63,355 nt of DNA. Source: a virus (taxonomy: Duplodnaviria; Caudoviricetes). The notes beneath the pieces are model-generated. The model searched no databases and was not told the DNA's origin. It saw only the letters and a program-made list of their open reading frames with translations. The stretch is taken from the IMG/VR virus record IMGVR_UViG_3300050015_000312, positions 1-63,355 of that record. One strand, written 5' to 3'. Positions 1 to 63,355 of the stretch are shown here, piece after piece. A program made the translations under genes and the position numbers. Position 1 is the stretch's first letter. Every line of letters begins with the position of its first letter.

Positions 1-99
1 CGAACCATGAGCCTCAGGGGTAAGTATAATTCTGGTGTCACCCTTATTGTCCTCGTCTGCATCGCGACGAGCTTGACGGGCGAACTCGGTCAGATTCTG
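1..99. repeat. Exact 99-bp direct repeat with 62827-62925 (circularisation or assembly overlap)
   Basis: Identical from cgaaccatga to cagattctg; the copies diverge at position 100 (c) versus 62926 (t). Confidence 0.95.
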
Positions 100-573
100 C
101 GTGATCGCCAAGATGGTGCCCTCTCGGCCCACCGCGAAAATGTCCACCAGCGCCTTGAACGAACTGCGGCGCTCAGGGTGTTGTATCACAAAAGCGATAA
201 CCGGGTCATGAGCTTCGGGGTTCGTTTTCGGATGGGTCGAAGGTACCGCAGGCTCTCGGGCGGAAGTGGGGGGTTCGGCGGAAAGGATGTCGCCGCTGGG
301 GATTCCGGAATCATGGTCGGCGGAGGGGAGAGCCTTAGGTGTCATGCGCCCAAGCTCCGCGGTTGCGAATATTTGAGCGAGATCGGTACGCCCGAGCTGC
401 TCGGAAAGCCTGCGCAACGACCGTAGGGTCGCAAAATCCACCGGAGGAGCCTGCCGCTCATAGCGCTGGACCGACGCATAGGACTTCCCGATGGTCTGCA
501 CGAACTGGTGTTGCGTCTGTCGCATCGCTTCGCGCAGGTCACGGACCGCGTTCATTAAAATTTCTTTTTTCAT
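1..573 (-). CDS. XRE-family HTH repressor (CI-like); runs off the window start and continues through 62826-62734 on the circle (221 aa)
   Basis: Not in the ORF track. Manual translation from ATG 573: MKKEILMNAVRDLREAMRQTQHQFVQTIGKSYASVQRYERQ...QNLTEFARQARRDADEDNKGDTRIILTPEAHGS; divergent from the cro-like gene. Confidence 0.8.
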   Translation of the reverse strand, partial: MKKEILMNAVRDLREAMRQTQHQFVQTIGKSYASVQRYERQAPPVDFATLRSLRRLSEQLGRTDLAQIFATAELGRMTPKALPSADHDSGIPSGDILSAEPPTSAREPAVPSTHPKTNPEAHDPVIAFVIQHPERRSSFKALVDIFAVGREGTILAITQNLTEFARQARRDADEDNKGDTRIILTPEAHGS

Positions 574-585
574 GCCAAATATAAC

Positions 586-614
586 TTGACGCCTAATGCC
601 TAATGCATTATGCT
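586..614 (+). promoter_or_regulatory. Sigma70-type rightward promoter overlapping a candidate operator
   Basis: TTGACG-17 bp-TATGCT; palindrome TAATGCATTA at 601-610; GCCTAAT occurs twice. Confidence 0.65.
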
Positions 615-620
615 TCGTAC

Positions 621-923
621 ATGCAATGCAACAAGCCGCAACGGCTTAAGCATCTTACCAAATCAGAGCGGCAGAGTATCCTCTCAGAGTTTCAGAGGAT
701 TCACCGCAAGGGGCTTCTTTCCACGGTAGCGCGCGAACTGGGTGTTGATCGCGCGACCGCGAAGCGGGCCTTTGACGGCACGACCGACAAACCCGACCCG
801 AAAATCCTTGATGCGCTGTGGCGCAAGATTCAATCCCTGGTCTGCGCCGAGGCTGAGTCCGACAAGTGTTCCGAATGCCCGCTCCGAAAAGCCTGCGAGC
901 GGCTGGCGAAAGGTTCTAAATGA
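621..923 (+). CDS. Cro-like HTH protein
   Basis: LSTVARELGVDRATAKRAF HTH motif; divergent from the repressor; ATG 621 follows the -10 element. Confidence 0.65.
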   Translation: MQCNKPQRLKHLTKSERQSILSEFQRIHRKGLLSTVARELGVDRATAKRAFDGTTDKPDPKILDALWRKIQSLVCAEAESDKCSECPLRKACERLAKGSK

Positions 924-1384
924 ATTCTGCATATCCATCGCAACGGATCGTACATCAGATGGACGCGCCGGCCCGCAAATCCGCAGGCCCGACGTTGCAA
1001 ACAAAGGAAAAATACTCGCCGGCGCTCCGGGCCTTCGCACTTGGCCGCGATGTCCGCTGGATCGAGCGGGAGCACGAGCTATCGCGGGAGTGCTTCGAAG
1101 CCGCTCTGCGGGCCGCCTTGGACATCGAGCGCCGCGCGCGCCTTGCCGCGGAGAGTTACATCAGCCGGCTCGACGCCTCCAAGCTGGCAGAGTTCTGTGG
1201 GGAGTGTGCGGAGCTGGAGGCGGAAATCTGGGAGGACCTGGAGCGGCCCCTGCTGCGCGAGCGCAAGCCGATGGGGCGCGCTACTAACTGTGCGATTCCG
1301 TTCGCCCTGGGGCTGCTCGCGGGCTTGGCTCATACTGCAAGGCCGCTAATAGAGGGCCTGAGGGTGATTGGGAGGGCCGCATGA
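920..1384 (+). CDS. Hypothetical early protein
   Basis: ATGA overlap with the upstream gene; plausible composition. Confidence 0.55.
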   Translation: MNSAYPSQRIVHQMDAPARKSAGPTLQTKEKYSPALRAFALGRDVRWIEREHELSRECFEAALRAALDIERRARLAAESYISRLDASKLAEFCGECAELEAEIWEDLERPLLRERKPMGRATNCAIPFALGLLAGLAHTARPLIEGLRVIGRAA

Positions 1385-1550
1385 AGACCATCAAGATGCG
1401 AATGACTCGCGAGATCTGGAGCACGGCCTGCGCTATGAGCGGTCATGCGCGTATACTCCGCGCTGGCGAAATCCTCGAACTGTCCAAGGAAGATGCCGAG
1501 CGGTTCGCCCTCAACGGATGGGCCGTGCTGGCGGATTGCAAGGAACCAGC

Positions 1551-1724
1551 ATGAAGCCCAGCAAGCTGAGAATACTCTGCGCGGTCAGCGTGGCACTCGT
1601 CGCCGCCGGCATATCCGGCTTCATCGCGGCCTATTGGTCGGAGGCGTACGCACTCGTACCAGCCGCGCTCGGGCTGGCCGGCGCATTGACCGTCTGCAGG
1701 ATATTGAGCGGAGATGGCGCATGA
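1551..1724 (+). CDS. Small membrane protein (2 TM)
   Basis: MKPSKLRILCAVSVALVAAG... hydrophobic stretches; AGGA upstream. Confidence 0.45.
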   Translation: MKPSKLRILCAVSVALVAAGISGFIAAYWSEAYALVPAALGLAGALTVCRILSGDGA

Positions 1725-2223
1725 AATACCTCTACGCCGCCATCCTCGGGCTCCTTTGGCCGCTCTGCGCGCCATGGGGCTGGCAACTGTGGGAATTCCT
1801 GAGCACGCCCGCTCTGGATGCGAGAACCGGGGCGGGCGAATTTTCGAGGGCGAAATGACCGCCCTACGCTTGCTCACCAGGCGTCTCAGTGAGTGGCTGG
1901 AATACGGCCGCGGGTTCGGCCCGACGCCGGTTTCGGTTCCGGAGGTTCTGGCGGCGCTGAGGAGTCGCGTATGAACTGGGTCGATCTTCCCCTCTCGCGC
2001 ATCCTCGACGTGCCAATCGGGGTGGTGCTGTTCATCGCCGCAGTCGCTTGGTTTTTGGGGAGGGACTGGTGAGCGCGCCCGGGCTGGCTTCCGACGCCGC
2101 AAGCCTGATCGTAGCGGGCGTGTTCACGGTCGTAGCCTGCGCCGTGGTCAGCGGACTGGTCGAGGTGGTCCGCCGCATCATCGGGTGGCCGCGTCCGCAG
2201 GCACGGCCGGATCGGCGGGCGCG

Positions 2224-2508
2224 ATGAGGAATATCGAGAACCACATGGTCCTGGCTTTCGCCAACGACCGGACGGACCCTCGGAACGCCATCGACGCCAC
2301 CGCGTGCTCGCAGTGCGGGGAGCGCCTGAAGGATTCGGATGCAGCCGAGTGCATGATGCCTGGCTGCCGGCATACGTACCTGTGCAAGCACTGCCGGTTC
2401 GAGTGCGTGGACTGCAAGGATGTGTTTTGCCGGGAGCACCGCGGGGCTTGCGAGTGCTTGCCGGAGGATCGGTTGGCCGCCATCGGGGCGAACGAGGCAG
2501 CGCGATGA
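2224..2508 (+). CDS. Cys-rich zinc-finger protein
   Basis: Several CxxC motifs; coupled to the next gene. Confidence 0.55.
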   Translation: MRNIENHMVLAFANDRTDPRNAIDATACSQCGERLKDSDAAECMMPGCRHTYLCKHCRFECVDCKDVFCREHRGACECLPEDRLAAIGANEAAR

Positions 2509-3116
2509 GCACCGCCGCTGCGCCCGCCGGAGCCCTGATGTTCGACGAGGCGAGCCATTCCTACTCGGTCGACGGTGTCGCGCTCCCGAGCGTGACGCAG
2601 GTTCTGGAGGACGTCGGAATCATCGACTACGGATTTCTTCCGCGCGAAGACCGCGGGCGATATCTCCGGCGCGGCTCCGCGGTGCATCTGGTGGCGCAGC
2701 TCGACGACGAAGATGACCTCGACGAGGCGAGCGTGGACCCGGCGATCGCGGGGTATTTGGAGGGCTGGCGGGCGTTCCGCCGCGAGTCCGGATTCGTGCC
2801 GTCGCTGATCGAGCACCGGAGCTATAACCCGCAGTACGGCTACGCGGGCACGCTTGACCGGACGGGATCGTTCCGCGGCAGCAGCACCGTGGTCCTACTG
2901 GACATCAAGACCGGCACCTCGCCGTACTGGTGCAGGTATCAGCTCGCTGCGTATGCGGCCTTCTTCGACGGGCCGCGAAAGTACCCTCGGCTTTCGGTTG
3001 AGTTGCACGACGACGGAACGTACCGGGTCGAGGAATTTGCCTGCCGCGACTGGCAGGTTGACTTCAACATTTTTATTTCAGCGCTCGCGGTATGGCGGGC
3101 GAAGAGGAGACGGTGA
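2505..3116 (+). CDS. PD-(D/E)XK exonuclease (Cas4/RecB-like phage nuclease)
   Basis: LPSVTQVL, RGSAVH, YAGTLDR, LLDIKTG and YQLAAY motifs. Confidence 0.85.
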   Translation: MSTAAAPAGALMFDEASHSYSVDGVALPSVTQVLEDVGIIDYGFLPREDRGRYLRRGSAVHLVAQLDDEDDLDEASVDPAIAGYLEGWRAFRRESGFVPSLIEHRSYNPQYGYAGTLDRTGSFRGSSTVVLLDIKTGTSPYWCRYQLAAYAAFFDGPRKYPRLSVELHDDGTYRVEEFACRDWQVDFNIFISALAVWRAKRRR

Positions 3117-3518
3117 ATGGCGGCTAAATACATCATTTTCGAGAAAGAGAAGTATCGCGATAGCTACGAGCGCCACGACTTTGAAACCCTTGCGGAGGCA
3201 TCCGAGGCGATCATCTCGGGCGACTTCAAAGAGGGGTTCATCATCGTGGAGCGCAAAGGTCTGGGCATTCTCGACGCCGTTGACGCGGACGCATTCGAGA
3301 CCCGCGAAGAGCGCGAAGAGCGTGAGGCGGACTCGGCGAGAGCGCTAGCGCGTGCAACCGAGTTGGAGCCGGTCCTAAAGCATGCGGAACCCGTCGAGAT
3401 TGTGGAAGATTTGCCGCAAGTCTCGGCAACTCCCGAAGCCGCGGCGCACGAGCAGGCGTCAGTGGAGCCGGCAGAGGCCATCGTGATCCCCGCGATCACT
3501 GAGGAGTATCCGTTCTAA
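3117..3518 (+). CDS. Acidic hypothetical protein
   Basis: Tightly packed in the operon; acidic; ends EEYPF. Confidence 0.55.
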   Translation: MAAKYIIFEKEKYRDSYERHDFETLAEASEAIISGDFKEGFIIVERKGLGILDAVDADAFETREEREEREADSARALARATELEPVLKHAEPVEIVEDLPQVSATPEAAAHEQASVEPAEAIVIPAITEEYPF

Positions 3519-4228
3519 TGGCGACCGCAGCCGAAGTAATCACGCCCGAGGTGCTCCCAGCCGAGCAGCTCAAGACGAAGGCGCTCTCGCTGCCCGAGCA
3601 GGCGCGCGCGGTCAAGATCGTCGACCAGGCGACATACAACGACGCAGCCGAGCTGCTCGTCTCCGTCACAGCGATGCGCCGGAAGATCACCGACTACCAC
3701 GCGCCGCTGAAGCAGAAGGCTTTCGAGGCGCACAAAGCGATCTGTAGCGCCGAAGCCGAGATGCTCGCGCCGATCTCCGAAGCCGAGCGCGTTCTGAAAT
3801 CCGGGATCGCGACGTACACCGCGGAGCAGCGCCGCATCGAAGACGAGCGGCGTCGGCAACTTGAAGCCGAGATCCGCAAGAAGGCCGAAGAGGACCAACT
3901 CGCTGCGGCCATCGAAGCCGAGCAACAGGGCGCCACCGTTGAAGAGGTCGCGGCCGTGCTGGCCGAGCCCGTGGTCGTGCCGCGGGTGGCTCCGCAGCCG
4001 GTATTCCAGCCGGCGAAGGGTGTCAGTACACAGCGGCGGTGGAGCGCCGAGGTAATCAGCGTCCGGGATCTCTGCCGCGCGATTGCGGACGGCAAAGCGA
4101 GCCCGGAGTTGGCGCTGCCGAACATGCCGGCGCTGAACAAGCTCGCGGTAGCGCTAAAGGGCACGATGGCGATCCCGGGCGTCCGAGCGGTGGCAACAGA
4201 GACGGCCGTTGCGGCCGGGAGGAGATAA
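3518..4228 (+). CDS. Coiled-coil phage recombination-module protein
   Basis: Coiled coil with a C-terminal GVSTQRRWSAEV...IPGV motif; sits between the nuclease and the annealing-type gene. Confidence 0.6.
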   Translation: MATAAEVITPEVLPAEQLKTKALSLPEQARAVKIVDQATYNDAAELLVSVTAMRRKITDYHAPLKQKAFEAHKAICSAEAEMLAPISEAERVLKSGIATYTAEQRRIEDERRRQLEAEIRKKAEEDQLAAAIEAEQQGATVEEVAAVLAEPVVVPRVAPQPVFQPAKGVSTQRRWSAEVISVRDLCRAIADGKASPELALPNMPALNKLAVALKGTMAIPGVRAVATETAVAAGRR

Positions 4229-4233
4229 CGATC

Positions 4234-5418
4234 ATGGCAACAACACAAGCGCCCGATAGAACGAAGATGTACGGCCTGCTTCACGACCCCAGCACAGGTG
4301 CCGACATCCGGCGCCAGGTGCGAATCCTGAAGGTCGGCATCGGCGTCCCCAAAGGCCCCGATGTTCACGTCTGGATCGACGCGTCCGGGAAGTGGACCAT
4401 CGAGGTGGGGCATACCGAGAACGGAAAACGGGTGTCCGGCGCTACGCGCTTCGACACACGCGCCGAGGCGCAGAAGTTCTACGCCGAGTCCCGCAAGACC
4501 GCTGTGATCCGGACCTACCCGGCGAAGTTTCCGTACTTCACGTTCCTGCGGATGGGAATCTCGGGCGACTACGTCCACGACTTCGACGCAATCGAACAAC
4601 ACGGACCGATCCCGAATGAGATTGAGATTGTGTTGCTGACGGACGCGCCGCTCGACGCCGCGTACCAGTGGTTCACGGAATCGCGGCTCAACTGCGAGGG
4701 TGACGGCTGCCACGCCCGCCGGCGGGTCGAGGCTGCGACCGCAGAAGATCGGCCGCTCGCCGAGGCCGCGGCGGCAGCCGGCGAGAAGTGGTTTCTGCTC
4801 GATCGCTGCCATGTCGACGACTGCCCGTTTTCAAAAGCGACGGAAGAGAACGGCCGCGAGAAGCCACCGCGGTGCAAGCCGCATGGCCGGCTGTACTTCC
4901 AACTCGTGAACCAGCCTCGGATCGGCGGCACCGCGACGTTTGACACGACCGGGTTCCGCTCGATTTCGCAGCTTCACTCCTGCATTCAGGAGATCAAGAT
5001 GGTCACGGGCAACGGCGATCCCGCTCGCGGCTATATCGCCGGCATCCCGCTGACGATGGTGCTCCGGCCTTACAAGGTCAACCACAACGGTAAGGCATCG
5101 GTGCAGTACGGTGTTTCGCTCGAATTCCGCGCGCAGAACGCTGTCGAGTTGCGGCGGCTGCTGGTCGAGCACGGCCAGGCATACCGGTCCGCGATCACCG
5201 GATCGGGCGAGATCGTGGACGTAATCCCGGAGGCTCGGCACCTCGCGGCGCCCGTTCCGGAGGACCAGGACGCGGACGCGCCCGCCATGGCCGCCGAGTA
5301 TTACCCGGACGAAGAAGGCCCGGAAGATGGAGAACCCGAAGAGGGCGCGCAGCCTGGCGGAATTCAGATGCCGCGCCGGAAGTCGGATTCGGCGCCCGCG
5401 CCCCAGGAGGCCAAGTAA
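4234..5418 (+). CDS. Recombination directionality factor-like (Gp3-like) or putative ssDNA-annealing protein
   Basis: CKPHGRLYFQL...FDTTGFRSISQL...IAGIPLTMVLRP pattern; acidic C-terminal tail. Confidence 0.65.
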   Translation: MATTQAPDRTKMYGLLHDPSTGADIRRQVRILKVGIGVPKGPDVHVWIDASGKWTIEVGHTENGKRVSGATRFDTRAEAQKFYAESRKTAVIRTYPAKFPYFTFLRMGISGDYVHDFDAIEQHGPIPNEIEIVLLTDAPLDAAYQWFTESRLNCEGDGCHARRRVEAATAEDRPLAEAAAAAGEKWFLLDRCHVDDCPFSKATEENGREKPPRCKPHGRLYFQLVNQPRIGGTATFDTTGFRSISQLHSCIQEIKMVTGNGDPARGYIAGIPLTMVLRPYKVNHNGKASVQYGVSLEFRAQNAVELRRLLVEHGQAYRSAITGSGEIVDVIPEARHLAAPVPEDQDADAPAMAAEYYPDEEGPEDGEPEEGAQPGGIQMPRRKSDSAPAPQEAK

Positions 5419-5709
5419 GTGCTCGAGCCCACCGCCCCGGACATCAGCACCAAGCTCGACCTGATCCGCGCCGCAATCGACCGTATCAAGACGGCGAAGG
5501 CCCGGCACATTGTCGCGGAGCAGAATCCGGCATCGAGTCAGGCCCAGCGGGATGTATCACGGTGGACGTTCGAAGGCGTGAGGAGTGAGTTCGCGCAGCA
5601 ATGGGAGAACGTCGAGGCGGTACTCGACCATCTCACGCGGCCCATGACAACGGCCATCGGCGAGCAGCCGGACGGCACGTTCGTGGTGCCGAAAGTGGAG
5701 GGAAACTGA
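5419..5709 (+). CDS. Hypothetical protein
   Basis: GGAGG RBS; coupled to neighbours. Confidence 0.5.
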   Translation: MLEPTAPDISTKLDLIRAAIDRIKTAKARHIVAEQNPASSQAQRDVSRWTFEGVRSEFAQQWENVEAVLDHLTRPMTTAIGEQPDGTFVVPKVEGN

Positions 5710-5897
5710 TGCCGCGCGTCACCGACGAATACGTCCGCGAAGAATTCCTGGCACGGTTCGCCCGCATGACTCCGGAGCAGCGGTCCGGCACCATCGAGGC
5801 CCTGACTGTGATCCACAAGGTCGTGCTGGCCGCTGGCAAGCCGGCGCCGGCGGCTCCGCTGTTCGAGCAGTCCGAGACGGAGGCCAAACAGCAATGA
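5709..5897 (+). CDS. Hypothetical protein
   Basis: TGATG coupling; GGAGG RBS. Confidence 0.5.
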   Translation: MPRVTDEYVREEFLARFARMTPEQRSGTIEALTVIHKVVLAAGKPAPAAPLFEQSETEAKQQ

Positions 5898-6124
5898 GAC
5901 CACCGTGGCCCACGCAGGATGAGAAGACCGTGGCCCGCTGGAACGCGAAGCATCCGGTCGGAACGCCCGTAAAGGTCCGCTTGGACGACGGGACAGTCAA
6001 GGAGACCACGACCCGCAGTGAGGCTCACGTTGTTTGTGGCCGCACCGCTTTGATTTTTATCGAGGGCATCTCGGGCAGTTGCCTTCTATGCCGCGTGACG
6101 CCAGCCGAGGCTCCAGGCAAATGA
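5894..6124 (+). CDS. Small phage hypothetical protein
   Basis: WNAKHPVGTPV...TTTRSEA motif typical of small phage proteins. Confidence 0.55.
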   Translation: MRPPWPTQDEKTVARWNAKHPVGTPVKVRLDDGTVKETTTRSEAHVVCGRTALIFIEGISGSCLLCRVTPAEAPGK

Positions 6125-6314
6125 TCTCCTCAGTGAACAGAACGCTCGTCACGTCGAGCAGAAAGCAGGCACCCGACATAATCCGAATCTCGTTCGCGAC
6201 CGTCGCAATCGTCACACCCGAGGCTGCGCCACCCGCAATGGAGCGGCCTCATCAAGCAACTCGCGCCGCACGGGGTAGGACCGTGACCGGGCGCGGGACA
6301 ACCATCAATTCACA

Positions 6315-6418
6315 GCCGGGCTCCCACGAGAGCCCGGCCCTTCAGGAGACCACCGTTGGGCGCTTGTTCGCCGGGGTGCTCCCGTCGCCGCACTCTCATT
6401 GCGACGGTGGTCTCTTGA
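6315..6418 (+). ncRNA. Structured non-coding segment (two strong hairpins)
   Basis: GCCGGGCTC/GAGCCCGGC at 6315-6338; 17-bp stem TCAGGAGACCACCGTTG/CGACGGTGGTCTCTTGA at 6342-6418. Confidence 0.45.
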
Positions 6419-6548
6419 GGGACAGAGAGCCACGGGCGGGCAGCCTCCCCTTTGGCGAAATGTGCGAATGCCTCCACGGGCCCGATGGCCGCGGACTTAA
6501 AGGACGTATGGGCTCGTCACGGGCGATGACCTGCCCCTCAAAAGTTAT

Positions 6549-6691
6549 ACCAGCGTCGGCGGGCACGGTGACCCGCTCTGACGAGGTAGATGGTGCGGCG
6601 TCCGCTAACGGGCCAAGCTCCGTGACGTGGCCTCTGGAGTATTCGATCCTTCAACCGCGCGAGCCGGTTCAACTCCGGCGCGCTGGCACCA
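6549..6691 (+). ncRNA. tRNA-like RNA with canonical T-arm, 3' CCA and an oversized central region
   Basis: T-arm GCCGG-TTCAACT-CCGGC; acceptor (A)CCAGCGT/GCGCTGG(C) followed by ACCA; D-like stem GCGGG/CCCGC; no clear anticodon arm. Confidence 0.5.
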
Positions 6692-6712
6692 GTAACCCAG
6701 GAGCTATTTTCT

Positions 6713-7216
6713 ATGCCGAAAAAGACAGCAGATAAAATGCAGGCCGTACGCGCGGCCCGCTACAAGGTCGCCTTCAAGCTCGTGCCGGCGGCCGATGTCA
6801 ACCTGGACTTCTCGCCACGCGCCCGGATGACTTCGCCGTACCGTTCGGCGATCGAAGAACTCCTGAAGATGGAGAACGGCGCCAAGATCCTGGAATTCCC
6901 CAACCGCCCCCACGTCAGGTCGCAGGTCATGAAGCATGCCCGAGAACTCGGGGTGAAGCCGCTGTTCGCCGAGGCCGAGGATAAGCTCTTCGTGAAGCTC
7001 GCTCCGCGTCCGAAGGTGAACCAGCAGATTCTCGACTTCATCCGCGTCCGGCCGCGCACGCGGTCTGAGCTGGAGTCGTTGGTGTTGAATCAGAAAATTG
7101 AGTGCAATCTCATCGCGGAGTTGCACGCCCTGCAGGACGCTGCGCTGATTCGCCTCAACAGCGAGTCGAAGTGGTACGACACGAAGACCTGTGTCAACGG
7201 GAGGCCGAAAGCATGA
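6713..7216 (+). CDS. Basic hypothetical protein, possible C-terminal winged helix
   Basis: AGGAG RBS; QILDFIRVRPRTRSEL...LIRLNSESKWY. Confidence 0.6.
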   Translation: MPKKTADKMQAVRAARYKVAFKLVPAADVNLDFSPRARMTSPYRSAIEELLKMENGAKILEFPNRPHVRSQVMKHARELGVKPLFAEAEDKLFVKLAPRPKVNQQILDFIRVRPRTRSELESLVLNQKIECNLIAELHALQDAALIRLNSESKWYDTKTCVNGRPKA

Positions 7217-7485
7217 CGAGCATCGTTGCAGCGTTGATCTTGCTCGTGGTCCTGCTGGTGGCCGTCTGGGTCATAGCCCCGCGACGCGGTTCTCACGCCA
7301 CCGCAATCCAGCGCCTGATCCGGGCGCTCTACCTCCTGGCCGCGTGGTTTCAGGATCTCGCCATTGCCATCGACCGCGGCTATCTGGCGTACCGCATGGA
7401 GCGGGCGCTCAATGAGATCGAGCCGGAGAATGAGCGGTGGGGCGGGGCGGAGTGGCGCGAGCCGGAGAGCGAGGCTGCGGCATGA
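7213..7485 (+). CDS. Membrane hypothetical protein
   Basis: N-terminal TM MTSIVAALILLVVLLVAVWVI; ATGA coupling. Confidence 0.5.
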   Translation: MTSIVAALILLVVLLVAVWVIAPRRGSHATAIQRLIRALYLLAAWFQDLAIAIDRGYLAYRMERALNEIEPENERWGGAEWREPESEAAA

Positions 7486-7814
7486 GCGACATCAACCCCA
7501 CCGCTCAAGACCTGCACGCAATCGACCAGACCATCGAGGCGGCCCACCAGGAGATGGGTGCCGCGCACGGCCGATCGGAGCGCGACGAGGACGGCCAGTA
7601 TTGGACCCGTAACCACGACGAGGTTATGAAACTGGTCCGCTACGTCAACCAAGCCAGCGCCAAGATCCAGCAACTCGACGCTCAGGTCTGGGTACTCGAA
7701 AAGGATTTGCGGGAAGCGCGCGGGGCAGCCCAGAGGCGGCTCTATGCTGCCGTGCTCCTACTGGTCGTGCTCCTTGTTGCGGCGCGCATCGCTCTCGATA
7801 GGGGGCTCCTGTGA
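7482..7814 (+). CDS. Coiled-coil protein with C-terminal TM
   Basis: ATGA coupling; hydrophobic C-terminus. Confidence 0.5.
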   Translation: MSDINPTAQDLHAIDQTIEAAHQEMGAAHGRSERDEDGQYWTRNHDEVMKLVRYVNQASAKIQQLDAQVWVLEKDLREARGAAQRRLYAAVLLLVVLLVAARIALDRGLL

Positions 7815-8176
7815 CCGCAACCGAGAGGATACCAGCGATGCCGCACACAATCACCCCCGATCAGATCCGCGCCGGCCAGGTCGTCCGCGTGACCCGCAAC
7901 GGAGTTCCGCTACGCTTCCGGGTCGATCGCGCCGGTCAGGCCTGCGTCGTGCTGCACCGCATCGGGGCTACGCTGCCTGTCAATGACGCGCGGACATTTC
8001 TGGCGCTCTGCGGTCCCGCGCAACCGGTGAACGACAGTGGGCGGTGGCTGCATCAGGGCCTTGGCCTTCCGGAGGCTGGCGGGCTGGCGTGCATCGCCAC
8101 GCGGCATGGCGACGAGCTGCGGGTGGGCGGCGCGGCGGTTGCGGTGGAGTTGGTTGCGGACCCGAGGAACAACTGA
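7811..8176 (+). CDS. Hypothetical protein
   Basis: GTGA coupling. Confidence 0.45.
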   Translation: MTATERIPAMPHTITPDQIRAGQVVRVTRNGVPLRFRVDRAGQACVVLHRIGATLPVNDARTFLALCGPAQPVNDSGRWLHQGLGLPEAGGLACIATRHGDELRVGGAAVAVELVADPRNN

Positions 8177-8177
8177 A

Positions 8178-10361
8178 ATGAATGAGACACAAGGCTTCAA
8201 GCTGATTCCGCTCGCGCAATTGCACGAGTCGCTACTCAATCCGCGCCGGCATTTTGACGAAGCGCGCATGGCCGAACTGACCGACAGTGTGCGGGTTCAT
8301 GGAATTCTGACCCCGTTGCTGGTCCGGCCGAACAGCGATGGCTACGAGATCGCAGCCGGCCATCGCCGCTTCCGGGCCGCTCTGCGCGCCGAGCTGGCGG
8401 AGGCCCCGGCTGTCGTGCGGGCGATGACCGATCAGCAGTTCGTCGAAGTGGTCACGATTGAGAATCTACAGCGCGAAGACGTGCACCCGATCGAAGAGGC
8501 CGCAGGTTACCAGCGCCTCATCGGCAGCTACGGATACACGCCGGCGATGCTGGCCGAGCGCGTTGGCCGCAGCGAGAGCTACATCGCGAAGAGGCTGGCG
8601 CTGACTCGGTTGATCGAGCCGGCAAAGTCAGCGTTTCTCGAAGGCAGAATCCAACTCGGGCATGCGCTGCTGCTCGCGCGGCTGCAACCCGACGACCAGC
8701 AGGAAGCGTTTAAGGAGGCACTATTCGAGCGAGGCGAGCGTTGGGGGGGCGGAAAGCGGGTAAAGGTCACTCCGGCCGCGGTGTCCGTGTCATCACTCGA
8801 CGACTGGATTCGCGAGAACGTGTACCTCGACCTGAGTTCCGCCGCCTGGCGCAAAGACGATGTGACGCTGCTCGCCGGCGCGGGGGCGTGCATATCCTGC
8901 ACAAAGCGGAGCGGTGCGAACGGCCTGCTTTTTGACGACGTAAAGAAAGGCGACATCTGTCTGGACGCCGAGTGCTTCCACCAGAAGCGCGACAACCACT
9001 TGATCGCGGTGCAGAAAGCGGCGGAAGAAAAAGGCACGCCGCTGGTCCGGATCGCGCGCGAGTACGTGCCTGACGCTTCAAAGCAGGGCGTGCTCAGCAC
9101 CGGAGCGTACCACCTGATCTCCGGAAAGACGGACCGCTGCGAGTATGCGGAAAAGGCTGTCATCGCAGTGGGCTCACGCGAGATCGGGAAGATCACGGAC
9201 ATCTGCCGGACGAAGGCGTGTAAGAAGCACGGCAATTGCCTCTATGGCTCCGGAGTTGCCGGCGGCCAGAAGACCTCGGCGGAGATGGCGGAAGAGCGAC
9301 GGGAGCGCCTGGCAAAGAAAATCGACATCGCGGCCCGGCAGGAAGTTCTCAGGGATGCAGTCGGCCAGATTCCATTCAATCCCGGTCCGCGCGAGTTCAC
9401 ACTCATTGCGCAGCAGATCCTGCCGACTGTGAAGTCCGAGGCGCGTAAGGCAATCGCGTACGCGTTCAGCGCTGAACATACTACCGATTGGGGAAAGCTC
9501 GAAGAGCGCATCGAGAAGATGGATCAGGGCGAAGTCGTGCGCTTCCTGGTTGCGTGCTGCCTGGCTGAAGGTGCGACGGAGTTCAGCTGGGAGAAGTCGA
9601 AGCAGCTGCTCTCGGACATGGCGCTCTCCTACGGTGTTCCGGTGAAGACGGTTTCTGAGCGAGTCGCGGCTCCGCTCAAGTTGAAGTTCGAGAAATCCGA
9701 GGCAGCCAGAAAGAAACGAGAGGCTGCGGAGAAAGCGGCGTCGAAGAAGAAAGCCGGGGCGATCTCGGATAAGGGTGAGACGAAACCCGCGTCTGCTGAG
9801 ACGAAGAAGGCGAAGCGCGGGACGACGGCCGCGACGGCCCGCGTCTGGCCGAAGCCGAACGAGCACGGGGTATACGATCCAAAGGATTGCATCAGCATCC
9901 CGTACCCGGGGAAGGATCTCGTTGCGCGAATACTGCTCGTTGAAACGGAGAATGGATGGATCGGAAGCTTCGAGGCGGGAGTGACCGACGCCGGGACCGG
10001 AGGCTTCCCGGGAGCAAAAGATCAGGCGTTTCCTTCTCAGATGGAGGCACTGGAACACGAGTGCACGGGAATTATCACGTGGGTCGGGAATGCGCGCGCC
10101 ACGCAGCGCTCGAATAAGTCCCTCGCTCAGCTGTCAAAACTTCAGAAGTGGGCCAGGAAGTTGCAGGAGGATGCGCGTGACGTCGGCGGCCAGCAGCGCG
10201 TGGCCTCCGGCGAGCGCGATCCAGCGGACCCAGACGTCCGCACCTGCCGAGTCTGCGGCTGCACCGACAACGACTGCCGCGGCTGCATCGAGCGCACCGG
10301 CGAGCCCTGCCACTGGGTAGCTCCGGACCTCTGTAGTGCGTGCGAAGGCGAGGAATCGTAG
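8178..10361 (+). CDS. parB: ParB/Spo0J-family protein with long C-terminal extension and terminal Zn-finger
   Basis: NPRRHFD...LTDSVRVHGILTPLLVRP...IAAGHRRFRAA...ENLQREDVHPIEEA; C-terminal CRVCGCTD...C...CHWV...CSAC. Confidence 0.85.
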   Translation: MNETQGFKLIPLAQLHESLLNPRRHFDEARMAELTDSVRVHGILTPLLVRPNSDGYEIAAGHRRFRAALRAELAEAPAVVRAMTDQQFVEVVTIENLQREDVHPIEEAAGYQRLIGSYGYTPAMLAERVGRSESYIAKRLALTRLIEPAKSAFLEGRIQLGHALLLARLQPDDQQEAFKEALFERGERWGGGKRVKVTPAAVSVSSLDDWIRENVYLDLSSAAWRKDDVTLLAGAGACISCTKRSGANGLLFDDVKKGDICLDAECFHQKRDNHLIAVQKAAEEKGTPLVRIAREYVPDASKQGVLSTGAYHLISGKTDRCEYAEKAVIAVGSREIGKITDICRTKACKKHGNCLYGSGVAGGQKTSAEMAEERRERLAKKIDIAARQEVLRDAVGQIPFNPGPREFTLIAQQILPTVKSEARKAIAYAFSAEHTTDWGKLEERIEKMDQGEVVRFLVACCLAEGATEFSWEKSKQLLSDMALSYGVPVKTVSERVAAPLKLKFEKSEAARKKREAAEKAASKKKAGAISDKGETKPASAETKKAKRGTTAATARVWPKPNEHGVYDPKDCISIPYPGKDLVARILLVETENGWIGSFEAGVTDAGTGGFPGAKDQAFPSQMEALEHECTGIITWVGNARATQRSNKSLAQLSKLQKWARKLQEDARDVGGQQRVASGERDPADPDVRTCRVCGCTDNDCRGCIERTGEPCHWVAPDLCSACEGEES

Positions 10362-10363
10362 AG

Positions 10364-11092
10364 ATGGCCTGTCCAGCGGCTACCTCTCCGGTCCGGTTGT
10401 GCGCCTGTGGCCGTCCCGCGGCCGGCAAGTACGGCTTCTATTGCATCCCGTGCGGCGCTGCCCGACGACGCAAGCCCGCCATCTACGTTCCGACGCCGGA
10501 GATCGACCGGATGATCACGGAAGCATACGGTCGGAATCGCAAGTTTGGCAACCGCACGGCCATCACGACGGCCGCCCGTAAGATCGGTTGGCCCGCGTGG
10601 AAGGTCCATCGGCGCGCGATTGCTCTCGGCATTGCCCGCACGAAAGAGGCTCCCTGGAGCGCCGACGAGCTGGCCATTCTCTCGCGCTACGGCTGGATGT
10701 GCGACGACAAGCTCTCCGACAGGCTGAAGTCCGCGGGCTTCCATCGCACCGCGACGGCCGTTCACCTGAAGAAGAAGCGGATGCACATCCGCCGCAACGG
10801 AGATTGGTACTCAGCTACACAGCTTGCCGAGGCATTCGGAGAGGATTCGCACAAGATCATCAAGTGGATCCGCGCAGGCCTGCTACGCGGCGTGCGCCGC
10901 GGTACGGACCGGACCGAGCAACAAGGCGGCGACACACACCTGATTCTGCACCGCGACGTTCGGGAATTCGCGCTGGCGCATCCGGACGAGTACGAACTGG
11001 CGAAGGTCGAGAAGCGCTGGTTTCTTGAGTTGGTGACGGGCCGCGACCTGGCTGCCGATGAAGACGCGGCGATGGAGGTGACACTGCCATGA
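10364..11092 (+). CDS. Zn-finger plus tandem HTH DNA-binding protein
   Basis: CACG...CIPC; WSADELAIL; YSATQLAEAFGEDSHKIIKWIRAGLL. Confidence 0.65.
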   Translation: MACPAATSPVRLCACGRPAAGKYGFYCIPCGAARRRKPAIYVPTPEIDRMITEAYGRNRKFGNRTAITTAARKIGWPAWKVHRRAIALGIARTKEAPWSADELAILSRYGWMCDDKLSDRLKSAGFHRTATAVHLKKKRMHIRRNGDWYSATQLAEAFGEDSHKIIKWIRAGLLRGVRRGTDRTEQQGGDTHLILHRDVREFALAHPDEYELAKVEKRWFLELVTGRDLAADEDAAMEVTLP

Positions 11093-11397
11093 CCAACCAC
11101 AAGTCCTACCGAGACCCATCCGGCCACTTCATCGGCCGGAGCCAGATGCTCAGCGCCTGGGGCGTCACGCTCCTGGATTGGATCTGCATCAACGACGAAC
11201 TGATCTGCTTACTCATGGTCGGGCTCCGCTTCTGCGAGCGACAATACGCGGAATCTCTCCAGATGGCCGCGCGGGAGGTGCTCTGTGTGGACCACGAAGA
11301 GCCGCTGCCTGCCTGGGAGATGCGGAGAGCGGCCAGGTGGGAACGCCGGCGAGACGTGCTGATTGAGGCGCTAAAGAAATTGCGGGAGGTGGTGTAG
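11089..11397 (+). CDS. Hypothetical protein
   Basis: GGAGG RBS; ATGA coupling. Confidence 0.5.
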   Translation: MTNHKSYRDPSGHFIGRSQMLSAWGVTLLDWICINDELICLLMVGLRFCERQYAESLQMAAREVLCVDHEEPLPAWEMRRAARWERRRDVLIEALKKLREVV

Positions 11398-11429
11398 ATG
11401 CCAATCAGCGAGCAGAAAGGCGGTGCCGA

Positions 11430-11804
11430 ATGAGCGCGTGTGATTTCGCTTTAGGCGACTTCGAAGGCGAGTCATTCGAGCTTTACTGCACAAGGATGCT
11501 CACCGCGCGGCGTGAGCATAAATGCTGCGAATGCAGTGGTGTAATCCCACGCGGGGTGCAGTACGAAAACGTCGTCGGCAAATGGGACGGCGAGTTCTCG
11601 CGCTATAAGACGTGCTTACTGTGTGTTGAAATCCGCGATAAGTTCGGCAGCAGCGGATCGACCTTTACAACGCTCTGGGAGGAAGTCGTAGACGGACTGT
11701 TCCCTATGATGAATTTCGGGTGCATGGATGGACTCTCCACCGAGGCGCGCAACGTCCTTATTCAGCGCTGGCAGACATGGAAGGGGCTGTTGCGAACAGC
11801 TTAG
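11430..11804 (+). CDS. Phage Zn-ribbon protein
   Basis: ARREHKCCEC...YKTCLLC family-type motif. Confidence 0.65.
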   Translation: MSACDFALGDFEGESFELYCTRMLTARREHKCCECSGVIPRGVQYENVVGKWDGEFSRYKTCLLCVEIRDKFGSSGSTFTTLWEEVVDGLFPMMNFGCMDGLSTEARNVLIQRWQTWKGLLRTA

Positions 11805-11833
11805 CGAAACGCCGGGAAGAAGGAACGAGACTA

Positions 11834-11976
11834 TGAGCCAATGCTTTAGATGTAATGGAACCGGACAGATCTGCGATACCTGCGGAGAGCCCGAATGCGC
11901 CTGCACTTGCGAGGGCAAGGAGCTCGACGAGCAGACCTTCAGTGACTGTCCAGACTGTAAAGGAACGGGAGAATGA
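11834..11976 (+). CDS. Cys-rich microprotein (CxxCxGxG repeats)
   Basis: MSQCFRCNGTGQICDTCGE...CPDCKGTGE. Confidence 0.55.
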
Positions 11977-12350
11977 CCCCAGACGAAGAGGCCCTATTAG
12001 CAGATCTCCCCGAGCCCTTGTGTGAGATGGACGCCGAGGAGACGGCAGAGTGAGTGGAACCGCTGGAAGAGATGCTCTGACCGGCTGGATGCCATCCGCG
12101 CCACCATCGCCGGGGAGGGCCGCAAGGATGCGTGATAAGCGCGCAAAGAAGGTGAACTTACCAACCGGACGCGATCCGGTGTCTCAACTCTACCGGGCCG
12201 TGGTGCGCTACGTCGAGTCGATGGGCGGCAGCGTGCTCGTGGTGGGTGGAATACAAATCCTGAGATGGCCGGGAGAGAGGGCGGGCAGTTTCATGGTCGG
12301 GGTGAAATGTACGGGCAAGCTGGATTTAGCCGCATTCCGGGAGGTCCGCA

Positions 12351-12557
12351 ATGGCTGAGCCGCACGCGAAACTCGTATCCGACATACCGCAGTTACAGCG
12401 TGGACGCGTTTGGTGCGTCACCTGCGGAGCAACACGGAAGGCGAACGTGGAAGAGTATTTTCGGAACGGCTGGCCCAAATGCTGCGGGCAGACCATGACG
12501 ATTGACTCTCCAGGGGAACGGCGGGCGCTCGCCAGGGTGGGCCGCAAGGATGCCTGA
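12351..12557 (+). CDS. Small Zn-ribbon protein
   Basis: VWCVTCG...GWPKCCGQTM; GGAGG RBS. Confidence 0.55.
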   Translation: MAEPHAKLVSDIPQLQRGRVWCVTCGATRKANVEEYFRNGWPKCCGQTMTIDSPGERRALARVGRKDA

Positions 12558-12801
12558 GCGAGTACGCCTCGTGATGTACAACCCGCAGCGCCAGCTACTC
12601 GAAGAGCTGAGCTATCCGGGAATCACTCAGCGGAGCGTGGCGCTCACGTACGCCTTCATTATGAGGCAAGAGGGGGATTCTGCGAACTGGCCCAAAGTCA
12701 ATCGCGCCATCACCGACAAATGGAAGGGGCGCACCGCTCTTGAACGCATCAAAAGAATGGCGTGGAAGGTACTGCTAGGAGAGATTCACTCACATGCCTG
12801 A
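12550..12801 (+). CDS. Hypothetical protein
   Basis: MPERVRLVMY...; overlaps both neighbours by 8 nt. Confidence 0.5.
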   Translation: MPERVRLVMYNPQRQLLEELSYPGITQRSVALTYAFIMRQEGDSANWPKVNRAITDKWKGRTALERIKRMAWKVLLGEIHSHA

Positions 12802-13066
12802 AATCTGCACGATCTGCCATCAGCAGATCCGGCCGGGGGAGCCCAGCGACACGTTCCAATCCGAGACGTATCACGAGGATCCAGACTACTGCGTCGCGGC
12901 CGTGGCGCGGCGGTGCGCGGAGATCGCCCATGAGATCAGCCGAAAGCACTGGTCCGATTACAAGGGCGGAGAGCATCGCGGAGATCCTCATTATCAGGGC
13001 CTATCGGATGGAGCAGCAGAGGTCGAGGCGGCACTCCGCGCCGAATTCCCGGAGGTGAAGCCGTGA
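12794..13066 (+). CDS. Hypothetical protein with N-terminal CxxC
   Basis: GGAG RBS; CTICH...H...C. Confidence 0.5.
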   Translation: MPEICTICHQQIRPGEPSDTFQSETYHEDPDYCVAAVARRCAEIAHEISRKHWSDYKGGEHRGDPHYQGLSDGAAEVEAALRAEFPEVKP

Positions 13067-13224
13067 AGTGCGATTGCTGCGAATATCCGCTCGAAGATTG
13101 CGAGTGCGACGACATGTATCCGCCGCCGTGCGCCAGATGCTTCCACTGTCACAAGCACTGTAAATGCGGAGCCGCTTACATCCCGGCCGGTGAAACCATG
13201 CCAATTCGCCCAGAGGCCAAATAG
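13063..13224 (+). CDS. 53-aa microprotein with 10 Cys (not in the ORF track)
   Basis: GTG start coupled by GTGA after GGAGG; MKCDCCEYPLEDCECDDMYPPPCARCFHCHKHCKCG... Confidence 0.5.
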   Translation: MKCDCCEYPLEDCECDDMYPPPCARCFHCHKHCKCGAAYIPAGETMPIRPEAK

Positions 13225-13226
13225 CT

Positions 13227-13613
13227 ATGTGCTGCACGTCCTATCGTCGAACCGCCGCTGACCACCGCGCCACCCTCGAAGCCAAGCGCGCCGAACTCCA
13301 GGCACGCCTCCGGGACCGGGTGCCCATCGAAGTCGAGCGTCACGCGGATCCGCTCGACGACACCTGGCAGCTCGCGGCCCGTGAGGTCGCAGCCGGCACG
13401 TTCACCCACGACACCGCGCTGCTGTGCCAGGTCGAGGCGGCTCTCGCGCGGATCTCGGATGGGAGCTTCGGCGTCTGCTCCTCGTGCCTGGAAGCGATAA
13501 GCCCGGCGCGGCTCCGGGCGGTGCCGTGGGCAGCATTGTGCCGGCCATGCGCTGAGCTGGTAGAGGACGAGCGGGCCGCGGCGGAAGTGGCGTGCGGAGG
13601 GCTGAGCGAATGA
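13227..13613 (+). CDS. dksA: TraR/DksA-family C4 zinc-finger regulator
   Basis: ADPLD..A coiled-coil tip; AALARISDGSFGVCSSC...ISPARLRAVPWAALCRPC. Confidence 0.85.
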   Translation: MCCTSYRRTAADHRATLEAKRAELQARLRDRVPIEVERHADPLDDTWQLAAREVAAGTFTHDTALLCQVEAALARISDGSFGVCSSCLEAISPARLRAVPWAALCRPCAELVEDERAAAEVACGGLSE

Positions 13614-14050
13614 GCCCACGGCAAGGTCCGCCGCAGTTGACGGAGCAGCAGATCTCGGAGCTGGGCGGATACTCGCCCGAGCAGGTCGCGTCGATTACTG
13701 GTATTTCGGTCCCCACGCTGGCGAGTTGGCGCAGTCAGCGAAAAGGCCCGCCGTACCGCAAGTACGGCCGCTCGATCCGGTATCCAGCCCAGATACTTCG
13801 AGAATGGTTAGAATCGCAGACCAGAGGCTTCAATGAAGAACAAGGACGGACAGCGAGACGGGTTACGGGTACGGGGCGGAAAGTGGACGTACCGCATTTG
13901 GGTGCAAGGCCGGTGCTACCCAGGCACCACCGACTTGGCCGCCACCGAACGCAACAGGAGCGCCGCGATTCGCGACCGGGAGGAGCACAGGCGGGCGATC
14001 CTCGAGGGCCGCGAGTTTCGACGCAAGCTGGAGATCATCCCGTTCAATGA
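13610..14050 (+). CDS. xis: Excisionase-like HTH protein
   Basis: YSPEQVASITGISVPTLASWRSQRKGPPYRKYGRSIRY; directly upstream of, and overlapping, int. Confidence 0.75.
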   Translation: MSPRQGPPQLTEQQISELGGYSPEQVASITGISVPTLASWRSQRKGPPYRKYGRSIRYPAQILREWLESQTRGFNEEQGRTARRVTGTGRKVDVPHLGARPVLPRHHRLGRHRTQQERRDSRPGGAQAGDPRGPRVSTQAGDHPVQ

Positions 14051-15113
14051 GGCCGCTGAGGGCTTCCTGAAGTGGGTGGATGGCGAATACCGGGAGCACC
14101 CGCGCAGCGCCAAGCGAATCCGCGGCAGCTTCACCAGCCTGAAGAACTTCTTCAAGCGGCGCCCCGTGTCAGCCATCACCGCCGGGAGCATCGAAGACTA
14201 CAAGGCGCACCGCCGCACCGATCACGAGGTCAAAGAAGTCACGCTACGGCACGACCTACACGCGCTGAGCTTGTTCTTCCAGTACGCCGGGAAGCATCGC
14301 TGGTCCCAGGACAATCCAGTGGACGACGTCGAGATCCCGAGCGATGCCGAATCCGTCCGAATGCACGTTCTGACGCCGGCAGAAGAGAGCGCCTATTTTG
14401 CGGCGTGCCTCCGCGGAAAACGCAAAGTAGAAATCAAGGCGCACAAACGCAAGGGCGCGGTTCCCATCAAAGCGCACACACGCACCGTCGAGGGAGATTT
14501 TCGGAACATGCACGACCTCGGGCGACTGATGCTCAACCAGGGTTGTCGGCCGGAGGAGTTGCTTGAGCTGCGCAAGGACGCGGTGGACATTGATCACGGC
14601 CTCCTGCGAATCGCGCGCGGCAAGTCGAAAGCGGCTAAGCGCACCCTGAGACTCACGCCAGAGAGCGCGTTCATCCTCGAGGCGCGGATGCAGGGTGACA
14701 GCCCGTGGGTCTTTCCGAGCCCGAAGCGGGCGGGCCATCATCTGACGAAACTCAACACTGCGCACGACAAGGTCATCAAAGAAACCGGGCTCGCTTTCGT
14801 CATCTACGACTTCCGCCACACCTGCGCCACCAGGTGGGCCGAACGCGGAATGGACCTGGGAACCTTGGCGAAGCTGCTCGGGCATTCCAGCCTGCGGTCG
14901 GTCATGAAGTACGTTCACATCTCCCAGGAGCACATGAATCAGGCGATGGAGCGGTACGGCGAGGGGCACCCGGAGAATCAGACTTCAACGTCCGAGGTCG
15001 GTCTGAGGTCGGTTGCGGCGACAAAAGAGGGCCTTTCAGAGCAAATGAGCGTCATCGAGCACAAAGCAACTGGTGTTCGCAATCTTCAGGAAACAAAAGG
15101 GAAAATCCAATGA
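13833..15113 (+). CDS. int: Tyrosine integrase
   Basis: GCRPEE (R), GKS (K), YDFRHT (YxxR in place of HxxR), LLGH, VMKY (Y). Confidence 0.95.
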   Translation: MKNKDGQRDGLRVRGGKWTYRIWVQGRCYPGTTDLAATERNRSAAIRDREEHRRAILEGREFRRKLEIIPFNEAAEGFLKWVDGEYREHPRSAKRIRGSFTSLKNFFKRRPVSAITAGSIEDYKAHRRTDHEVKEVTLRHDLHALSLFFQYAGKHRWSQDNPVDDVEIPSDAESVRMHVLTPAEESAYFAACLRGKRKVEIKAHKRKGAVPIKAHTRTVEGDFRNMHDLGRLMLNQGCRPEELLELRKDAVDIDHGLLRIARGKSKAAKRTLRLTPESAFILEARMQGDSPWVFPSPKRAGHHLTKLNTAHDKVIKETGLAFVIYDFRHTCATRWAERGMDLGTLAKLLGHSSLRSVMKYVHISQEHMNQAMERYGEGHPENQTSTSEVGLRSVAATKEGLSEQMSVIEHKATGVRNLQETKGKIQ

Positions 15114-15246
15114 AATCATGGAGGCGCGGGGGGGAATCGAACCCCCGAATAAAGGTTTTGCAGACCTTTCACTTGGGGACGCAACTACCTTTTCCTGCAT
15201 CAACGCATAATCGAAAACTCTCCATTGCGGTCGGTCTGAGGTCGGT
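14996..15246. repeat. 18-bp direct repeats flanking the att core (candidate integrase arm sites)
   Basis: GGTCGGTCTGAGGTCGGT at 14996-15013 and 15229-15246. Confidence 0.7.
15119..15168 (-). mobile_element. attP core: 3' half of tRNA-Cys(GCA)
   Basis: Reverse complement reads AAGGT-CTGCAAA-ACCTT anticodon arm, GGTTCGATTCC T-arm and GCGCCTCCA end; the 5' half is absent; lies just after the int stop. Confidence 0.9.
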
Positions 15247-15288
15247 GTCCGTGCATTTCCCACAGCTTCATGTGGGCGGGAGGTGCGC

Positions 15289-16059
15289 GTGAAAGAGCGC
15301 CCCATCCTCTTTAGCGGCCCGATGGTGCGAGCCATCCTGGAGGGCCGGAAGACGCAGACGCGGCGGGTGTGCAATCCGCTCGTCGGAGCAACAGGAGTGG
15401 ATCATATCTACCGTCGCCCCGATGGGGACTTCGTAGGTTGCCACCTTCCGGCGCCTGCTGGTGTCGCCGTAACGGTCCCATTCCTTTGTCCCTACGGCGT
15501 CCCCGGAGACCGGCTCTGGGTGCGCGAGACGTGGCAACCGATCTGGGCCGATGAAAATAATCCCCCGCGATCCCTGGATTGCCACGAGGGATGGAATATC
15601 GGTTATCCCGCGACCGACGGGATTCAGGAGTATCTGGATCGGGGAGAGGATCTGACTGCACGATGTAAGCCCTCGATCTTCATGCCCCGTTGGGCATCCC
15701 GCATCACCCTGGAGATCACCGACGTTCGCGTGCAGCGGGTGCAGGAGATCAGCGAAGAGGACGCGAGGGACGAGGGGATTCAGCGGCAATTACTTCCCGA
15801 TCTGAAGGGGAATCGATTCCATTGGGGCGATGTCACTCGGGACAGGTGCGCTACCGCCAAAGATGCGTTTCGCGCTCTCTGGGATTCCATCAACGGCAAG
15901 CGAGCCGGCAAGACGGATAAGACATCGCACTCTCCACGCAAGCGCGGAGCCACAGTCAAAGTGGAAGAGAAACTGGCGCGGTTGGCCCCTTATTGCTGGA
16001 GCGCGAACCCGTGGGTATGGGCCATCACGTTCAAGCGCGTGGAACGGAGGGTGGCGTAA
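15289..16059 (+). CDS. ASCH/PUA-like phage protein
   Basis: KERPILFSGPMVRAILEGRKTQTRR...GDRLWVRE...PSIFMPRWASRITLEIT...NPWVW. Confidence 0.8.
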   Translation: MKERPILFSGPMVRAILEGRKTQTRRVCNPLVGATGVDHIYRRPDGDFVGCHLPAPAGVAVTVPFLCPYGVPGDRLWVRETWQPIWADENNPPRSLDCHEGWNIGYPATDGIQEYLDRGEDLTARCKPSIFMPRWASRITLEITDVRVQRVQEISEEDARDEGIQRQLLPDLKGNRFHWGDVTRDRCATAKDAFRALWDSINGKRAGKTDKTSHSPRKRGATVKVEEKLARLAPYCWSANPWVWAITFKRVERRVA

Positions 16060-16601
16060 TGCAGATCAAGAACCAGCGGGTGACCTGCGCCGCGTGCGGC
16101 AAGGTCGGCGAGGTCGAGATTGTGGTTGACGCTCCGCTCTCGGTGGCAATCGCGTCGATGAAGGCGGCCAGGTGCCAGCATTGCGGTAGCCCAAAGGTCT
16201 GCCTTGGTGGCGCCTACGACGACTCGCCGCCACTGACCGCGAGCATTATTGACCGCGCGGCGTGGTGGCGGGAGCGTGGCGAGGTTGGCACAAGCTCGGA
16301 GACGATCTGGAGCGCGTTCACCGGAAGTCGCCCGGGCCACACAGATATTCCATACGACCCAGACGATTTCCGGCGCTGCAAGCTGCTCCTGGATCTCATC
16401 CCAGAGTGGCGTGCGGACTTGGCGCGCGTGGCAAAAGTCTATCGGTGGTGGCTGCCGTTCGTCGAAGCGTGGCCGGATCTGGAGCGGCTGTATGAACACG
16501 AGGCGCCGGCCGGCGAGTGCCCGAAGATGTACGCGGCAATGCAGGTGTTCGTGCGGGCAGCGGAGAAGATGCGGCGCGCCACGGAGGCCTTCCATGTCTG
16601 A
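16059..16601 (+). CDS. Hypothetical protein with N-terminal Zn-ribbon
   Basis: CAAC...CQHC; GEVGTSSETI...PYDPDDFRRC. Confidence 0.6.
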   Translation: MQIKNQRVTCAACGKVGEVEIVVDAPLSVAIASMKAARCQHCGSPKVCLGGAYDDSPPLTASIIDRAAWWRERGEVGTSSETIWSAFTGSRPGHTDIPYDPDDFRRCKLLLDLIPEWRADLARVAKVYRWWLPFVEAWPDLERLYEHEAPAGECPKMYAAMQVFVRAAEKMRRATEAFHV

Positions 16602-16971
16602 GCCCACCCCCCGGCGCCGGCTACCATCTGAGCGCCGCGCGCTCACCCATCGCTTCGTGATCGGCGCCCACAAAGGCTACATCACGGTCGGCCTGTACGA
16701 TGACGGCCGCCCGGGAGAACTGTTCATCCGCATGGGCGACATCGGGTCATTTGAGCGCGGTCTACTCTCGGCGGTGGGCATTCTCGCGTCGATGCTGCTC
16801 CAGGCGGGCGTGCCACTCCAGGAGATCGCGGATAAGTTCAAGGGCTCGAGCTTCGAGCCGGATGGCTGGGCCGGCGCCGGCGCGGAGAAGCGGTTCGCGC
16901 GGTCGATCCTGGATTATGTGTTCCGGTGGTTATCGGCGCGCTGGCCGGCAGCGGAGGCATCCGCCCGGTGA
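16594..16971 (+). CDS. Stand-alone TSCPD domain (class II ribonucleotide reductase C-terminal-like)
   Basis: RRRLPSERRALTHRFVIGAHKGYITVGLYDDGRPGELFI...FEPDG...SILDYVFRWL. Confidence 0.8.
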   Translation: MSEPTPRRRLPSERRALTHRFVIGAHKGYITVGLYDDGRPGELFIRMGDIGSFERGLLSAVGILASMLLQAGVPLQEIADKFKGSSFEPDGWAGAGAEKRFARSILDYVFRWLSARWPAAEASAR

Positions 16972-17306
16972 GCGACCTCCTCCTGTCCCCAATGAAGCCC
17001 GCCCAGCTTCGTCGGGTGCGCACCCACCCCCGGCTCATAACCTGCGCGTGCGGGCGGCAGGAGATGGCGCCTGGTCAACGGAAGTGGTGCTCTGTCTGCG
17101 CCAAAGAGAAGACCCGCATCTACTCGCCTGAACAGCGGGCCGCGTTCAGGGACTCCCGCGAGGAAGACGGCGCCCTGGTCCGGCTCGACGGATGGTGCTG
17201 GAAATTTGCGAGCAGGGATCGGCGACTCCGGTTCCTGGACCGGGTACTCGGGCATGCGCGGTGGGTCGGGCGGGGTGGGGCGGTGGGGATGGAGGTTCCA
17301 GAGTGA
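16968..17306 (+). CDS. Hypothetical protein with Zn-finger
   Basis: GTGA coupling at both ends; CACG...CSVC. Confidence 0.45.
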   Translation: MSDLLLSPMKPAQLRRVRTHPRLITCACGRQEMAPGQRKWCSVCAKEKTRIYSPEQRAAFRDSREEDGALVRLDGWCWKFASRDRRLRFLDRVLGHARWVGRGGAVGMEVPE

Positions 17307-18256
17307 GACCGCTCTGTATTGATCTCTATGCGGGATTGGGCGGGTGGTCCGAGGGCTTTCTTGCCGAGGGCTACGATTGCATCGGCTTTGACATAGAGCG
17401 GCACGACTACGGCACGGGCGGGTATCCCGGCCAGCTCGTACTCCAGGACGTTCTCACGCTCCACGGATCGCAGTTCCGCAGCGCGGCGTGCATTGTCGCA
17501 TCGCCACCGTGCCAAGCGTACAGCTACATGGCGATGCCGTGGAAACGGGCGAAGGCGATGGCAGCGGAGATCCGGGCCGACGAAACCGGGCTGAAACACG
17601 CGGAATTGAACGCACTATTCAACGCCTGCTTCCGCATCCAGCACGAGGCGAGCGAAGCGGCTGGGCATCATATCCCACTCATGGCAGAGAACGTCAAGGG
17701 AGCGCAGCCGTGGGTGGGCCAGGCCAAGTGGCACTACGGGAGCTTCTACCTCTGGGGTGATGTGCCCGCGCTGATGCCGAGCACGCTACATCACAAAGTT
17801 CCGGGATTTAATTTTTACCAGCACGAAAACGGCATAGCGGGTGGCTCGTTCCAATCGGCGGCGGTGAAGAACAGCGGCGGCTCTTGGCTCGCCATCGGCT
17901 CTCCGGGGCAGAAGGAAGTGGGCAGGAACCCGGTCCATGGAGGCGTCAAACAGCACGGCAGCGGAAGCGGTGTAAAGGTGCCAGGCAATCGGCTTTCCGA
18001 GAACGGATTCACAATTCCGATTGCCCGCATGATCGACAAAAGTCTGAAGCCGGATGCGTTCACGTTGAGCGCCGATGACCAAAGGCAGCACCTGTCGTTC
18101 AGCCGCAAGGCCGCATCCGCTCAGATTGCCAAGATTCCCCTCGACCTGGCGCGGTGGATCGCACGGTGCTACAAGCCCGCGGCCGAGATGGCTTTGGTGG
18201 CGGCGGATGCGGCGGCAATGGCGCCGCATCCTCAGGCCCCGGAGGCCCGGCCATGA
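17303..18256 (+). CDS. DNA cytosine-5 methyltransferase-like protein
   Basis: IDLYAGLGG (motif I), ASPPCQ (motif IV), ENVKG (motif VI). Confidence 0.8.
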   Translation: MRPLCIDLYAGLGGWSEGFLAEGYDCIGFDIERHDYGTGGYPGQLVLQDVLTLHGSQFRSAACIVASPPCQAYSYMAMPWKRAKAMAAEIRADETGLKHAELNALFNACFRIQHEASEAAGHHIPLMAENVKGAQPWVGQAKWHYGSFYLWGDVPALMPSTLHHKVPGFNFYQHENGIAGGSFQSAAVKNSGGSWLAIGSPGQKEVGRNPVHGGVKQHGSGSGVKVPGNRLSENGFTIPIARMIDKSLKPDAFTLSADDQRQHLSFSRKAASAQIAKIPLDLARWIARCYKPAAEMALVAADAAAMAPHPQAPEARP

Positions 18257-19716
18257 TCCTACGCGACTATCAGGAGCAAGCCACCCACCACCTTCGAGAC
18301 GCCTATCGAGAGGGCGCACGCGCGGTGATCCTCTACAGCCCGACGGGCAGCGGCAAAACTGTCATGGCCTGCGACGTCGTCTCGCGGGCCGTCGCCAAGG
18401 GCTCACGTGTGCTGTTTATCGGCGATTCCAGCGAGATCATCGAGCAGACGAGCGCGGCGCTGGACCAGTGGTCCGTCCCCCACGGCATCATTCAAGGCGG
18501 CCGGGCCAACCGGAAGCCCTGGGAAAACGTTCACGTCGCCACGATTCAGACCCTACGCAACCGCGAACTGCCGCCCGAGGACCTGGTGATCGTCGACGAA
18601 TGTCACCTTGCCAGAGCGATCACCTGGCAGCGCGTCATCGAACACTACCGCGCCGCCGGCGCGCGCCTGCTGGGGCTCTCGGCAACGCCCGTCCGCCTCG
18701 ACCAAAAAGGCCTTGGAAAGCTATTCGACCGGCTTGTATATTGCCCGTCGATTATCGACCTCACTGATCAGGGCTGGCTCGTGCCAGTGCGAATCTTCGC
18801 GCCGCCCGGTCCGGACCTCCGCGGCGTGCACAACCAGGCCGGAGATTTCAACAAGGGCGAACTCTCCGCGGCGTGCGACAAACGCAAACTGGTAGGCGAT
18901 GTCATCGCCCACTGGCTCAAGCACGCTCCCGGGCGACTGACGGCGGTATCGGCAGTCAGCATCGTCCACAGTCAGCACCTTCGCGACGAATTCCGCGCCG
19001 CCGGCATCCCGGCCGAGCACGTCGACGGCACAACCCCACGCGAAGAACGAAAGCGGATCCTAAAGGGGCTGGAGGCCGGCGCGTTCACCGTCCTCTGCCA
19101 GGTCGACATCTGTTCGAAGGGCTGGGACTGCAAGCCCATCTCGTGCCTCGTCGACGCGCGCCCTACGATGTCGCTGGCGCGTTGGCTACAGTTTGTCGGC
19201 CGCGGGCTGCGGATTTCTCCCGAGACGGGAAAAGCAGACTGCATCTTGCTCGACCACGCCGGCAACGTCCGAAAGTTCGGCATGCCTGACGAAGAGCGTG
19301 AGTGGTCGCTTGACGGCGCCGAGGGTGTGCGCGTGAAGCCGCGCGACACCGTCGAGTCTGTCCGCATGTGTAAGCAGTGTTGGATGGCGTTCCGCAGCTC
19401 CGAGCAGACGTGCCCGAATTGCGGATGGCGCTACACCGGCCGCCTGAACGACATCGAGCACGAAGCCGGAGAGCTGCAAGAGATCCAGCGGCAGCGGAAG
19501 CAGATGGCGATCCAGGTCTGGCGCGAGCGGCACCCCGACGATGCCCGACGCCGCAAGTTCGACGAGTTTATACGTATCGGCGTCGAGCGCGGCTACAAGC
19601 CTGGTTTTGCGATCCAGCGGTACCGCGCGATCTTCTTGGAGGATCCGCCTCGGGAATGGATGCAGACGGCCTTTGTGGCGGCACGGGCGGGCGAGGGCGC
19701 GGCGGTGAACTCGTGA
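18253..19716 (+). CDS. SF2 DEAD/DEAH-box helicase
   Basis: LRDYQ, SPTGSGKT, IVDECH, LSATP, QFVGRGLR; C-terminal CxxC pair. Confidence 0.92.
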   Translation: MILRDYQEQATHHLRDAYREGARAVILYSPTGSGKTVMACDVVSRAVAKGSRVLFIGDSSEIIEQTSAALDQWSVPHGIIQGGRANRKPWENVHVATIQTLRNRELPPEDLVIVDECHLARAITWQRVIEHYRAAGARLLGLSATPVRLDQKGLGKLFDRLVYCPSIIDLTDQGWLVPVRIFAPPGPDLRGVHNQAGDFNKGELSAACDKRKLVGDVIAHWLKHAPGRLTAVSAVSIVHSQHLRDEFRAAGIPAEHVDGTTPREERKRILKGLEAGAFTVLCQVDICSKGWDCKPISCLVDARPTMSLARWLQFVGRGLRISPETGKADCILLDHAGNVRKFGMPDEEREWSLDGAEGVRVKPRDTVESVRMCKQCWMAFRSSEQTCPNCGWRYTGRLNDIEHEAGELQEIQRQRKQMAIQVWRERHPDDARRRKFDEFIRIGVERGYKPGFAIQRYRAIFLEDPPREWMQTAFVAARAGEGAAVNS

Positions 19717-19730
19717 GGCTGAGCGCCATC

Positions 19731-20783
19731 CTATCCCACCGCGTGAATCGTCGGCACGACAGCCAGCTCCTCCGCCACGTTGACCGGGATCGGCGGCAGC
19801 CAGTGCAGGATCAACTTGCGCTCGGTCTCGGCGGCCACGCCGGGCTTGGCTTTGGGCCCGGTCCAAAAACTGTGCCAGTGCGCGGTACGGATATGCGGTC
19901 GCGGGCTTGCGTGTGTGCTCCCCGGGCCGCGCTCGCGGTGTGCGGCGGACTCCTCGGCAGCGCGGATCGCGGCACCGATGCGCCAGCCTACATCCCAGGC
20001 CGCGGGATGATCCGGAGGGAACCACCGCGGGCCGTGCTTGGTGATCTTCGGTCGCGGATAGTGGGGCGCGGCCGAGTCTCCGTCATGCCGGAGGATATCG
20101 GCGTGTTGGGAGCACAAGTACAGGGTCAGCGAGATCATGGGCGCCAGCTCGGCAGCGAACTTGGCCGAGAAATCGACGTCTGGCAAAGCGGCACCACCCG
20201 ATGCCTCTCGCGCGGCGGTGAGCCAGGCGCGCAGGCCCTCTTCGACCGTGCCCACGATTGGCAGCGGAAGGGAGACGTCCAGCACCTCGCCGTAATCGAC
20301 GTGGAAGCGGAGCCAAGGTGTCTCCGCAACGCCGTCGGCGTAAGATCGCGCATCCCAGTCAATCGAGACGAAAAAGCCATAGCTCTCCCGCCCGCGAAAG
20401 ATCGCTCCCGGCGTCTCGATGTAGCAGCACCATTCCGGCAGCCGCAGCAACACCTCGCCTGGCAGATCGCCCGTGATGGGCGTATCCCAGAGCGCCTGAA
20501 GCATCGTCGGGTCGAAGCGATAGATACCCTGCGCAGTGCGCCACGCCGCGAGACCAGCCAGGGCTCCTGCGGTGGATCGATCGATGTCTCCATGCACCGC
20601 ACTTACCGCCGCCCACACGGCGCCCGAGGGGATAAAGCACCACGCGGGCCAGCTCGGCAATTCACGGCCGCGACAGTCGCGCGCTGCGTCGAGGATGCGC
20701 CAGCAGTCTGGGGTCTGGGCGGCCATGCGCGTCAGGTAGGCGCGAAGACGCTCGACGGTCTGCTCGGTGTCCGGCGTCAGCAC
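19731..20783 (-). CDS. acrVA2: AcrVA2/FinQ-family protein (putative anti-CRISPR)
   Basis: AWRTAQGIYRFD, LLRLPEWCCYI, LTLYLCS, WDVGWRIG, PRPHIRTAHWHSFWTG and HWLPPIPVN match AcrVA2 motifs recalled from memory. Confidence 0.75.
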   Translation of the reverse strand: MLTPDTEQTVERLRAYLTRMAAQTPDCWRILDAARDCRGRELPSWPAWCFIPSGAVWAAVSAVHGDIDRSTAGALAGLAAWRTAQGIYRFDPTMLQALWDTPITGDLPGEVLLRLPEWCCYIETPGAIFRGRESYGFFVSIDWDARSYADGVAETPWLRFHVDYGEVLDVSLPLPIVGTVEEGLRAWLTAAREASGGAALPDVDFSAKFAAELAPMISLTLYLCSQHADILRHDGDSAAPHYPRPKITKHGPRWFPPDHPAAWDVGWRIGAAIRAAEESAAHRERGPGSTHASPRPHIRTAHWHSFWTGPKAKPGVAAETERKLILHWLPPIPVNVAEELAVVPTIHAVG

Positions 20784-20999
20784 TTATGGCCTCGCTTGCC
20801 TGCCGTCGCCTTGGTGTATTTTCCGCAGGCGCAACGATCCGAAGACTTGGGCCTTCCACCGAGCCTTCCAACCTCGCGCGGATCGTCGCCGGTCTTGGTC
20901 CACCGACGCTTACCGAGATTCGATGCTGGGCTGTCCTTCACGTGTCCTCCTTCCGGAACTTGCCGGCGGCAGGGCCGATCCCGCCGCCGGCTGGAAATG

Positions 21000-22001
21000 C
21001 TACAGTTTCACCGTCCGCGTAAATTGGAACGGACCACACGGAATGGTGATCTCGGCGGTGTAGTACGGGGGCGCGGCGCTCTCGCCCTCACCGTCCCAGC
21101 CATCGTCCCGCAGACACTCGCGCACGCGGTCGAACGTCACCGCGTAGCCCTCCGGCAGTTTCGCCTTCAGCGCGCGCCAGGCGGGATAGACCGAACGCGG
21201 AAGGGCATCCACGTCGGCAGAGCCGCACGGGCAATCGCTGTCTTTACAGACGTGCGGTTCTGTCGCGGGTTCCGGCACTCCATGCTCCGCGAATGCCGCA
21301 TCGGCGATCAGTGCGAGGGCGGCCTTGCGGGACAGCAGTCCATCGGCGAACTGGTCCCGATCTTCGTCGGTCCCGTGCTCGGAGATCCAGGCCTCAATAA
21401 AATTGGACTTTGCCTGCTCTTTGGCGAGCTCAGCGACGTCTTTGGCCGCGCGGTCAGCGGCGTTTCGGCGCTCGATCTCCACCCTGAGCGCGTCATGTTT
21501 CTCCGGCCACCAATTCGCCGGACCCTGGATATCACCCTCTCCGAGCTGACGGACGAGCGCGCGGATTCGGTCGTACAATTCGCCGGAGCGAGCGGACGGG
21601 TCCGCCATGAATTTCCGATAGGCGGCCTCGGTGAGCTGGCGGTTGTGCTCACCGTTTTCGGCGAGTACGCGGGCCTCTTCTTCCGCCGCCTCCGCCAGTT
21701 TTGCGCGGCCGACGCGGACCTGCGCCAGGTCCGGAACGCCAGAAAAATAAATTCCGCTCCCGCCATTCCAGGTTTCGACTGTCCCGCTGGCGCGAAAGGC
21801 GCGGCCGATGCCATTAGATCCCGCCATAACACTCGTCAGGTCTACGGTGATAGAGCCGTCGCCCGCGACCGGGAACAACTCCAGATCTTCGGGCGCCACC
21901 TCGATGGTAATGACCTGTTTGCGCGCTACCGGCTGGCCCGTGGCCGCCATCTGCTCGCGTTGTGCCTGCTCGGTGAGCAGGTATGTGATCGTGGCTTGCA
22001 T
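21000..22001 (-). CDS. Hypothetical protein (moron cassette)
   Basis: AGGAG RBS before ATG 22001; acidic; small Cys cluster. Confidence 0.7.
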   Translation of the reverse strand: MQATITYLLTEQAQREQMAATGQPVARKQVITIEVAPEDLELFPVAGDGSITVDLTSVMAGSNGIGRAFRASGTVETWNGGSGIYFSGVPDLAQVRVGRAKLAEAAEEEARVLAENGEHNRQLTEAAYRKFMADPSARSGELYDRIRALVRQLGEGDIQGPANWWPEKHDALRVEIERRNAADRAAKDVAELAKEQAKSNFIEAWISEHGTDEDRDQFADGLLSRKAALALIADAAFAEHGVPEPATEPHVCKDSDCPCGSADVDALPRSVYPAWRALKAKLPEGYAVTFDRVRECLRDDGWDGEGESAAPPYYTAEITIPCGPFQFTRTVKL

Positions 22002-22121
22002 TTTCGTCTCCTGCCGGCTCATGGCCGGCTTGTACTGCGGGGTTGTGACCGCTCCGGCGATGCCGGACCCGCATTAGGCCGGGAGCGCTCCCGGCTCACT
22101 CTGCGATGGCGGTGCGGGGCA

Positions 22122-22535
22122 TCAGCGGGGCTCCCGGCGGACGAGGTACAGATAGTTTGCGTCGGATCTGCACGCCACTCGGATACCCATCTCCGCCAGC
22201 GCGTGGCGTACACTCGACTGCCATTCTCTGCGCCGATTCTGCCCTGGGTACTCGATGCGCAGCGCCTCGCTGTTACTGAGCTGCTGTACGGCAGCGATGA
22301 TATCGGCGTACTTTCCCTGCCTCCTAGCCCTTTCTTGCGGCACGGAAGTTGTCGGAACAACGCTCATGCGGTACGCGTGAGTCTGGACCGCCGCCGGAGC
22401 AGGTCTCGCCGCATGACATATCTGCCAGATGCGGGAACGAGAGACCCCTATGCGTTCGGCAATCTCCTTGGGAATCATCCCCTTTGCGTGCATCTCCAGT
22501 ACTGCGGGCTGGTCGATTTTGCTGATGCGCGCCAT
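22122..22535 (-). CDS. HTH protein (Aca-like candidate)
   Basis: GMIPKEIAERIGVSRSRIWQI HTH; GGAGG RBS. Confidence 0.7.
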   Translation of the reverse strand: MARISKIDQPAVLEMHAKGMIPKEIAERIGVSRSRIWQICHAARPAPAAVQTHAYRMSVVPTTSVPQERARRQGKYADIIAAVQQLSNSEALRIEYPGQNRRREWQSSVRHALAEMGIRVACRSDANYLYLVRREPR

Positions 22536-23063
22536 TTAGCGGGCCTCCGCTGGGTTTCTCAGGTCGTCCTCGGAGACCTCCCCAATGGCGAGCAAGTCCG
22601 CCACGGTTTTTTGCGGCCCGCTGCTCTCTGTGGTATACGCAGGCAGCGCGGATACCTCGTCGTCGCTCATCTCCCCGGCATTCCAACGGGCAGCCTGCTC
22701 CGCAGACATCTTGATGGTGATCCATCCATCCACGATGTATTTGTTCGCCTCCGCTCTCGATCTGATCTCCGCCTGCGTCAACCGCGCAATGAGCGTCTCC
22801 AGCGCGGCGCAGATCTTCGTGGCAGCCTCACGCTCGGTGACATCGTCCCACGCCGTCAGGTCGCCCAGGCGTTGCCGCAGACTCATCGAGCCTCCGCGCC
22901 ATTCTCGGAAGCTCCCCACGGTCTCGCAAGCCACCGGCCCGATGGCCTCGGTATATCCTTCCAGATACATCTCAGCCACGGCCGCGCGTGCGGCCGGTTC
23001 CGGCAGCAAGTGAGCATCCACCTGGTCCGCAATGATTTCGGCGTTCGTGTTGATGTAGATCAT
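22536..23063 (-). CDS. Acidic hypothetical protein (moron cassette)
   Basis: GGAGG RBS; abuts the next gene. Confidence 0.65.
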   Translation of the reverse strand: MIYINTNAEIIADQVDAHLLPEPAARAAVAEMYLEGYTEAIGPVACETVGSFREWRGGSMSLRQRLGDLTAWDDVTEREAATKICAALETLIARLTQAEIRSRAEANKYIVDGWITIKMSAEQAARWNAGEMSDDEVSALPAYTTESSGPQKTVADLLAIGEVSEDDLRNPAEAR

Positions 23064-23087
23064 TTCATCCTCCGTCTAGCCTCGCGT

Positions 23088-23294
23088 TCAGCGGGAAAAC
23101 CACTCAGCGTCAGATCCAACAAAAGCGCGGAGTTCGCTGCCATCCACGCAGGAACAACCCCTATCGAGGCGGATGTCGTACATGCCCGTCAGGATTCGGG
23201 CGTGGACATCCCTAACGACCGCGTGAAAGTTCTGTTCCGTGTAGAGTACCCGCTGCCCTTCCGCGAACTTTTCAACCGCTTTGTTGTTTTCCAT
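23088..23294 (-). CDS. Small hypothetical protein (moron cassette)
   Basis: GGAGG RBS. Confidence 0.6.
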   Translation of the reverse strand: MENNKAVEKFAEGQRVLYTEQNFHAVVRDVHARILTGMYDIRLDRGCSCVDGSELRAFVGSDAEWFSR

Positions 23295-23372
23295 GTCTCA
23301 CTCCTCCATCTGGCCGTCCGCCGATCCATGCGTCGGGCGGTCAGGTGGGCCGGGGCGAGCCCGGCTCAGATG

Positions 23373-23624
23373 CTACGCGGCGGCTGGCTGCCAGTTGGCG
23401 CCGACCTCGATCCGTATCGTCGAGTGGCAATACACCATGTTGCTCCAGCCGCTCTTGCTGTAGGCGCTGGGGTGGCTGATCCGCGTGCCGCCGCGGGTCT
23501 CGTAGTGCCAGGACTCGCCGGTGAGCTTCGGCGCGGCATTGGTCTCGGGGATGGCAACTATCGGGTAGGGGGTGCCGGATGCGCAAGCGGCCTTCCGGAT
23601 CTGGGTTTTCAACGTAGCGTTCAT
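23373..23624 (-). CDS. Small hypothetical protein, first gene of the moron
   Basis: GAGG RBS; directly downstream of the consensus promoter. Confidence 0.6.
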   Translation of the reverse strand: MNATLKTQIRKAACASGTPYPIVAIPETNAAPKLTGESWHYETRGGTRISHPSAYSKSGWSNMVYCHSTIRIEVGANWQPAAA

Positions 23625-23687
23625 GACGCCTCTTTTCTGCCGGCGATGCCGGCTCAATCTCGATCAAGCTGTGCTCAATCTAGAATC

Positions 23688-23716
23688 AGTATAAAAGCTG
23701 CGCTGGTTTTTGTCAA
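23688..23716 (-). promoter_or_regulatory. Near-consensus sigma70 promoter driving the moron
   Basis: TTGACA-17 bp-TATACT on the minus strand, in an AT-rich patch. Confidence 0.85.
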
Positions 23717-23761
23717 TAGATATATTTCGTGTGTTTTCAACAACATGAGAGAGGCTACGGT

Positions 23762-24148
23762 ATGACCCTCAGCGCCAACGATCTCACGAAGCTCCTGCTC
23801 CTGGAGATCCCGGTCCGCCTGGCCCCTGCCCGCGCCTGGAGGCGCAACGTCCTCGCGGCAAAGATCCCCGATGGCCACGGCGGCCCGGGGCGCTTCGTGC
23901 GCTCGACGCAGCTCCCCGGCGAGGCCGACATCACGGGCGTGCTCGACATCAACGGCGTCGGGGTCCGCTTGGAGGTCGAGGTGAAGGCGGGGAGCGACCG
24001 GATACGGCCCGCGCAGCAGGTCTTCGGCGACATGATCCGGAGCATGGGTGGGATCTACTGCGTCGCCCACGATGTCGAGCGCGCGATCGCGGAGATCACC
24101 GCTGCCCGCACGGAGCTGGCGCGCCGGATCCAGGCGACAAACTCATGA
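23762..24148 (+). CDS. VRR-NUC domain nuclease
   Basis: PGEADITG...LEVEVKAGSDRIRPAQQVF...GGIYCV. Confidence 0.85.
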   Translation: MTLSANDLTKLLLLEIPVRLAPARAWRRNVLAAKIPDGHGGPGRFVRSTQLPGEADITGVLDINGVGVRLEVEVKAGSDRIRPAQQVFGDMIRSMGGIYCVAHDVERAIAEITAARTELARRIQATNS

Positions 24149-24405
24149 GACAGACCCAGTCGGTCGCAAATCAGCCAGAGCTCATCAGTCCGCGGACATT
24201 CCGGACCAAAGCCGAGCGGCTCAACTTCATCCGCGTCGAGCTCGACCGGGTCCGCGAGGAGCGCCGGCTACGGAAGTCCGGACGCCGGCTGCGTCCGACG
24301 CGCCGCCCCCCCGGAGCAGTTGGGGTTGTTTTGCGAGGTCGCCGGCAGATGAATCTCGCGGTATTTAAACGCAAAGGGATTATTATGTTTCGGGGAGCCG
24401 CATGA
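24145..24405 (+). CDS. Basic hypothetical protein
   Basis: ATGA coupling at both ends. Confidence 0.45.
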   Translation: MRQTQSVANQPELISPRTFRTKAERLNFIRVELDRVREERRLRKSGRRLRPTRRPPGAVGVVLRGRRQMNLAVFKRKGIIMFRGAA

Positions 24406-25112
24406 TCGACACTGAACAGATCCGGGCCCGGGCGGACCTCGTCTCGATCGCGCGAAGCTACGGGCTCCATCTGCGCAAGATGGGCGCTCAGTTCGGCGCG
24501 CTGTGCCCCTTCCATAAAGAGAAGACCCCCAGTTTTTACATTCACCCGGGGAAGCAATTCTATAAGTGCTGGGGATGCGACGCCGAGGGCGACGTCTTTC
24601 GGTTTGTGCAGCAGATGGAAGGACTGCCCGGATTCCGCGAGACGGCCCAACGCGTCGCCGAGCTCGCCGGCATGCCGCTCACCGATGAGCCGTGGACTCC
24701 GGAGCAGAAGCAGGACTACGTCCGGCGCCGGGAGTACGCGCGCGTGATCGCCCCAGAGCTGGAGCAGTTCCGAATTGGAGTCTACCGGAGCCTGCGGCGG
24801 CGGCTCTCGGAGGCCCAAGCTGCTGAACGCCAGACGCGTCGATGGATGCTGCGTCATCTCGACGACGATAGCCCGCGCGTGGAAGACGCTTGGCTGGCCG
24901 TGGTGCTATTGAGTGAGGTGATCCGCATCACGCTGACAACCATGGAACAACTGCGCGACGTGGATCCCGACCGCATCGCCGCGATCTATCTGGAATTGAG
25001 AACCCCCGCGCTCGTGGCCGCGCTCTCGGTTCAGCGGGAAATTGACGAGAAATTCGCCGCGCTTAGCGTTGCTCTTCTTTCCGCTTCCTCAAAGGATAAT
25101 CTTCCCTCATGA
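24402..25112 (+). CDS. CHC2 zinc-finger (DnaG N-terminal-like) protein
   Basis: LCPFHKEKTPSF...YKCWGC...GDVFRFVQQMEG. Confidence 0.88.
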   Translation: MIDTEQIRARADLVSIARSYGLHLRKMGAQFGALCPFHKEKTPSFYIHPGKQFYKCWGCDAEGDVFRFVQQMEGLPGFRETAQRVAELAGMPLTDEPWTPEQKQDYVRRREYARVIAPELEQFRIGVYRSLRRRLSEAQAAERQTRRWMLRHLDDDSPRVEDAWLAVVLLSEVIRITLTTMEQLRDVDPDRIAAIYLELRTPALVAALSVQREIDEKFAALSVALLSASSKDNLPS

Positions 25113-26953
25113 ACTCGGATTCCAACTCGGAAAAATACCTCCGCACCGCGATGCGCGCCATACAAGGTGAGGCACCGCCCTCGTCCAAAGAGGAACTGGA
25201 ATTCGACGTCGATGCGGCGATTGCGGGGAATGATCTGTTCAAAATCTGGCAGATGATACCGAGACTGGCGGCGCTCGACGGGCTCACGCTGACCGTCATT
25301 AAGACGAAGCTGCATCAGAAGTTCAAGCGCGATTTCAGCCCACGCGAGTTCGAGCGGCACATCAAGGAGCACCAGAAGAAACAGAAGAAGGCCGGACGCG
25401 GGATGGTGCCTGGAATCACCGTCACGGATCGGCGGGTGCCCGACGTCTCGGAAGATACCTTGGCGGCGTTGCGTGTGGCGAATGAACCGCCCGAACTCTT
25501 TATGCGGTCCGGCGACATGGTCCACGTGGTACGCGACGAGCGCGAACGGCCCTCAATCGAGCGGGTTGACGAAGCCTATTTTCGCGGGTGCATGGCCCGC
25601 GCGGTGGATTATTTTAAGGTCACCCTGCAGGGCGGAGAGATACACATCCCACCACCGATTGAGGTGGTCCGGGATGTCATGTCGCGATCTGAAGACTGGG
25701 GCTTTCCGCCGCTGACATCACTGGTAGAGATTCCAACGCTCAGGCCGGACGGGACGATCCTCGACACGCCGGGCTACGACCCACAGAGTCACATGATCTA
25801 CGCGCCGGCGGCTGGGCTTGAGACTCTACCGGTGCCCGAGAGTCCCACGGTCGACGACGTCGACGGGGCGGTCGCGCTCCTCGATGACACTATTGGAGAA
25901 TTCCCGTATGCGGACCAGGCCAGCCGTGCGAACACCTTCGGTCTGCTGCTGACACCGATCGTCCGGCCGGCTCTCCAGGGCTGCTGCACACCGCTGGCAT
26001 TGATCGACGCGCCGCGCGCCGGCACGGGCAAGTCCTTACTGGTCGACGTGTTCTCGACGATCACCACCGGCCGCCCGGGCGCCATGATGCCATACCCCGA
26101 AAAAGAGGAGGAGATGCAAAAGCAGGTCTTCTCCAGCCTGATCGCCGGACGGCCGCTGATCTGCTTCGACAACCTGGAGGGGATCCTACAATCCCCCTGC
26201 CTCGCGCTGGCGATCACCGCGAAGGACTACGAGAGCCGCGTGCTGGGCGTCAGCGAGAATATGGTCGTGCCGAACAATGCCACCTGGGTGGTGACCGGTA
26301 ACAACATCCGCCCCAGTGGAGACATGCCGCGGCGCTGCTACCAGATCCGGCTCGACGCGAAGATGTCCAATCCGTTCCGGGGGCGGACTTTCAGGCACTC
26401 CGACCTACTCGCCTGGGTCTCGGAAAATCGCGCCCGGCTGCTTCACGCGCTACTGGTCATCGCGCGCTACTGGTTCGCCGCGGGCCAGCCGGTGAAGATC
26501 GCAGATCCCCTGGGCTCGTTCGAGGCCTGGCACCGCACCGTGGGCTCGATCCTCGCGTATGCCGGCGTGGAAGGGTTCCTTGGGAATCTGGATGAGTTTA
26601 TGGTGCAGGCGGACGAGACCGCCTTGCAGTGGGAAGGGTTTTTGCTCGCGCTGGCGGACCAATATCCGAAGGGCTCGGCATTCACCGTCTCTGAACTCGC
26701 GGAGCAGGCCGCAAAGTCGGACCGGCTCCGGCACTCACTTCCCGACACACTCAGTATGGCGCTCGAAAAGAAGTCTGGCGGGTTCCAGCGGTCGCTTGGG
26801 AACGCCTTTTCAAAGCGGCGCGAGATGCGATTCGGAGAGACCGGCGCGCACTTGGTTCGGGGTTCAATTAGCCGCACAAGAGCGGTATACTGGAAAGTGA
26901 TTATCCCCGGACTCTCAGAGGATCAAGATGACCTAATACTATCAATGAATTAG
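25109..26953 (+). CDS. Primase-associated P-loop helicase/ATPase
   Basis: DTPGYDP; Walker A RAGTGKS; ICFDNL; TGNN; DMPRRC. Confidence 0.8.
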   Translation: MNSDSNSEKYLRTAMRAIQGEAPPSSKEELEFDVDAAIAGNDLFKIWQMIPRLAALDGLTLTVIKTKLHQKFKRDFSPREFERHIKEHQKKQKKAGRGMVPGITVTDRRVPDVSEDTLAALRVANEPPELFMRSGDMVHVVRDERERPSIERVDEAYFRGCMARAVDYFKVTLQGGEIHIPPPIEVVRDVMSRSEDWGFPPLTSLVEIPTLRPDGTILDTPGYDPQSHMIYAPAAGLETLPVPESPTVDDVDGAVALLDDTIGEFPYADQASRANTFGLLLTPIVRPALQGCCTPLALIDAPRAGTGKSLLVDVFSTITTGRPGAMMPYPEKEEEMQKQVFSSLIAGRPLICFDNLEGILQSPCLALAITAKDYESRVLGVSENMVVPNNATWVVTGNNIRPSGDMPRRCYQIRLDAKMSNPFRGRTFRHSDLLAWVSENRARLLHALLVIARYWFAAGQPVKIADPLGSFEAWHRTVGSILAYAGVEGFLGNLDEFMVQADETALQWEGFLLALADQYPKGSAFTVSELAEQAAKSDRLRHSLPDTLSMALEKKSGGFQRSLGNAFSKRREMRFGETGAHLVRGSISRTRAVYWKVIIPGLSEDQDDLILSMN

Positions 26954-27020
26954 GACCAACTTACTCCATTCTTCGACGGGCGCATGGTAAGTGTGCCCGT
27001 TTTCGTGTTTTTGGGCCTAC

Positions 27021-27154
27021 TGCTGAGTCTGCCGAGTCTGCTGAGTCTATTTTCCCCCGTTACGTGTAGAAAAATTAGATGTTGCACACGCAACATCATT
27101 TGTTTTTAGAGAGAACGGCTGTAACTGGACTCTGCGGACTCAGCAGACTCAGCA
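27021..27154. repeat. Two inverted triplets of a 9-mer around an AT-rich core (candidate replication origin)
   Basis: TGCTGAGTC-like x3 at 27021-27047; GACTCAGCA-like x3 at 27128-27154. Confidence 0.6.
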
Positions 27155-27286
27155 AAAAGCATCCCGCCTCAAAATTGTTCTTGCGTCTACCTTCAGACCC
27201 CAATATCCTGGAGTCGAGATCAACGCCGGTCTCCTTCAGAAATTGGGCCGACACCCGAACCACGCCCGGATTCACCAGCCCCACTG

Positions 27287-27619
27287 ATGAGCACCCAACC
27301 AACCCCCCTCTCCGATAAGAAAATCCGTGTGCGGATTGTAAACCCGTACCCGGACGGGAACAGCAGCACCTCCCTCTATCACGCCAAGCGCCAGGTGAAG
27401 CGTGGCCGTGCTCGCTTCGACGAACAGGGCCGTTTGCTGTTTCTGGCGAATACCGAGGAACGTGTGATCGACGAGGCGGTGCTCAAACTCCGCCAACAAT
27501 GCGCCGGCTACGACCGCATCGACCGGCCCATGACGCTCAAGGAACTCTCAGGCATCCCGGTTGTCATGCCTGAGAAGCTGATGCTCGACCGTGGTCGCGG
27601 TCGCCACGCCCGCAACTGA
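27287..27619 (+). CDS. Hypothetical protein
   Basis: Plausible ORF between the replication and packaging genes. Confidence 0.55.
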   Translation: MSTQPTPLSDKKIRVRIVNPYPDGNSSTSLYHAKRQVKRGRARFDEQGRLLFLANTEERVIDEAVLKLRQQCAGYDRIDRPMTLKELSGIPVVMPEKLMLDRGRGRHARN

Positions 27620-27820
27620 CGTGAAGCGTGTATCCCAAGCCGGCGCCCGCTGGGCAGTGAAGCTGCAGCTCGCTCCTCCAAGGGAGATCGACCTCGTGAC
27701 CACCCACCACCTCCCGCGCCGACTGTACGGCCGCTACGGGAACTTCGACTTGCCCGTGTTCGCGTTCGACGAGATTTTCCGGTTGAAGCCGGACCAGGCC
27801 AGACCAGGAGCCCACACCTC

Positions 27821-28090
27821 ATGATCCGAATGTCCACCGCCCTACTGCTGCTGCAGTCGATCTCGCTCGAGCCGGCCGCCTGGAAGCTCATCGAACTGCC
27901 CATCGTTGGTCTGATCGTGTGGCTCTGGATCCGGGATCAGCATAGCCGGGAGCGGCAACAGAAGGCTTCTGACGCCCGTTACGAGGCGCTGGTGGAGCGT
28001 GTAGTCACCGTCGTTGAGGCGAATGCCACCACGGCGCGCGGGCTGACGGATGCCATCACGGCCCGGCCGTGCATTCGGGAGCGGCGGTAG
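27821..28090 (+). CDS. Small membrane protein (holin-like)
   Basis: AGGAG RBS; TM LPIVGLIVWLWI followed by a coiled coil. Confidence 0.5.
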   Translation: MIRMSTALLLLQSISLEPAAWKLIELPIVGLIVWLWIRDQHSRERQQKASDARYEALVERVVTVVEANATTARGLTDAITARPCIRERR

Positions 28091-28091
28091 T

Positions 28092-28577
28092 GTGGCGGCC
28101 AAGCGAGGCAGACCGTCGAAGTATCAGCCAGAGTTTCCCAGGCAGGCGTACAAGCTCTGCCTACTCGGTGCGACGAATGAGAAGCTCGCGGACTTCTTCG
28201 GCGTAGCGGTCAGCACCGTCGACAAATGGATCAAAGAGATTCCGGAATTTTCGGGTGCCTTAAAGAGGGGGCGGGACGATGCGGATGCGCGGGTCGCGAA
28301 TTCGCTCTTCCGTCGCGCGCTTGGCTATTCACATAAAGCGGTCAAGATCTTTCAGAGCGATGGTCGGAGCTTCGAACACGAGTATATTGAGCGGTACCCT
28401 CCAGACCCCACTTCTTGCATTTTCTGGATGAAGAATCGACAGCCGCAACGGTGGCGGGACAAGCCAGCGACCGAAGACGGTGACGACCGGCTGGATGAAG
28501 TATTGGATCTGATCCGAAATGGCCCAGCAATCCCAAATAGCAAAGCGCAATCTGGCACCAAGGGCAAGAAAGCTTAA
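28092..28577 (+). CDS. terS: Terminase small subunit
   Basis: GRPSKY...LLGATNEKLADFFGVAVSTVDKW...PPDPTSCIFWMKNRQPQRWRDK. Confidence 0.88.
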   Translation: MAAKRGRPSKYQPEFPRQAYKLCLLGATNEKLADFFGVAVSTVDKWIKEIPEFSGALKRGRDDADARVANSLFRRALGYSHKAVKIFQSDGRSFEHEYIERYPPDPTSCIFWMKNRQPQRWRDKPATEDGDDRLDEVLDLIRNGPAIPNSKAQSGTKGKKA

Positions 28578-29808
28578 GCCGTTTGGGGAGAAGGCGCACC
28601 GCTTTGCATTCCGGCGGCCCGCTGAGGATAGGCGCATCACGATCCTGGAGGGCGCGGTCCGCAGCTCGAAGACTTGGGCCATGATCATGAAAATCCTCGT
28701 TCTGTGCAAATACGAGGTGCAGGGACAGAGACTGGTCACTGGGGCTTCGAAAGGCACGATCAAAGCGAACGTCCTCGACGACTTGTTTGAAATCGTAGGC
28801 GAGAAGAACTACGACTACAACCAGCAGTCTGGGGAGTTGAGGCTCTTCGAGACCTGGTGGCGCGTCATCGGCGGCAAAGACGAAGGTTCCGAGAAATTTC
28901 TACGCGGTTCCACGGTTGGCGTAGCGGTGTCGGACGAGCTGACGCTGATGCCGAAGTCGTTCGTATTCATGCTCCTGAGCCGCTTGAGCCCGGAAGGTGC
29001 GCGCTGGTATGCGACCACGAACCCGGACAGTCCTTACCACTACGTTAAGAGCGACATCATCGAGAACCCGGACCTGAAAGACTATCTCGAAGTCATTCAC
29101 CTCGGACTCGAAGACAACCCGAACCTGACGGACGACTATAAGGAATTTATCCGGCGGTCCTACACCGGGGTCTGGTACCAGCGTTTCGTGTTGGGCCTGT
29201 GGGTCATGGCCGAGGGCGCCATCTACCGCGACGTGCTGACCGAAGACACCTACTACGACGATGCGACCCGGCCGGTGGGTCTGCTGAGCCGCGGGGGACA
29301 CGTCGAGCGCTGGATACCTCTGGACTACGGCACAACTAACGCGCTGGCAGCTATCGACATCTACGACGATGGCGACACCGTATGGGCGGACCGCGAACAC
29401 TATTACGACTCGCGCGCGGAAGGCCGGCAAAAGACCGATAGCGAGTATGCGGACGACCTGATCAGGTTCATCGGCGGCGGCGACCCGCGCACCTGGCCCG
29501 GAATCATCATCGATCCGAGCGCTGCCAGTTTTCGGGCGGAGTTGCTCAATCGTGGTTTGTACGTCATCGACGCCGATAACGAAGTGGTTGACGGGATTCG
29601 GCGCGTGAGCACGATGCTCGGCCGGAAGAAACTGCGGATCAATCGGCAGGGATGCCCGAACGGCGTGCGGGAGATGCAGACGTACTCCTGGAACGAGAAG
29701 AAATCCGAAACGGGCAACGAGCAGCCGGTCAAGAAGTATGATCATTGGCCGGACGCCTGCCGGTACTACGTCAAGACGCGCATCGGGGACTGGAGGCTGG
29801 CGGCATGA
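28519..29808 (+). CDS. terL: Terminase large subunit (PBSX-like)
   Basis: EGAVRSSKT, VSDE, TTNP, DYG, DPSA and DHWPDACRY motifs. Confidence 0.93.
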   Translation: MAQQSQIAKRNLAPRARKLKPFGEKAHRFAFRRPAEDRRITILEGAVRSSKTWAMIMKILVLCKYEVQGQRLVTGASKGTIKANVLDDLFEIVGEKNYDYNQQSGELRLFETWWRVIGGKDEGSEKFLRGSTVGVAVSDELTLMPKSFVFMLLSRLSPEGARWYATTNPDSPYHYVKSDIIENPDLKDYLEVIHLGLEDNPNLTDDYKEFIRRSYTGVWYQRFVLGLWVMAEGAIYRDVLTEDTYYDDATRPVGLLSRGGHVERWIPLDYGTTNALAAIDIYDDGDTVWADREHYYDSRAEGRQKTDSEYADDLIRFIGGGDPRTWPGIIIDPSAASFRAELLNRGLYVIDADNEVVDGIRRVSTMLGRKKLRINRQGCPNGVREMQTYSWNEKKSETGNEQPVKKYDHWPDACRYYVKTRIGDWRLAA

Positions 29809-30221
29809 GAATCGCTGGGCTCGAAAGCCGACTGGCTCGCCTTGAGCGCGCAGCGTTCTTGCGAAGCCAAATCGTGACCCTGCGCGAGAAGATGAGCATA
29901 ACGCAGCGCGAATTAGCGGACAGGCTCGGCGTGACGGTAACGAGCATTTCGCGGTATGAAAACGGAAAGGAACCAAGCCGACAGGTTCTAAGGAACCTAG
30001 CCGATATCGCTCAAGTCGCGAGACTGAGCGATCTATCTGATGCGTTCACCAGAGCGTGCAGTTTACGCATTGCAGCGAGAATCGAAAAATTGCCCTCCAT
30101 TGGCACACAGCGGCGTGTATCACTGTGCGACCTGAAGCGCTGGAAGCTGGCGATAGAAGCAGTGAAGGAATTGCGGGAAATAGCCGAAGAAATCGGGGTC
30201 TACGTAGGTGGGCAATCATGA
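29805..30221 (+). CDS. XRE-family HTH protein
   Basis: LREKMSITQRELADRLGVTVTSISRYENGKEP. Confidence 0.8.
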   Translation: MRIAGLESRLARLERAAFLRSQIVTLREKMSITQRELADRLGVTVTSISRYENGKEPSRQVLRNLADIAQVARLSDLSDAFTRACSLRIAARIEKLPSIGTQRRVSLCDLKRWKLAIEAVKELREIAEEIGVYVGGQS

Positions 30222-31042
30222 CCAACCCAGCCTGGGCCCGCCTGGTCCGGATGTATGAGCAGGGAATCTGGGCCCTACTCAACCGCCCGGGTGCCATGGC
30301 GGATCCGGGACATCTTCCGCAGCTCGTGATGAGCAGCACCGAATTTCAGGAGGCCGCCTGGAAACTGGCCCAGAACATGGTGCGCGAAGTGGCGCGAGTC
30401 AACGCAACCTCCTGGCGGGCCGCCGCGATCAAATCCACCCGGGCGCGTCAGATCTACGCGGCCCTGCGAGCCGAGATCGAGCGCAACGGGCTCGGGCCGG
30501 AGCTGAGCCGGATGGCAGCCCGCAACGCCGAACTCATCACCAGCCTGCCGGCGGAGATCTCCGAGCGGGTCACCGCGCGCGCCGCGGAGCTCGAGCAGAA
30601 AGGCGCGCGGGCTGTTGAGATCGAGCGAGAGATTCGCCGGCTGACGCCGGAGCTGGCCGGCAGCCGCATTCGCCTGATCGCCCGTACCGAGATATCGAGA
30701 GCCGAAACGGACCTGACCCGCGCGCGGTCGGAGCGGATCGGGATTGACTGGGCGGTGTGGCAGACCAGCGAGGACTCTCGGGTCCGTAAATCACACCGGA
30801 ATTTGGATCGCGTGTTGATGAGGTTCTCTGATCCGCCGCAACCTGAAGCTTTGATCGGAGAGCACAGCACTCTGGGACACGGGCTCGGGGGACAATTCCC
30901 GAATTGCAGATGCGTCATGCTTCCCCTGGTTTCTCTGGACGAGGCGCACTTCCCGGCCCGCGCGTACATGAATGGATCGATCCGCCGGCTGACGAGAGGT
31001 CAGTTTATGACTATCGCTATCGGGTATAGGATGGCGGCCTAA
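30218..31042 (+). CDS. Head morphogenesis protein (MuF / SPP1 gp7 family)
   Basis: RLIARTE...WQTSEDSRVRKSH...NCRC. Confidence 0.88.
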   Translation: MTNPAWARLVRMYEQGIWALLNRPGAMADPGHLPQLVMSSTEFQEAAWKLAQNMVREVARVNATSWRAAAIKSTRARQIYAALRAEIERNGLGPELSRMAARNAELITSLPAEISERVTARAAELEQKGARAVEIEREIRRLTPELAGSRIRLIARTEISRAETDLTRARSERIGIDWAVWQTSEDSRVRKSHRNLDRVLMRFSDPPQPEALIGEHSTLGHGLGGQFPNCRCVMLPLVSLDEAHFPARAYMNGSIRRLTRGQFMTIAIGYRMAA

Positions 31043-31144
31043 CTGGCCGGATCCGCCGCATGACACGCGCCGAGTTCACCCGCGTGATTGGGATTCAGAT
31101 CGCCGCATAGCGCGGACCCGCATAAAACCATTCCCGCATAAAGC

Positions 31145-33556
31145 ATGGCCACCGCCCCCACTATCACCAATTGCGCCATCGGCCGCCGGTTCCGCGCGCG
31201 CGATACCCGCGCCCTGGAATACGGCCTAATGCCGCGCGGCCGCACCACCGCGACAGATGCCTTTACAAACGCCGCGGCGCGGATGGGCTGGGGCACGCCG
31301 AACCTCGCCGAGTCCGCGGACTATACGATGGTCCGCATCAGCTTCGACTACTGGCTGCTCATCACCCTTTACCGGAATCACTGGATCTCGCGGCGCATCG
31401 TCGACACGCCGGCGCAGGACATGGTGCGCGCCTGGCCGAAGATCAACACCGATCTCGCGCCAGAGGATCTGACGCGGGTCGATCGCGCGCTGCGGCACAC
31501 CCGGACGAAATCACAGATTCTGACGTCGCTCAAGTGGGCGCGGCTGTTCGGCGGCGCCGGCGCGCTGATCGTGATCGACGGGCAGGAGAACGAGCTATCC
31601 GAACCGCTCAAGCTCGACAACATCGAGCCGGGCTCCTATCGCGGAGTGATCCCGTTCGACCGTTGGACTGGCATCAGCCCGCTCGGAGACGTGGAGACGG
31701 ACATCTCCCGCCCGAACGATTTCAACCTGCCGAAGTATTACCAGGTGACCCAGCCGGGCGCGGAGACGTTCCGCGTGCATGCCAGCCGCATCCTCCGCTT
31801 CACCGGTCCCTCGGTTCCGACGCCCGAGTATCAGGCGCAATCCTGGTGGGGCATCTCGGCGCTCGAACCGGCGTACGAGGAAATTCGTAAGCGCGATAAC
31901 ATGAGCTGGAACATTCTTTCGCTCACATTCCGCGCCTCCCTGATTGGGATGAGGTCGAAGGACCTCGCGCAGATGCTCTCCGGCGCCGGGATGAACACCC
32001 AGGCGTTGCAGGGGTTCTATTCGCGCATGGAAGCGATGAACCATCTGATGAGCAACCAGAGCATGCTGGTGCTCCCCGAAGAGGGCGGCCTTGAATCCAT
32101 CAACTACACCTTCTCGGGCGTGTCCGACGTCTACCAACAGTTTCAACTCGACATCGCCGGCGCCGCAAATCTCCCAGCCTCGCGCCTGTTCGGGCGCACC
32201 ATCACCGGACTCGGGCAGTCCAACGATGCCGACGAGCGTCTCTATGAAGAACGGATCGCGCTCGATCAGGAAGAATCGCTGCGGCCGCAGCTCGAAAAGC
32301 TCTATCCGGTCATTTGCATGTCGGAACTCGGCGAGGTTCCGGACGACCTAGAAATGGCCTTCCCGAGCGTACGCGTGTTGACCGAAGAAGAGAAATTGAA
32401 GCTCGCGACGGACACGACCGCAAACGTGGTTGCTCTAGTGAACGCCGGCATGCTGAGCAAGCCCCAGGGGTTGAAGGAACTCAAGCAGGCGAGCGACATC
32501 ACGGGATTTGGGACCAACATCACCGACGAGGACATCGCGGCCGCGGAGGAGGCGGAGGCTGCGGGGTTTGGCGGGCTGGGCGAGGAGATGCCGCCAGAGA
32601 GGCAAGGCGGGGCGCGAGCGGCTGATGCATGGGAAGAGTCCGAACATCCGCGCGAGAAATCCGGAGAGAATGGCGGGCAGTTCACGAAGGGGAGCGGTGG
32701 AACAAGCGCCAGAAGCAACGCCGCCTCCACGTCGCGCGCCCTTGAGCCAGCATCCGAGAATCGTAAGGAGTGGCCCGAGCACATTCAGAAGCTGAAACTT
32801 CCACCGGCATGGACCGACGTAAAGCTCAACCTGGACCCCAACGCCGATTTGCTCGCTGTCGGGAAAGATGCGAAGGGCCGCTCGCAGTACGTCTACTCGC
32901 AGCGGTTTCAGAACAGCCAGGCCGAAGCGAAGTTCGCCCGCATCAAGGAACTCGACGCGAAATTTGGAAAGGTCTGGAACCAGAATACCGACCGGCTGAA
33001 GTCGGACGACCCGAAGCAGCAGGAACATGCGGAATGCGCGCGCCTAGTGATGGCGATGGGCATCCGGCCTGGAAGCGATTCCGACACCAAGGCGAAAGTG
33101 AAAGCCTACGGCGCCACGACGCTTGAGGGGAGGCACATAGTCATAGAGGACGGCCAAGTATACCTGCGCTTCACGGGGAAAAAGGGCGTGTCGATCAATC
33201 TCGCGGTGAGCAATTCGGACATCGCGCGCGGCCTGCTCGACCGTGCATCAAGGGCCGGGGCTGGCGGAAGATTATTCCCTGCGACCTCAGGCAATTCGCT
33301 GCTCGAATACACCCACACGCTCAATGGCGGAGGCTTTAAAACGAAGGATTTCCGGACGCTGCTCGCTACCCGATCAGCCATGAAGCACGTGGAGAAGGTG
33401 GATCCACCCAAAAACGAGAAGGACTATAGGAAGCGGGTGATGGAGATAGCCAAAGCCGTATCTTCCCGGCTCGGCAATACGCCCACTGTGGCGCTCCAGA
33501 GTTACATCAACCCGGTCGTCTTCGCCCCATGGAGGTCCGCCCTTGCTGCTGCCTGA
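31145..33556 (+). CDS. DUF1073-type portal protein fused to type IB DNA topoisomerase
   Basis: N-terminus: LYRNHWISRRIVDTPAQDMVRAW, WARLFGGA, VHASRILRF, LFGRTITGL. C-terminus: PPAWTDV, GKDAKGRSQYVY, GIRPG, YGATTL, FTGKKG, KDFRT, LGNTPTVALQSYI. Confidence 0.9.
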   Translation: MATAPTITNCAIGRRFRARDTRALEYGLMPRGRTTATDAFTNAAARMGWGTPNLAESADYTMVRISFDYWLLITLYRNHWISRRIVDTPAQDMVRAWPKINTDLAPEDLTRVDRALRHTRTKSQILTSLKWARLFGGAGALIVIDGQENELSEPLKLDNIEPGSYRGVIPFDRWTGISPLGDVETDISRPNDFNLPKYYQVTQPGAETFRVHASRILRFTGPSVPTPEYQAQSWWGISALEPAYEEIRKRDNMSWNILSLTFRASLIGMRSKDLAQMLSGAGMNTQALQGFYSRMEAMNHLMSNQSMLVLPEEGGLESINYTFSGVSDVYQQFQLDIAGAANLPASRLFGRTITGLGQSNDADERLYEERIALDQEESLRPQLEKLYPVICMSELGEVPDDLEMAFPSVRVLTEEEKLKLATDTTANVVALVNAGMLSKPQGLKELKQASDITGFGTNITDEDIAAAEEAEAAGFGGLGEEMPPERQGGARAADAWEESEHPREKSGENGGQFTKGSGGTSARSNAASTSRALEPASENRKEWPEHIQKLKLPPAWTDVKLNLDPNADLLAVGKDAKGRSQYVYSQRFQNSQAEAKFARIKELDAKFGKVWNQNTDRLKSDDPKQQEHAECARLVMAMGIRPGSDSDTKAKVKAYGATTLEGRHIVIEDGQVYLRFTGKKGVSINLAVSNSDIARGLLDRASRAGAGGRLFPATSGNSLLEYTHTLNGGGFKTKDFRTLLATRSAMKHVEKVDPPKNEKDYRKRVMEIAKAVSSRLGNTPTVALQSYINPVVFAPWRSALAAA

Positions 33557-33704
33557 TGTCTTTTTCGGATCGCCCGAGGCGGGTTCTCTCGACTGGCGTG
33601 ACGAGGTTTTCGATGACGGCGCGCCGGACGACGATGCGGAGCTTGCGGAGACACCCGAAGACGTAGCGGCGCTACTCGGCTTCGACCCACTGGACGAAGC
33701 ATGA
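33543..33704 (+). CDS. 53-aa highly acidic microprotein (not in the ORF track)
   Basis: GGAGG 7 nt before TTG; MLLPDVFFGSPEAGSLDWRDEVFDDGAPDDDAELAETPEDVAALLGFDPLDEA; ATGA-coupled to the next gene. Confidence 0.7.
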   Translation: MLLPDVFFGSPEAGSLDWRDEVFDDGAPDDDAELAETPEDVAALLGFDPLDEA

Positions 33705-34114
33705 TCCCCGTCACCCAAACCCGAACCGGAGCGAACGGCAACTGTATGGCCGCGGCGCTGGCCTCGATCCTCGAAGTCCCGATGCACGTGGTGCCCGACT
33801 TCGGCGGCGATGACGTGTGGCTCGGCAACGTCCAGAGCTTCCTCGCGGGCTTCGGACTGTACTACGTCCAGGTTCCTCCGGACGATCCGGTGATCGAGAC
33901 CGCTTTCGCTCACGGCGAGGTCTTCCACGTGATCGAAGGCACCAGCCCGCGCGGCCGCCGGCATGCCGTCGTTGGGCGGAACGGCGAAATAATCCACGAC
34001 CCGCACCCGCAGGACGGAACGGGCCGCGGTCTGGTCGACGTCGACGCCTACGGCCTGCTGTGCGCGCGCATGCTCCGGCCCGCGGGTGGCGTAAACCCGT
34101 CTGGCCTCTACTGA
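33701..34114 (+). CDS. Papain-like (C39-type) peptidase-fold protein
   Basis: Q...GNCMAAALASIL, HAVV and IHDP give a Cys-His-Asp triad. Confidence 0.65.
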   Translation: MIPVTQTRTGANGNCMAAALASILEVPMHVVPDFGGDDVWLGNVQSFLAGFGLYYVQVPPDDPVIETAFAHGEVFHVIEGTSPRGRRHAVVGRNGEIIHDPHPQDGTGRGLVDVDAYGLLCARMLRPAGGVNPSGLY

Positions 34115-34155
34115 TCAGAAAACCAACACCGGAGAACGAACACCGGAGAACGAAT

Positions 34156-34464
34156 ATGGCACTCGTAAACTTCACACCCTCGACCTACGGCTGCATCTCG
34201 GCCGGAGGAACCTCCGCTGCGCACGCGCTCCCTGGCACAACGGGGGTCACGCTGCTGATAACCAATATCGGGCCTTCGCCGGCGGCTGTGTTGCTCGGAG
34301 CCGACAGCGAAGAGACCCCGCTGGTCGTTACGTCCGCTACCGGAGTGGTCGTGCTGCCAAGCCAACCTCTCGCGCTGGCGGTGGGGGCGAACACGCACAT
34401 CGCGGTCATCGGCCTCGGATCGAACGCCGTGCTGAACCTGGCTCGCGGAGATGCGGCAGCGTAA
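34156..34464 (+). CDS. Small beta-rich virion-type protein
   Basis: GGAG RBS; Ala/Gly/Thr/Val-rich. Confidence 0.6.
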   Translation: MALVNFTPSTYGCISAGGTSAAHALPGTTGVTLLITNIGPSPAAVLLGADSEETPLVVTSATGVVVLPSQPLALAVGANTHIAVIGLGSNAVLNLARGDAAA

Positions 34465-34754
34465 TGATGCGACCCAACACGAATGATCGTCGCGCTCGGC
34501 TGCATGCGGCGCTGGACCGGCTGCTGGACGGAGAGCCGGCGCGCGACTCGCTGGGCACGAAGCTCGACAAGGCGCTCTTCGGCATTTCGGAGAACAGGAG
34601 CGGTGATGGCGTTCTCGGCGCTGTCGAGCAGAGCATAAAGCGCGCAACACCGTCCGTTACCGGCGCCCTCACGACCGACCCCGCAAGTATTGGCAGCAAG
34701 GATGAGCGGAACGAGCGGTTGCAGCGGGCTTACGACAGCATCCGGATCGGGTAA
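34464..34754 (+). CDS. Mini-scaffold-like protein, paralogous to segments of the prohead protease
   Basis: DRRARLHAALDRLLD and NERLQRAYDSIRIG mirror motifs in 34770-36293. Confidence 0.6.
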   Translation: MMRPNTNDRRARLHAALDRLLDGEPARDSLGTKLDKALFGISENRSGDGVLGAVEQSIKRATPSVTGALTTDPASIGSKDERNERLQRAYDSIRIG

Positions 34755-34769
34755 CACCAGGCAACCCAC

Positions 34770-36293
34770 ATGGCCTTCAGCTACTACGCCTCTAAGATCA
34801 GCGACAACATCGGTAAAACTCCGGAAGGATTTCTGATCTGCCAGGACGCCGTCATCGCGCGAACAGGCTGGCAAACGTACACCATCGGGGAACTTCCCGC
34901 CGACGCGCTGAAGGAACTCGATATCGACACCAGCGATCCTTCCGCGTCGATCGACGTATATCGCAGCCCGGAAGAAGTCTTCTCACCGGCGACGATTGCA
35001 AGCTTCGAAGGTAAGAGCGTCACCGACAATCATCCGCCCGCCGAACAGTTCGTGAATCCGGACACGATCACCCAGTACGAACTCGGTCACGTCCAGAACG
35101 TGCGCAAGGGCAAGGCGCCGCTCGAATCCGGCGAGTGGCCGCTGTTGGGCGACATCTTCATCAAGCGCGAGCCGCTGCTCGGCAAGGTGAAGGCCGATCA
35201 AGTGCGGGAACTTTCGTGCGGTTACGATTACACCCTCGCCAGAGATGGCGACCGCATTGTTCAGACCGAGATCCGCGGCAATCATGTCGCGGTCGTGCCG
35301 CGTGGCCGAGCAGGAGCCGAGGCCCGCATCAAAGACTCCGCGCCAGAGGCATCGGAGCGGAACACAGCCGGCGGCGGCTCCACCGGCAACCAAAAGGAGA
35401 AACCGAAAGTGCCGAATATGTTGAAACACCTGCTCGGGCTCGGCCTCAAAGCCTTCGCGGCCGATGCCGATCCCGAAAAACTGGCGGAAGCAGCCGAGGC
35501 CATCAGAGAAGAGAAGAAGGCCGAGGTTCCGCCGCCGGAAAAGAAGGCCGACGACCGCCGCGCCGACGAAAAACGCGCCGATGATCGCCGCGCGGACGAA
35601 AAAAAGGCGGACGATTGCAAAACCGATGACAAGCGCGTCGGCGACAAGCGCGCCCGCTTCCACGCCATGCTGGACCGCATGCTCGACGAGTCCGAGAAAG
35701 GGGACGAAGACGAGCACACTGAGGACGCGGACATGGACGAGCTCCGCGAGCTGCTCGGCGAATTCCTCGAAGAAGGGGAAGGGGAATATCCGGAGCGCGC
35801 GGGCGAGCCGGGAGCCGAGGGCGCCGAGGGTGAAGAGGTTCCCGCGCGGGACAGCGACCCGGACGACGTAGCACTCGCTGGATCGTTCTACGGTGGAAAG
35901 TTCCACCCCTACCGCGATAGTGACCACTATTCCGCGGCCAAGGCCGGCGAAGGAAAGAAGAAACGCCGCGCCCACGATCGCCTGATCGAGCCGGTGACCG
36001 ACGAACACGCCGCCGCCGATCATGAGCCCACCGCGCGCGACGTGCTCCAGGCGCTCCGGCCCGTGGTCGCACGGTCCAACGATGCCGGCCTGCGCCGCGC
36101 ATTCAACGCGCAGCTCGGGCGCTTCACGCGGTCCTCGCGGGCTTCGTCCGGGAGCTACGCGGGTTTCTCGGGCGCCACCCGGCAACGGGCCGCCGATGAA
36201 AGCAGCCAGCACCAGCCCGAACACAATCAGAAACTTCAGACGGCATACGATGCGATCCGCACCGGCAAGCCGATCAGCAAGGAGGAAAAGTAA
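34770..36293 (+). CDS. DUF2213 prohead protease/scaffold
   Basis: TPEGFLIC...IARTG.Q.Y, VYRSPEEVF, VTDNHP, RELSCGY, GNHVAVVPRGRAG...RIKD. Confidence 0.9.
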   Translation: MAFSYYASKISDNIGKTPEGFLICQDAVIARTGWQTYTIGELPADALKELDIDTSDPSASIDVYRSPEEVFSPATIASFEGKSVTDNHPPAEQFVNPDTITQYELGHVQNVRKGKAPLESGEWPLLGDIFIKREPLLGKVKADQVRELSCGYDYTLARDGDRIVQTEIRGNHVAVVPRGRAGAEARIKDSAPEASERNTAGGGSTGNQKEKPKVPNMLKHLLGLGLKAFAADADPEKLAEAAEAIREEKKAEVPPPEKKADDRRADEKRADDRRADEKKADDCKTDDKRVGDKRARFHAMLDRMLDESEKGDEDEHTEDADMDELRELLGEFLEEGEGEYPERAGEPGAEGAEGEEVPARDSDPDDVALAGSFYGGKFHPYRDSDHYSAAKAGEGKKKRRAHDRLIEPVTDEHAAADHEPTARDVLQALRPVVARSNDAGLRRAFNAQLGRFTRSSRASSGSYAGFSGATRQRAADESSQHQPEHNQKLQTAYDAIRTGKPISKEEK

Positions 36294-36295
36294 CT

Positions 36296-37069
36296 ATGTC
36301 GTTCACCAGCTTCGGTCAAGTCATCCCGGTCCTCGGCCAGAACATCGGCTTTCCGGGGACCGTTTCCCGTGCTGGCGTGCCGGTCATCGTTTCCCGGCAG
36401 CTCCTCAGCACCACCACCAACAAAGCGTCCTTCGGCGATCCCGTCGTCCTGATCGCCGATGCGATCGGCGGAACGTTCCAGAGCATCAAGGACTTCGCCG
36501 CAACCGCCGCGAACACTCCGAACGTCGCGTCGAAGTTCGCCGGAATCGCTGTCCGGGAAGTCAAGACGCAGCTCACCTACCCGGCCGGTGTGGCGCCCGG
36601 TACGCAGCAGACGGGCTATTACAACCCGGGCCAGATCATGGACGCGCTCGAACTCGGTTCGATTGTGGTCGCGATCACGCGCGGCACGCCGGCTGCTGGG
36701 GGCGCGGTGTACGCCCGCATCGTCGCGAATGTGAGCCTCGCGGGCACGGCCGTCGGCGATCTTGAAGCTGAGGCAGATGCCGTCAGCACGACCGGAACGG
36801 CCGCCTCTGGAACCTCGGTCACAGTGGCCGACGGAACCGGCATCGCTGTCGGGCAGCTTGTTACCGGCGCCGGAGTTGCCGCGGGCACCTACGTCTCCGC
36901 AGTGTCCGGCACGACGGTCACATTTTCGGTCGCGGTAACGGCCGCTCTTTCGGCCACCGCGCTCGTCTTCTCCAACACCGTGATTCTGCCGAACACGGAA
37001 TTCCGGACCGGCTGTCTGGATGCCAATGGCATCGCCGAAATCACAATCTTGCGCCGCAACCACGCCTAG
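36296..37069 (+). CDS. Head decoration/cement protein
   Basis: Between protease and capsid genes; GFPGTVSR...FAGIAVR...GGAVYAR...AEI. Confidence 0.75.
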   Translation: MSFTSFGQVIPVLGQNIGFPGTVSRAGVPVIVSRQLLSTTTNKASFGDPVVLIADAIGGTFQSIKDFAATAANTPNVASKFAGIAVREVKTQLTYPAGVAPGTQQTGYYNPGQIMDALELGSIVVAITRGTPAAGGAVYARIVANVSLAGTAVGDLEAEADAVSTTGTAASGTSVTVADGTGIAVGQLVTGAGVAAGTYVSAVSGTTVTFSVAVTAALSATALVFSNTVILPNTEFRTGCLDANGIAEITILRRNHA

Positions 37070-37099
37070 GGCGCCATTCGAAGGGAGAACAAGAGAGCC

Positions 37100-38176
37100 A
37101 TGAGTTACGATCCGAGAAAAGCAGCACCCGCACCTCCGCCCTACCTTTCGTATGGCCGCGGCCGCGGTTTCGACCAAGCGCGCGGGCGGGGCTTCGATGC
37201 CGCCGGCGCGTCCGGTTTCGCATTCCTGCAGTCGATGCTCGAAAAGTTGGACACCAACCTCGTCGAGCCGTTGCAGGCAGTCACCCATCCTCGCGACATC
37301 AAAGTGAACATCGGCGGCGGCTGGCCGGAGTTCATCTCGACCTTCGCGAGCAATTACGCCACCACCGGGGCGAAATACTTCGGCCTGCAGGCAAACCGCA
37401 ACACCGAGACTCCGGAGACCCAGGCGGATGTCCAGAAGGCACTCTGGAACACCTACATCTGGGCGCAGTCGATGACGATCTCGTACATCGACCTGAAGCG
37501 GTTCGAACAGGCTCAGCGGTCCGGTCTTCCGGCTCCGTACAGCCTCCAGAAGCTCTACGACCAGGCGGTCGACAGCAACTGGAACAAAGCGCTGGATTAC
37601 GTCACGTACTGGGGCTTCAACGGCGATGCGGGCCTGATCAACAACCCGAACGCGCCGTCGACGGCACTCACCACGGCGGCGGCCGGCGGCACCACCTGGG
37701 CCGCGAAGACGCCGCAGGAGAAACTGAACGACGTCAATCTCCTGATCACCACCATCCTCACCAACTCCGGCGTCGACATGCAGCGCGCCATGCCGGATTC
37801 GATGCTTGTCCCGCTGACGCAGTACGCGCTTCTCTCCAACCCGTTCACCCTCGCGGGCATCGGGAGTTTCGACTCGATCAAGACTTACATCGAGCGCAAC
37901 TGCCTGGCGGCGATGCAGGGCCGGAAGTTCGAGATCAAACCCCTGCCGAACGACTGGTTGGCGAGCCAGGGAGCGGGCACCCCGGCAACCACGCGCTCGG
38001 TCGTCTACCGAAACGACGAGGACTGCCTGTACCTCGACGTGCCGCAGCCCAAGGTCCAGACCATGACCGTTCCGGTGCTGGAAGGCGCGGGCGCCTGGAA
38101 GACCGCGTTCGGCGGCTGCATGTCGCAGGTGATCTTCAAACGCACCACGACGATGTGCTACGGGGATGGCATTTAG
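37100..38176 (+). CDS. Major capsid protein (DUF2184-type)
   Basis: Position and size; FLQSMLEKLD...YWG...GLINNP...WAAKTPQE...YGDGI. Confidence 0.85.
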   Translation: MSYDPRKAAPAPPPYLSYGRGRGFDQARGRGFDAAGASGFAFLQSMLEKLDTNLVEPLQAVTHPRDIKVNIGGGWPEFISTFASNYATTGAKYFGLQANRNTETPETQADVQKALWNTYIWAQSMTISYIDLKRFEQAQRSGLPAPYSLQKLYDQAVDSNWNKALDYVTYWGFNGDAGLINNPNAPSTALTTAAAGGTTWAAKTPQEKLNDVNLLITTILTNSGVDMQRAMPDSMLVPLTQYALLSNPFTLAGIGSFDSIKTYIERNCLAAMQGRKFEIKPLPNDWLASQGAGTPATTRSVVYRNDEDCLYLDVPQPKVQTMTVPVLEGAGAWKTAFGGCMSQVIFKRTTTMCYGDGI

Positions 38177-38196
38177 GCCGCGGTTCAGGGAGAAAA

Positions 38197-38472
38197 ATGC
38201 AGATCCTCGCCAAAAAGACGTATACCTTCTGGAATGGGGCCGAACAAAAGACCGTCGGCCCCAGTATGTCGCCCCAGACCGTACCCGATTGGGTGCGCGA
38301 CTCGACCACCTTCAAGCTCGCGTCTCAGGACGGCAGCGTCGTGGAGATTCAGATAGTGGCCCCCGTCGTTGCTCCGATCGTTGCTCCAGCCGCGCCCCCC
38401 GCTACGCCGGGACCGGGCGCGCCTGAGGCCGCGGGCCAAGCTCCTCCGGCATCCACCCGCAGGGCGCGGTAG
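38197..38472 (+). CDS. Small virion protein with Pro/Ala tail
   Basis: Follows the major capsid gene; PQTVPDWV motif. Confidence 0.6.
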   Translation: MQILAKKTYTFWNGAEQKTVGPSMSPQTVPDWVRDSTTFKLASQDGSVVEIQIVAPVVAPIVAPAAPPATPGPGAPEAAGQAPPASTRRAR

Positions 38473-38509
38473 CACAGAGCACATCAACGCATCAACCCTG
38501 ATCAAGAGC

Positions 38510-39232
38510 ATGAACCCTGATTACAACTTGCTCGCCCTCGGATTCTGGGGATCGGGCAACGAAATCGCGGCCGGGTTGGCCGGTGGCTCGAACATTGCCA
38601 TCGGTTCCAACCCGCCGTGGAGCGCGACGGATTTTCTGTCGTTCTACCCGAAGTTCGGGGGATTACCCACGGCACCTCCACTTACCTTGCAAGGAACTCT
38701 CGCCGCGGGCTCGCCCGCAGTAACCGAGGTCGGAAGCATCGCCGGCCTCGTCCCGGGCCAACTGGTTGCCGGACCGGGACTGCCTACCGGCTGCACGGTC
38801 GTATCAGTGGATTCGGATACCCAGATCACGTTGTCTCAGAGCGCTACATCCGACGGCCAGAGTACCTTAACCGTCTACGTTGTGCCGCTTGTTCCGCTGG
38901 CGGTGCTAAACGCCTACATCGCCCTGGCTTCCGCGTCGCTGGTCCAGGCGCGCTGGCGTGCCACCTGGCCTATCGCCATGGGGCTCTTCGTGGCGCACTT
39001 CGCAACCCTGTGGCTGCGTTCGGATGGGGACTCCTATTCAACGCCGGGGCAGGCCGCTACGGCGGGTCTAAAGCAAGGCATTACCGTCTCAGCCGCAGCG
39101 GGCGGCGTGAGTCAAGGGACGCAGCCGGTCACGGGGCTCGATACCTGGGCGGCCTGGAATCAGACGCAGTACGGTGTGCAGTTCGCGAGCTTTGCGAAGG
39201 TCGCGGGAGCCGGGCCGATGCTGGTGTGGTAA
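38510..39232 (+). CDS. DUF4054 head-tail adaptor
   Basis: FLSFYPKF...GLFVAHF...WNQTQYGVQF. Confidence 0.8.
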   Translation: MNPDYNLLALGFWGSGNEIAAGLAGGSNIAIGSNPPWSATDFLSFYPKFGGLPTAPPLTLQGTLAAGSPAVTEVGSIAGLVPGQLVAGPGLPTGCTVVSVDSDTQITLSQSATSDGQSTLTVYVVPLVPLAVLNAYIALASASLVQARWRATWPIAMGLFVAHFATLWLRSDGDSYSTPGQAATAGLKQGITVSAAAGGVSQGTQPVTGLDTWAAWNQTQYGVQFASFAKVAGAGPMLVW

Positions 39233-39234
39233 TG

Positions 39235-39903
39235 TCAAATTCCCAAGTCCGACCAATTCTTTCCGGTAGCCGCACGAGCAATCGTGTCCCTGCTTACTCC
39301 GAACCTTGCGGCCAATACTCCTGCCCCGGTCCTTTTCTTGGTCGAATCGTAAAGCCTGCGAATTTCGAGAACTTCATCGGCGGTGAGTTTGCGCATTGGA
39401 TGCTTCTGGCCCTTGAGCCATCCCGTCTTACCATGGCGGTCCTTCTCTATCATGTCTGCCGTGTTTTCCGCCTTCGTGCCGAGTCCAAGATGACGCGGAC
39501 TATAACAAGGTGGGTTGTCGCATTTGTGGAGTACGCAAAGGCCATCTGGAATCGGCCCAACAAACCGCTCAAAGCAGACACGGGTTACCAGTTTTGGACC
39601 AGCCTTCCTGCTGCCTCCGGTTATTCTTCCGTAACCGTGTCGGTTTTTTCCAAATGGCCATTCAAGGCATTCGTCGGAATCCCTGTGCTTGAGCACCGAT
39701 TCAATCAAAAACTGGAGCATGGGACTGGGCCGATTTTCTCTACGCCATTCACTCCAGCACTTTCGGCCGCAGAAGGTATCCCGAAACTTGCGAACGTGAT
39801 TTCCGCATTGCGGGCATTTCGTGCAGTCGGGGCAGCGCTTCGCGTCAGTTCGCAGCGAGTCGAATCCAGCTCCGCACTTGAAACAGATAAGATGGTATTG
39901 CAT
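39235..39903 (-). CDS. HNH homing endonuclease with N-terminal Zn-fingers
   Basis: CLEWP...GYG...VLHKCDNPPC...HLGLGTKAENTADM; C-terminal HTH. Confidence 0.85.
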   Translation of the reverse strand: MQYHLICFKCGAGFDSLRTDAKRCPDCTKCPQCGNHVRKFRDTFCGRKCWSEWRRENRPSPMLQFLIESVLKHRDSDECLEWPFGKNRHGYGRITGGSRKAGPKLVTRVCFERFVGPIPDGLCVLHKCDNPPCYSPRHLGLGTKAENTADMIEKDRHGKTGWLKGQKHPMRKLTADEVLEIRRLYDSTKKRTGAGVLAARFGVSRDTIARAATGKNWSDLGI

Positions 39904-39992
39904 CTTCGAGCGCCTCTATCGCTCAAGGTGTTGGCCTCGAATCTGTTTCAGCAGATCGGGGCCTTTTCTATTATACCGCAAGAGGGTCCCGT

Positions 39993-40463
39993 ATGCCCGT
40001 AAAGGTAACAAAACAAGGCCCAGGGCTGTTCCAGGTCATGCGGGACATTAAGCGTATCGGCAACAGTGAGGTCTTGGTCGGAATTCCTGCTGCAACAACC
40101 CTAAGAGAAAACGATCCGATCAATAACGCCAGCCTTCTCTTTGTTTTAAGCCACGGCTCTCCGCTGCGGAACATCCCGCCGCGCCCGGTGCTCGAGCCCG
40201 CGATTGAGAAGGGCCGCAATCTGATTACGCCGCACCTGGCGGAATCCGCGAAGGCCGTGATGGACGGACGCCCGGACGCAGCGGAACGCGAACTTGAACG
40301 AGCGGGCATGGTTGCCTCGAACGCGGTCAAGAGGTACTTCACCGAAGGGGAGTTGGCTCCTAACGCGCCGTCGACCATTGCGCGCAAAGGCTCGGATAGG
40401 CCGTTGATCGACACGGGGGCGCTGCGGCGCGCCGTTACGTTTGTGGTTCGGGCGAATCGGTAA
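39993..40463 (+). CDS. Neck/tail-completion protein (HK97 gp10-like)
   Basis: VLVGIP...IPPRP...PNAPSTIARKGSDRPLIDTG. Confidence 0.8.
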   Translation: MPVKVTKQGPGLFQVMRDIKRIGNSEVLVGIPAATTLRENDPINNASLLFVLSHGSPLRNIPPRPVLEPAIEKGRNLITPHLAESAKAVMDGRPDAAERELERAGMVASNAVKRYFTEGELAPNAPSTIARKGSDRPLIDTGALRRAVTFVVRANR

Positions 40464-40656
40464 GCGGCATGCCCTCGACAGCAATACGCATGAGTTCTTC
40501 TCGCGGGATCAGCACGCGTTTTCCATATCGGGTGGTCTTGACCTGCCCACGCCGAATATCTCTGATCAGCGTGTGCTTACTAATTCCGAGGAGCGCCGCG
40601 GCTTCATCAATTGGGTATTGAAGGCGATGCGGAAGTTCGACAGTGATTGCATTCAT
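40435..40656 (-). CDS. Excisionase-family HTH protein (antisense insert)
   Basis: YPIDEAAALLGISKHTLIRDIRRGQV...GKRVLIP; AGGAG RBS. Confidence 0.75.
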   Translation of the reverse strand: MNAITVELPHRLQYPIDEAAALLGISKHTLIRDIRRGQVKTTRYGKRVLIPREELMRIAVEGMPLTDSPEPQT

Positions 40657-40770
40657 GCTCCTTGTCTAACATGTAACAGTACCCAATTACAACGGCTTGC
40701 AGCCCGTGTATCTGTAACTATTTTTAAGATGCGCTTAGCCAGACCAATCGTTAGTTACGCACGGTAACCC

Positions 40771-41133
40771 ATGCCCCTTGACCTCTCCGAAGTGACGAAC
40801 GATCCCGACCTGGGGAGTCCGGTCGTGATCATCCGCACCACGGGCGCATTCGCTGCCGGTGGCTGGAAGCAGAACGAGCCCACAGAAATACTCGCTTTCG
40901 GAGTCGTCAGCATCGCGGACGACGAAGCACTTGCGCAGGTTCCCGAGGGGGATCGGGTTATAGGAGCGCTCGAATTTGTGACCGCCCAGCACATCTATCC
41001 GACGCTCGCCGGCAAGTCCGGCACGAGCGACAAGATCCGCTGGCTGGGAAATCTGTACCGCGTCGTGAGCATTCAGCCCTGGAAGCACATGGGATTCTTC
41101 TCCGCGATTCTCGTGCGGATGACGGGCGAATAA
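40771..41133 (+). CDS. Head-closure protein
   Basis: Position; LAQVPEGDR...DKIRWLGNLYRV. Confidence 0.7.
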   Translation: MPLDLSEVTNDPDLGSPVVIIRTTGAFAAGGWKQNEPTEILAFGVVSIADDEALAQVPEGDRVIGALEFVTAQHIYPTLAGKSGTSDKIRWLGNLYRVVSIQPWKHMGFFSAILVRMTGE

Positions 41134-41171
41134 GACCGCCCCCCCCCTCAAGACCGCGCTCCTCGGGACCA

Positions 41172-41804
41172 ATGTCCACAACCACCTTCCCCAACGGTCA
41201 AGCGCTCGCCTCTTCGGCGCTGATCCCTGATGGCTTCGCCGTCATCATGCAGCCACTCGTGGCGCAGATACTCGGCATCGACCCGGTGGCGGATCCCGAC
41301 AAGGCATTCACCGCGGTCAGGATCGCTTGGCAGCAGGAAGGCCAGCCGGCATGGTCCATCACGGACGATGTGTGCATCCTGCGCGCGACGGTGGAGAACG
41401 ACCCTTACGGCCGGGTGCGGGATGGTCAATTCAGTCCTCGTGACGCGGCGAGCCTCACTCAGAGGATGAGTTTCACGCAGGTCTGGAACCTGCATGCGAC
41501 GCTCTACGGTCCGAACTGCCAGGACCGCGCCCGCTTGATTGTTTCGGCATTCTCGCTCGACTGGGTACATGACGCACTGACCGCGAGCAACCTCTACGCC
41601 ATCGCCGATTGGCCGAGGCCGGTGTACGCCCCGGAGCTATTTCAGGGGCAGTGGTGGAAACGCGCGGACGTTGATTTGAAGTTCAACGAGATGGTGAATG
41701 AATCACTCACGGTCCCCTCAGCGGCCGGGGTGGACGTCACCCTCCTCAAGGAAACGGGTCTGTCTGCGGAGATCCACATCAGGAATCCGCGGGAAGGAAA
41801 CTAA
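41172..41804 (+). CDS. Neck/tail terminator protein
   Basis: Position before the sheath; PELFQGQWWKRADV. Confidence 0.7.
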   Translation: MSTTTFPNGQALASSALIPDGFAVIMQPLVAQILGIDPVADPDKAFTAVRIAWQQEGQPAWSITDDVCILRATVENDPYGRVRDGQFSPRDAASLTQRMSFTQVWNLHATLYGPNCQDRARLIVSAFSLDWVHDALTASNLYAIADWPRPVYAPELFQGQWWKRADVDLKFNEMVNESLTVPSAAGVDVTLLKETGLSAEIHIRNPREGN

Positions 41805-41806
41805 AC

Positions 41807-43234
41807 ATGCTAGTAAATTCGCTCCCCCTCTCGAGCATTTTGAATGTCGCGGTTGTCATTTCGCCGGCCGCCGCGCCAGGACCCAGTTTCAATCAGGCCC
41901 TGATTGTCGGCCCCACGGACGCAATCCCGAGCAGCGAGCGGTTGCGGCTGTATTCCTCTATCAACGGGATACTTCAGGACGGCTTTGACAGCACGGACCC
42001 CGAGTACAAGGCCGCGAGCCTGTACTTTGGGCAGACTCCTCAGCCCACGCATCTCTGGATCGGGCGCCAGGACCTCACCGCGATTGCTGCCGCGGCTGTG
42101 GGAAGCGCCGCCGGAACGGGCTACGCCGTGGGCGACGTGGTGACGGTTGTTCAAGCCGCAGCCTCGGGCGGGAAGCTTAAGGTGACGACCGTCGGCGTCG
42201 GCGGCGCCGTAACCGGGGTGAAGATCATCGAGGGCTCCCAAGGAACGGGCTACGCCGAGGGCACGGGCCTCGAGACCACCACCACGGGAAGCGGTACCGG
42301 ACTTCAGGCGGACATCACCGCGATTAGAGAGACGCCGCTTCAGGCCGTCCAGGCCTGCCGCCTGGCGCAGCCCAACTGGTACGCCTGCATGTTCGCCGGA
42401 ACCGCCACGGATTCCGACCACCAGGCCATCGCCGCATTCATCGAAGCGGCCTCTCCCGCAAGTCTCTATTTCTTGACCACCGGCGAGGCTAGCGTTCTGA
42501 ACACGCCAACCACGAATCTGCTCGCCTCCCTTCAGGCCGAAAAGTACCGCCGCACCTTCTCCATGTACGCGACCACCCAAAGCGGGCTGTTCCCCAACAA
42601 CGCCTACGCTTCGGCCGCTCCCATGGGAAAGGCCATGGGGATGAACACGGGCGCCGCCGGCAGCTACTTCGACATCATGTTCAAAGCCATCGCGGGCGTC
42701 GCCCCGGAGCCTCTGACGCAATCGCAGGTGAATGCGATCTGCGGTCCGATCGACCGCTCCACGCCCGGCCTGAACGCCAACGCCATGCTGTCGTACCTGA
42801 ACGACTCCTATTCCTGGATTCAGCCAGCCATTATGGCGTCCGGCGATTTCTTCGACGAGGTGCTGAATCTGGACATGCTCGCCTCGGACATGCAGATCAG
42901 CGGCGTGAATCTGCTGACCTCCGTCCCCGCGCTGCCGATCACCGATGGCGGCGTGACGCAGATGAAGAACATTCTTTCGGCGGCCTGCGACCGCGCGAAG
43001 GCCCGCGGCTTCATTGCCCCCTCCGGTATCTGGCAGGGCGTCGCGGTGGGGGCCGGGTCCGCTGCAATCGAACCGGGGGACGCTCTCGCCAACGGCTATT
43101 ACCTCTATGCGCCGGCGGTCAGCACCATGTCAGCGGCGCAGCGCGCGGCCCGGGTCATGCCCGCCATCACCGCGCTACTGATCGAGGCGCAATCCGGGCA
43201 CTCGCTGAGCGTGACCCTGGAGGTCCAGCGGTAG
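41807..43234 (+). CDS. Tail sheath protein (DUF3383)
   Basis: LPLSSILNV...DPEYKAASLYFGQTPQP...IGR...ASGDFFDE...LPITDGG...QRAAR. Confidence 0.88.
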   Translation: MLVNSLPLSSILNVAVVISPAAAPGPSFNQALIVGPTDAIPSSERLRLYSSINGILQDGFDSTDPEYKAASLYFGQTPQPTHLWIGRQDLTAIAAAAVGSAAGTGYAVGDVVTVVQAAASGGKLKVTTVGVGGAVTGVKIIEGSQGTGYAEGTGLETTTTGSGTGLQADITAIRETPLQAVQACRLAQPNWYACMFAGTATDSDHQAIAAFIEAASPASLYFLTTGEASVLNTPTTNLLASLQAEKYRRTFSMYATTQSGLFPNNAYASAAPMGKAMGMNTGAAGSYFDIMFKAIAGVAPEPLTQSQVNAICGPIDRSTPGLNANAMLSYLNDSYSWIQPAIMASGDFFDEVLNLDMLASDMQISGVNLLTSVPALPITDGGVTQMKNILSAACDRAKARGFIAPSGIWQGVAVGAGSAAIEPGDALANGYYLYAPAVSTMSAAQRAARVMPAITALLIEAQSGHSLSVTLEVQR

Positions 43235-43297
43235 GGGCCGGAGTAAGCAAAGCCCCCGGTAGCGAAAGCCCCCGGTAAATACAAGGAGAACAAAACC

Positions 43298-43756
43298 ATG
43301 TCAAATATTCTCACCACGTATTCGGGAAACGACCTCAATCTCGCATTCAGCCACCCTCTCATCGGCGTGATCCAGGCCTCCGGCGTCTCCCAGCAAGGGA
43401 TCGCCCAGGTGACGATCCGCATGACCACAAGCCAGTCTTCGATCCAGGTCGGCATGGACGGCGCCGTGGTTCCGAGCGTCATTCCTGGAGACCAGGGCGA
43501 GATCGAACTCCAGGTGTGGCAGACCGGCACGCTGCATCGGCAGTTGCTCGCCTGGTACAACCTCGTCAAAGCCGCTCGCGACGCAGGCGATGTGTCCCAG
43601 TGGTTTGGGGGCACGATGCTGATTTCCAATATCGTGGACGGCTCCTCGCACTACGCCACCGGAGTCGGCCCGCAGAAGGTTCCCGACAAGACCTACCAGG
43701 AGCAGGCGCAGAGGGTCACCTGGATCTTGATGGCCTGCAACATCGCGAACCAGTAG
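43298..43756 (+). CDS. Tail tube protein
   Basis: Follows the sheath; TTYS...GMDG...KVPDKTY...TW. Confidence 0.8.
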   Translation: MSNILTTYSGNDLNLAFSHPLIGVIQASGVSQQGIAQVTIRMTTSQSSIQVGMDGAVVPSVIPGDQGEIELQVWQTGTLHRQLLAWYNLVKAARDAGDVSQWFGGTMLISNIVDGSSHYATGVGPQKVPDKTYQEQAQRVTWILMACNIANQ

Positions 43757-43767
43757 GCGGAGACGTC

Positions 43768-44136
43768 ATGGAAAAATTCAAGGACGTCACGATCAACGGG
43801 GTCGACTTCCGCGTCGGCCTCGTCTCCGCGCTTGTGGGTGACTGGATCATCACCCAGCTCACGACAAAGAGGTTTACAGACGAAGCGGTCTATCGCTCCG
43901 TCCAGACTCATCTGCTGGGGGCGTGCTCCGTCTACATTGAGAAGGACGGGGGCAGAATTCCGCTGAAGATCTTCGACAACGGCCGCTGGCTGGTGTCGGC
44001 GCAGTTTCCCGACCTGGAATCCGATGCCGACACGGTTCACCAGCTCGTCGACGCAGCACTGGATCTGAACGTCTCCCCTTTTTTCGACAAGCTGAAGGCC
44101 AGAACCCCCGACCTGATCCCGGCTACTGTCCAGTAG
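43768..44136 (+). CDS. Tail assembly chaperone G
   Basis: Between tube and tape measure; slippery site near the 3' end. Confidence 0.75.
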   Translation: MEKFKDVTINGVDFRVGLVSALVGDWIITQLTTKRFTDEAVYRSVQTHLLGACSVYIEKDGGRIPLKIFDNGRWLVSAQFPDLESDADTVHQLVDAALDLNVSPFFDKLKARTPDLIPATVQ

Positions 44137-44315
44137 CCTTTCCGCCCGACATCAGCGGGTTTCTGTGGAGGCCGGCGCTCGCCGGCCTCTGGCGGCAGCA
44201 CGAGATGAGCGACGGAACCTACGACATCCACGATCTCATTGATGCGAACCGAGCGCTCGATTGCGTAGACGAGAACAAGCGCCGGGCGGCCGAAGCGGCG
44301 AAGAATAAACGATGA
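44076..44315 (+). other. -1 programmed frameshift site and G-T extension
   Basis: T TTT TTC (44079-44085) and C CCT TTT in frame; the -1 frame is open to TGA 44315 and encodes FLWRPALAG...DGTYDIHDL. Confidence 0.75.
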
Positions 44316-44340
44316 GCAACGTGACGCGGCATCAACCACA

Positions 44341-46278
44341 ATGAGCAACGTCCTCCAGGAATATCTCGTAAAACTCGGCTTTAGCACCGACGACCACTCG
44401 TTTGGCAAGCTCACCGGCATCATGGCCGCAGCGGAGCGCGCCGTAACGGTGCATGCCGCCGGCATGGTGAAGGCTCTCATCGGGGCCCAGACGGGGATCG
44501 TGGGCGCGTTTACCTCGGTCTCCGCCGCCATCCTCGGAGTGGTGGATAAGGTCGCCATGGCGGACCAGGGCTATCGCCTGCTCGGCCTGCGCATGATGAT
44601 GAGCACGGAATCGGCCCGCAAGTTCGACATGATCACAAAGGCCTTGGGCGCGGATATAAACCAGATCTTCTGGGATCCGGAGTCGCGTAAGCGCGCCGCG
44701 GGAATGGCGGCGGATATCGACCGCATGAGCGAAGCGGTCGGACCAGGCTTCTCGGACAAAATGAAAGGCATCCGGGACATCCGGTACGAGTTCTCCCGGC
44801 TCGAAGTGGCGACGAAGTTTCTGGGTATGCAGTTCGCCGGTGATCTCTTCGGTAGACTGACCGCCGGCGACGGCGGAACAAAACTGAAGGAATGGCTGAA
44901 GGAATGGGTGGACTGGATCGAGAAGCACATTCCGCAGATCTCCAAGAAGCTGACCGACTATGCGGTACCGGCCCTGAAAAGTACGTGGGAGATCCTACAG
45001 GCCGCTGGTGAGGCAGGCAAGGCTTTCGGCGTTGCGTTCACGAACATCGTGGGTCTGTTGTCGGGGGATAGCTCCATTCAGGGTACGGCCTTCAGTTTCG
45101 ATAAACTCGCGAAGTCCATCGAGCACGTCGGCGACTGGCTGAAGAGCTTCTTCCTGATGATCACAAAAGGCGAGGAAACGATCAGCCACTTCGTGTCCGC
45201 GGCGGGACTAGCGGGGTCGGCACTCGACAAGAAGCATGGCGGGGGCGCGCAAGCGCCCCCAGGCGGCAGCAAAGGCCAAGGCGCCGCGGCCACGAATACC
45301 GCCGCGGCCACGAATACCGCCGAACCTTCTCTCTCCGCCTGGGAAGAAGCCAAAGCAGGCGTGGGCACGTTCAGCGACGTTGTGTCCACGGTCCCTGGGG
45401 GCATATTAACCGGCGCGGCGCTCGGAAGTATCATTCCGGGTGCTGGAACAGTCATCGGAGGGGTCATCGGCGGCATCGCGAGCATTATTAGCCGGGAGGG
45501 AGTTAAGGCCGCTCACAAGTTTGGCCTCCTCTCTGAGGACCAATCCCCTGCATCGCCCGCGAGTGCTCCGACGTCCAAGGTCCGATCATCCCTCTCCCGG
45601 GAAGATCTGATCGCGGAGATCTATGCGAAGGCTGACAAATATGGGGTTCCGTCGTCGCTCGCGCTTGCCGTAGCGCAGCAGGAGTCGGGCGTCGACCAGG
45701 GCAAGCGCAGCAAAGCCGGCGCGATCGGCGTCATGCAACTCATGCCGGATACGGCGCGGCAGCTTGGCGTAGATCCGGACGATGCGCTCCAAAACATCGA
45801 AGGAGGCACACGCTATCTCGGGCAGATGCTCGAGCGGTACCACGGAGTAACCGAAAAGGCCCTCGCCGCGTACAATGCCGGGCCGGGCCGGGTGGACAAA
45901 GCCGCGAGCCTCCAGGATCTTCCGGCCGAGACACAGGGGTACGTCCCCTCCGTCCTGCGAATCGAGAGCCAGATCGAGCAGGCGCGGCAGGCTAGCCCCT
46001 CCGGGCAACCACAAGCGTCCGTGAAGCCGGCGTCCGCCCCAGACATTCTCAACCGAGATTGGTCCCCCGTTCTGGCGAATATGCAAACTCCGCTGGTGCC
46101 CTCCGCGCAGGTCACCAACCACCGCCAGAATATGAGCGTCAGCGTCGGTGGAATCTACATCACGCAGCCCGGGGCTGATGCACACACCATCCATCGCGCC
46201 GTCGCGGATGGAGTCAAGGAAGCCCTCAACAGCCAGGTGCGCTACGACCTGGCGGAGTTGTCGCCGGCGTACTCGTAA
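44341..46278 (+). CDS. Tape measure protein with lytic transglycosylase (SLT) domain
   Basis: LQEYLVKLGF N-terminus; AVAQQESG...GAIGVMQLMPDTA...ALAAYNAGPG...ETQGYV. Confidence 0.9.
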   Translation: MSNVLQEYLVKLGFSTDDHSFGKLTGIMAAAERAVTVHAAGMVKALIGAQTGIVGAFTSVSAAILGVVDKVAMADQGYRLLGLRMMMSTESARKFDMITKALGADINQIFWDPESRKRAAGMAADIDRMSEAVGPGFSDKMKGIRDIRYEFSRLEVATKFLGMQFAGDLFGRLTAGDGGTKLKEWLKEWVDWIEKHIPQISKKLTDYAVPALKSTWEILQAAGEAGKAFGVAFTNIVGLLSGDSSIQGTAFSFDKLAKSIEHVGDWLKSFFLMITKGEETISHFVSAAGLAGSALDKKHGGGAQAPPGGSKGQGAAATNTAAATNTAEPSLSAWEEAKAGVGTFSDVVSTVPGGILTGAALGSIIPGAGTVIGGVIGGIASIISREGVKAAHKFGLLSEDQSPASPASAPTSKVRSSLSREDLIAEIYAKADKYGVPSSLALAVAQQESGVDQGKRSKAGAIGVMQLMPDTARQLGVDPDDALQNIEGGTRYLGQMLERYHGVTEKALAAYNAGPGRVDKAASLQDLPAETQGYVPSVLRIESQIEQARQASPSGQPQASVKPASAPDILNRDWSPVLANMQTPLVPSAQVTNHRQNMSVSVGGIYITQPGADAHTIHRAVADGVKEALNSQVRYDLAELSPAYS

Positions 46279-46325
46279 TCTGACCGCGCGACCACAGCCA
46301 AGCAACCACCCGCTCGCAAACAACC

Positions 46326-47150
46326 ATGGGAGTACCCTTAACACCCCTCGCCTCGATTGCCGGGAGATCGATCGCCGGAAGGTTCGGATCACTCGTAGGC
46401 AAGCTACCGCGCATCCCGGGCGTCGCAACTCGTGCCGCTTCCCTGATCGGTCAGATTTACTACTCGACCCGGACACCCGCGGCGTTGAATCCCGGCACCG
46501 CGGGGCCGTGGCGCCCGCCCCAATGGAGCCAGACACCGGGGCTCTTTATAGCGGTCAGCGATGCACAAAACGGCGAGCAGACGTTCTATGTCTTCGACGG
46601 CGCCCTTCGGGCCGAGCACGAACAACATTCCGTAATCACACTGAATCCGGTGCAGACGGGAGCTGCGATCTCTGATCACGCCTACACCGTTCCAGCGCGG
46701 CTCGTCGTCGAGATTGCGATGAGCGATGCGATGCAATCGTTCATCGTCGGCCAATGGTCGGATGGACCATCCAAAAGCGCATCCGCATATCAGACGCTCG
46801 TTGCTTTACAGCGGCAGCGTCAGGTGTTGCAGGTGGCGACCCGGCTCCGGCAATACGACCAGATGCTGATCTCGGAGGTACGGACCGAAGAAACCGTAGG
46901 AACGCGATTTGCGCTAAAGGCAATCGTGACGTTCACTGAGATCATCACGGCGTCGGTTGAATCCACATCTTCTGGCGTCAGTTTCGACCCCGCGCTTCCG
47001 CAGACGACCGGGCAGACCGTGACTGGGCAGGTGCGGGTCTCTCCGGTGCCAGAGAACGTTCAGGCGCAGAATTCTGTGGTTGGCCCCCTAGCGCAGTCCT
47101 CATCCACCGTTCCGGGTGCAGGAAAGTGGAGCAGTGCCGTAACACCGTAG
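46326..47150 (+). CDS. Baseplate/Dit-like tube-initiator protein
   Basis: EHEQHSVIT.NPVQTGAAISDHAY motif. Confidence 0.75.
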   Translation: MGVPLTPLASIAGRSIAGRFGSLVGKLPRIPGVATRAASLIGQIYYSTRTPAALNPGTAGPWRPPQWSQTPGLFIAVSDAQNGEQTFYVFDGALRAEHEQHSVITLNPVQTGAAISDHAYTVPARLVVEIAMSDAMQSFIVGQWSDGPSKSASAYQTLVALQRQRQVLQVATRLRQYDQMLISEVRTEETVGTRFALKAIVTFTEIITASVESTSSGVSFDPALPQTTGQTVTGQVRVSPVPENVQAQNSVVGPLAQSSSTVPGAGKWSSAVTP

Positions 47151-47194
47151 CAAACCATGGCCCAAATTCTCGCCAGCGCCGTAGCTCCGTAATC

Positions 47195-47527
47195 ATGGCC
47201 CAGATTCTCGCCCTCAATAATTCGCCGAACCAGAGCCTGCGAGTGGCCCTGAACGTAAATGGGCATTCCCTGACGCTGAATCTCCGGCTGCGCTACAACA
47301 CCCAGGCCGGATTTTGGACGATGGACATCGCGGATCAGTCCAACAATCCGCTGGCGTCATCGGTTCCGCTGCTTACCGGCGCATGGCCGGGAGCGAATAT
47401 TCTCGCGCCCTACGATTACCTGGGGATCGGCTCCGCTTACGTCATCAACCAGAGCGGTGCCGCGAGCGACTGGCCGGACGATAGCGGACTCGGCCGAGAT
47501 TTTGTGGTTTTATGGGACGACAACTGA
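47195..47527 (+). CDS. Baseplate plug-like protein
   Basis: PNQS...LRYN...W.MDI...PLLTG. Confidence 0.7.
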   Translation: MAQILALNNSPNQSLRVALNVNGHSLTLNLRLRYNTQAGFWTMDIADQSNNPLASSVPLLTGAWPGANILAPYDYLGIGSAYVINQSGAASDWPDDSGLGRDFVVLWDDN

Positions 47528-48678
47528 TGGCATCCGCTCCGATGGCCTCCGCAGCGCAATCCCTACCCTACTTCGGCCGGGCGTGGCACATCGCCGTCGA
47601 CACGGCGGACGGCACGCACCTGGTGCTGTCGAGCGACCAGTTTTCCGAGGCGCTGCGCGTCACGTTCTCCGTCGACATGGTTATGCTGATGGCTTACTGG
47701 CAGGCGGAGGTGAGGATCTACAACCTGTCGAATGAGACCGCCACTCGGATCTGGCAGGGGAGCAGCAAGAACTACGGTCCCAAACCGGGCGGCTTGCTGC
47801 AGTCGCGCGATGTGTTACTGGACAAACAACCTCTTGTGCTGGGCGATGTGGTCACCATCAGCGCCGGATACAAGGCGGACACGTCGGGGGACTTCGATCC
47901 CGTTACCAGCTTGCTGTATTACGGCAAAGTGCTGCAGCCGGTATGGCTGCGCGAGAACGTTGTCGATTACAAGCTCATTCTGCGACTCACGACCGGGCTG
48001 CCCGAAGACGCCTACAATCTCACCAGTTTTGCTCTGGAAAAAGACAAGACGGCGCACGACAGCATCTGCCAGATCTGCCGCCAAGCGAAAACACCCATCC
48101 CGTTCCCAATAGAGAACATCGACGACGCCGCCCGGAACAAACTCAGCCGGACGAAGTTCTCGCGCGGCCAGGCGTTTCACGGGCGCCCCTACGAGATGAT
48201 CCGGGAGATCGTCAAGCAGCACGGCCTGTTCGCGTGGGTGAAGCCGATTGATCCTAAAACCGGTATCGGGGGTTTGAATGTGCGCTCTTTCGATGGCCCA
48301 CCCCCGGCACCGGACCATGTTTATGGACCTCCAGATCCGTACGGAAGCTCCGCGCCCACTCGGGGCCAGGTTAAAAGAACGCTGATCGGGGTTCCGGAAC
48401 AGACCCAGGCTGGCGTCGTCTTTCGTGTGCTGCTCGATCCGAGTGTACGTATCGGGGACGTAGTGCAGCTCGCGCCGGGGACGGTCATCAATGCGCACCC
48501 GATGCAGATCTTCGTACTCCCGGCGGCATCCCCCTCCGTTGAAGGGACATACACGGTTCAAGGCATACGCCACATCGGCGATACGCGCGGCCGCGGCGAT
48601 GACTGGTACACGGAGATTCATGCCGTCGTGCCGAATTTCTTCGCGGAGTTCTTGGAGTCCAAAAAACCAAATGGCTAA
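47527..48678 (+). CDS. Baseplate hub protein
   Basis: YFGR...AEVRIYNLS...AGY...LIGVPE...GDTRG..WY. Confidence 0.78.
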   Translation: MASAPMASAAQSLPYFGRAWHIAVDTADGTHLVLSSDQFSEALRVTFSVDMVMLMAYWQAEVRIYNLSNETATRIWQGSSKNYGPKPGGLLQSRDVLLDKQPLVLGDVVTISAGYKADTSGDFDPVTSLLYYGKVLQPVWLRENVVDYKLILRLTTGLPEDAYNLTSFALEKDKTAHDSICQICRQAKTPIPFPIENIDDAARNKLSRTKFSRGQAFHGRPYEMIREIVKQHGLFAWVKPIDPKTGIGGLNVRSFDGPPPAPDHVYGPPDPYGSSAPTRGQVKRTLIGVPEQTQAGVVFRVLLDPSVRIGDVVQLAPGTVINAHPMQIFVLPAASPSVEGTYTVQGIRHIGDTRGRGDDWYTEIHAVVPNFFAEFLESKKPNG

Positions 48679-49408
48679 CTTCGGACTAAGTGTCGAACAG
48701 CGCGAGACTCCGTCCCTAGAGCGCGCGCGCTCGCTCGCCGACATGATCGCTCAGTCTCTGCGCGTCGCCCTCCCGGCCGTGGTACGGTCCTTCGACCCCG
48801 GCCCGCCCGCTACCGTCTCGGTATTGATCGCCACCAACGAGCTCGTGAAGTACAGTGAGGGTGCCGCAGTAATCTCGCTGAAGACCAAGGCGATGCAACT
48901 GCCCTTGCTCCAGGACGTGCCTGTGATGATGCCCTCGGCGGGCGGCTGGAGCATGACATTTCCGATTCAGCCCGGCGATGAGTGTCTGGTGGTTTTCGCG
49001 GACACCCCGCTCGACGTCTGGCTCCAGAACGGCGGCGTTAACAACAACCCGATCAGCCAGCGGCGGCACAGCCTCTCGGACGCGGTGGCCATCTTCGGCC
49101 TGCGCTCGAATCCGCGCGGACTCGCGGGTTATTCGACCACCTCGGCGCAGCTCCGCAACGACGACGGGACCGTGGTCATCGATCTCACGGACGACAAGGT
49201 AACCGTCACGGCGCCCAGCGTGGCGGTTGAATGTTCGGGCGAGGTCTCGGTGCAAGCGCACACGGTCTCGGTCGAAGCGGACACGGCTACCGTGCAGGCC
49301 AGCGCGGTGACTCTGGGATCGGCGACGACTATCGACGGGAAGGCGTTTCTTACCCACCTCCATTCTGGCGTTCAGGGCGGACTCTCCACATCCGGACCCG
49401 TGGCCTAG
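48671..49408 (+). CDS. Baseplate spike (Gp138-like)
   Basis: DVPV...TFPIQPGDECLVVFAD...RRHSLSDA; C-terminal HxH (HLHSGV). Confidence 0.85.
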   Translation: MANFGLSVEQRETPSLERARSLADMIAQSLRVALPAVVRSFDPGPPATVSVLIATNELVKYSEGAAVISLKTKAMQLPLLQDVPVMMPSAGGWSMTFPIQPGDECLVVFADTPLDVWLQNGGVNNNPISQRRHSLSDAVAIFGLRSNPRGLAGYSTTSAQLRNDDGTVVIDLTDDKVTVTAPSVAVECSGEVSVQAHTVSVEADTATVQASAVTLGSATTIDGKAFLTHLHSGVQGGLSTSGPVA

Positions 49409-49409
49409 C

Positions 49410-49853
49410 ATGCCGGCGATTCTGGTTCGAAAACTCAACAGCGCGGGTGATCCGATGCGCGGCGCGGGGCTGTCCAATTTCGCCACCGATATCGAAGCCG
49501 TGGCGCAGATCCTCTCCACCCGGCTGCGGTTACTCCAGGCCGAATGGTTCGAGAATCTACTGGAGGGAACCCCGCTGTTTCAAAGCCTGCTCGGGCATCC
49601 CATCACCAGCCAGGGAGTTGCGTTTATCCTTCGGCGGCGGATTCTCGGAACGCCTTACGTGACCGGAATCCAAGCTCTCCAAGTGAACTACGGCCGCGCG
49701 GGTCGCACGTTCGCGTTCATCGCGGTGGTTCAGACTGCGTTCGGGCCGGTGGCGATTTCAAACACCCAGCAGCCCGGAGGAAGCGACGGCCAAACGTGGA
49801 GCAGCTCGACGGGCACATGGGACAGCACGATTGAAACCTGGGATAGCGTTTAG
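49410..49853 (+). CDS. Baseplate gp25/GP46-like protein
   Basis: AVAQ..TRLRL...EWF....GTP. Confidence 0.75.
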   Translation: MPAILVRKLNSAGDPMRGAGLSNFATDIEAVAQILSTRLRLLQAEWFENLLEGTPLFQSLLGHPITSQGVAFILRRRILGTPYVTGIQALQVNYGRAGRTFAFIAVVQTAFGPVAISNTQQPGGSDGQTWSSSTGTWDSTIETWDSV

Positions 49854-49892
49854 GGACGCGTCGTTTAGGGGCGAATAATTCAGAGGCAAATC

Positions 49893-51581
49893 ATGAAAAC
49901 CATCGGCACTAGCATCGCGGCACTTCTTTTCCTCGCAGCTTCGGCATTCGCGCAATGCACCCTGGGGCAGATCTCCGTTCGCAGCGGCTTGCCGCCGAAC
50001 ACGACCACGGTGTGTCTCACTCCGGATACGATACTTCCGATTCTCGGAGAGTATTGGAAACAGGATTCTCCGGCGATCATTAATAGCAACTTCGCGTGGC
50101 TGGTGAACAACACCCTCCCGAATCCGATGACCACGCGCGGAGATTTGATCTACCGAGACGCCAGCGGCACCGCGCGTCTCCCGATTGGGCTGAACGGTTC
50201 CGCTCTCACCTCAGACGGAACAGACCTTTTCTGGGCCAGATATTCATATTCCGATCTGAGCGGCACGCCGACGCTCTTTGCGCCATCTCTTCACTCAAAC
50301 TTGCACGCCGCAGGACAAGCAGACGCGATCACCCCGAGCGCAATAGGGGCCATGGCCGCCCTCTCTGGGACGGGCGCCGTTAAGCTCACCAGCGGGGCTC
50401 CAGGGCTCGTATCCGGAGACGCCTCGAACTGCGTGCACGTCGATGGCTCAAGCGCGGCCTGCCAAGCAGCCCTCGGCTTCACCGCCGAGAACTCCGCAAA
50501 CAAAGGTGCCGCTGGGGGATATGCGAGCCTGGACATAAACGGCAAGCTGCCCTCGGGCCAGCTTACGCAACTGGCCATCACTGATACCTACGTGGTGGCG
50601 AGTCAGGCGGCTCAGTTGGCTCTCAGCGCTCACCAGGGAGACATCTGCATCAGGTCGGATCAATCGCAAACCTACGTGCAGAACGGCGGGTCGGCGGGCA
50701 CGATGGCGGATTGGACGGTTCTGCAAACGCCGTCGTCCGCCGTCCAGTCGGTCAACGGGTACGTCGGGATTGTGTCGCTGTCGGCTACGGACGTGGGGGC
50801 AGTTGCCACCTCAGATTCCCGCCTCTCGGATGCCCGCACACCGACTGCGCACGCCACGAGTCACAAGAACGGCGGTGCCGACGAGGTTGCTACCGTCACT
50901 CCCGCTGCGAATGCAATACCAAAAGCTGGTGCGGGCGGAACGCTTGCGGCCGGCTGGTTTCCGACCCTCAACCAGAGCACCTCCGGCAACGCCGCCACGG
51001 CTACGGCGTTAGCCGCCGATCCGGCCGACTGCGCCGCCAATCAGTTTGCCTACGCGATCAACGCCAGCGGTACCTTGACTTGCGTGGCTCTTACTCTGGC
51101 GGGCCCGCAGCACGCGAACCAGGGAACTACGACCACCCTGCTGCATGGTAACGCCGCAGGAAATCCCGCCTGGTCCGCTGTCGTCGCTGCCGACATCGCG
51201 GCCAACACGATCACCCCGTCCAAGATGAGCGTCTACGAGCACCAGTTCACGATGACGGGCAGTGGAACCGGTGGCCTGCTCGTGGACACCGACGATCAGC
51301 CGGCGATCTGGACAAACCACTCTGGCGGCAACATGACCGTCACGAAGGTCTGGTGTCGAACGGACAGCGCGACGGCCGCAACGATACAGCTACAGAGGGA
51401 TGACGGGTCACCAGCGAATATGTTTAGCAGCAATCTGAGTTGTACTTCAGCGGAAGCAAATACTTTGACGTTTGTGTCGGGCGAGAATGTGCTCGCGGAT
51501 GGTCATGGCATCGACTACCAAACGGTCGTGGCTGGCGGCGGGGCACATTGGGTTTCGGTCCACTACACGGCGACTTACTAG
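49893..51581 (+). CDS. Tail-fibre-like protein with Sec signal peptide
   Basis: MKTIGTSIAALLFLAASAFA-Q; fibre motifs NKGAAGGYASLD, VQSVNG..G.V.L.A.DVGA, RLSDARTP. Confidence 0.7.
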   Translation: MKTIGTSIAALLFLAASAFAQCTLGQISVRSGLPPNTTTVCLTPDTILPILGEYWKQDSPAIINSNFAWLVNNTLPNPMTTRGDLIYRDASGTARLPIGLNGSALTSDGTDLFWARYSYSDLSGTPTLFAPSLHSNLHAAGQADAITPSAIGAMAALSGTGAVKLTSGAPGLVSGDASNCVHVDGSSAACQAALGFTAENSANKGAAGGYASLDINGKLPSGQLTQLAITDTYVVASQAAQLALSAHQGDICIRSDQSQTYVQNGGSAGTMADWTVLQTPSSAVQSVNGYVGIVSLSATDVGAVATSDSRLSDARTPTAHATSHKNGGADEVATVTPAANAIPKAGAGGTLAAGWFPTLNQSTSGNAATATALAADPADCAANQFAYAINASGTLTCVALTLAGPQHANQGTTTTLLHGNAAGNPAWSAVVAADIAANTITPSKMSVYEHQFTMTGSGTGGLLVDTDDQPAIWTNHSGGNMTVTKVWCRTDSATAATIQLQRDDGSPANMFSSNLSCTSAEANTLTFVSGENVLADGHGIDYQTVVAGGGAHWVSVHYTATY

Positions 51582-51588
51582 GGACACT

Positions 51589-52299
51589 ATGAAAAAGATA
51601 CTTGCGGTCCTTGCTTTTCTCCTCTGCCAATCCTTGCTGTTTGCTACTACCGAGACCTTTACAACGTCTGGAACCTGGACGGCTCCAACTGGGGTCACCA
51701 GCGTCCTAGTTGAAGCATGGGGTCCAGGTGGTGTGGCCTTTATGTGTATGACTACCGATCCTTGTAGCGAAGGTGGCGGTGGCGGGGCCTATGCTGCAAG
51801 CACGATTTCGGTAACACCAGGAAGTAACTACAGTTATGTGATAGGAACTACTTATTTTGCTGGTACTCCTTACCCTACGACACTTCATGCAACTAATACG
51901 GCATTTAATGGAACTGCTGTTGTGGCAGCTTACGGAGACTTTCAAGCGGGAGGCACGGTAGCCAATTCCACTGGGACTGTTAAGTATTCTGGAGGAAATG
52001 GGTTTCAGGGGTGTACTACTAAAGGTGGCGGGGGAGGAAGTTCTGCGGGGCCAAACTCAAACGGAAATAATGCAGTAAGTACTACCGGCGCAAGTGCTGT
52101 AACTGGTGGAGGTGCTGGCGGTTCCGGTTATACCGGTTCTAGGGGGAATGGAGCTGACGGCCTAAGTCCAGGTGGGGGTGGAGGTGGTTGTACTGATGAT
52201 GGGCTGGATTATTATTATGGAGGTTCCGGCGGTACTGGCCAAATTCGTCTGACCTACACAGCGGTCACACCAAGAAAGCGAATCATCGTCTCGGAGTAG
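51589..52299 (+). CDS. Glycine-rich receptor-binding-type domain with signal peptide
   Basis: MKKILAVLAFLLCQSLLFA; FTTSGTWTAPTGVTSVLVEAWG.GG; lower GC. Confidence 0.7.
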   Translation: MKKILAVLAFLLCQSLLFATTETFTTSGTWTAPTGVTSVLVEAWGPGGVAFMCMTTDPCSEGGGGGAYAASTISVTPGSNYSYVIGTTYFAGTPYPTTLHATNTAFNGTAVVAAYGDFQAGGTVANSTGTVKYSGGNGFQGCTTKGGGGGSSAGPNSNGNNAVSTTGASAVTGGGAGGSGYTGSRGNGADGLSPGGGGGGCTDDGLDYYYGGSGGTGQIRLTYTAVTPRKRIIVSE

Positions 52300-52318
52300 G
52301 AATCTCTAGAGTCAAATC

Positions 52319-53692
52319 ATGAGCTACTCGCCTCCAACCATCGGCGCATCCGGACTCACGATCCCAACCTATGCCGACATCCTGGCATGGCTGATCGGCC
52401 AATATCAGGGAATCTACGGCAACGCTGCCTACCTGGGAACAGACGCCGCCGATTACCAGGACATCGCCGTCCGGGCATTACAAGCGAGCGACTTCGGCCA
52501 ATCGCTCCAGGCGCTCTACCTCGCCTTCAACCCGCAAACCGCAATCGGGGCAAGTCTTGACCTCATCGGGAAACTCATCGGGACGGCCCGCAAGGCAGCC
52601 TCGCAGTCGATCGCGCTCGTGACACTCACCGGCACTCCGGGTGCCGTGGTCACGCGCGGCATGGCTCGGGACGTAAACGGCAATTACTGGGACATCGCTT
52701 CCCCGGCGACGATCGGCTCATCCGGCACCGTAGCGATCATTGCCACGGCGCAGAATGCAGGCAACATCACGGCCAATCCCGGGGACATCTCCAGCATCAG
52801 CACGCCCACCGCGGGATGGACGGCGGTAACGAATCCAGCGGCGGCAATGCCGGGCCAGGCAGTCGAGCCGGATTCACGATACCGGGCGCGCCTGATGGTT
52901 GCGCAGACCAAGCCCTCCGTTTCGCTCGTGGCAGGGACCGCGGCGGCGATTGCGGCCGTCTCCGGCGTGACTCGGTCGCAGGTATACGAGAACCCCACGG
53001 GGGACGTAGATTCCTACGGAAACCCAGCCCACTCGATCACCTGCGTAACTGAAGGAGGATCGACGGCGGACATCGCTCAGGCGATCTATTCCAACCGCGG
53101 AATCGGTTGCGAGACGAACGGCGCGACCACGGTGAACGTCATCGACACGAACAACAATTCGATCTCCATGCCGATTTCATTCGACGTGCTCGACTACGTT
53201 CCGGTCTACGTGTCGCTGAGCGTCCACGGCTTGACGGGCTTCACGTCAGCGGCACAAGCGGCGATCGCTTCCGCAATCGTGAACTACCTGAACAGCCTGG
53301 GGATTGGCGAGGGCGTAGTGTTCAGTGAGTTGTACGGCGCGGCGCTGACCGCGAGACCCGACCCGGACCAGCCGCTGTTCTCGATCCGCGCCATGTTGTC
53401 TGGATCTCAAGCGGCTTCTACCGCGGGCAGTACCACCAGCGGAAGTCCGACCGTGACGGTTGCGAGCGCTTCCGGGATCGCGGCCGACCAAGTGGTCGTG
53501 GGCCCCGGCGTCCCGTCCGGCACGACCGTCTCCACAGTGGTCGGAACGACGGTCACGCTTTCGGCCAACGCGACGGCCAGCGGCACGGGCGTGGCCCTGG
53601 AATTCTTCACGACGGGAACGACTGACATCGCGGTCGCATTCAACAAAGCGGCGCAAGGATCGGCCGCTTACGTGGTCGTGAACCTGGTTTAG
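52319..53692 (+). CDS. Baseplate J-like protein
   Basis: GLTIPTYADI...FNPQTA.G..LD...GWT.VTN..AA.PG...E.D..YR.R...VYEN.T. Confidence 0.88.
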   Translation: MSYSPPTIGASGLTIPTYADILAWLIGQYQGIYGNAAYLGTDAADYQDIAVRALQASDFGQSLQALYLAFNPQTAIGASLDLIGKLIGTARKAASQSIALVTLTGTPGAVVTRGMARDVNGNYWDIASPATIGSSGTVAIIATAQNAGNITANPGDISSISTPTAGWTAVTNPAAAMPGQAVEPDSRYRARLMVAQTKPSVSLVAGTAAAIAAVSGVTRSQVYENPTGDVDSYGNPAHSITCVTEGGSTADIAQAIYSNRGIGCETNGATTVNVIDTNNNSISMPISFDVLDYVPVYVSLSVHGLTGFTSAAQAAIASAIVNYLNSLGIGEGVVFSELYGAALTARPDPDQPLFSIRAMLSGSQAASTAGSTTSGSPTVTVASASGIAADQVVVGPGVPSGTTVSTVVGTTVTLSANATASGTGVALEFFTTGTTDIAVAFNKAAQGSAAYVVVNLV

Positions 53693-53717
53693 GTCTGACT
53701 TGGAAAGGAACCCTGAC

Positions 53718-54416
53718 ATGATTCGACACCTTCTGATCTTTGCGGTTTTGGCTCTCGCTCCTCATGCGCTTGCGCAGGATGTGATCCAGGGGCGCCACAT
53801 CACCCAGGAGACCACGGCGCCCGATACGCCCTCGGCCGGTTTCGGAGCATGCTGGTTCGACGCGACCAGCCATGCGTATCAGTGCAAGAACTCGAGCGGG
53901 ACCGTCTTCCAGGCGGTGCAAGTCTGCTCTGCGACGGTCACAATCAATTGCGTCCCGAGCGCAGGAGCAGACGGCAACGTTGCTATCGGATCCACGGTCA
54001 TCGGTCCCGCGGTATCCGTCCCCGGCTGCCGCAAGTACACCGTAGCCTACACCGATGCGATCTTCAAGGCGGACGCGGTCACCGCGACCAAGACCATCAA
54101 GGCGCTCGCCGCGAACGAAGCCATCATTGGGGTACGGGCTAAGCACTCGGCCGCGTTCTCCGGAACCGGGATCACCTCGGCTACCGTGAGCCTTGGGGAC
54201 GGCACGACTGCGGACGCCTACCTCTCCGCGTTTAACGTCTTCCAGACGGCGGCGAATACGGCGCTCGCGATCGACGGAAGTATGAAGGAGACCACAGTGG
54301 CGGCTCACAATCTGGTGGCGACCTTCACCGCTGATGCAAACCTCGGGGACGGCACAGCGACGGCGCTCGCCGCAGGCTCGGTCGATATCCACGTCTGCAC
54401 GGTTGTTTTGCCGTAG
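53718..54416 (+). CDS. Secreted-type beta-rich protein with signal peptide
   Basis: MIRHLLIFAVLALAPHALA-Q; inserted between baseplate J and the wedge gene. Confidence 0.65.
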   Translation: MIRHLLIFAVLALAPHALAQDVIQGRHITQETTAPDTPSAGFGACWFDATSHAYQCKNSSGTVFQAVQVCSATVTINCVPSAGADGNVAIGSTVIGPAVSVPGCRKYTVAYTDAIFKADAVTATKTIKALAANEAIIGVRAKHSAAFSGTGITSATVSLGDGTTADAYLSAFNVFQTAANTALAIDGSMKETTVAAHNLVATFTADANLGDGTATALAAGSVDIHVCTVVLP

Positions 54417-54451
54417 GTCGGAAACGGCCGCAAACCCAACCTGTTACCCTT

Positions 54452-55018
54452 ATGCCGGATTCCTCGTACTACGCAGGACTCGTCACCTCCGAATATCAGG
54501 TCAGCGCGAACATGCTCACCTGGCTGGGGGCGACCCTTCAGCCGTTTCAAGATGCGCTCGCGTGCCTCGCGGATTTCGGTTCCGCGTTTGATATCGACCT
54601 GGCTGTTGGTCCGCAGCTCGACATCCTGGGGGCCATCCTCGGCCAATCGAGGACGGTGGGATTCCAACCGAGCGACGGTGTGAGTCCCGTTCTCGACGAC
54701 GCGACCTACCGTTTCTTGCTCAAGGCCCGGATCATTCAGAACCACTGGGACGGGCGCATCGGGACCGTGCTTGCCATGTGGCGCCTCTTGTTCCCCGGCG
54801 GCGCGCTGACGATTCAGGACCACCAGGACATGAGCGTAAGTCTGTATGTCTCCGGAGCGTTCACGTCGATCATGAAAGACCTGATCTCGAACGGCTACAT
54901 CGTCCCCCGGCCGCAAGGGGTCTTGTACAACTTCTCGTTCCCGACGCTGCCGATGCTCGGCTTCGACCGGAACGATGACTTCGTTGCCGGATTTGACCTC
55001 GGCCACTTCGCAGGATAG
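54452..55018 (+). CDS. DUF2612 baseplate wedge protein
   Basis: FDIDLAVG.QLDILG...LDD.TYR.LLKARI..N.WDG...D.QDMS...PRPQGV. Confidence 0.85.
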   Translation: MPDSSYYAGLVTSEYQVSANMLTWLGATLQPFQDALACLADFGSAFDIDLAVGPQLDILGAILGQSRTVGFQPSDGVSPVLDDATYRFLLKARIIQNHWDGRIGTVLAMWRLLFPGGALTIQDHQDMSVSLYVSGAFTSIMKDLISNGYIVPRPQGVLYNFSFPTLPMLGFDRNDDFVAGFDLGHFAG

Positions 55019-55049
55019 CCCTCGCGGGATAGCCCTCACCGGATAATTT

Positions 55050-55934
55050 ATGCCAGCAGCCACCAACTTCATTCAGTTTGACCCGAACCTGACAAACGCC
55101 GAGACGGACAACCAGTATTCCGCTGACTCCATGCGTTCCGGCGGCGCCGCGCTCGACGCGATTCTACCGCACCCGCTGTTCAATAAGTTTGCCTACCAGG
55201 TTTCGACATTCACCGCGGCCTTCGCGCAGATGCTCGTGAACAAGGGGTTTTCGCCCTCCGACGCGGACTTCGCGGACCTCGTTGCGATCCTGATGAACAT
55301 CAACACGTCGGCGGACGTGGCGTCTCTCATCACGACGGTTCCGTATGCGACGTCGGTGACGTTCAATGCAAGCCTGGCGGCCAAGTTCGATCTGACGCTC
55401 ACCGGGAACGTCTCAGCCTCGTCGCTCACGAACACCGTAGCCGGCCAGCTTCTGGTGTTCATCATCAACCAGGACGCCATCGGCGGACGGACGTTTGCGT
55501 GGCCCGCAACACTCACGGCCCCTTTCGCGATTGCGACCCAAGCCAACAGCACGAGCATCCAGGCGTTTGTGGTTCGTCCCGGCGGCGCGATCGTCCCTGT
55601 GACGCCGATGCTATGGATCACGTCGGCGGGTCTGATAATCGCGCCCTTGCCATCCGTGGTGAGTGTCAGTGCCAGCGGAAACATATCCAGCGCCAACAAG
55701 GAAATCGTCGAGAAAGTGAACGCGGGCGCAGGCACTGTGACGCGGAACGTATTCACGGCGGTGGGTTATTCCGGCTACAAGGTGCGGCTCAAAAAAATGG
55801 ATTCGACCCCGAACCCGGTGACGCTCTCCGCGCAGACCGGGCAGAGCATCGATGGGCAGGCGAGTGTGTCCATCATTCGGCAATTCGATTCTCTGACGAT
55901 CATGTCGGACAACGCGAACTGGGTGATTGTGTAG
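55050..55934 (+). CDS. Tail fibre (baseplate-attachment N-terminus)
   Basis: Follows the wedge gene; NF..FD...FNK...Q...AQ N-terminus; QDAIGGRTFAWP. Confidence 0.7.
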   Translation: MPAATNFIQFDPNLTNAETDNQYSADSMRSGGAALDAILPHPLFNKFAYQVSTFTAAFAQMLVNKGFSPSDADFADLVAILMNINTSADVASLITTVPYATSVTFNASLAAKFDLTLTGNVSASSLTNTVAGQLLVFIINQDAIGGRTFAWPATLTAPFAIATQANSTSIQAFVVRPGGAIVPVTPMLWITSAGLIIAPLPSVVSVSASGNISSANKEIVEKVNAGAGTVTRNVFTAVGYSGYKVRLKKMDSTPNPVTLSAQTGQSIDGQASVSIIRQFDSLTIMSDNANWVIV

Positions 55935-55997
55935 GGTCTCCAAGAGGGACAGCGAGGGACAGCGTTCGCAAGGGCATAGCCTCCGCAAAGGATTCTC

Positions 55998-56705
55998 ATG
56001 AGCTACATACAGAGCATCAGAACTCAGAAACAGCAGATCTTCACTTCGAGCGGTGCGTTCTCGCCCTCCCCGGCCCTGTTGCTGGCCGGGGGCTGGGTGG
56101 AGATCCTGGCGGTGGCTGGCGGTGGCGGTGGCGGCCGCGGGAATGCCGACCCAGTTGGAGGCGGAGGCGGTGGCGGTGGCGGACAAGTCAAGAAGCGAAT
56201 GGTGCAGGTGGCCGGAACCGTGGCTGTAGCTATCGGCGCCGGCGGTGCTGGGTCCGCCAGCTCCGCCTCTCCCGGGGGTACTGGCGGAACGACATCGTTT
56301 GCCGACCTCTTGTCCTGCCATGGTGGCTATGGCGGAACGGGCGGCGAGCAATACATGGGCCTTGGTGGCAGCGGGGGAAATTGTGGAGACGGTAGCGGAG
56401 GAGCCCCAAGCCTCGGCATTCAAAATGCAGGCGGCGGCGGCGGAGCTGGAGGGAGCGGCACCTCTCCCGCGAATGCCGGTGGTGGTGGTACCGGAGGAAT
56501 CGGCCTCTTCGGTTTCGGCGGCGGCGGCGGGGCTGGATTCGCCGGCGAAGGCACGGCTGCCTCCTATAGCGCGCCTGGGAGCTGCGGGGCGGGGCGGGGC
56601 GGACAATCCGGATCCCCCAACACCGGCGGTGGCGGTGGCGGCGGCATGGGATCGGCTGGCGGAGCTGGCGGATCAGGAATCTGCATCGTGACGTGGTGGG
56701 AGTAA
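55998..56705 (+). CDS. Glycine-rich fibre or receptor-binding domain protein
   Basis: IFTSSG...VAGGGGG...NTGGGGGG...GGSGICIV. Confidence 0.7.
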   Translation: MSYIQSIRTQKQQIFTSSGAFSPSPALLLAGGWVEILAVAGGGGGGRGNADPVGGGGGGGGGQVKKRMVQVAGTVAVAIGAGGAGSASSASPGGTGGTTSFADLLSCHGGYGGTGGEQYMGLGGSGGNCGDGSGGAPSLGIQNAGGGGGAGGSGTSPANAGGGGTGGIGLFGFGGGGGAGFAGEGTAASYSAPGSCGAGRGGQSGSPNTGGGGGGGMGSAGGAGGSGICIVTWWE

Positions 56706-56726
56706 GGCAATGGAGAGGTAAAACAA

Positions 56727-56894
56727 ATGACCTATGCGCTGATTCAGGACGGCACCGGGGTGGTAGCCAACATCATCGTCACGGATGCGAATTTCGTCGC
56801 GATCCACTATCCAAAAGCGGTTCGCATCGACAATCTGGAACCGGTTCCCTGCATTGGATGGCGGTACGTTGACGGGGCGTTCATCCCGTCCTAA
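56727..56894 (+). CDS. Small tail-fibre assembly protein (not in the ORF track)
   Basis: GAGG RBS; MTYALIQDGTGVVANIIV...IGWRYVDGAFIPS. Confidence 0.65.
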   Translation: MTYALIQDGTGVVANIIVTDANFVAIHYPKAVRIDNLEPVPCIGWRYVDGAFIPS

Positions 56895-56903
56895 GGAGCG
56901 ACG

Positions 56904-57431
56904 ATGCCAGAACAGCGGACCGCCTCGCCCGCCTGTCTCGACAACATCAAGCGCTTCGAGGATGAGCCCGGTTGGAAAGCTGGCCGGTGCTCGAAGCTGG
57001 TCGCCTATCGGTGCCCTGCCGGCGTCTGGACTATCGCCTGGGGCCACACCCTCGGCGTCGAGCCCGGCATGACCGTCACGCCCGAGCTGGCCGACGCGCT
57101 GCTGCTCGAGGACGTCCGCGCCGTTGAAGCCGAACTGCGGCCAATTCTCGCAGGCGTGCCGCTGACCCAGGGCCAGTGGGACGCACTGGTTTCGCTCTGC
57201 TACAACCTGAAGGGCGGACCGCGCGCTCTTCCAGCCACGGCGCCAAAGCTCTGGAAGTCCCTCCACGCCGGCGACAAGACGACGGCCGTGATCGAGTTCT
57301 CCGACATGGACCGTGCGCGCTGCGGGGCCTGTATGGGGCACGGCTGCCCAGCCTGCCACAACACCGGCCGCGTCGTGCTGGCCGGCCTGACCGCGCGGCG
57401 GCAAGCCGAGGCGAAACTGTTCATGTCCTGA
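56904..57431 (+). CDS. GH24 lysozyme (endolysin) with inserted Cys4 finger
   Basis: IKRFE...AYRCPAGVWTIAWGHT...QWDALVSL.YN...GLTARR.AE..LF. Confidence 0.88.
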   Translation: MPEQRTASPACLDNIKRFEDEPGWKAGRCSKLVAYRCPAGVWTIAWGHTLGVEPGMTVTPELADALLLEDVRAVEAELRPILAGVPLTQGQWDALVSLCYNLKGGPRALPATAPKLWKSLHAGDKTTAVIEFSDMDRARCGACMGHGCPACHNTGRVVLAGLTARRQAEAKLFMS

Positions 57432-57485
57432 TTCCGCGCAACCCTGCACTCCGGATTCACCACAAACCGGATTCACCACAATCCC

Positions 57486-59912
57486 ATGCGAAAACTGATT
57501 ACTCTATCGTTCTGCCTGCTCCTCGCCTGCCTCCCGCTGTGCGCGGCCGGCACAATCATCGCCGACACGATCCGCACTCCGTTCGGAGGGCTCTGGAACG
57601 GCTCGATAAAGATCACCTGCCCCTCCGGCGTCAATGCGGCGGGGCAAACCATCGGGGGCTTTACGCAGTCCATCACGGTGATCAACGGCGCATTTAGGGT
57701 CACGATCGATCCCGGTGACGCCGGCAGCCCGAAAGGACGGACATGTTCGGTTACGCGCAGCCCCGCGCTCCCGGGAGCGCAGCCCGAGACCTGGCTTGTG
57801 CCGACGAGCACCACTCCTTTGAAGATCCCGCAAGTCCAGGCCGGCCCCGTGCCGGCACCCCCGGCGCAACTCTTGCCCACGCAGATAGCACAGGGAGGCG
57901 CCACGCTCAATCAAGCGATGTGCTGGCTTGGCCTGTCGTGGGGACCGGGAACTTGCGGCGGCACATGGGGCCAGATCACCGGCAATCCAGCGCTGCAACT
58001 CGACATGATGGCACTGTTCGCCGACAAAGCCGACACGACCCACACGCATGCTGAGAGCGACGTCACGGGGCTGGTGACGGATCTTGCGGGCAAGACCGGG
58101 ACGGGAGATCCAAGGCTCTCGGATGCACGCACGCCCCTCGCTCACACGCAGGCGGCGTCCACCATCAGTGATTTCCAGACCGCCGTGTCGGCCAACGTTG
58201 ACGTGTCGGCCGCTAAATCCGCGCAACACGCGCAGGGCAGCGACCAAGGACTCGATACGGGCGGCGCGAATGCGGTCACGGCAGCGCAGGCGAAGACTGC
58301 CTACGGGCATTCACAGGCGACGGGAAATTCTCATGGGGCCACGCCGGCAGATATCGGGGCGGAACCGGCCGATGCGAATATTATCAAGAAAGATCCGGCG
58401 ACAGGCATCGTAACGAGCGGCACCACGGCGCTCGATCCCGTCAACGGCGTCACCACTCCAATGGTCCGCGTCGATCCGGGCTTGCTGTCAAAGCCCGCCT
58501 GCACGGTGGCGGTACGCGGCGCGGAATGGATCACGTATTCAGGGGTCGGCGTGGTCGACGTCGTGGAGGTCTGCCGGAAGGGAGTAACCAACGCTTACTC
58601 GTGGGTGCCGGAATCGCTGTCTGTCACCCTGGATAGTACTCCAGTAGGATCACAGCCAGTGCTCAATTTCCAGGTTGGCACGGGCATTGTGCTCGCTCTG
58701 TCCGACACAGGATCGGCGATCAACGAGCAGACCTCGGTGGACACGGCAGTCATCGAAACGCGTTCGGGCGCCCAAGCGGCGCAGAGCCTCAAGTGTGCTC
58801 CGAGTAGCGCATCGGGCACGACGTATACCTGCGGCCTCAGCCCCGCTGCTGCGGCTTACCCCACCGGAGCGACAACGCTGCAAGTAATCCTGATACCGGA
58901 CGTTGTGAACACTGGCGCCGTCACGCTTAACGTCGATGGGCGCGGAGCGCGAAAGGTGCTGAAGCGCAGTGGCGCGACCTTAGCGGCCGGGGATTTGGCC
59001 GCCTCGACGCCGTATCTACTGTTGTATTCTCCCGCTGCTGACTCAGCGGCTGGAGCGTGGACGGTCATCTCGATGATGTACGCGCAGTCATATGTACTCA
59101 CGCTCGATGGAACGACTACTGCGTTAGCGGATGGCTCAACGGTGACCTGGACATGCGGGTCTGGTTCCGGGGCGCAATGTACGACGAACTGGATCGTGCC
59201 GGCCGGGGTCAACTGGGTCCGAGTGGATATGTGGGCAGGCGGCGCAGGTGGCGGCGCGGGAAGTGGCGCAAATGAGAACGGAGGCGGAGGCGGCGGCGGT
59301 TACGCTTCACGCATCTGTGCAGTTACTCCAGGTAGCACGTTTGCAATCGCCGCGGGACTGGGAGGTCCAGGACAAGCGTCGTATGCCACTGGGGGCAATG
59401 CGGGCGGCAATTCCAGCGCAGGGACGTGTGTAACCGTGACCGGTGGGAGTGCCGTGTTGTCCACTACATCCGGCACTTACGGCGGTGGGTTAAGCGGACT
59501 CACGCCTGCCTACGGATATATCTCAGCAACTCCGGCACTCGTAACACAAAGTGCAACGTACAATAACAGCGCGGCTGGCTACCACTCTCTACGCCTGGAC
59601 CTTGGTGGTAGCGGAGCGAGTCAAGCGGCCGGTGCCGCCGCAGGCGGGGCGGGCGGCAGCTCGCAATGCGCGGGTGGCGGCGGAGGGAGCGGCGGGAATG
59701 CAAATGCAACCGGAGGGGCGGGCGGTATCTCAGGTTGCGGCGGGAATGGCGGCGCTGGGGGCGGGTGGACTTCAGGCGGCGGGCTGGTAGCCTGCCAGAG
59801 CGGCGCGATTCCCGGCGGCGGAGGCGGCGGTGCAGGCACAGGCGAAACCGGCGTTACCCACGCGGGCTGCGTAGGTGGACGTGGCGAAGTACGGTTGTAT
59901 TACACGAGGTGA
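57486..59912 (+). CDS. Large fibre-like protein with signal peptide and Gly-rich C-terminal domain
   Basis: MRKLITLSFCLLLACLPLCA; WGQITG, HTHAESDVTGL, RLSDARTP, NTGAVTLNVDG, WIVPAGV..V.V..W.GG. Confidence 0.72.
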   Translation: MRKLITLSFCLLLACLPLCAAGTIIADTIRTPFGGLWNGSIKITCPSGVNAAGQTIGGFTQSITVINGAFRVTIDPGDAGSPKGRTCSVTRSPALPGAQPETWLVPTSTTPLKIPQVQAGPVPAPPAQLLPTQIAQGGATLNQAMCWLGLSWGPGTCGGTWGQITGNPALQLDMMALFADKADTTHTHAESDVTGLVTDLAGKTGTGDPRLSDARTPLAHTQAASTISDFQTAVSANVDVSAAKSAQHAQGSDQGLDTGGANAVTAAQAKTAYGHSQATGNSHGATPADIGAEPADANIIKKDPATGIVTSGTTALDPVNGVTTPMVRVDPGLLSKPACTVAVRGAEWITYSGVGVVDVVEVCRKGVTNAYSWVPESLSVTLDSTPVGSQPVLNFQVGTGIVLALSDTGSAINEQTSVDTAVIETRSGAQAAQSLKCAPSSASGTTYTCGLSPAAAAYPTGATTLQVILIPDVVNTGAVTLNVDGRGARKVLKRSGATLAAGDLAASTPYLLLYSPAADSAAGAWTVISMMYAQSYVLTLDGTTTALADGSTVTWTCGSGSGAQCTTNWIVPAGVNWVRVDMWAGGAGGGAGSGANENGGGGGGGYASRICAVTPGSTFAIAAGLGGPGQASYATGGNAGGNSSAGTCVTVTGGSAVLSTTSGTYGGGLSGLTPAYGYISATPALVTQSATYNNSAAGYHSLRLDLGGSGASQAAGAAAGGAGGSSQCAGGGGGSGGNANATGGAGGISGCGGNGGAGGGWTSGGGLVACQSGAIPGGGGGGAGTGETGVTHAGCVGGRGEVRLYYTR

Positions 59913-59915
59913 CCA

Positions 59916-60284
59916 ATGGGACTCATTCAGTTTGATTCGTTGAGCGGCAAGTATCTGAGCCACAACCTTGACCCGTTTGCCACAGGCGAAGGCATGGCAT
60001 TCGACCCAGAGACCAATACTCTGCTGGTGTCCTACCTGCATAGCGGCCATGCACAAAAACTTCGGATAGATGGCGGCGTAGTTATGTTCCAGGACCAACC
60101 CGTTCCAATTACTGCCGATGGCACGACCGGGCGAGCTACAAAACTCTACGCCGCTGTGCTCGAGGACTTCGACGACATCGCGGATGGCACAAAGGTGCTG
60201 ACCGCAGCGGACGTGATTCCGACACTGAGGAAACTCTGTGTGGCTGTCGTGGTTTTCGAGCGGTTGCTGCGACAGGCCAAGTAG
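59916..60284 (+). CDS. Hypothetical protein (possible fibre chaperone)
   Basis: GAGG RBS; directly after the fibre gene. Confidence 0.55.
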   Translation: MGLIQFDSLSGKYLSHNLDPFATGEGMAFDPETNTLLVSYLHSGHAQKLRIDGGVVMFQDQPVPITADGTTGRATKLYAAVLEDFDDIADGTKVLTAADVIPTLRKLCVAVVVFERLLRQAK

Positions 60285-60341
60285 CTGCTACCCATAGCTG
60301 CCCCCGAAAAGAAAGACTCCCGAAAGGAAAAGGAAAACCCA

Positions 60342-60878
60342 ATGAGAAAACTTCTCACTCTCTCTCTGCTCATCCTCGCGCTGGCGCTCTCGTGCCCGGC
60401 GCAAACCGCAACACCGCTACCCGACCAATGGGCCGGCGCGGGCGTGTTCTTCAACCAGTATGCCGCTCCTCAGATAAACGGCACCCTCGCCTACGCCAAG
60501 CGCGTGATGGGCGGCGGGACATATTCGTTCACCGCTGTGAATTTCTTGTCATACAGCACGAATCCGTTCCGCGTCATGACCTCGACCGAAACCGGGATTG
60601 CACAACATCTGACCACCTTCGGGCCGTTTGAGGTGCAGGTGCTCGGGACGCTCGGGCCGGCGTTCGCCGCTGATCCAGCAACGCAGCAAGTCGCACCCGA
60701 CGGAACGACCACCGTTACATCGGGAGGGACCAAGGTCGGGCTGTCGCTCACGGGCGGCGGGTTCGCCTTCGCCCGGCTGAAGAACGGCTGGACCATAGGG
60801 CCGGTGCTGCGAGTCACCAAACCGACGATCAGCGATACCCAGTGGTCAATCGGCCTGATGATTGGCTGGGGGAAGTGA
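60342..60878 (+). CDS. Signal-peptide protein, probable small outer-membrane beta-barrel
   Basis: Signal peptide; alternating amphipathic strands; ends WSIGLMIGWGK. Confidence 0.6.
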   Translation: MRKLLTLSLLILALALSCPAQTATPLPDQWAGAGVFFNQYAAPQINGTLAYAKRVMGGGTYSFTAVNFLSYSTNPFRVMTSTETGIAQHLTTFGPFEVQVLGTLGPAFAADPATQQVAPDGTTTVTSGGTKVGLSLTGGGFAFARLKNGWTIGPVLRVTKPTISDTQWSIGLMIGWGK

Positions 60879-61144
60879 TGGCCGGCAAGGGGCTTGTTAT
60901 GTGGCCTGACGCAGGTGTCGAAGAGCATCTGTGTCAGGTTCAGATTGCTGGCTTGCGTTCAGATTCAGAGCATTTACGCTGGTTCGCTGCGAACCCCACG
61001 GAAGTGAAGCAACTTCCTGGAGGCAAGTGGCGGTACCGCGACATCGAGGGCGGGATACACGAGACAAGTGACCTGATAACAGCCCTTGTCATCGCGAAGG
61101 ATGCCGCTCGGATACGGGCGCTTCACGCAGCGAGGGAGGGATAG
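60878..61144 (+). CDS. Hypothetical protein
   Basis: TGATG coupling. Confidence 0.45.
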   Translation: MAGKGLVMWPDAGVEEHLCQVQIAGLRSDSEHLRWFAANPTEVKQLPGGKWRYRDIEGGIHETSDLITALVIAKDAARIRALHAAREG

Positions 61145-61145
61145 C

Positions 61146-61319
61146 ATGGACCTCACCGGCATTCACGAGGCCGTCGAAGACCTCACCCAACAGACCATCC
61201 CGGAAGTGCTCACTGGAGCACACCGGCTCCTGGATCGCCTCGAAGCGTTGGTTGATCGCTTCGACGGCACAACTCTCACGATTCAGTTGAATCTCCGAAA
61301 GCCAGAGAAGGAAGGTTGA
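61146..61319 (+). CDS. Small hypothetical protein
   Basis: GGAGG RBS. Confidence 0.5.
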   Translation: MDLTGIHEAVEDLTQQTIPEVLTGAHRLLDRLEALVDRFDGTTLTIQLNLRKPEKEG

Positions 61320-61321
61320 AT

Positions 61322-61546
61322 ATGCCCCCCATTTCCCAGAAACTACAAGCCTGGCTACATGGCGCCCTGCTGCTGCTCCTGTCGATCGACCTGACCGTCC
61401 TGCCGCAGATCCTGCCGCCCACCTGGGCGGTGAAGGTGGTCGCGGCTATCGGTATCGCGATCGGCGCCCTGAAAGCCCTGCTTGGCCTCTACGCTCAGCG
61501 ATGGAACACCGACGGCACGCCGCAGGCGCGGCCGTTCGAGAAGTAG
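61322..61546 (+). CDS. Holin-like 2-TM protein
   Basis: Two hydrophobic helices and a charged C-terminus; end of the late operon. Confidence 0.6.
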   Translation: MPPISQKLQAWLHGALLLLLSIDLTVLPQILPPTWAVKVVAAIGIAIGALKALLGLYAQRWNTDGTPQARPFEK

Positions 61547-61611
61547 CCGGCTGGCCGCTCTGTATCGCTGCGACCTGCCGGCCGCGTTCACAACCGCCCG
61601 AAGGATGCAAG

Positions 61612-62565
61612 TTAAGGCGCTGTTGCTGGAGCCGCCTCGCCAGCGCCGGCCGCCTCCGGAGTAGGCTGGGCCGGGACTGTCGGCGGCGCCCAATCTTCAG
61701 GTCTCCCCGCTTTCAGATTGGCGATTGCGGCATCTACGTACTTCGCCTCTTCGCCCAGCCGATTGACTTTGCCCATCAAGTCAAAGACTACCCGCTGTGT
61801 CGCTTCGCCGAGGTTGTACTTCATCGGCTCCCGGCCGGCACAGGTAGCGGGGGCTCCGACGGTTCCAGAGGGCGGGCACCTGAATTGATCCCGATATACG
61901 TCGTCCGCGAGGGCGCTCCCGTAACGGATTTGCGCGGCTATTTCTGCTCGCCGTTGGCGTAGGGCCTCGATCCGCTCGGCGCTCGGGTCGGGCTGGGCGG
62001 GAACCGGGCTGGGTGGGATCACCGATGTCTGTTTGTGCTTCAATTGCCGCCCTTCTTCTACAATCTCGGCGTCAACGAGCTCCAGCTCTCCCACGAGTTG
62101 CGCTATTCGCTGTTCCTCTTTATCCATTTGCTCCATCAGGTATTGACGCTCATCGGGGTCCGCCAGTGGCTGCAAGCTGAGTTTCATCGCGTCGCGGGCA
62201 ACCTTCTTCGCAAACTCGCGCTCGAAGGCCATCTTCCACTCCAAGTTTTCCCGCTTTTTTCGCAGATCGGCGAGATGTTGTTCGCGTGGGTCGGTGGGGA
62301 CCGGGGGCGGACCCGGCATAGATATGTGGGCCGGAGCGGCCGGAGCGGGAGTTGCCTTGCCCGGGGTGCGGAACAACCCGGGGAGCGCAAAGCCCACTGC
62401 GACGGCGATGAAACCTGCTGCGACGATTGTCAGGAGTTTTCCTACCTTCGCGCCGCCGAGGCCCCAGTCGGAAGTTTTCGCGGGCGCCTCCAGGTGATAC
62501 CCGCAAGCTCGGCAGAAGTGATGACCATCCGGCACGCTCGCGCCGCACGGACAGATCCAGTTCAT
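61612..62565 (-). CDS. Zn-ribbon, TM and coiled-coil membrane protein (lysogeny-expressed candidate)
   Basis: CPCG...FCRACG, one TM helix, Pro linker, coiled coil; GGAGG RBS; same strand as the repressor. Confidence 0.7.
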   Translation of the reverse strand: MNWICPCGASVPDGHHFCRACGYHLEAPAKTSDWGLGGAKVGKLLTIVAAGFIAVAVGFALPGLFRTPGKATPAPAAPAHISMPGPPPVPTDPREQHLADLRKKRENLEWKMAFEREFAKKVARDAMKLSLQPLADPDERQYLMEQMDKEEQRIAQLVGELELVDAEIVEEGRQLKHKQTSVIPPSPVPAQPDPSAERIEALRQRRAEIAAQIRYGSALADDVYRDQFRCPPSGTVGAPATCAGREPMKYNLGEATQRVVFDLMGKVNRLGEEAKYVDAAIANLKAGRPEDWAPPTVPAQPTPEAAGAGEAAPATAP

Positions 62566-62618
62566 TGTTGCCTCCGCTCCCAGCGAACCCTTTGCCCCTC
62601 TGAGTGAAAGCCCCGGCC

Positions 62619-62888
62619 TTAGTTGATGAGCGGACCCCTGACCATCAGTCCGGTGTTCAACTCCGCTTCCTGTTCCATTTCCGCAGAAAGATACTCCAGC
62701 CGTTCGAGAGTGAACCCTGTTCGGTCCAGGGCGTCACTGATCTCCTCCATCAGTCTGCTTGCCTCCTCCTGGTAGATCCTGTGCTGAGCCTCGATGCTTC
62801 TTCGCAGGCCCGCGATTTCCTGAAGGCGAACCATGAGCCTCAGGGGTAAGTATAATTCTGGTGTCACCCTTATTGTCCTCGTCTGCAT
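62619..62888 (-). CDS. Small coiled-coil protein overlapping the repressor 3' end
   Basis: MQTRTIRVTPELYLPL...; helical and acidic composition. Confidence 0.5.
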   Translation of the reverse strand: MQTRTIRVTPELYLPLRLMVRLQEIAGLRRSIEAQHRIYQEEASRLMEEISDALDRTGFTLERLEYLSAEMEQEAELNTGLMVRGPLIN

Positions 62889-63240
62889 CGCGACGAGCTT
62901 GACGGGCGAACTCGGTCAGATTCTGTGCGATTGCAAGGACGGTGCTCTCCCGGCCCATCGTGAAGATGTCCACCAGCGCCGCAAATGCGAGCTGGCACTC
63001 GGGGTGATTATGCACCAAAATTTCCACGCGGTCATGAACCGAAAGTTCTGATTTGCGTTGGCCTGTCGGTACCAAGGGATTGGAGTCCGCTTGCGGAGTT
63101 GCGGATGTTGTTGCGGATGGCGTGGCGCCGTATCGCTCCAGAATTGCGCTCTCGACGAACGCGGATAGTTTGATTCTGCGCGGGACCAGCGCCACCAGGT
63201 CTGGATCGAGCGACAGGCTCGTCTTTTTTCTTTTCGCCAT
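62734..63240 (-). CDS. Alternative repressor allele with ribbon-helix-helix-like N-terminus
   Basis: KKTSLSLDPDLV...KLSAFVESAILERY; C-terminal half shared with the XRE repressor at 1-573. Confidence 0.7.
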   Translation of the reverse strand: MAKRKKTSLSLDPDLVALVPRRIKLSAFVESAILERYGATPSATTSATPQADSNPLVPTGQRKSELSVHDRVEILVHNHPECQLAFAALVDIFTMGRESTVLAIAQNLTEFARQARRDADEDNKGDTRIILTPEAHGSPSGNRGPAKKHRGSAQDLPGGGKQTDGGDQ

Positions 63241-63295
63241 AGAACTTTTTTCTCAATCGTGTCAATGCTATAGGAGGTAGAGTGGTAAATACTGC

Positions 63296-63324
63296 TTGAC
63301 CTCCTTACCGTCCTACTCCATAAT
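63296..63324 (+). promoter_or_regulatory. Sigma70-type rightward promoter of the alternative immunity allele
   Basis: TTGACC-17 bp-CATAAT; GTG at 63332 opens a frame that runs off the end. Confidence 0.6.
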
Positions 63325-63355
63325 CATTTCCGTGAACGGAAACGTAAACGACAGA

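Follow-up and report, generated by a model that had tools for sequence, protein, structure and literature searches.

A minus-strand cassette with a predicted twister ribozyme and an AcrVA2/FinQ-family gene in a temperate phage from peat soil

Gene content and leader of the cassette

The window analysed here (the whole stretch of 63,355 nucleotides) belongs to a temperate phage from peat soil and includes an integrase gene and an attP-like tmRNA 3' end; the record is about 74% complete. Between the genes of a phage DNA helicase (18154-19716, plus strand, with the likely true start at the ATG at 18253 from the comparison with the relative L007) and of a VRR-NUC nuclease (23762-24148, plus strand) lies a block of seven minus-strand genes (19731-23716), the last of them a relative of AcrVA2 and FinQ. 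This is the sole multi-gene minus-strand block in the 63-kb window. An earlier sequence-only reading had counted six genes in it and overlooked an ORF of 54 aa at 20777-20941. Codon-position GC is of the coding type in six of the seven ORFs and ambiguous in the 54-aa one (o54), and the cassette ORFs have ribosome-binding sites or coupled starts. The GC content of the cassette (0.615-0.665) is the same as in the remainder of the window, so that base composition gives no hint of a recent import. A second peat sample contained the same cassette sequence and no variant without it.

The block is preceded by a sigma-70-like promoter, TTGACA-17-TATACT (23688-23716, minus strand), that matches the consensus at 11 of 12 positions. 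The earlier reading was right on this element, which is the only 11/12 site of the window, with just one other site reaching 10/12. The same reading considered the cassette self-contained, which holds for the promoter and not for the other end, where no intrinsic terminator follows the last gene, so the cassette is not fully self-contained. Starting 6 nt past the -10 box there are two exact direct repeats of the 9-mer AGATTGAGC (23652-23681, minus strand; 21 nt start to start), its only two copies in the window, that fold as an RNA hairpin and are candidates for an operator or for the first hairpin of the leader. A second leader hairpin, GCCGGC-AUC-GCCGGC (23639-23653, minus strand), abuts the A-rich Shine-Dalgarno sequence of the first gene on its 5' side.

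This first gene, o83 (23373-23624, minus strand, 83 aa), belongs to no known family and has a third-position GC of 0.88. It is followed by o68 (23088-23294, minus strand, 68 aa), with a GGAGGAG ribosome-binding site, for which neither a family in any profile library nor a homologue among the fetched loci was found. The third gene, o175 (22536-23063, minus strand, 175 aa), is a near-orphan with 13 representatives at E <= 0.001 among 1.84 billion. Its product appears to be two-domain, and the halves 1-106 and 106-170 also occur as independent small proteins. The o175 stop abuts the start of the next gene (TAA ATG), which codes for a protein of 137 aa with an N-terminal resolvase-type helix-turn-helix (HTH; 22122-22535, minus strand). 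The HTH assignment made previously stands, though with weak support in Pfam, where HTH_23 matches at E 4e-5 (23.7 bits for a cutoff of 24.6). The best PHROG match is phrog_6223, "transcriptional repressor" (E 2.8e-5), and no match to the named Aca families appeared in Pfam, NCBIfam or PDB sequences. Profile searches with the uncharacterised cassette proteins gave no match to any defence or anti-defence profile.

The ribozyme, the 333-aa family and the AcrVA2-like gene

Between the HTH gene and the fifth gene, Rfam identified a Twister-P5 self-cleaving ribozyme (RF02684; 22037-22105, minus strand), overlooked in the sequence-only reading. The match has 47.2 bits (E 2.5e-7), above the gathering score of 37.6, and covers model positions 1-58 of 58. 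The sequence-only reading had reported CCGGCGATGCCGG upstream of two cassette genes, and this repeat is indeed exact at 22054-22066 and 23640-23652 and nowhere else in the window. Its role as a repeated operator is not supported: the first copy is an inserted hairpin within the full-length twister match and the second, at about +30 to +42 of the predicted transcript, is part of the conserved leader hairpin. The leaders of the window and of the relatives L012 and L010 share a 6-bp triloop hairpin beside the Shine-Dalgarno sequence with differing stem letters, and read by eye the stem co-varies, 3 of its 6 pairs being altered on both sides. Across these three modules the hairpin keeps a constant distance to the ribosome-binding site and a variable one to the promoter.

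The gene after the ribozyme (21000-22001, minus strand) was initially an ORF of 340 aa (o340 family), the true start being Met8 (22001), invariant across 59 aligned homologues, which leaves 333 aa. It represents an uncharacterised conserved phage family, often ribozyme-preceded, of 85 proteins at E <= 0.01 including the one in the window. The AlphaFold model has a pLDDT of 95.5, and structure comparison gave no clear fold match. Upstream of this family an o83-like gene is found in five of the eight distinct loci, the homologues outside the window being those of L010, L012/L014, L013 (frameshifted) and L016 (truncated). A ribozyme lies directly upstream in four of the eight (window, L012/L014, L013 and L015), with a hammerhead replacing the twister in the last three lineages. 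The hammerheads of L012/L014 (E 0.018) and L013 (E 0.1) are matches under the Rfam cutoffs (22.7 vs 34; 27.2 vs 48.5), and that of L015 was recognised from its core and stems. The ribozyme search gave no match in L010, L011, L016 and L017. When the hammerhead core with a paired stem II was looked for on both strands of 1.10 Mb, only the places in L012/L014, L013 and L015 and one in L030 were found. Judging from the sequences, the 83-aa and 333-aa genes, the former conserved as the first gene, appear to form a portable unit that is also seen in other viral contigs. Each part of the cassette is of a known kind; taken together, they suggest a portable unit of gene, ribozyme and gene. The 333-aa family may already figure in published lists of ribozyme-associated genes.

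The basic o54 protein (20777-20941, minus strand) has an AGGAGG ribosome-binding site, a DRCxCGxYT...KRGHxC motif and a homologue in L046 (E 3e-7). Its stop overlaps the start of the AcrVA2/FinQ-family gene (19731-20783, minus strand, 350 aa), a genuine family member, as had been proposed (PDB 7ci1, E 4.7e-17; phrog_6160, E 3e-45). At E <= 1e-10, 679 homologues are labelled PF26125, a precomputed label; the direct Pfam-A scan of the protein itself gave no family. Five activity residues are conserved (W81, D91, H297, R299 and H302), with little or no variation among 49 aligned homologues. According to the AcrVA2/FinQ paper, mutation of their counterparts weakens AcrVA2, and the C-terminal His-x-Arg...His is required for its down-regulation of mRNA.

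The sequence-only reading had made its four uncharacterised genes anti-defence candidates by association. The association is weaker than assumed: among 80 viral loci of the AcrVA2 family, only two (L012 and L014, whose modules are identical) have a member of the 333-aa family beside the AcrVA2-like gene, so that the pieces need not act together. Each neighbour family was present in at most 8 of the 80, and none of them was a conserved HTH gene.

The slot between helicase and VRR-NUC

Three relatives (L007, L008 and L009) hold both flanking genes, the L007 helicase being 67% identical to that of the window. In all three, other plus-strand genes separate the helicase from VRR-NUC, and none has the cassette genes. 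Because the slot bears different genes in every one of these relatives, the cassette, which has a strong promoter of its own, can be considered accessory cargo of a variable slot, as had been suggested. A relative with the helicase joined directly to VRR-NUC was not among them. The slot is filled in 3/3, and hence the change may have been a gain here or swaps in the other phages.

The junctions may retain a trace of an insertion. The helicase stop (TGA, 19714-19716) overlaps a GTG at 19713, as previously noted, and L007 shows a comparable overlap between its helicase stop and the ATG of the gene that follows. The 16-mer anchored at the GTG of the window (19713-19728, plus strand) might be what is left of the coupled start of a downstream gene. 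The present VRR-NUC N-terminus (MTLSANDLTK) is intact and native-like. The two copies of AGCGCCA noted earlier are confirmed (19722-19728 and 23771-23777), and the shared 7-mer alone is within chance, an exact 7-mer being shared by 1.7% (20-nt windows) to 10.2% (40-nt windows) of 20,000 window pairs 4049 nt apart. The two start-anchored 16-mers are identical at 12 of 16 positions, an agreement rarer than 7-mer sharing: it was reached at just 8 of 63,340 plus-strand positions and in 2 of 1141 start-anchored 16-mers, the left copy itself and the VRR-NUC start. At the level of sequence the remnant is suggestive of a cassette insertion into the 5' end of VRR-NUC.

Interpretation and comparison with known systems

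We consider it probable that 19731-23716 forms an accessory operon that is mosaic in structure and occupies a variable slot within the replication module of this temperate phage from peat soil. Transcripts from the single strong promoter would begin with a leader that forms a GC triloop hairpin beside the ribosome-binding site, followed by o83, o68, o175 and the HTH gene. The twister would then cleave the transcript, and the second message, with the 333-aa gene, o54 and the AcrVA2-like gene, would have a separate fate due to its 5'-hydroxyl end and the hairpin close by. By homology, the AcrVA2-like protein would recognise a single target protein, which need not be Cas12a, by the N-terminal peptide of its nascent chain, with loss of the corresponding mRNA, while the HTH protein probably acts back on the promoter. 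Three pieces might travel separately: the portable unit (promoter, leader hairpin, o83, ribozyme and 333-aa gene), the o68-o175-HTH block nested within it, and o54 with the AcrVA2-like gene. The sequence-only reading is partly confirmed in its observations and partly supported in its interpretation.

An alternative that we regard as possible, if doubtful, is a lysogeny (immunity) operon, for which lambda cI-rexAB is the model. Here the prophage would be repressed by the HTH protein, whose gene would be transcribed in opposition to the lytic genes, and the other genes would be lysogen cargo that excludes or handicaps rival phages or plasmids, as FinQ does with the F plasmid, and not infection-time counter-defence. 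It would fit the fact that the one sizeable minus-strand block contains the sole minus-strand HTH gene of the window, the presence of the integrase and attP-like sequence in the window and the "transcriptional repressor" match, and the AcrVA2/FinQ paper describes FinQ as an AcrVA2 homologue inhibiting conjugation and the family as mostly occurring without Cas12a. However, the HTH gene is the fourth of the operon and not the first, no repeated operator is common to another promoter region (AGATTGAGC is confined to the cassette leader), and the similar HTH gene adjoining the L012 module (33% identity over 43 aa) is divergent from the unit, like local regulators. Moreover, as the record is incomplete, a classical repressor may be encoded outside it.

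The case is weak for a strict acr-aca operon, an improbable reading in which the AcrVA2-like protein is an anti-CRISPR, the HTH protein an Aca autorepressor acting on the palindrome CCGGCGATGCCGG at two sites, and the four (really five) uncharacterised proteins further defence inhibitors. The AcrVA2 homology, the strong promoter, an HTH gene in the same operon, the palindrome present exactly twice and the clustering of anti-defence genes in mobile elements reported in the literature speak for it. Yet one palindrome copy belongs to the twister, and the other keeps its spacing to the ribosome-binding site and not to the promoter, with stem letters that vary over three modules. The HTH gene lies upstream, not downstream, of the acr-like gene with the ribozyme in between, matches no named Aca family, and has no conserved counterpart in the AcrVA2-family loci. 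That the whole phage group has the cassette as a fixed core module, with junctions similar by chance, is very improbable and largely refuted by the three-relative comparison, since despite its ordinary composition and its constant presence in the second peat sample it is missing from every relative with both flanks, and its parts turn up elsewhere in unrelated contexts.

The mosaic accessory operon that we favour resembles several known systems. Phage morons are extra genes with their own promoter and terminator between core genes. Like them, the cassette has its own promoter, is missing from relatives and sits between two core replication genes; it differs in having seven genes and no detected terminator, and in being itself mosaic. 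As in acr-aca operons, an Acr-family gene shares one transcription unit with an HTH gene behind a strong promoter, whereas order and spacing are unlike, the HTH protein falls outside the named Aca families, the supposed operator is an RNA-type element and the operon is long (seven genes) and ribozyme-split.

Within the AcrVA2 (Moraxella bovoculi prophage)/FinQ family (PDB 7CI1/7CI2; phrog_6160; PF26125) the window protein is related over 235 residues, has the Trp, the Asp and the C-terminal His-x-Arg...His and, as most members, is encoded on a mobile element. It is not alignable before about residue 75, a region that, according to their paper, also diverges between AcrVA2 and FinQ. Of the close homologues inspected, 14/23 have an N-terminal zinc ribbon, unlike the window protein, which is preceded by the separate 54-aa gene.

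A parallel to the architecture is found in the ribozyme-punctuated prophage operons, where hammerheads flank genes including the anti-restriction ardA in Agrobacterium tumefaciens (Perreault et al. 2011, PMC3088659). There too a ribozyme, here a predicted one, stands between cistrons beside an anti-defence-type gene. Different ribozyme classes share the slot in relatives of the cassette, which is consistent with the unexplained gene neighbours that twister and hammerhead are reported to have in common. The window differs in having one ribozyme and no array, in the downstream partner, a defined uncharacterised family of 333 aa that has a conserved 83-aa gene on its upstream side, and in that its operon includes an AcrVA2-family gene.

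The accessory cassette and its insertion slot

The record is linear and about 74% complete (CheckV), and the same sequence is present in contigs from two peat metagenome runs belonging to different studies. No close DNA-level relatives were found among isolated phages, and those with a helicase about 40% identical are not syntenic. Coding is almost entirely on the plus strand. Just past the integrase gene (13833-15113), an Rfam scan found 18 bases on the minus strand (15130-15147) that match model positions 346-363 of tmRNA, its 3' end (E 4.5e-4). This is the presumed attachment site and would be the attP core, the phage probably integrating into ssrA. A Gp3-like recombination directionality factor domain (4039-5418), a ParB-like protein of 774 aa (8037-10361) and a DksA/TraR zinc-finger protein (13227-13613) are also encoded. 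The replication module comprises an ASCH-like gene, a C5 methylase, a helicase, a VRR-NUC gene and a primase zinc-ribbon gene. The 520-aa helicase ORF from 18154 is overlong at its 5' end; its start is probably the ATG at 18253 (MILRDYQ..., as in the related contig L007), which overlaps the stop of the C5-methylase ORF (17192-18256).

Between helicase and VRR-NUC lies the minus-strand cassette, preceded by a promoter (TTGACA-17-TATACT, 23716..23688) that is the sole 11-of-12 sigma-70 match in the whole window; 10 of 12 are reached at one further site, and 30 shuffles gave a mean of 0.2 such sites. The sequence-only reading had described six minus-strand genes behind this promoter; promoter and strand stand, but there are seven ORFs, o54 having been overlooked. 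With ORFs named by their length in amino acids, they are o83 (23373-23624), o68 (23088-23294), o175 (22536-23063), the gene of a 137-aa HTH protein (22122-22535), a 340-aa ORF with its real start at Met8 (22001), referred to here as the 333-aa gene, o54 (20777-20941) and the AcrVA2-like gene (19731-20783). Six of the seven have the codon-position GC pattern typical of the real genes of this genome, o54 being too short to tell. This small ORF has an AGGAGG ribosome-binding site, a stop overlapping the start of the next gene and a homologue in another viral contig (L046, E 3e-7), with the motif DRCxCGxYT...KRGHxC common to both. A 1462-aa plus-strand ORF across the cassette is an antisense shadow. 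Base composition resembles that of the remaining window. Against the PADLOC defence library the seven proteins gave no match except one weak HTH match (E 0.016). For o175 there are 13 representatives in 1.84 billion, and neither it nor the 333-aa protein had a usable match in the ESM Atlas.

The cassette had been called a self-contained moron. It does have its own promoter, and no terminator-like site was found on the minus strand beyond 19731, so that transcription would continue through the helicase gene in antisense. That of the cassette would in turn be opposed by plus-strand transcription through it. Back to back with the cassette promoter there is a TTGTCA-17-TGTTTT sequence (23710-23738, plus strand), mirroring a divergent TTGTCA-17-TATTTT promoter beside the module of L012, a viral contig with a 333-aa family member. 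It may act as a weak promoter of VRR-NUC and the following genes, which the cassette cuts off from upstream transcription. The stop codons of o83 and of the HTH gene are each followed by a GC-rich hairpin with CCCGGCTCA at its end (23347-23368 and 22077-22098, respectively), the second being a stem of the twister described below.

A metagenome scan with the VRR-NUC alignment returned four loci, three of them with both flanking genes; the same alignment against viral contigs, and single-protein locus scans with the helicase and with the 340-aa protein, found nothing. In L007 (helicase 67% and VRR-NUC 55% identical) the slot holds a single plus-strand 183-aa gene, in L009 an 84-aa ORF, and in L008 a Ros/MucR and HNH-repeat protein plus a 103-aa protein. 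The Ros/MucR zinc-finger protein of L008 (6891-7664) carries a homing-endonuclease-associated repeat, again pointing to the slot as a collector of mobile cargo. None of the three relatives has any cassette gene, and none has a minus-strand gene in the slot, indicating that the slot is variable and the cassette accessory, and speaking against a fixed core module. The cassette is thus accessory, promoter-bearing cargo. An empty site, with helicase joined directly to VRR-NUC, was found neither in these three relatives nor in two further peat samples; among contigs of three peat runs the phage itself recurs in two samples, without a cassette-free variant in the parts covered.

The insertion had been placed at the 5' end of VRR-NUC on the basis of a duplicated 7-mer. 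AGCGCCA is indeed present at both junctions, but the 7-mer alone means little, since 1.7-10.2% of comparable junction pairs have an exact 7-mer in common by chance. The VRR-NUC gene looks undamaged, its N-terminus (MTLSANDLTK) being similar to those of homologues (MTPTANDLTK, MPSANDIT, MTANDIT); its closest homologues, P0002 and P0003, are 65% and 64% identical. A start codon anchors each of GTGAGGCTGAGCGCCA and ATGACCCTCAGCGCCA, which are identical at 12 of 16 positions. This level is reached at 8 of 63,340 window positions, and among 1141 start-anchored 16-mers only by the left copy itself and the VRR-NUC start. In L007, as in the window, the helicase stop overlaps the start codon of the next gene. 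The rare match and this overlap make it plausible, with the balance close to even, that the left 16-mer is left over from a gene start that was translationally coupled and has been displaced, for a match that was picked after the fact.

A predicted twister ribozyme and a leader hairpin

Between the stop of the HTH gene and the start of the 333-aa gene there is a match to Twister-P5 (Rfam RF02684; 22105..22037, minus strand). It covers model positions 1-58 of 58 and scores 47.2 bits against a gathering score of 37.6 (E 2.5e-7 in 15 kb, 2.2e-6 in 133 kb), under a covariance model in which pseudoknots, two in twister, are not part of the score. The conserved core fits the consensus (CGCAGAG, UAAUGCGG, CGGUC, CAA, CCCG) with one deviation, a consensus G (in CAAGCC) that is C in the window. 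From these features we predict that the region is a self-cleaving twister ribozyme.

This changes the meaning of a 13-mer that recurs upstream of two cassette genes and could be taken for an operator. Both copies are there, but one is a twister stem and the other a leader hairpin. The copy at 22054-22066 forms a hairpin inserted between two conserved parts of the twister. The copy at 23640-23652 lies well past the -10 hexamer and immediately before the A-rich Shine-Dalgarno of o83; it is a GC hairpin of 6 bp closed by a triloop. The modules of L012 and L010, both viral contigs with the 333-aa family, have the same hairpin type at the same distance to the ribosome-binding site, and their promoter distances differ. 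The stem letters also differ (GCCGGC/GCCGGC in the window, GCGGCC/GGCCGC in L012, GGGGCC/GGCCCU in L010), three of the six pairs being changed on both sides when read by eye. With the distance to the ribosome-binding site kept while promoter distance and stem letters vary, the leader copy suits an RNA element better than a fixed operator, the alternative being a palindromic operator that co-evolves with its regulator. A different operator candidate is provided by AGATTGAGC, of which there are only two exact copies in the window, 21 nt apart, right after the -10 hexamer at the transcription start. The case is a caution for annotation, a repeated palindrome in an anti-defence-looking operon being here more probably a ribozyme stem and a leader hairpin than an operator.

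The 333-aa family and its ribozyme-bearing unit

At E <= 0.01 the 333-aa protein has 84 further homologues, all unnamed and all without a Pfam domain, and its N-terminal motif MQATITYLLTEQAQR..TGQPVARKQ is nearly invariant. Its AlphaFold model is very confident (pLDDT 95.5), the N-terminal 105 residues folded alone reaching only 52, and had no match at E <= 0.001 in Foldseek searches of PDB and BFVD; the family profile found nothing below E 0.87 among PDB sequences. With VIA-align the best Z was 4.6, and about 12 weak rows (Z 3.3-4.6) placed residues 228-340 on nucleotidyltransferase-type folds. An enzyme of this type was rejected because the domain lacks conserved acidic residues. A predicted complex with the 83-aa protein scored 0.00 in a run without controls, which counts neither way.

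The family was found in eight distinct loci: the window, L010, L011, L012 (identical to L014 over the module), L013, L015, L016 and L017. Five of these have an o83-like gene immediately before the family gene; it is truncated in L016. In L013 (6685-6934), where a hammerhead follows, it is split across two reading frames, the split reflecting either a frameshift or faulty assembly. The window has three genes, o68, o175 and that of the HTH protein, between o83 and the ribozyme.

Half of the distinct loci (window, L012/L014, L013 and L015) have a self-cleaving-type ribozyme directly upstream of the 333-aa family gene, a twister in the window and hammerheads in the others. The hammerheads score below the Rfam gathering cutoffs, 22.7 against 34 in L012 (Hammerhead_1; E 0.018 for L012/L014) and 27.2 against 48.5 in L013 (Hammerhead_3, E 0.1), in part because their loops are longer than those of the Rfam models. 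That of L015, below Rfam reporting at E <= 1, was found by its core and folds with the others into a three-stem junction. All three sequences have an intact core (CUGANGA...GAAA...NUH) and predicted stems I-III, and a core-plus-stem-II pattern, run over both strands of 1.10 Mb of collected loci, matched nothing beyond these sites except a single place in L030. An Rfam ribozyme search of L010, L011, L016 and L017 found none. A hairpin, GGGCGATTCGCC, lies just before the ribosome-binding site of the 333-aa homologue in L010 (near 6975-6990) and L011 (near 2305-2320), with no Rfam match; it occupies the place of the ribozyme in other lineages and may be either a simple hairpin or an element not yet catalogued.

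The new point here is what appears to be a conserved, portable unit of o83, ribozyme and 333-aa gene, in which twister and hammerhead have been exchanged between lineages. In L012 the unit has a 10-of-12 promoter and a divergent HTH gene, and is followed by an AcrVA2-like gene and a D12 methyltransferase. The first helix-turn-helix of its divergent HTH protein is 33% identical over 43 aa to that of the window protein. In the same peat sample, a separate 50.6-kb contig has a match to the window's 333-aa gene that is confined to its first 120 bases (21882-22001; 14 differences), the two sequences parting exactly at the start codon. This contig is another element with a member of the family, the 5' end being strongly conserved at the DNA level.

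The AcrVA2-like gene and possible roles of the cassette

The last cassette gene had been read as AcrVA2-like, and it proves a genuine member of the family. Its 350-aa product matches solved AcrVA2 (PDB 7ci1) over residues 76-310 (235 residues, E 4.7e-17) and phrog_6160 at E 3e-45. PF26125.1 is the precomputed label of all 679 of its homologues at E <= 1e-10, our own Pfam-A scan of the window protein returning no family. In the 7ci1 alignment, W79, D89, H286, R288 and H291 of AcrVA2 correspond to W81, D91, H297, R299 and H302, of which D91 is nearly invariant and the other four invariant among 49 aligned homologues. In the available text of the bioRxiv paper on the AcrVA2 mechanism, W79A and D89A weaken AcrVA2, H286A, R288A and H291A largely abolish activity, and H286 and R288 are conserved family-wide. 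These matches, labels and residues make membership in the AcrVA2/FinQ family well supported, and AcrVA2 thereby gains a soil-phage relative with the activity residues of its type. According to the same portion of that paper, the family, including FinQ, occurs on many mobile elements, mostly without Cas12a, and may act on other targets, its authors concluding that for most members the target is something other than Cas12a; membership would accordingly not imply anti-Cas12a activity. Among 23 close homologues inspected (L012 8226-9488; proteins P0094-P0198), 14 have a zinc ribbon at the N-terminus (MKRRGCxDCxLxEP...CPxC) together with a proline-rich linker. The window protein has neither, a separate 54-aa basic gene standing in that place.

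A locus scan with this protein alone gave one unrelated context (L005). Among 80 viral loci of the AcrVA2 family, the 333-aa family is next door in two, both the identical L012 and L014 modules, and the commonest neighbour families (terminase-, integrase-, portal- and recombinase-like, judged from their sequences) are found in at most 8. This suggests that the cassette is a mosaic of separately travelling pieces. Guilt by association with the AcrVA2-like gene, by which the accompanying genes had been proposed as anti-defence candidates, is therefore weak for o83 and the 333-aa gene. On the whole, the observation of the sequence-only reading was largely right and its interpretation partly so.

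In the mechanism that we propose, transcription would begin near 23681 and the first four genes would be translated, o175 and the HTH gene being coupled (TAA ATG). The twister would then cut the transcript, presumably between 22076 and 22075, the U-A step of CCU/AAUGC. The downstream message, with a 5'-hydroxyl and hairpins near its end, would carry the 333-aa gene, o54 and the AcrVA2-like gene, whose product, by homology, would bind the nascent peptide of one target and lead to loss of the target mRNA.

The main rival explanation, which we consider doubtful, would make the HTH protein the repressor of an immunity or exclusion operon expressed in the lysogen. A more ambitious reading, distinctly improbable in our judgement, is that the unit is one of the long-unexplained ribozyme-associated gene sets with twister and hammerhead interchangeable, the cut releasing a message, with a 5'-hydroxyl and a capping hairpin, for a weapon used in counter-defence or between elements; the message would be made and survive independently of the upstream regulator genes. 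If true, the purpose of bacterial twister and hammerhead ribozymes would be linked to phage-host conflict, and the unit would give a defined protein family and operon in which to test it.

In the consulted parts of Perreault et al. 2011 (PMC3088659), prophage hammerheads flank single genes or short blocks, among them the anti-restriction gene ardA, and processing of long phage transcripts is proposed. A 2019 review, in the sections available, states that twister and hammerhead have gene neighbours in common for reasons yet to be determined, mentions a suggestion that polycistronic RNAs are processed into messages of differing stability, and regards the purpose of many bacterial and phage twister and hammerhead ribozymes as still open. 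Apart from the ardA case, no paper among those listed by literature searches linked anti-CRISPR or anti-defence operons to natural self-cleaving ribozymes. The ribozyme-associated gene lists of Roth 2014 or Weinberg 2015 may already include the 333-aa family. With a twister upstream in one phage and hammerheads in three others, a confident model without recognised fold and an AcrVA2-family operon mate in the window, its loci are a concrete, small system for asking about the purpose of the ribozyme cut.

The proposal of an acr-aca-like island is weak in its strict form, and the cassette does not amount to a demonstrated acr-aca operon. Looked at for a described Aca family, the HTH protein gave generic HTH matches only, below cutoffs, in profile libraries, and resolvase HTH domains (E 0.22) among PDB sequences. 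In acr-aca operons the aca gene adjoins and follows the acr gene within a short operon, whereas here the HTH gene is the fourth of seven and precedes the AcrVA2-like gene, with the ribozyme and two genes in between.

Follow-up and report, generated by a model that had tools for sequence, protein, structure and literature searches.

In phage T4, the internal proteins and Alt are loaded into the prohead by means of a short amino-terminal capsid targeting sequence, trimmed after a Glu residue by the prohead protease, and ejected together with the DNA. Poxvirus virions carry a type IB topoisomerase (TopIB) that functions early in infection; TopIB enzymes need no cofactor. The polyvalent proteins of Iyer et al. 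(2017, PMC5512222), as presented in the main text of that paper, include portal and MuF proteins fused to PBECR, 2H, and InPase domains for which injection was proposed. The MuF polymorphic toxins described in the main text of Jamet et al. (2017, PMC5576092) join a variable C-terminal enzyme to a conserved head protein that acts as the N-terminal carrier, and are encoded beside portal and terminase genes; according to the same text, MuF binds the portal in SPP1. Free TopIB-like enzymes of jumbo phages are discussed with replication and recombination functions, at least in the sections that treat them (PMC7824862). Forterre and Gadelle (2009, PMC2647321) proposed that bacterial TopIB derives from a "not yet discovered" group of viral TopoIB enzymes.

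No description of a portal-TopIB fusion was found in the open-access literature (PMC and bioRxiv, main texts), nor were virion proteomics, cleavage, or activity data found there for any member of the family presented here. In the main text of Iyer et al. (PMC5512222), the word topoisomerase occurs in a reference title only, and neither "HPR", part of a linker motif treated below, nor "linker" is present, though the supplements could list TopIB architectures. The main text of Jamet et al. (PMC5576092) mentions neither a topoisomerase nor an HPR motif. The earlier note's remark that it knew of no characterised example is thus borne out as far as these main texts go.

The window analysed here, a stretch of 63,355 nucleotides, represents an incomplete virus, for which CheckV estimates 74% completeness. 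Its gene P0001 (31145..33556, + strand) begins with an ATG and encodes 803 aa in which a portal protein is followed by a TopIB, and Pfam searches recovered both the DUF1073-type portal and the topoisomerase that had been recognised from the letters alone. The portal core, aa 72–426 (31358..32422, +), matches PF06381 Phage_portal_3 (formerly DUF1073) with an E value of 9.4e-93 over nearly the full profile (positions 3–353 of 357). A score of 203.5 bits against the TIGR01555 cut-off of 196.25 places the protein in that portal family, and the PHROG_146 portal match spans aa 29–525. When HMMs built from the fusion and TopIB alignments were run against all window ORFs, this ORF was the sole portal and the sole TopIB. 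The nearest solved structures to the portal part are the Pam3 portal (8hds, E 4e-32) and the E217 portal (8fvh, E 1e-15); both contain 12 chains, and by analogy the portal of the fusion would form a dodecameric ring at one capsid vertex. The amino terminus is kept in the homologues (alignment of 28 fusions), and no clear Shine-Dalgarno sequence was seen upstream of the ATG. An internal start that would yield a free TopIB was considered at the ATG of aa 483; it was discarded because GGAG lies only 1–2 nt upstream and the ATG is conserved only among close relatives.

The TopIB begins with a short amino-terminal domain (aa 546–585, 32780..32899, +; WPEHI..LPPAW..GKDAKGRxQYVYS) in which PF21338 Top1B_N_bact is matched over aa 546–575 with an E value of 3e-7, at profile positions 20–49 of 49 only. 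Alignments of the fusion TopIB begin at Deinococcus residue 41 and at variola residue 16, the amino-terminal domain being longer in both the Deinococcus and poxvirus enzymes. The catalytic domain, aa 587–803 (32903..33553, +), matches PF01028 Topoisom_I over aa 587–783 (E 1.4e-17; 64 bits, the cut-off being 23.7). Within it, the pentad R641 (GIRPG), K679 (GKKG), R737 (KDFRT), N778 (LGNT), and Y787 (SYI) occurs in the conserved order, with the Tyr787 codon at 33503–33505. These residues align with 137, 174, 239, 280, and 289 of the 2f4q chain of Deinococcus radiodurans TopIB (HMMER, E 2.4e-25, query 546–795). In 2002, Krogh and Shuman reportedly identified the five aligned residues as those that the Deinococcus enzyme uses for catalysis. 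A profile of the TopIB together with its linker tag was searched against a library of 1.84 billion representatives, where 2,165 scored E<=1e-30, cellular-type TopIBs included; the best 150 of these all exceed 410 bits. The pentad is invariant in 28 of 28 aligned fusions, in 22 of 22 sequences of a second (TopIB) alignment, and in 150 of these 150 best representatives. The complete pentad that had been read in the sequence therefore stands.

An AlphaFold2 (AF2) model of aa 491–803 (pLDDT = 85) has three strands in the amino-terminal domain and best matches variola TopIB (2h7f, Foldseek E 2.6e-14, TMq 0.61), followed by Deinococcus TopIB (3m4a/2f4q, Foldseek E about 7e-14). The predicted fold is the two-domain clamp, a small amino-terminal beta domain plus a catalytic domain resembling a tyrosine recombinase, with the amino-terminal domain shortened. 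From all five residues and the predicted fold, the TopIB domain is judged catalytically intact; given the shortened domain, its activity is not guaranteed. The sequence CCCTT, the target site of poxvirus TopIB, occurs 74 times in the window against 102.6 +/- 9.5 expected from dinucleotide shuffles, a weak depletion in which coding constraints are uncontrolled.

Deinococcus TopIB is likewise a two-domain poxvirus-like enzyme, and its R-K-R-N-Y pentad matches residue for residue. Unlike it, the phage TopIB is embedded in a head structural protein. The poxvirus TopIB occurs unfused in the core of a eukaryotic virus, whereas the phage TopIB is attached as cargo to the portal of a tailed phage, and virion packaging and early action, familiar for the former, are suggested for the latter by analogy. 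Cellular and plasmid TopIBs are only about 30–36% identical to the phage enzyme, lack the tag, and do not lie beside portal genes.

The fusion is the only portal in a canonical terminase-portal-protease-capsid module of a contractile-tailed phage. The genes for the terminase small subunit (28050–28577, +; PHROG_309) and large subunit (28519–29808, +; PHROG_2) are followed by a MuF-like head morphogenesis gene directly upstream of the fusion (30056..31042, +; PF04233, E 2.7e-12; PHROG_324), listed at 328 aa and probably starting later. Directly downstream lies p137 (33701..34114, +), a small conserved protein with a C39-like papain fold. Next are a 507-aa DUF2213 protein (34770..36293, +; PF09979, E 1e-37), a structural protein, the major head protein (MCP; 37100..38176, +; PHROG_264, E 2.7e-38), and then sheath, tape measure, and baseplate genes.

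Two of these proteins are candidates for processing enzymes. The invariant residues of p137 are Q6/C15/H88/D100, and its comparison with the ComA peptidase domain (VIA Z 9.9, rmsd 3.1 Å over 109 residues) makes it a candidate peptidase on structural grounds. As a peptidase specific for the tag it was rejected: five additional relatives have p137 after the portal, yet one of these portals (L076) lacks both cargo and tag, and p137 is missing from most tag-bearing loci. It is confined to this phage lineage and, besides the window's copy, lies near TopIB in only 3 of 60 phage-type loci (L004, L019, L032). The DUF2213 protein, annotated as a head maturation protease in PHROGs, has the invariants H88, S149, and N171-H172 in its alignment and may be the head maturation protease or scaffold; DUF2213 is near TopIB in only 16 of the 60 loci. 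From these two counts, no single protease travels with the tag.

Portal and TopIB are joined by an acidic and then Gly/Ser-rich linker, about aa 465–545 (32537..32779, +), that is poorly conserved in the alignment of 28 fusions. The linker string quoted in the earlier note corresponds to aa 491–516 (about 32615–32692). AF2 predicts aa 491–529 to be disordered, with pLDDT <50 at aa 491–495, 506–511, and 516–529. Within this stretch is the junction tag DAWEESEHPREKSGENGGQF (aa 494–513, 32624..32683, +), for which the consensus is [DA][DA][ED][FW]xE[SAG][DKE]HPR, 3 or 6–7 residues, G[KQ]F, and then a G/S-rich stretch. Across the 28 fusions, E498, H501, P502, R503, and F513 are conserved in at least 90% and G511 is invariant; HPR is aligned in 108–111 of the 150 best representatives. 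Matches to the extended consensus number 57, in 44 ORFs from 35 of 71 sources, all on the strand of TopIB, where residue shuffles would give 2.5. The tag precedes not only TopIB but also NUDIX, Acb1, ADP-ribosyltransferase (ART-PolyVal), and InPase domains, is repeated 2–4 times in polyvalent ORFs, and is found at the amino termini of neighbouring genes. The suggestion that linkers of the HPR...GxF type mark cargo on phage head proteins is thereby supported.

Two roles may be considered for the tag. Its [FW]-x-E followed by S/A/G resembles the hydrophobic-x-Glu cleavage site of T4, although there is no sequence homology with the T4 capsid targeting sequence and the HPR...G[KQ]F part is without a T4 counterpart. 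In some stand-alone proteins (e.g. L011, 9497–10093, and L009), the tag lies at the extreme amino terminus, where a cut would remove almost nothing; it may therefore be a docking signal and not a cleavage site. A search of solved structures with a 35-aa query (E<=10) matched only an unrelated engineered repeat protein. A complex prediction for the DUF2213 N-domain (aa 1–200) and the tag region (aa 478–545), run without controls, scored 0.03 against a mark of 0.32 and counts neither way for binding.

The same architecture was found on many other contigs. By hand count, PF06381 and PF01028 occur together in 65 of 120 listed homologues of the TopIB part (lengths 441–1406). PF06381 is present on 15 of 45 IMG/VR ORFs carrying the TopIB part, a scan of the window plus 44 of 48 loci that left out the 5'-truncated L017, L019, L037, and L042. 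Among the 150 best representatives, taken with no length filter, 39 have a PF06381-type portal, and in 120 TopIB ends <=15 aa from the carboxy terminus. Carriers of the tag-TopIB unit include portals of three families (PF06381, Mu-type, and lambda-type), MuF, and DUF2213. Where the unit is encoded alone, its gene sits between portal or MuF and protease or capsid genes, as in MuF>TopIB>DUF2213>MCP (L015), portal>MuF>TopIB>DUF2213>MCP (L020), and portal>MuF>TopIB (L057); a MuF gene is near TopIB in 31 of the 60 phage-type loci. Across carriers with only ~33% identity in their portal parts, TopIB is 44–77% identical, a range that also spans metagenome-assembled genomes (MAGs) labelled as very different phyla, and such conservation fits a universal substrate such as DNA. 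The cargo also varies: near-identical portal types carry InPase (L073 and L074), a weak ART-like match (L077), or nothing (L076), and Acb1, NUDIX, ART, and zeta-toxin domains occur on the same polypeptides as TopIB. Judging by their family names alone, these partners would act in the host cytoplasm.

The fusion is thus one case of a widespread, swappable tag-TopIB cassette of phage heads. The earlier note had taken it for the best candidate for a new system; the locus belongs instead within the known class of polyvalent head-carrier/effector proteins. As in that class, an enzyme sits on a virion carrier in a late-gene context, and effector domains are shuffled among carriers and lineages. The portal-InPase of Burkholderia phage BcepF1, among the proteins in the main text of Iyer et al. 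(2017), has the same pairing of head carrier and enzyme in a late-gene context, and InPase, NUDIX, ART-PolyVal, and 2H/Acb1 are families common to those proteins and the TopIB cassette. TopIB as a cargo and the junction tag are therefore additions to the polyvalent proteins of that main text.

The C-terminus of a portal, its crown, faces the capsid interior in established portal structures. A dodecamer of the fusion would for this reason bring as many as 12 TopIB domains into the head interior, held to the portal by flexible linkers of ~75 residues apiece. With moderate confidence we favour a portal with a swappable cargo cassette of the polyvalent type, whose head-loaded TopIB, by analogy with the virion TopIB of poxviruses, is probably set free and leaves together with the DNA on ejection. 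The portal, MuF, or scaffold-protease would be the carrier that loads enzymes into the procapsid; TopIB would then be cut free in or near the tag or the Gly-rich stretch during head maturation, leave the capsid together with the DNA, and relax supercoils, or otherwise break and rejoin strands, in the first minutes of infection. Its target could be the incoming genome or the host chromosome, and the TopIB packaged in poxvirus virions would be the precedent. The presence of TopIB on the same polypeptides as Acb1 and NUDIX speaks for a head-internal cargo that is probably ejected. Counting against ejection, a portal-tethered domain must first be cut off, and the cleavage site is only putative.

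A more general form of this proposal can be put forward tentatively. The tag may generally signal loading and/or processing of plug-and-play cargo in tailed-phage heads, such that any enzyme behind it, whether on a portal, MuF, or scaffold-protease or encoded alone, would enter the procapsid and be delivered along with the DNA. TopIB would then be the most conserved cargo, injected to reset topology or to join or protect the ends of the incoming genome without ATP as infection begins, and the head-borne TopIB clade would be the viral TopoIB group of Forterre and Gadelle.

The earlier note had placed the topoisomerase domains either at the DNA channel or free inside the head. Were TopIB to stay tethered to the portal, it could serve as a swivel that relieves twist in the phage DNA during headful packaging or ejection, and the numerous portal fusions, the prevailing C-terminal position of TopIB, and its occurrence on portals of three different families would all suit such a role. 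A cofactor-free enzyme could act inside the capsid, and MuF, which after portals is the next common carrier or neighbour of TopIB, attaches to the portal in SPP1 according to the main text of Jamet et al. (PMC5576092). Against this, many cassettes stand alone or on DUF2213 or multi-enzyme polyvalent proteins, and sister portals bear InPase, a weak ART-like match, or nothing, from which it follows that the cargo slot is generic and that the portal works without TopIB. Carrier state is also as scattered over the TopIB tree as random labels would be, with 34 changes compared with 35.2 on average over 200 label shuffles (FastTree on the 150 representatives and the window, using the final 270 residues of the TopIB envelope; branch support disregarded). 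Other carriers, stand-alone copies, and swapped or absent cargo argue against any role that depends on attachment at the DNA channel, and the swivel is considered unlikely; of the two placements, cargo inside the head is favoured.

It is less likely still that TopIB acts late in the producing cell, in replication, on concatemers, or in recombination near packaging, with the fusion providing co-expression or localisation at the procapsid and no enzyme carried over. The gene does lie within a late, structural operon, and the jumbo phage enzymes are discussed with replication and recombination, at least in the sections that treat them (PMC7824862). Even stand-alone copies, however, keep a strict head-module position; the tag is common to Acb1, NUDIX, and ART, families whose names imply early action in the host cytoplasm; and the window has helicase, primase/polymerase, and ParB functions elsewhere.

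A toxin-like effector that damages or relaxes host or competitor DNA and is paired with a cognate immunity factor is improbable. The arrangement of a head carrier and a variable C-terminal enzyme does parallel the MuF toxins in the main text of Jamet et al. (PMC5576092), the cargo is polymorphic, and TopIB is co-fused with ADP-ribosyltransferase and zeta-toxin domains. In contrast to those toxins, the carrier here is the portal itself and the cargo is a relaxing enzyme rather than an evident toxin. The full pentad, including the religation residues, is kept in all 150 best representatives, a pattern typical of ordinary relaxing enzymes. Beside the fusion, where the only conserved downstream gene is the peptidase-like, lineage-specific p137, no gene for immunity was found, and no conserved small immunity-like gene accompanies the cassette.

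The reading frame is open in a 34,916-base contig of run X1 that matches 31000–34200 with 0 differences and 0 gaps; since that run may be the window's source, this match is not independent. Run X2, from a second study (depth ~3), gave identical short contigs over 31281–32611 and 33564–34193 and none over 32612–33563 or joining across the gap, and is silent on the TopIB part. Independent support for the open frame came instead from the homologous fusions. The single and possibly non-independent read-level contig and the ATG without a clear Shine-Dalgarno sequence might suggest that the fusion was created in assembly or gene calling, or that the gene is decaying. This is effectively refuted by the recurrence of the same open fusion on dozens of independent contigs; the amino terminus is moreover conserved, all catalytic residues are kept, and the matched stretch contains no stops.

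No member of the cassette family was found in 50,697 deposited phage records, which gave only 6 weak TopIB matches, all <32% identical; for this reason there is no cultured model at hand. A cassette that is abundant, strongly conserved, and absent from these deposited genomes marks a blind spot of culture-based phage biology. To our knowledge, manipulation of DNA topology by a virion-borne enzyme is documented among viruses for poxviruses only. If the favoured reading of a head-loaded TopIB is true, this would be the first known case of a topoisomerase incorporated in a phage particle, and phages would manipulate DNA topology from the first moment of infection. If the tag is a loading or cleavage signal, virion-delivered effectors would become predictable from sequence, and the tag could be used to equip phage heads with foreign proteins. 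The conjecture of Forterre and Gadelle (PMC2647321) that bacterial TopIB has a hidden viral origin can now be tested directly by phylogeny.

The earlier note described a portal protein fused to a type IB topoisomerase (TopIB) in a single 803-aa ORF (31145..33556, + strand), and this description is upheld by domain and structure searches. The N-terminal half contains a PF06381 domain (Phage_portal_3, formerly DUF1073; aa 72-426, E 9.4e-93) and the C-terminal part contains both the bacterial TopIB N-domain (PF21338; aa 546-575, E 3e-7) and the TopIB catalytic core (PF01028; aa 587-783, E 1.4e-17, 64 bits against a cut-off of 23.7). PHROG_146, a portal protein family, covers aa 29-525, and the match to TIGR01555 exceeds its cut-off. 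Among solved structures, the N-terminal half resembles the portals of the Pseudomonas phages Pam3 (8hds, E 4e-32) and E217 (8fvh), and the C-terminal part resembles the TopIB enzymes of Deinococcus radiodurans (2f4q, E 2.4e-25, query 546-795) and variola virus (2h7f, E 5.8e-10).

When aligned to 2f4q, R641, K679, R737, N778 and Y787 lie opposite chain residues 137, 174, 239, 280 and 289, which we take to be the catalytic pentad of the Deinococcus enzyme. An AlphaFold2 model of aa 491-803, calculated from 22 sequences, has a mean pLDDT of 85 and, among PDB structures, most closely resembles variola TopIB (Foldseek E 2.6e-14, TMq 0.61) and Deinococcus TopIB. The first 39 residues of the model, which include a junction tag and a Gly/Ser stretch, are of low confidence. 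The proposal of a TopIB with a full pentad is thus retained in its residues and fold, with the qualification that the reference enzymes have a longer N-terminal domain. Within the same ORF (31145-33553), the TopIB part has a GC content of 0.588 and a GC3 of 0.736, compared to 0.628 and 0.828 for the portal part, a weak hint that the tag and TopIB may have arrived separately as a cassette.

The fusion is embedded in a head module. The record is linear, 63,355 bases in length, with a CheckV completeness of 74% and almost all genes on the + strand. Upstream of the fusion are the small (28050-28577) and large (28519-29808) terminase subunits and, directly before it, a MuF-like head morphogenesis protein (30056-31042). 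A small ORF for an XRE-type HTH regulator (29745-30221, +; PHROG_8 and others) lies inside this packaging module, between the large subunit and MuF. Directly after the fusion is a 137-aa protein, p137 (33701-34114, +), followed by a DUF2213 protein (34770-36293, +) that is a head maturation protease according to PHROGs, a virion structural protein and the major head protein (37100-38176). Farther downstream are a tail sheath, a tape measure protein with a lytic domain, a baseplate hub and a baseplate wedge; upstream are an integrase, ParB, a helicase and a primase/polymerase-like protein. Since profiles of the fusion family match no other ORF of the window, the fusion is the only portal of the phage within the record. 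A 1,462-aa ORF at 19377-23765 (+), overlapped by several long antisense ORFs and with no Pfam or PHROG match, is either a genuine gene of giant size or an artefact of a GC-rich frame.

The same architecture was found repeatedly. A search with aa 520-803 returned 552 matches (proteins of 441-1406 aa), and by hand count at least 65 of the 120 listed combine PF06381 and PF01028. A profile of the tag and TopIB, run against 1.84 billion cluster representatives, identified 10,159 proteins at E<=1e-3, of which 2,165 reach E<=1e-30. Among the best 150 representatives, all above 410 bits, a PF06381-type portal precedes TopIB in 39, TopIB reaches to within 15 aa of the C-terminus in 120, and R-K-R-N-Y is kept in every one; the length exceeds 700 aa in 81 and is at most 450 aa in 32. 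Because the fusion recurs in so many homologues, an assembly artefact is effectively excluded. At the read level, a 34.9-kb peat-metagenome contig spans 31000-34200 with 0 differences; it comes from a run that may be the window's own source and is therefore not independent.

The cassette is absent from deposited phage records. None of the 1,118 matching records among 50,697 deposited phage records covers at least 80% of the fusion, and the TopIB part gave only six weak matches there (24-31% identity), from a Burkholderia phage, Rhizobium phages, an uncultured phage record and a free Bacteroides-phage TopIB. Plasmid records contain only cellular-type TopIBs (at most 36% identity), with matches that begin after the tag. 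Species-representative genomes contributed 12 phage-type loci, from MAGs whose labels span very different phyla, and 10 cellular-type TopIB genes from Pedobacter/Bacteroidota at about 30% identity with neither tag nor portal. From this distribution, the cassette looks specific to uncultured tailed phages and very broad in its host range.

The TopIB part is 44-77% identical to the window copy across homologues. In 28 aligned fusions it is highly conserved. The portal parts belong to two widely differing subtypes, with a whole-protein identity of about 33%. TopIB is also fused to Mu-type (PF06074) and lambda-type (PF05136) portals, to the non-portal head proteins MuF (PF04233) and DUF2213 (PF09979), and occurs in one polypeptide with NUDIX, InPase, Acb1 (PF23474), 2H phosphoesterase, ADP-ribosyltransferase and zeta-toxin domains. 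Among 48 IMG/VR loci and the 12 phage-type MAG loci, numerous TopIB genes stand alone (about 300-430 aa), still within the head module. Their gene order may be MuF, TopIB, DUF2213 and major capsid protein (L015), the same preceded by a portal (L020), portal and TopIB (L049 and L023), or portal, MuF and TopIB (L057). A MuF gene flanks TopIB in 31 of 60 phage-type loci and a DUF2213 gene in 16 of 60. On a FastTree phylogeny of 151 TopIB domains with 40 portal-bearing tips, the portal state changes 34 times, no less often than under shuffled labels (mean 35.2). This would mean either free movement of the cassette among carriers or a lack of resolution in the tree.

Five further relatives share the portal, p137, DUF2213 and major capsid protein types of the window. 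At the portal C-terminus, two carry InPase (L073 and L074), one has a weak ART-like match (L077), one has an extension of no identified family on an intein-interrupted portal (L075), and one has nothing, its portal being 502 aa (L076). Within a single phage lineage, then, the cargo slot at the C-terminus is polymorphic. Beyond Pfam portal position 319, the 1,180-aa portal of L075 (3208-6747) gives weak matches to Hint and LAGLIDADG, which looks like an intein within the portal gene; Hint_2 is also listed for another protein, P0102. A portal-TopIB fragment (P0004) is named 'anti-CBASS Acb1 family protein' at NCBI, with PF21338, PF06381 and PF01028 as its only listed Pfam domains. The name probably spread from portal-Acb1 fusions and mislabels PF06381 portals. 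In a MAG contig labelled 'archaeon' (L058), a 2,411-aa ORF (1734-8966) has TopIB at its end, and the next ORF (9124-14841), of at least 1,906 aa, contains four junction tags and six ART-PolyVal stretches.

In the fusion, the tag DAWEESEHPREKSGENGGQF occupies aa 494-513, directly before TopIB. The pattern HPR.{2,10}G.[FW] occurs 66 times in 2,904 ORFs (558,769 aa) of the window and fetched loci, compared to a mean of 2.5 and a maximum of 6 in 50 residue shuffles. An extended form is present in 57 of the 66: [DA][DA][ED][FW]xE[SAG][DKE]HPR, 3 or 6-7 residues, G[KQ]F and a Gly/Ser-rich stretch. These 57 are found in 44 ORFs from 35 of 71 sources, all on the TopIB strand. Both fused and stand-alone genes have the tag in front of TopIB. 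It is also repeated 2-4 times within polyvalent ORFs and occurs at the N-termini of neighboring genes; the polyvalent and neighboring proteins contain NUDIX, Acb1, ART-PolyVal and DUF2213 domains. No Pfam family covers the tag and it was found in no PDB entry. The invariant Glu of the tag, placed between aromatic-x and a small residue, resembles the sites at which T4-type prohead proteases cut. The tags at the extreme N-terminus of some stand-alone proteins fit a docking signal better.

Two neighbors of the fusion are candidate proteases. H88, S149 and N171-H172 of the DUF2213 N-domain are invariant in 15 sequences, which is compatible with a His/Ser/His prohead protease; a search for a solved relative gave none. 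The C-terminal half of the DUF2213 protein, repetitive and highly charged, resembles scaffolding proteins. By eye, a 96-aa ORF just upstream (34464-34754, +) has RARxHAxLDRxLD and LQxAYDxIRxG in common with this half and may be a small scaffold-like paralogue. For the second candidate, p137, Pfam assigns no family to any of the 104 homologues, and the invariant residues are Q6, C15, H88 and D100. The p137 model (pLDDT 91) best matches C39 double-glycine peptidase domains, namely ComA (5xe8; Z 9.9, 3.1 Å RMSD over 109 residues), PCAT1 (8vp3; Z 9.7) and a LahT-type domain (6mpz; Z 9.2); by Foldseek alone the match is weak (E 0.03). Judging from the model, p137 is likely a small cysteine peptidase of the phage head module. 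It is limited to the window's phage lineage and also follows the cargo-less portal of L076. It is not a general partner of the tag, and is a lead as a processing candidate only.

In established portal structures the C-terminal crown faces the capsid interior, and for this reason up to 12 TopIB domains would be placed within the head. There, TopIB may be released from its carrier and ejected together with the DNA, a reading of the gene arrangements that we hold to be probable on balance. As a swivel tethered to the portal, TopIB could instead serve packaging. This is unlikely, since the cassette is also found on other carriers or alone, and since TopIB shares polypeptides with Acb1, NUDIX and ART, enzymes that, to judge by their family names, work in the host cytoplasm. 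Both points speak against any role that depends on attachment at the portal and favor release and ejection over its rivals, which include a late intracellular role, itself rather improbable, and a role as a toxin, more improbable still. The pentamer CCCTT, the poxvirus TopIB site, occurs 74 times in the window against 102.6 +/- 9.5 expected from dinucleotide shuffles, a weak depletion in which coding constraints are uncontrolled.

The fusion has parallels in a known class of carriers and effectors. Iyer et al. 2017 (PMC5512222) described fusions of portal and MuF domains with PBECR, 2H and InPase, for which they proposed packaging and injection, and Jamet et al. 2017 (PMC5576092) described MuF carriers with variable toxin domains. 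The portal-TopIB gene fits this class; what is new are the TopIB cargo and the shared junction tag. In neither paper does the main text contain the words 'HPR' or 'linker'. No description of a portal-TopIB fusion or a head-module TopIB was found in open-access papers and preprints, and the available text of a jumbo-phage survey (PMC7824862) mentions only free phage TopIB-like enzymes. Forterre and Gadelle 2009 (PMC2647321) proposed a 'not yet discovered' viral TopoIB group as the source of bacterial TopIB, for which the cassette family is a candidate. The boldest reading, tentative and rather doubtful, combines a general cargo system based on the tag, in which TopIB would be injected, with an origin of bacterial TopIB in phages.
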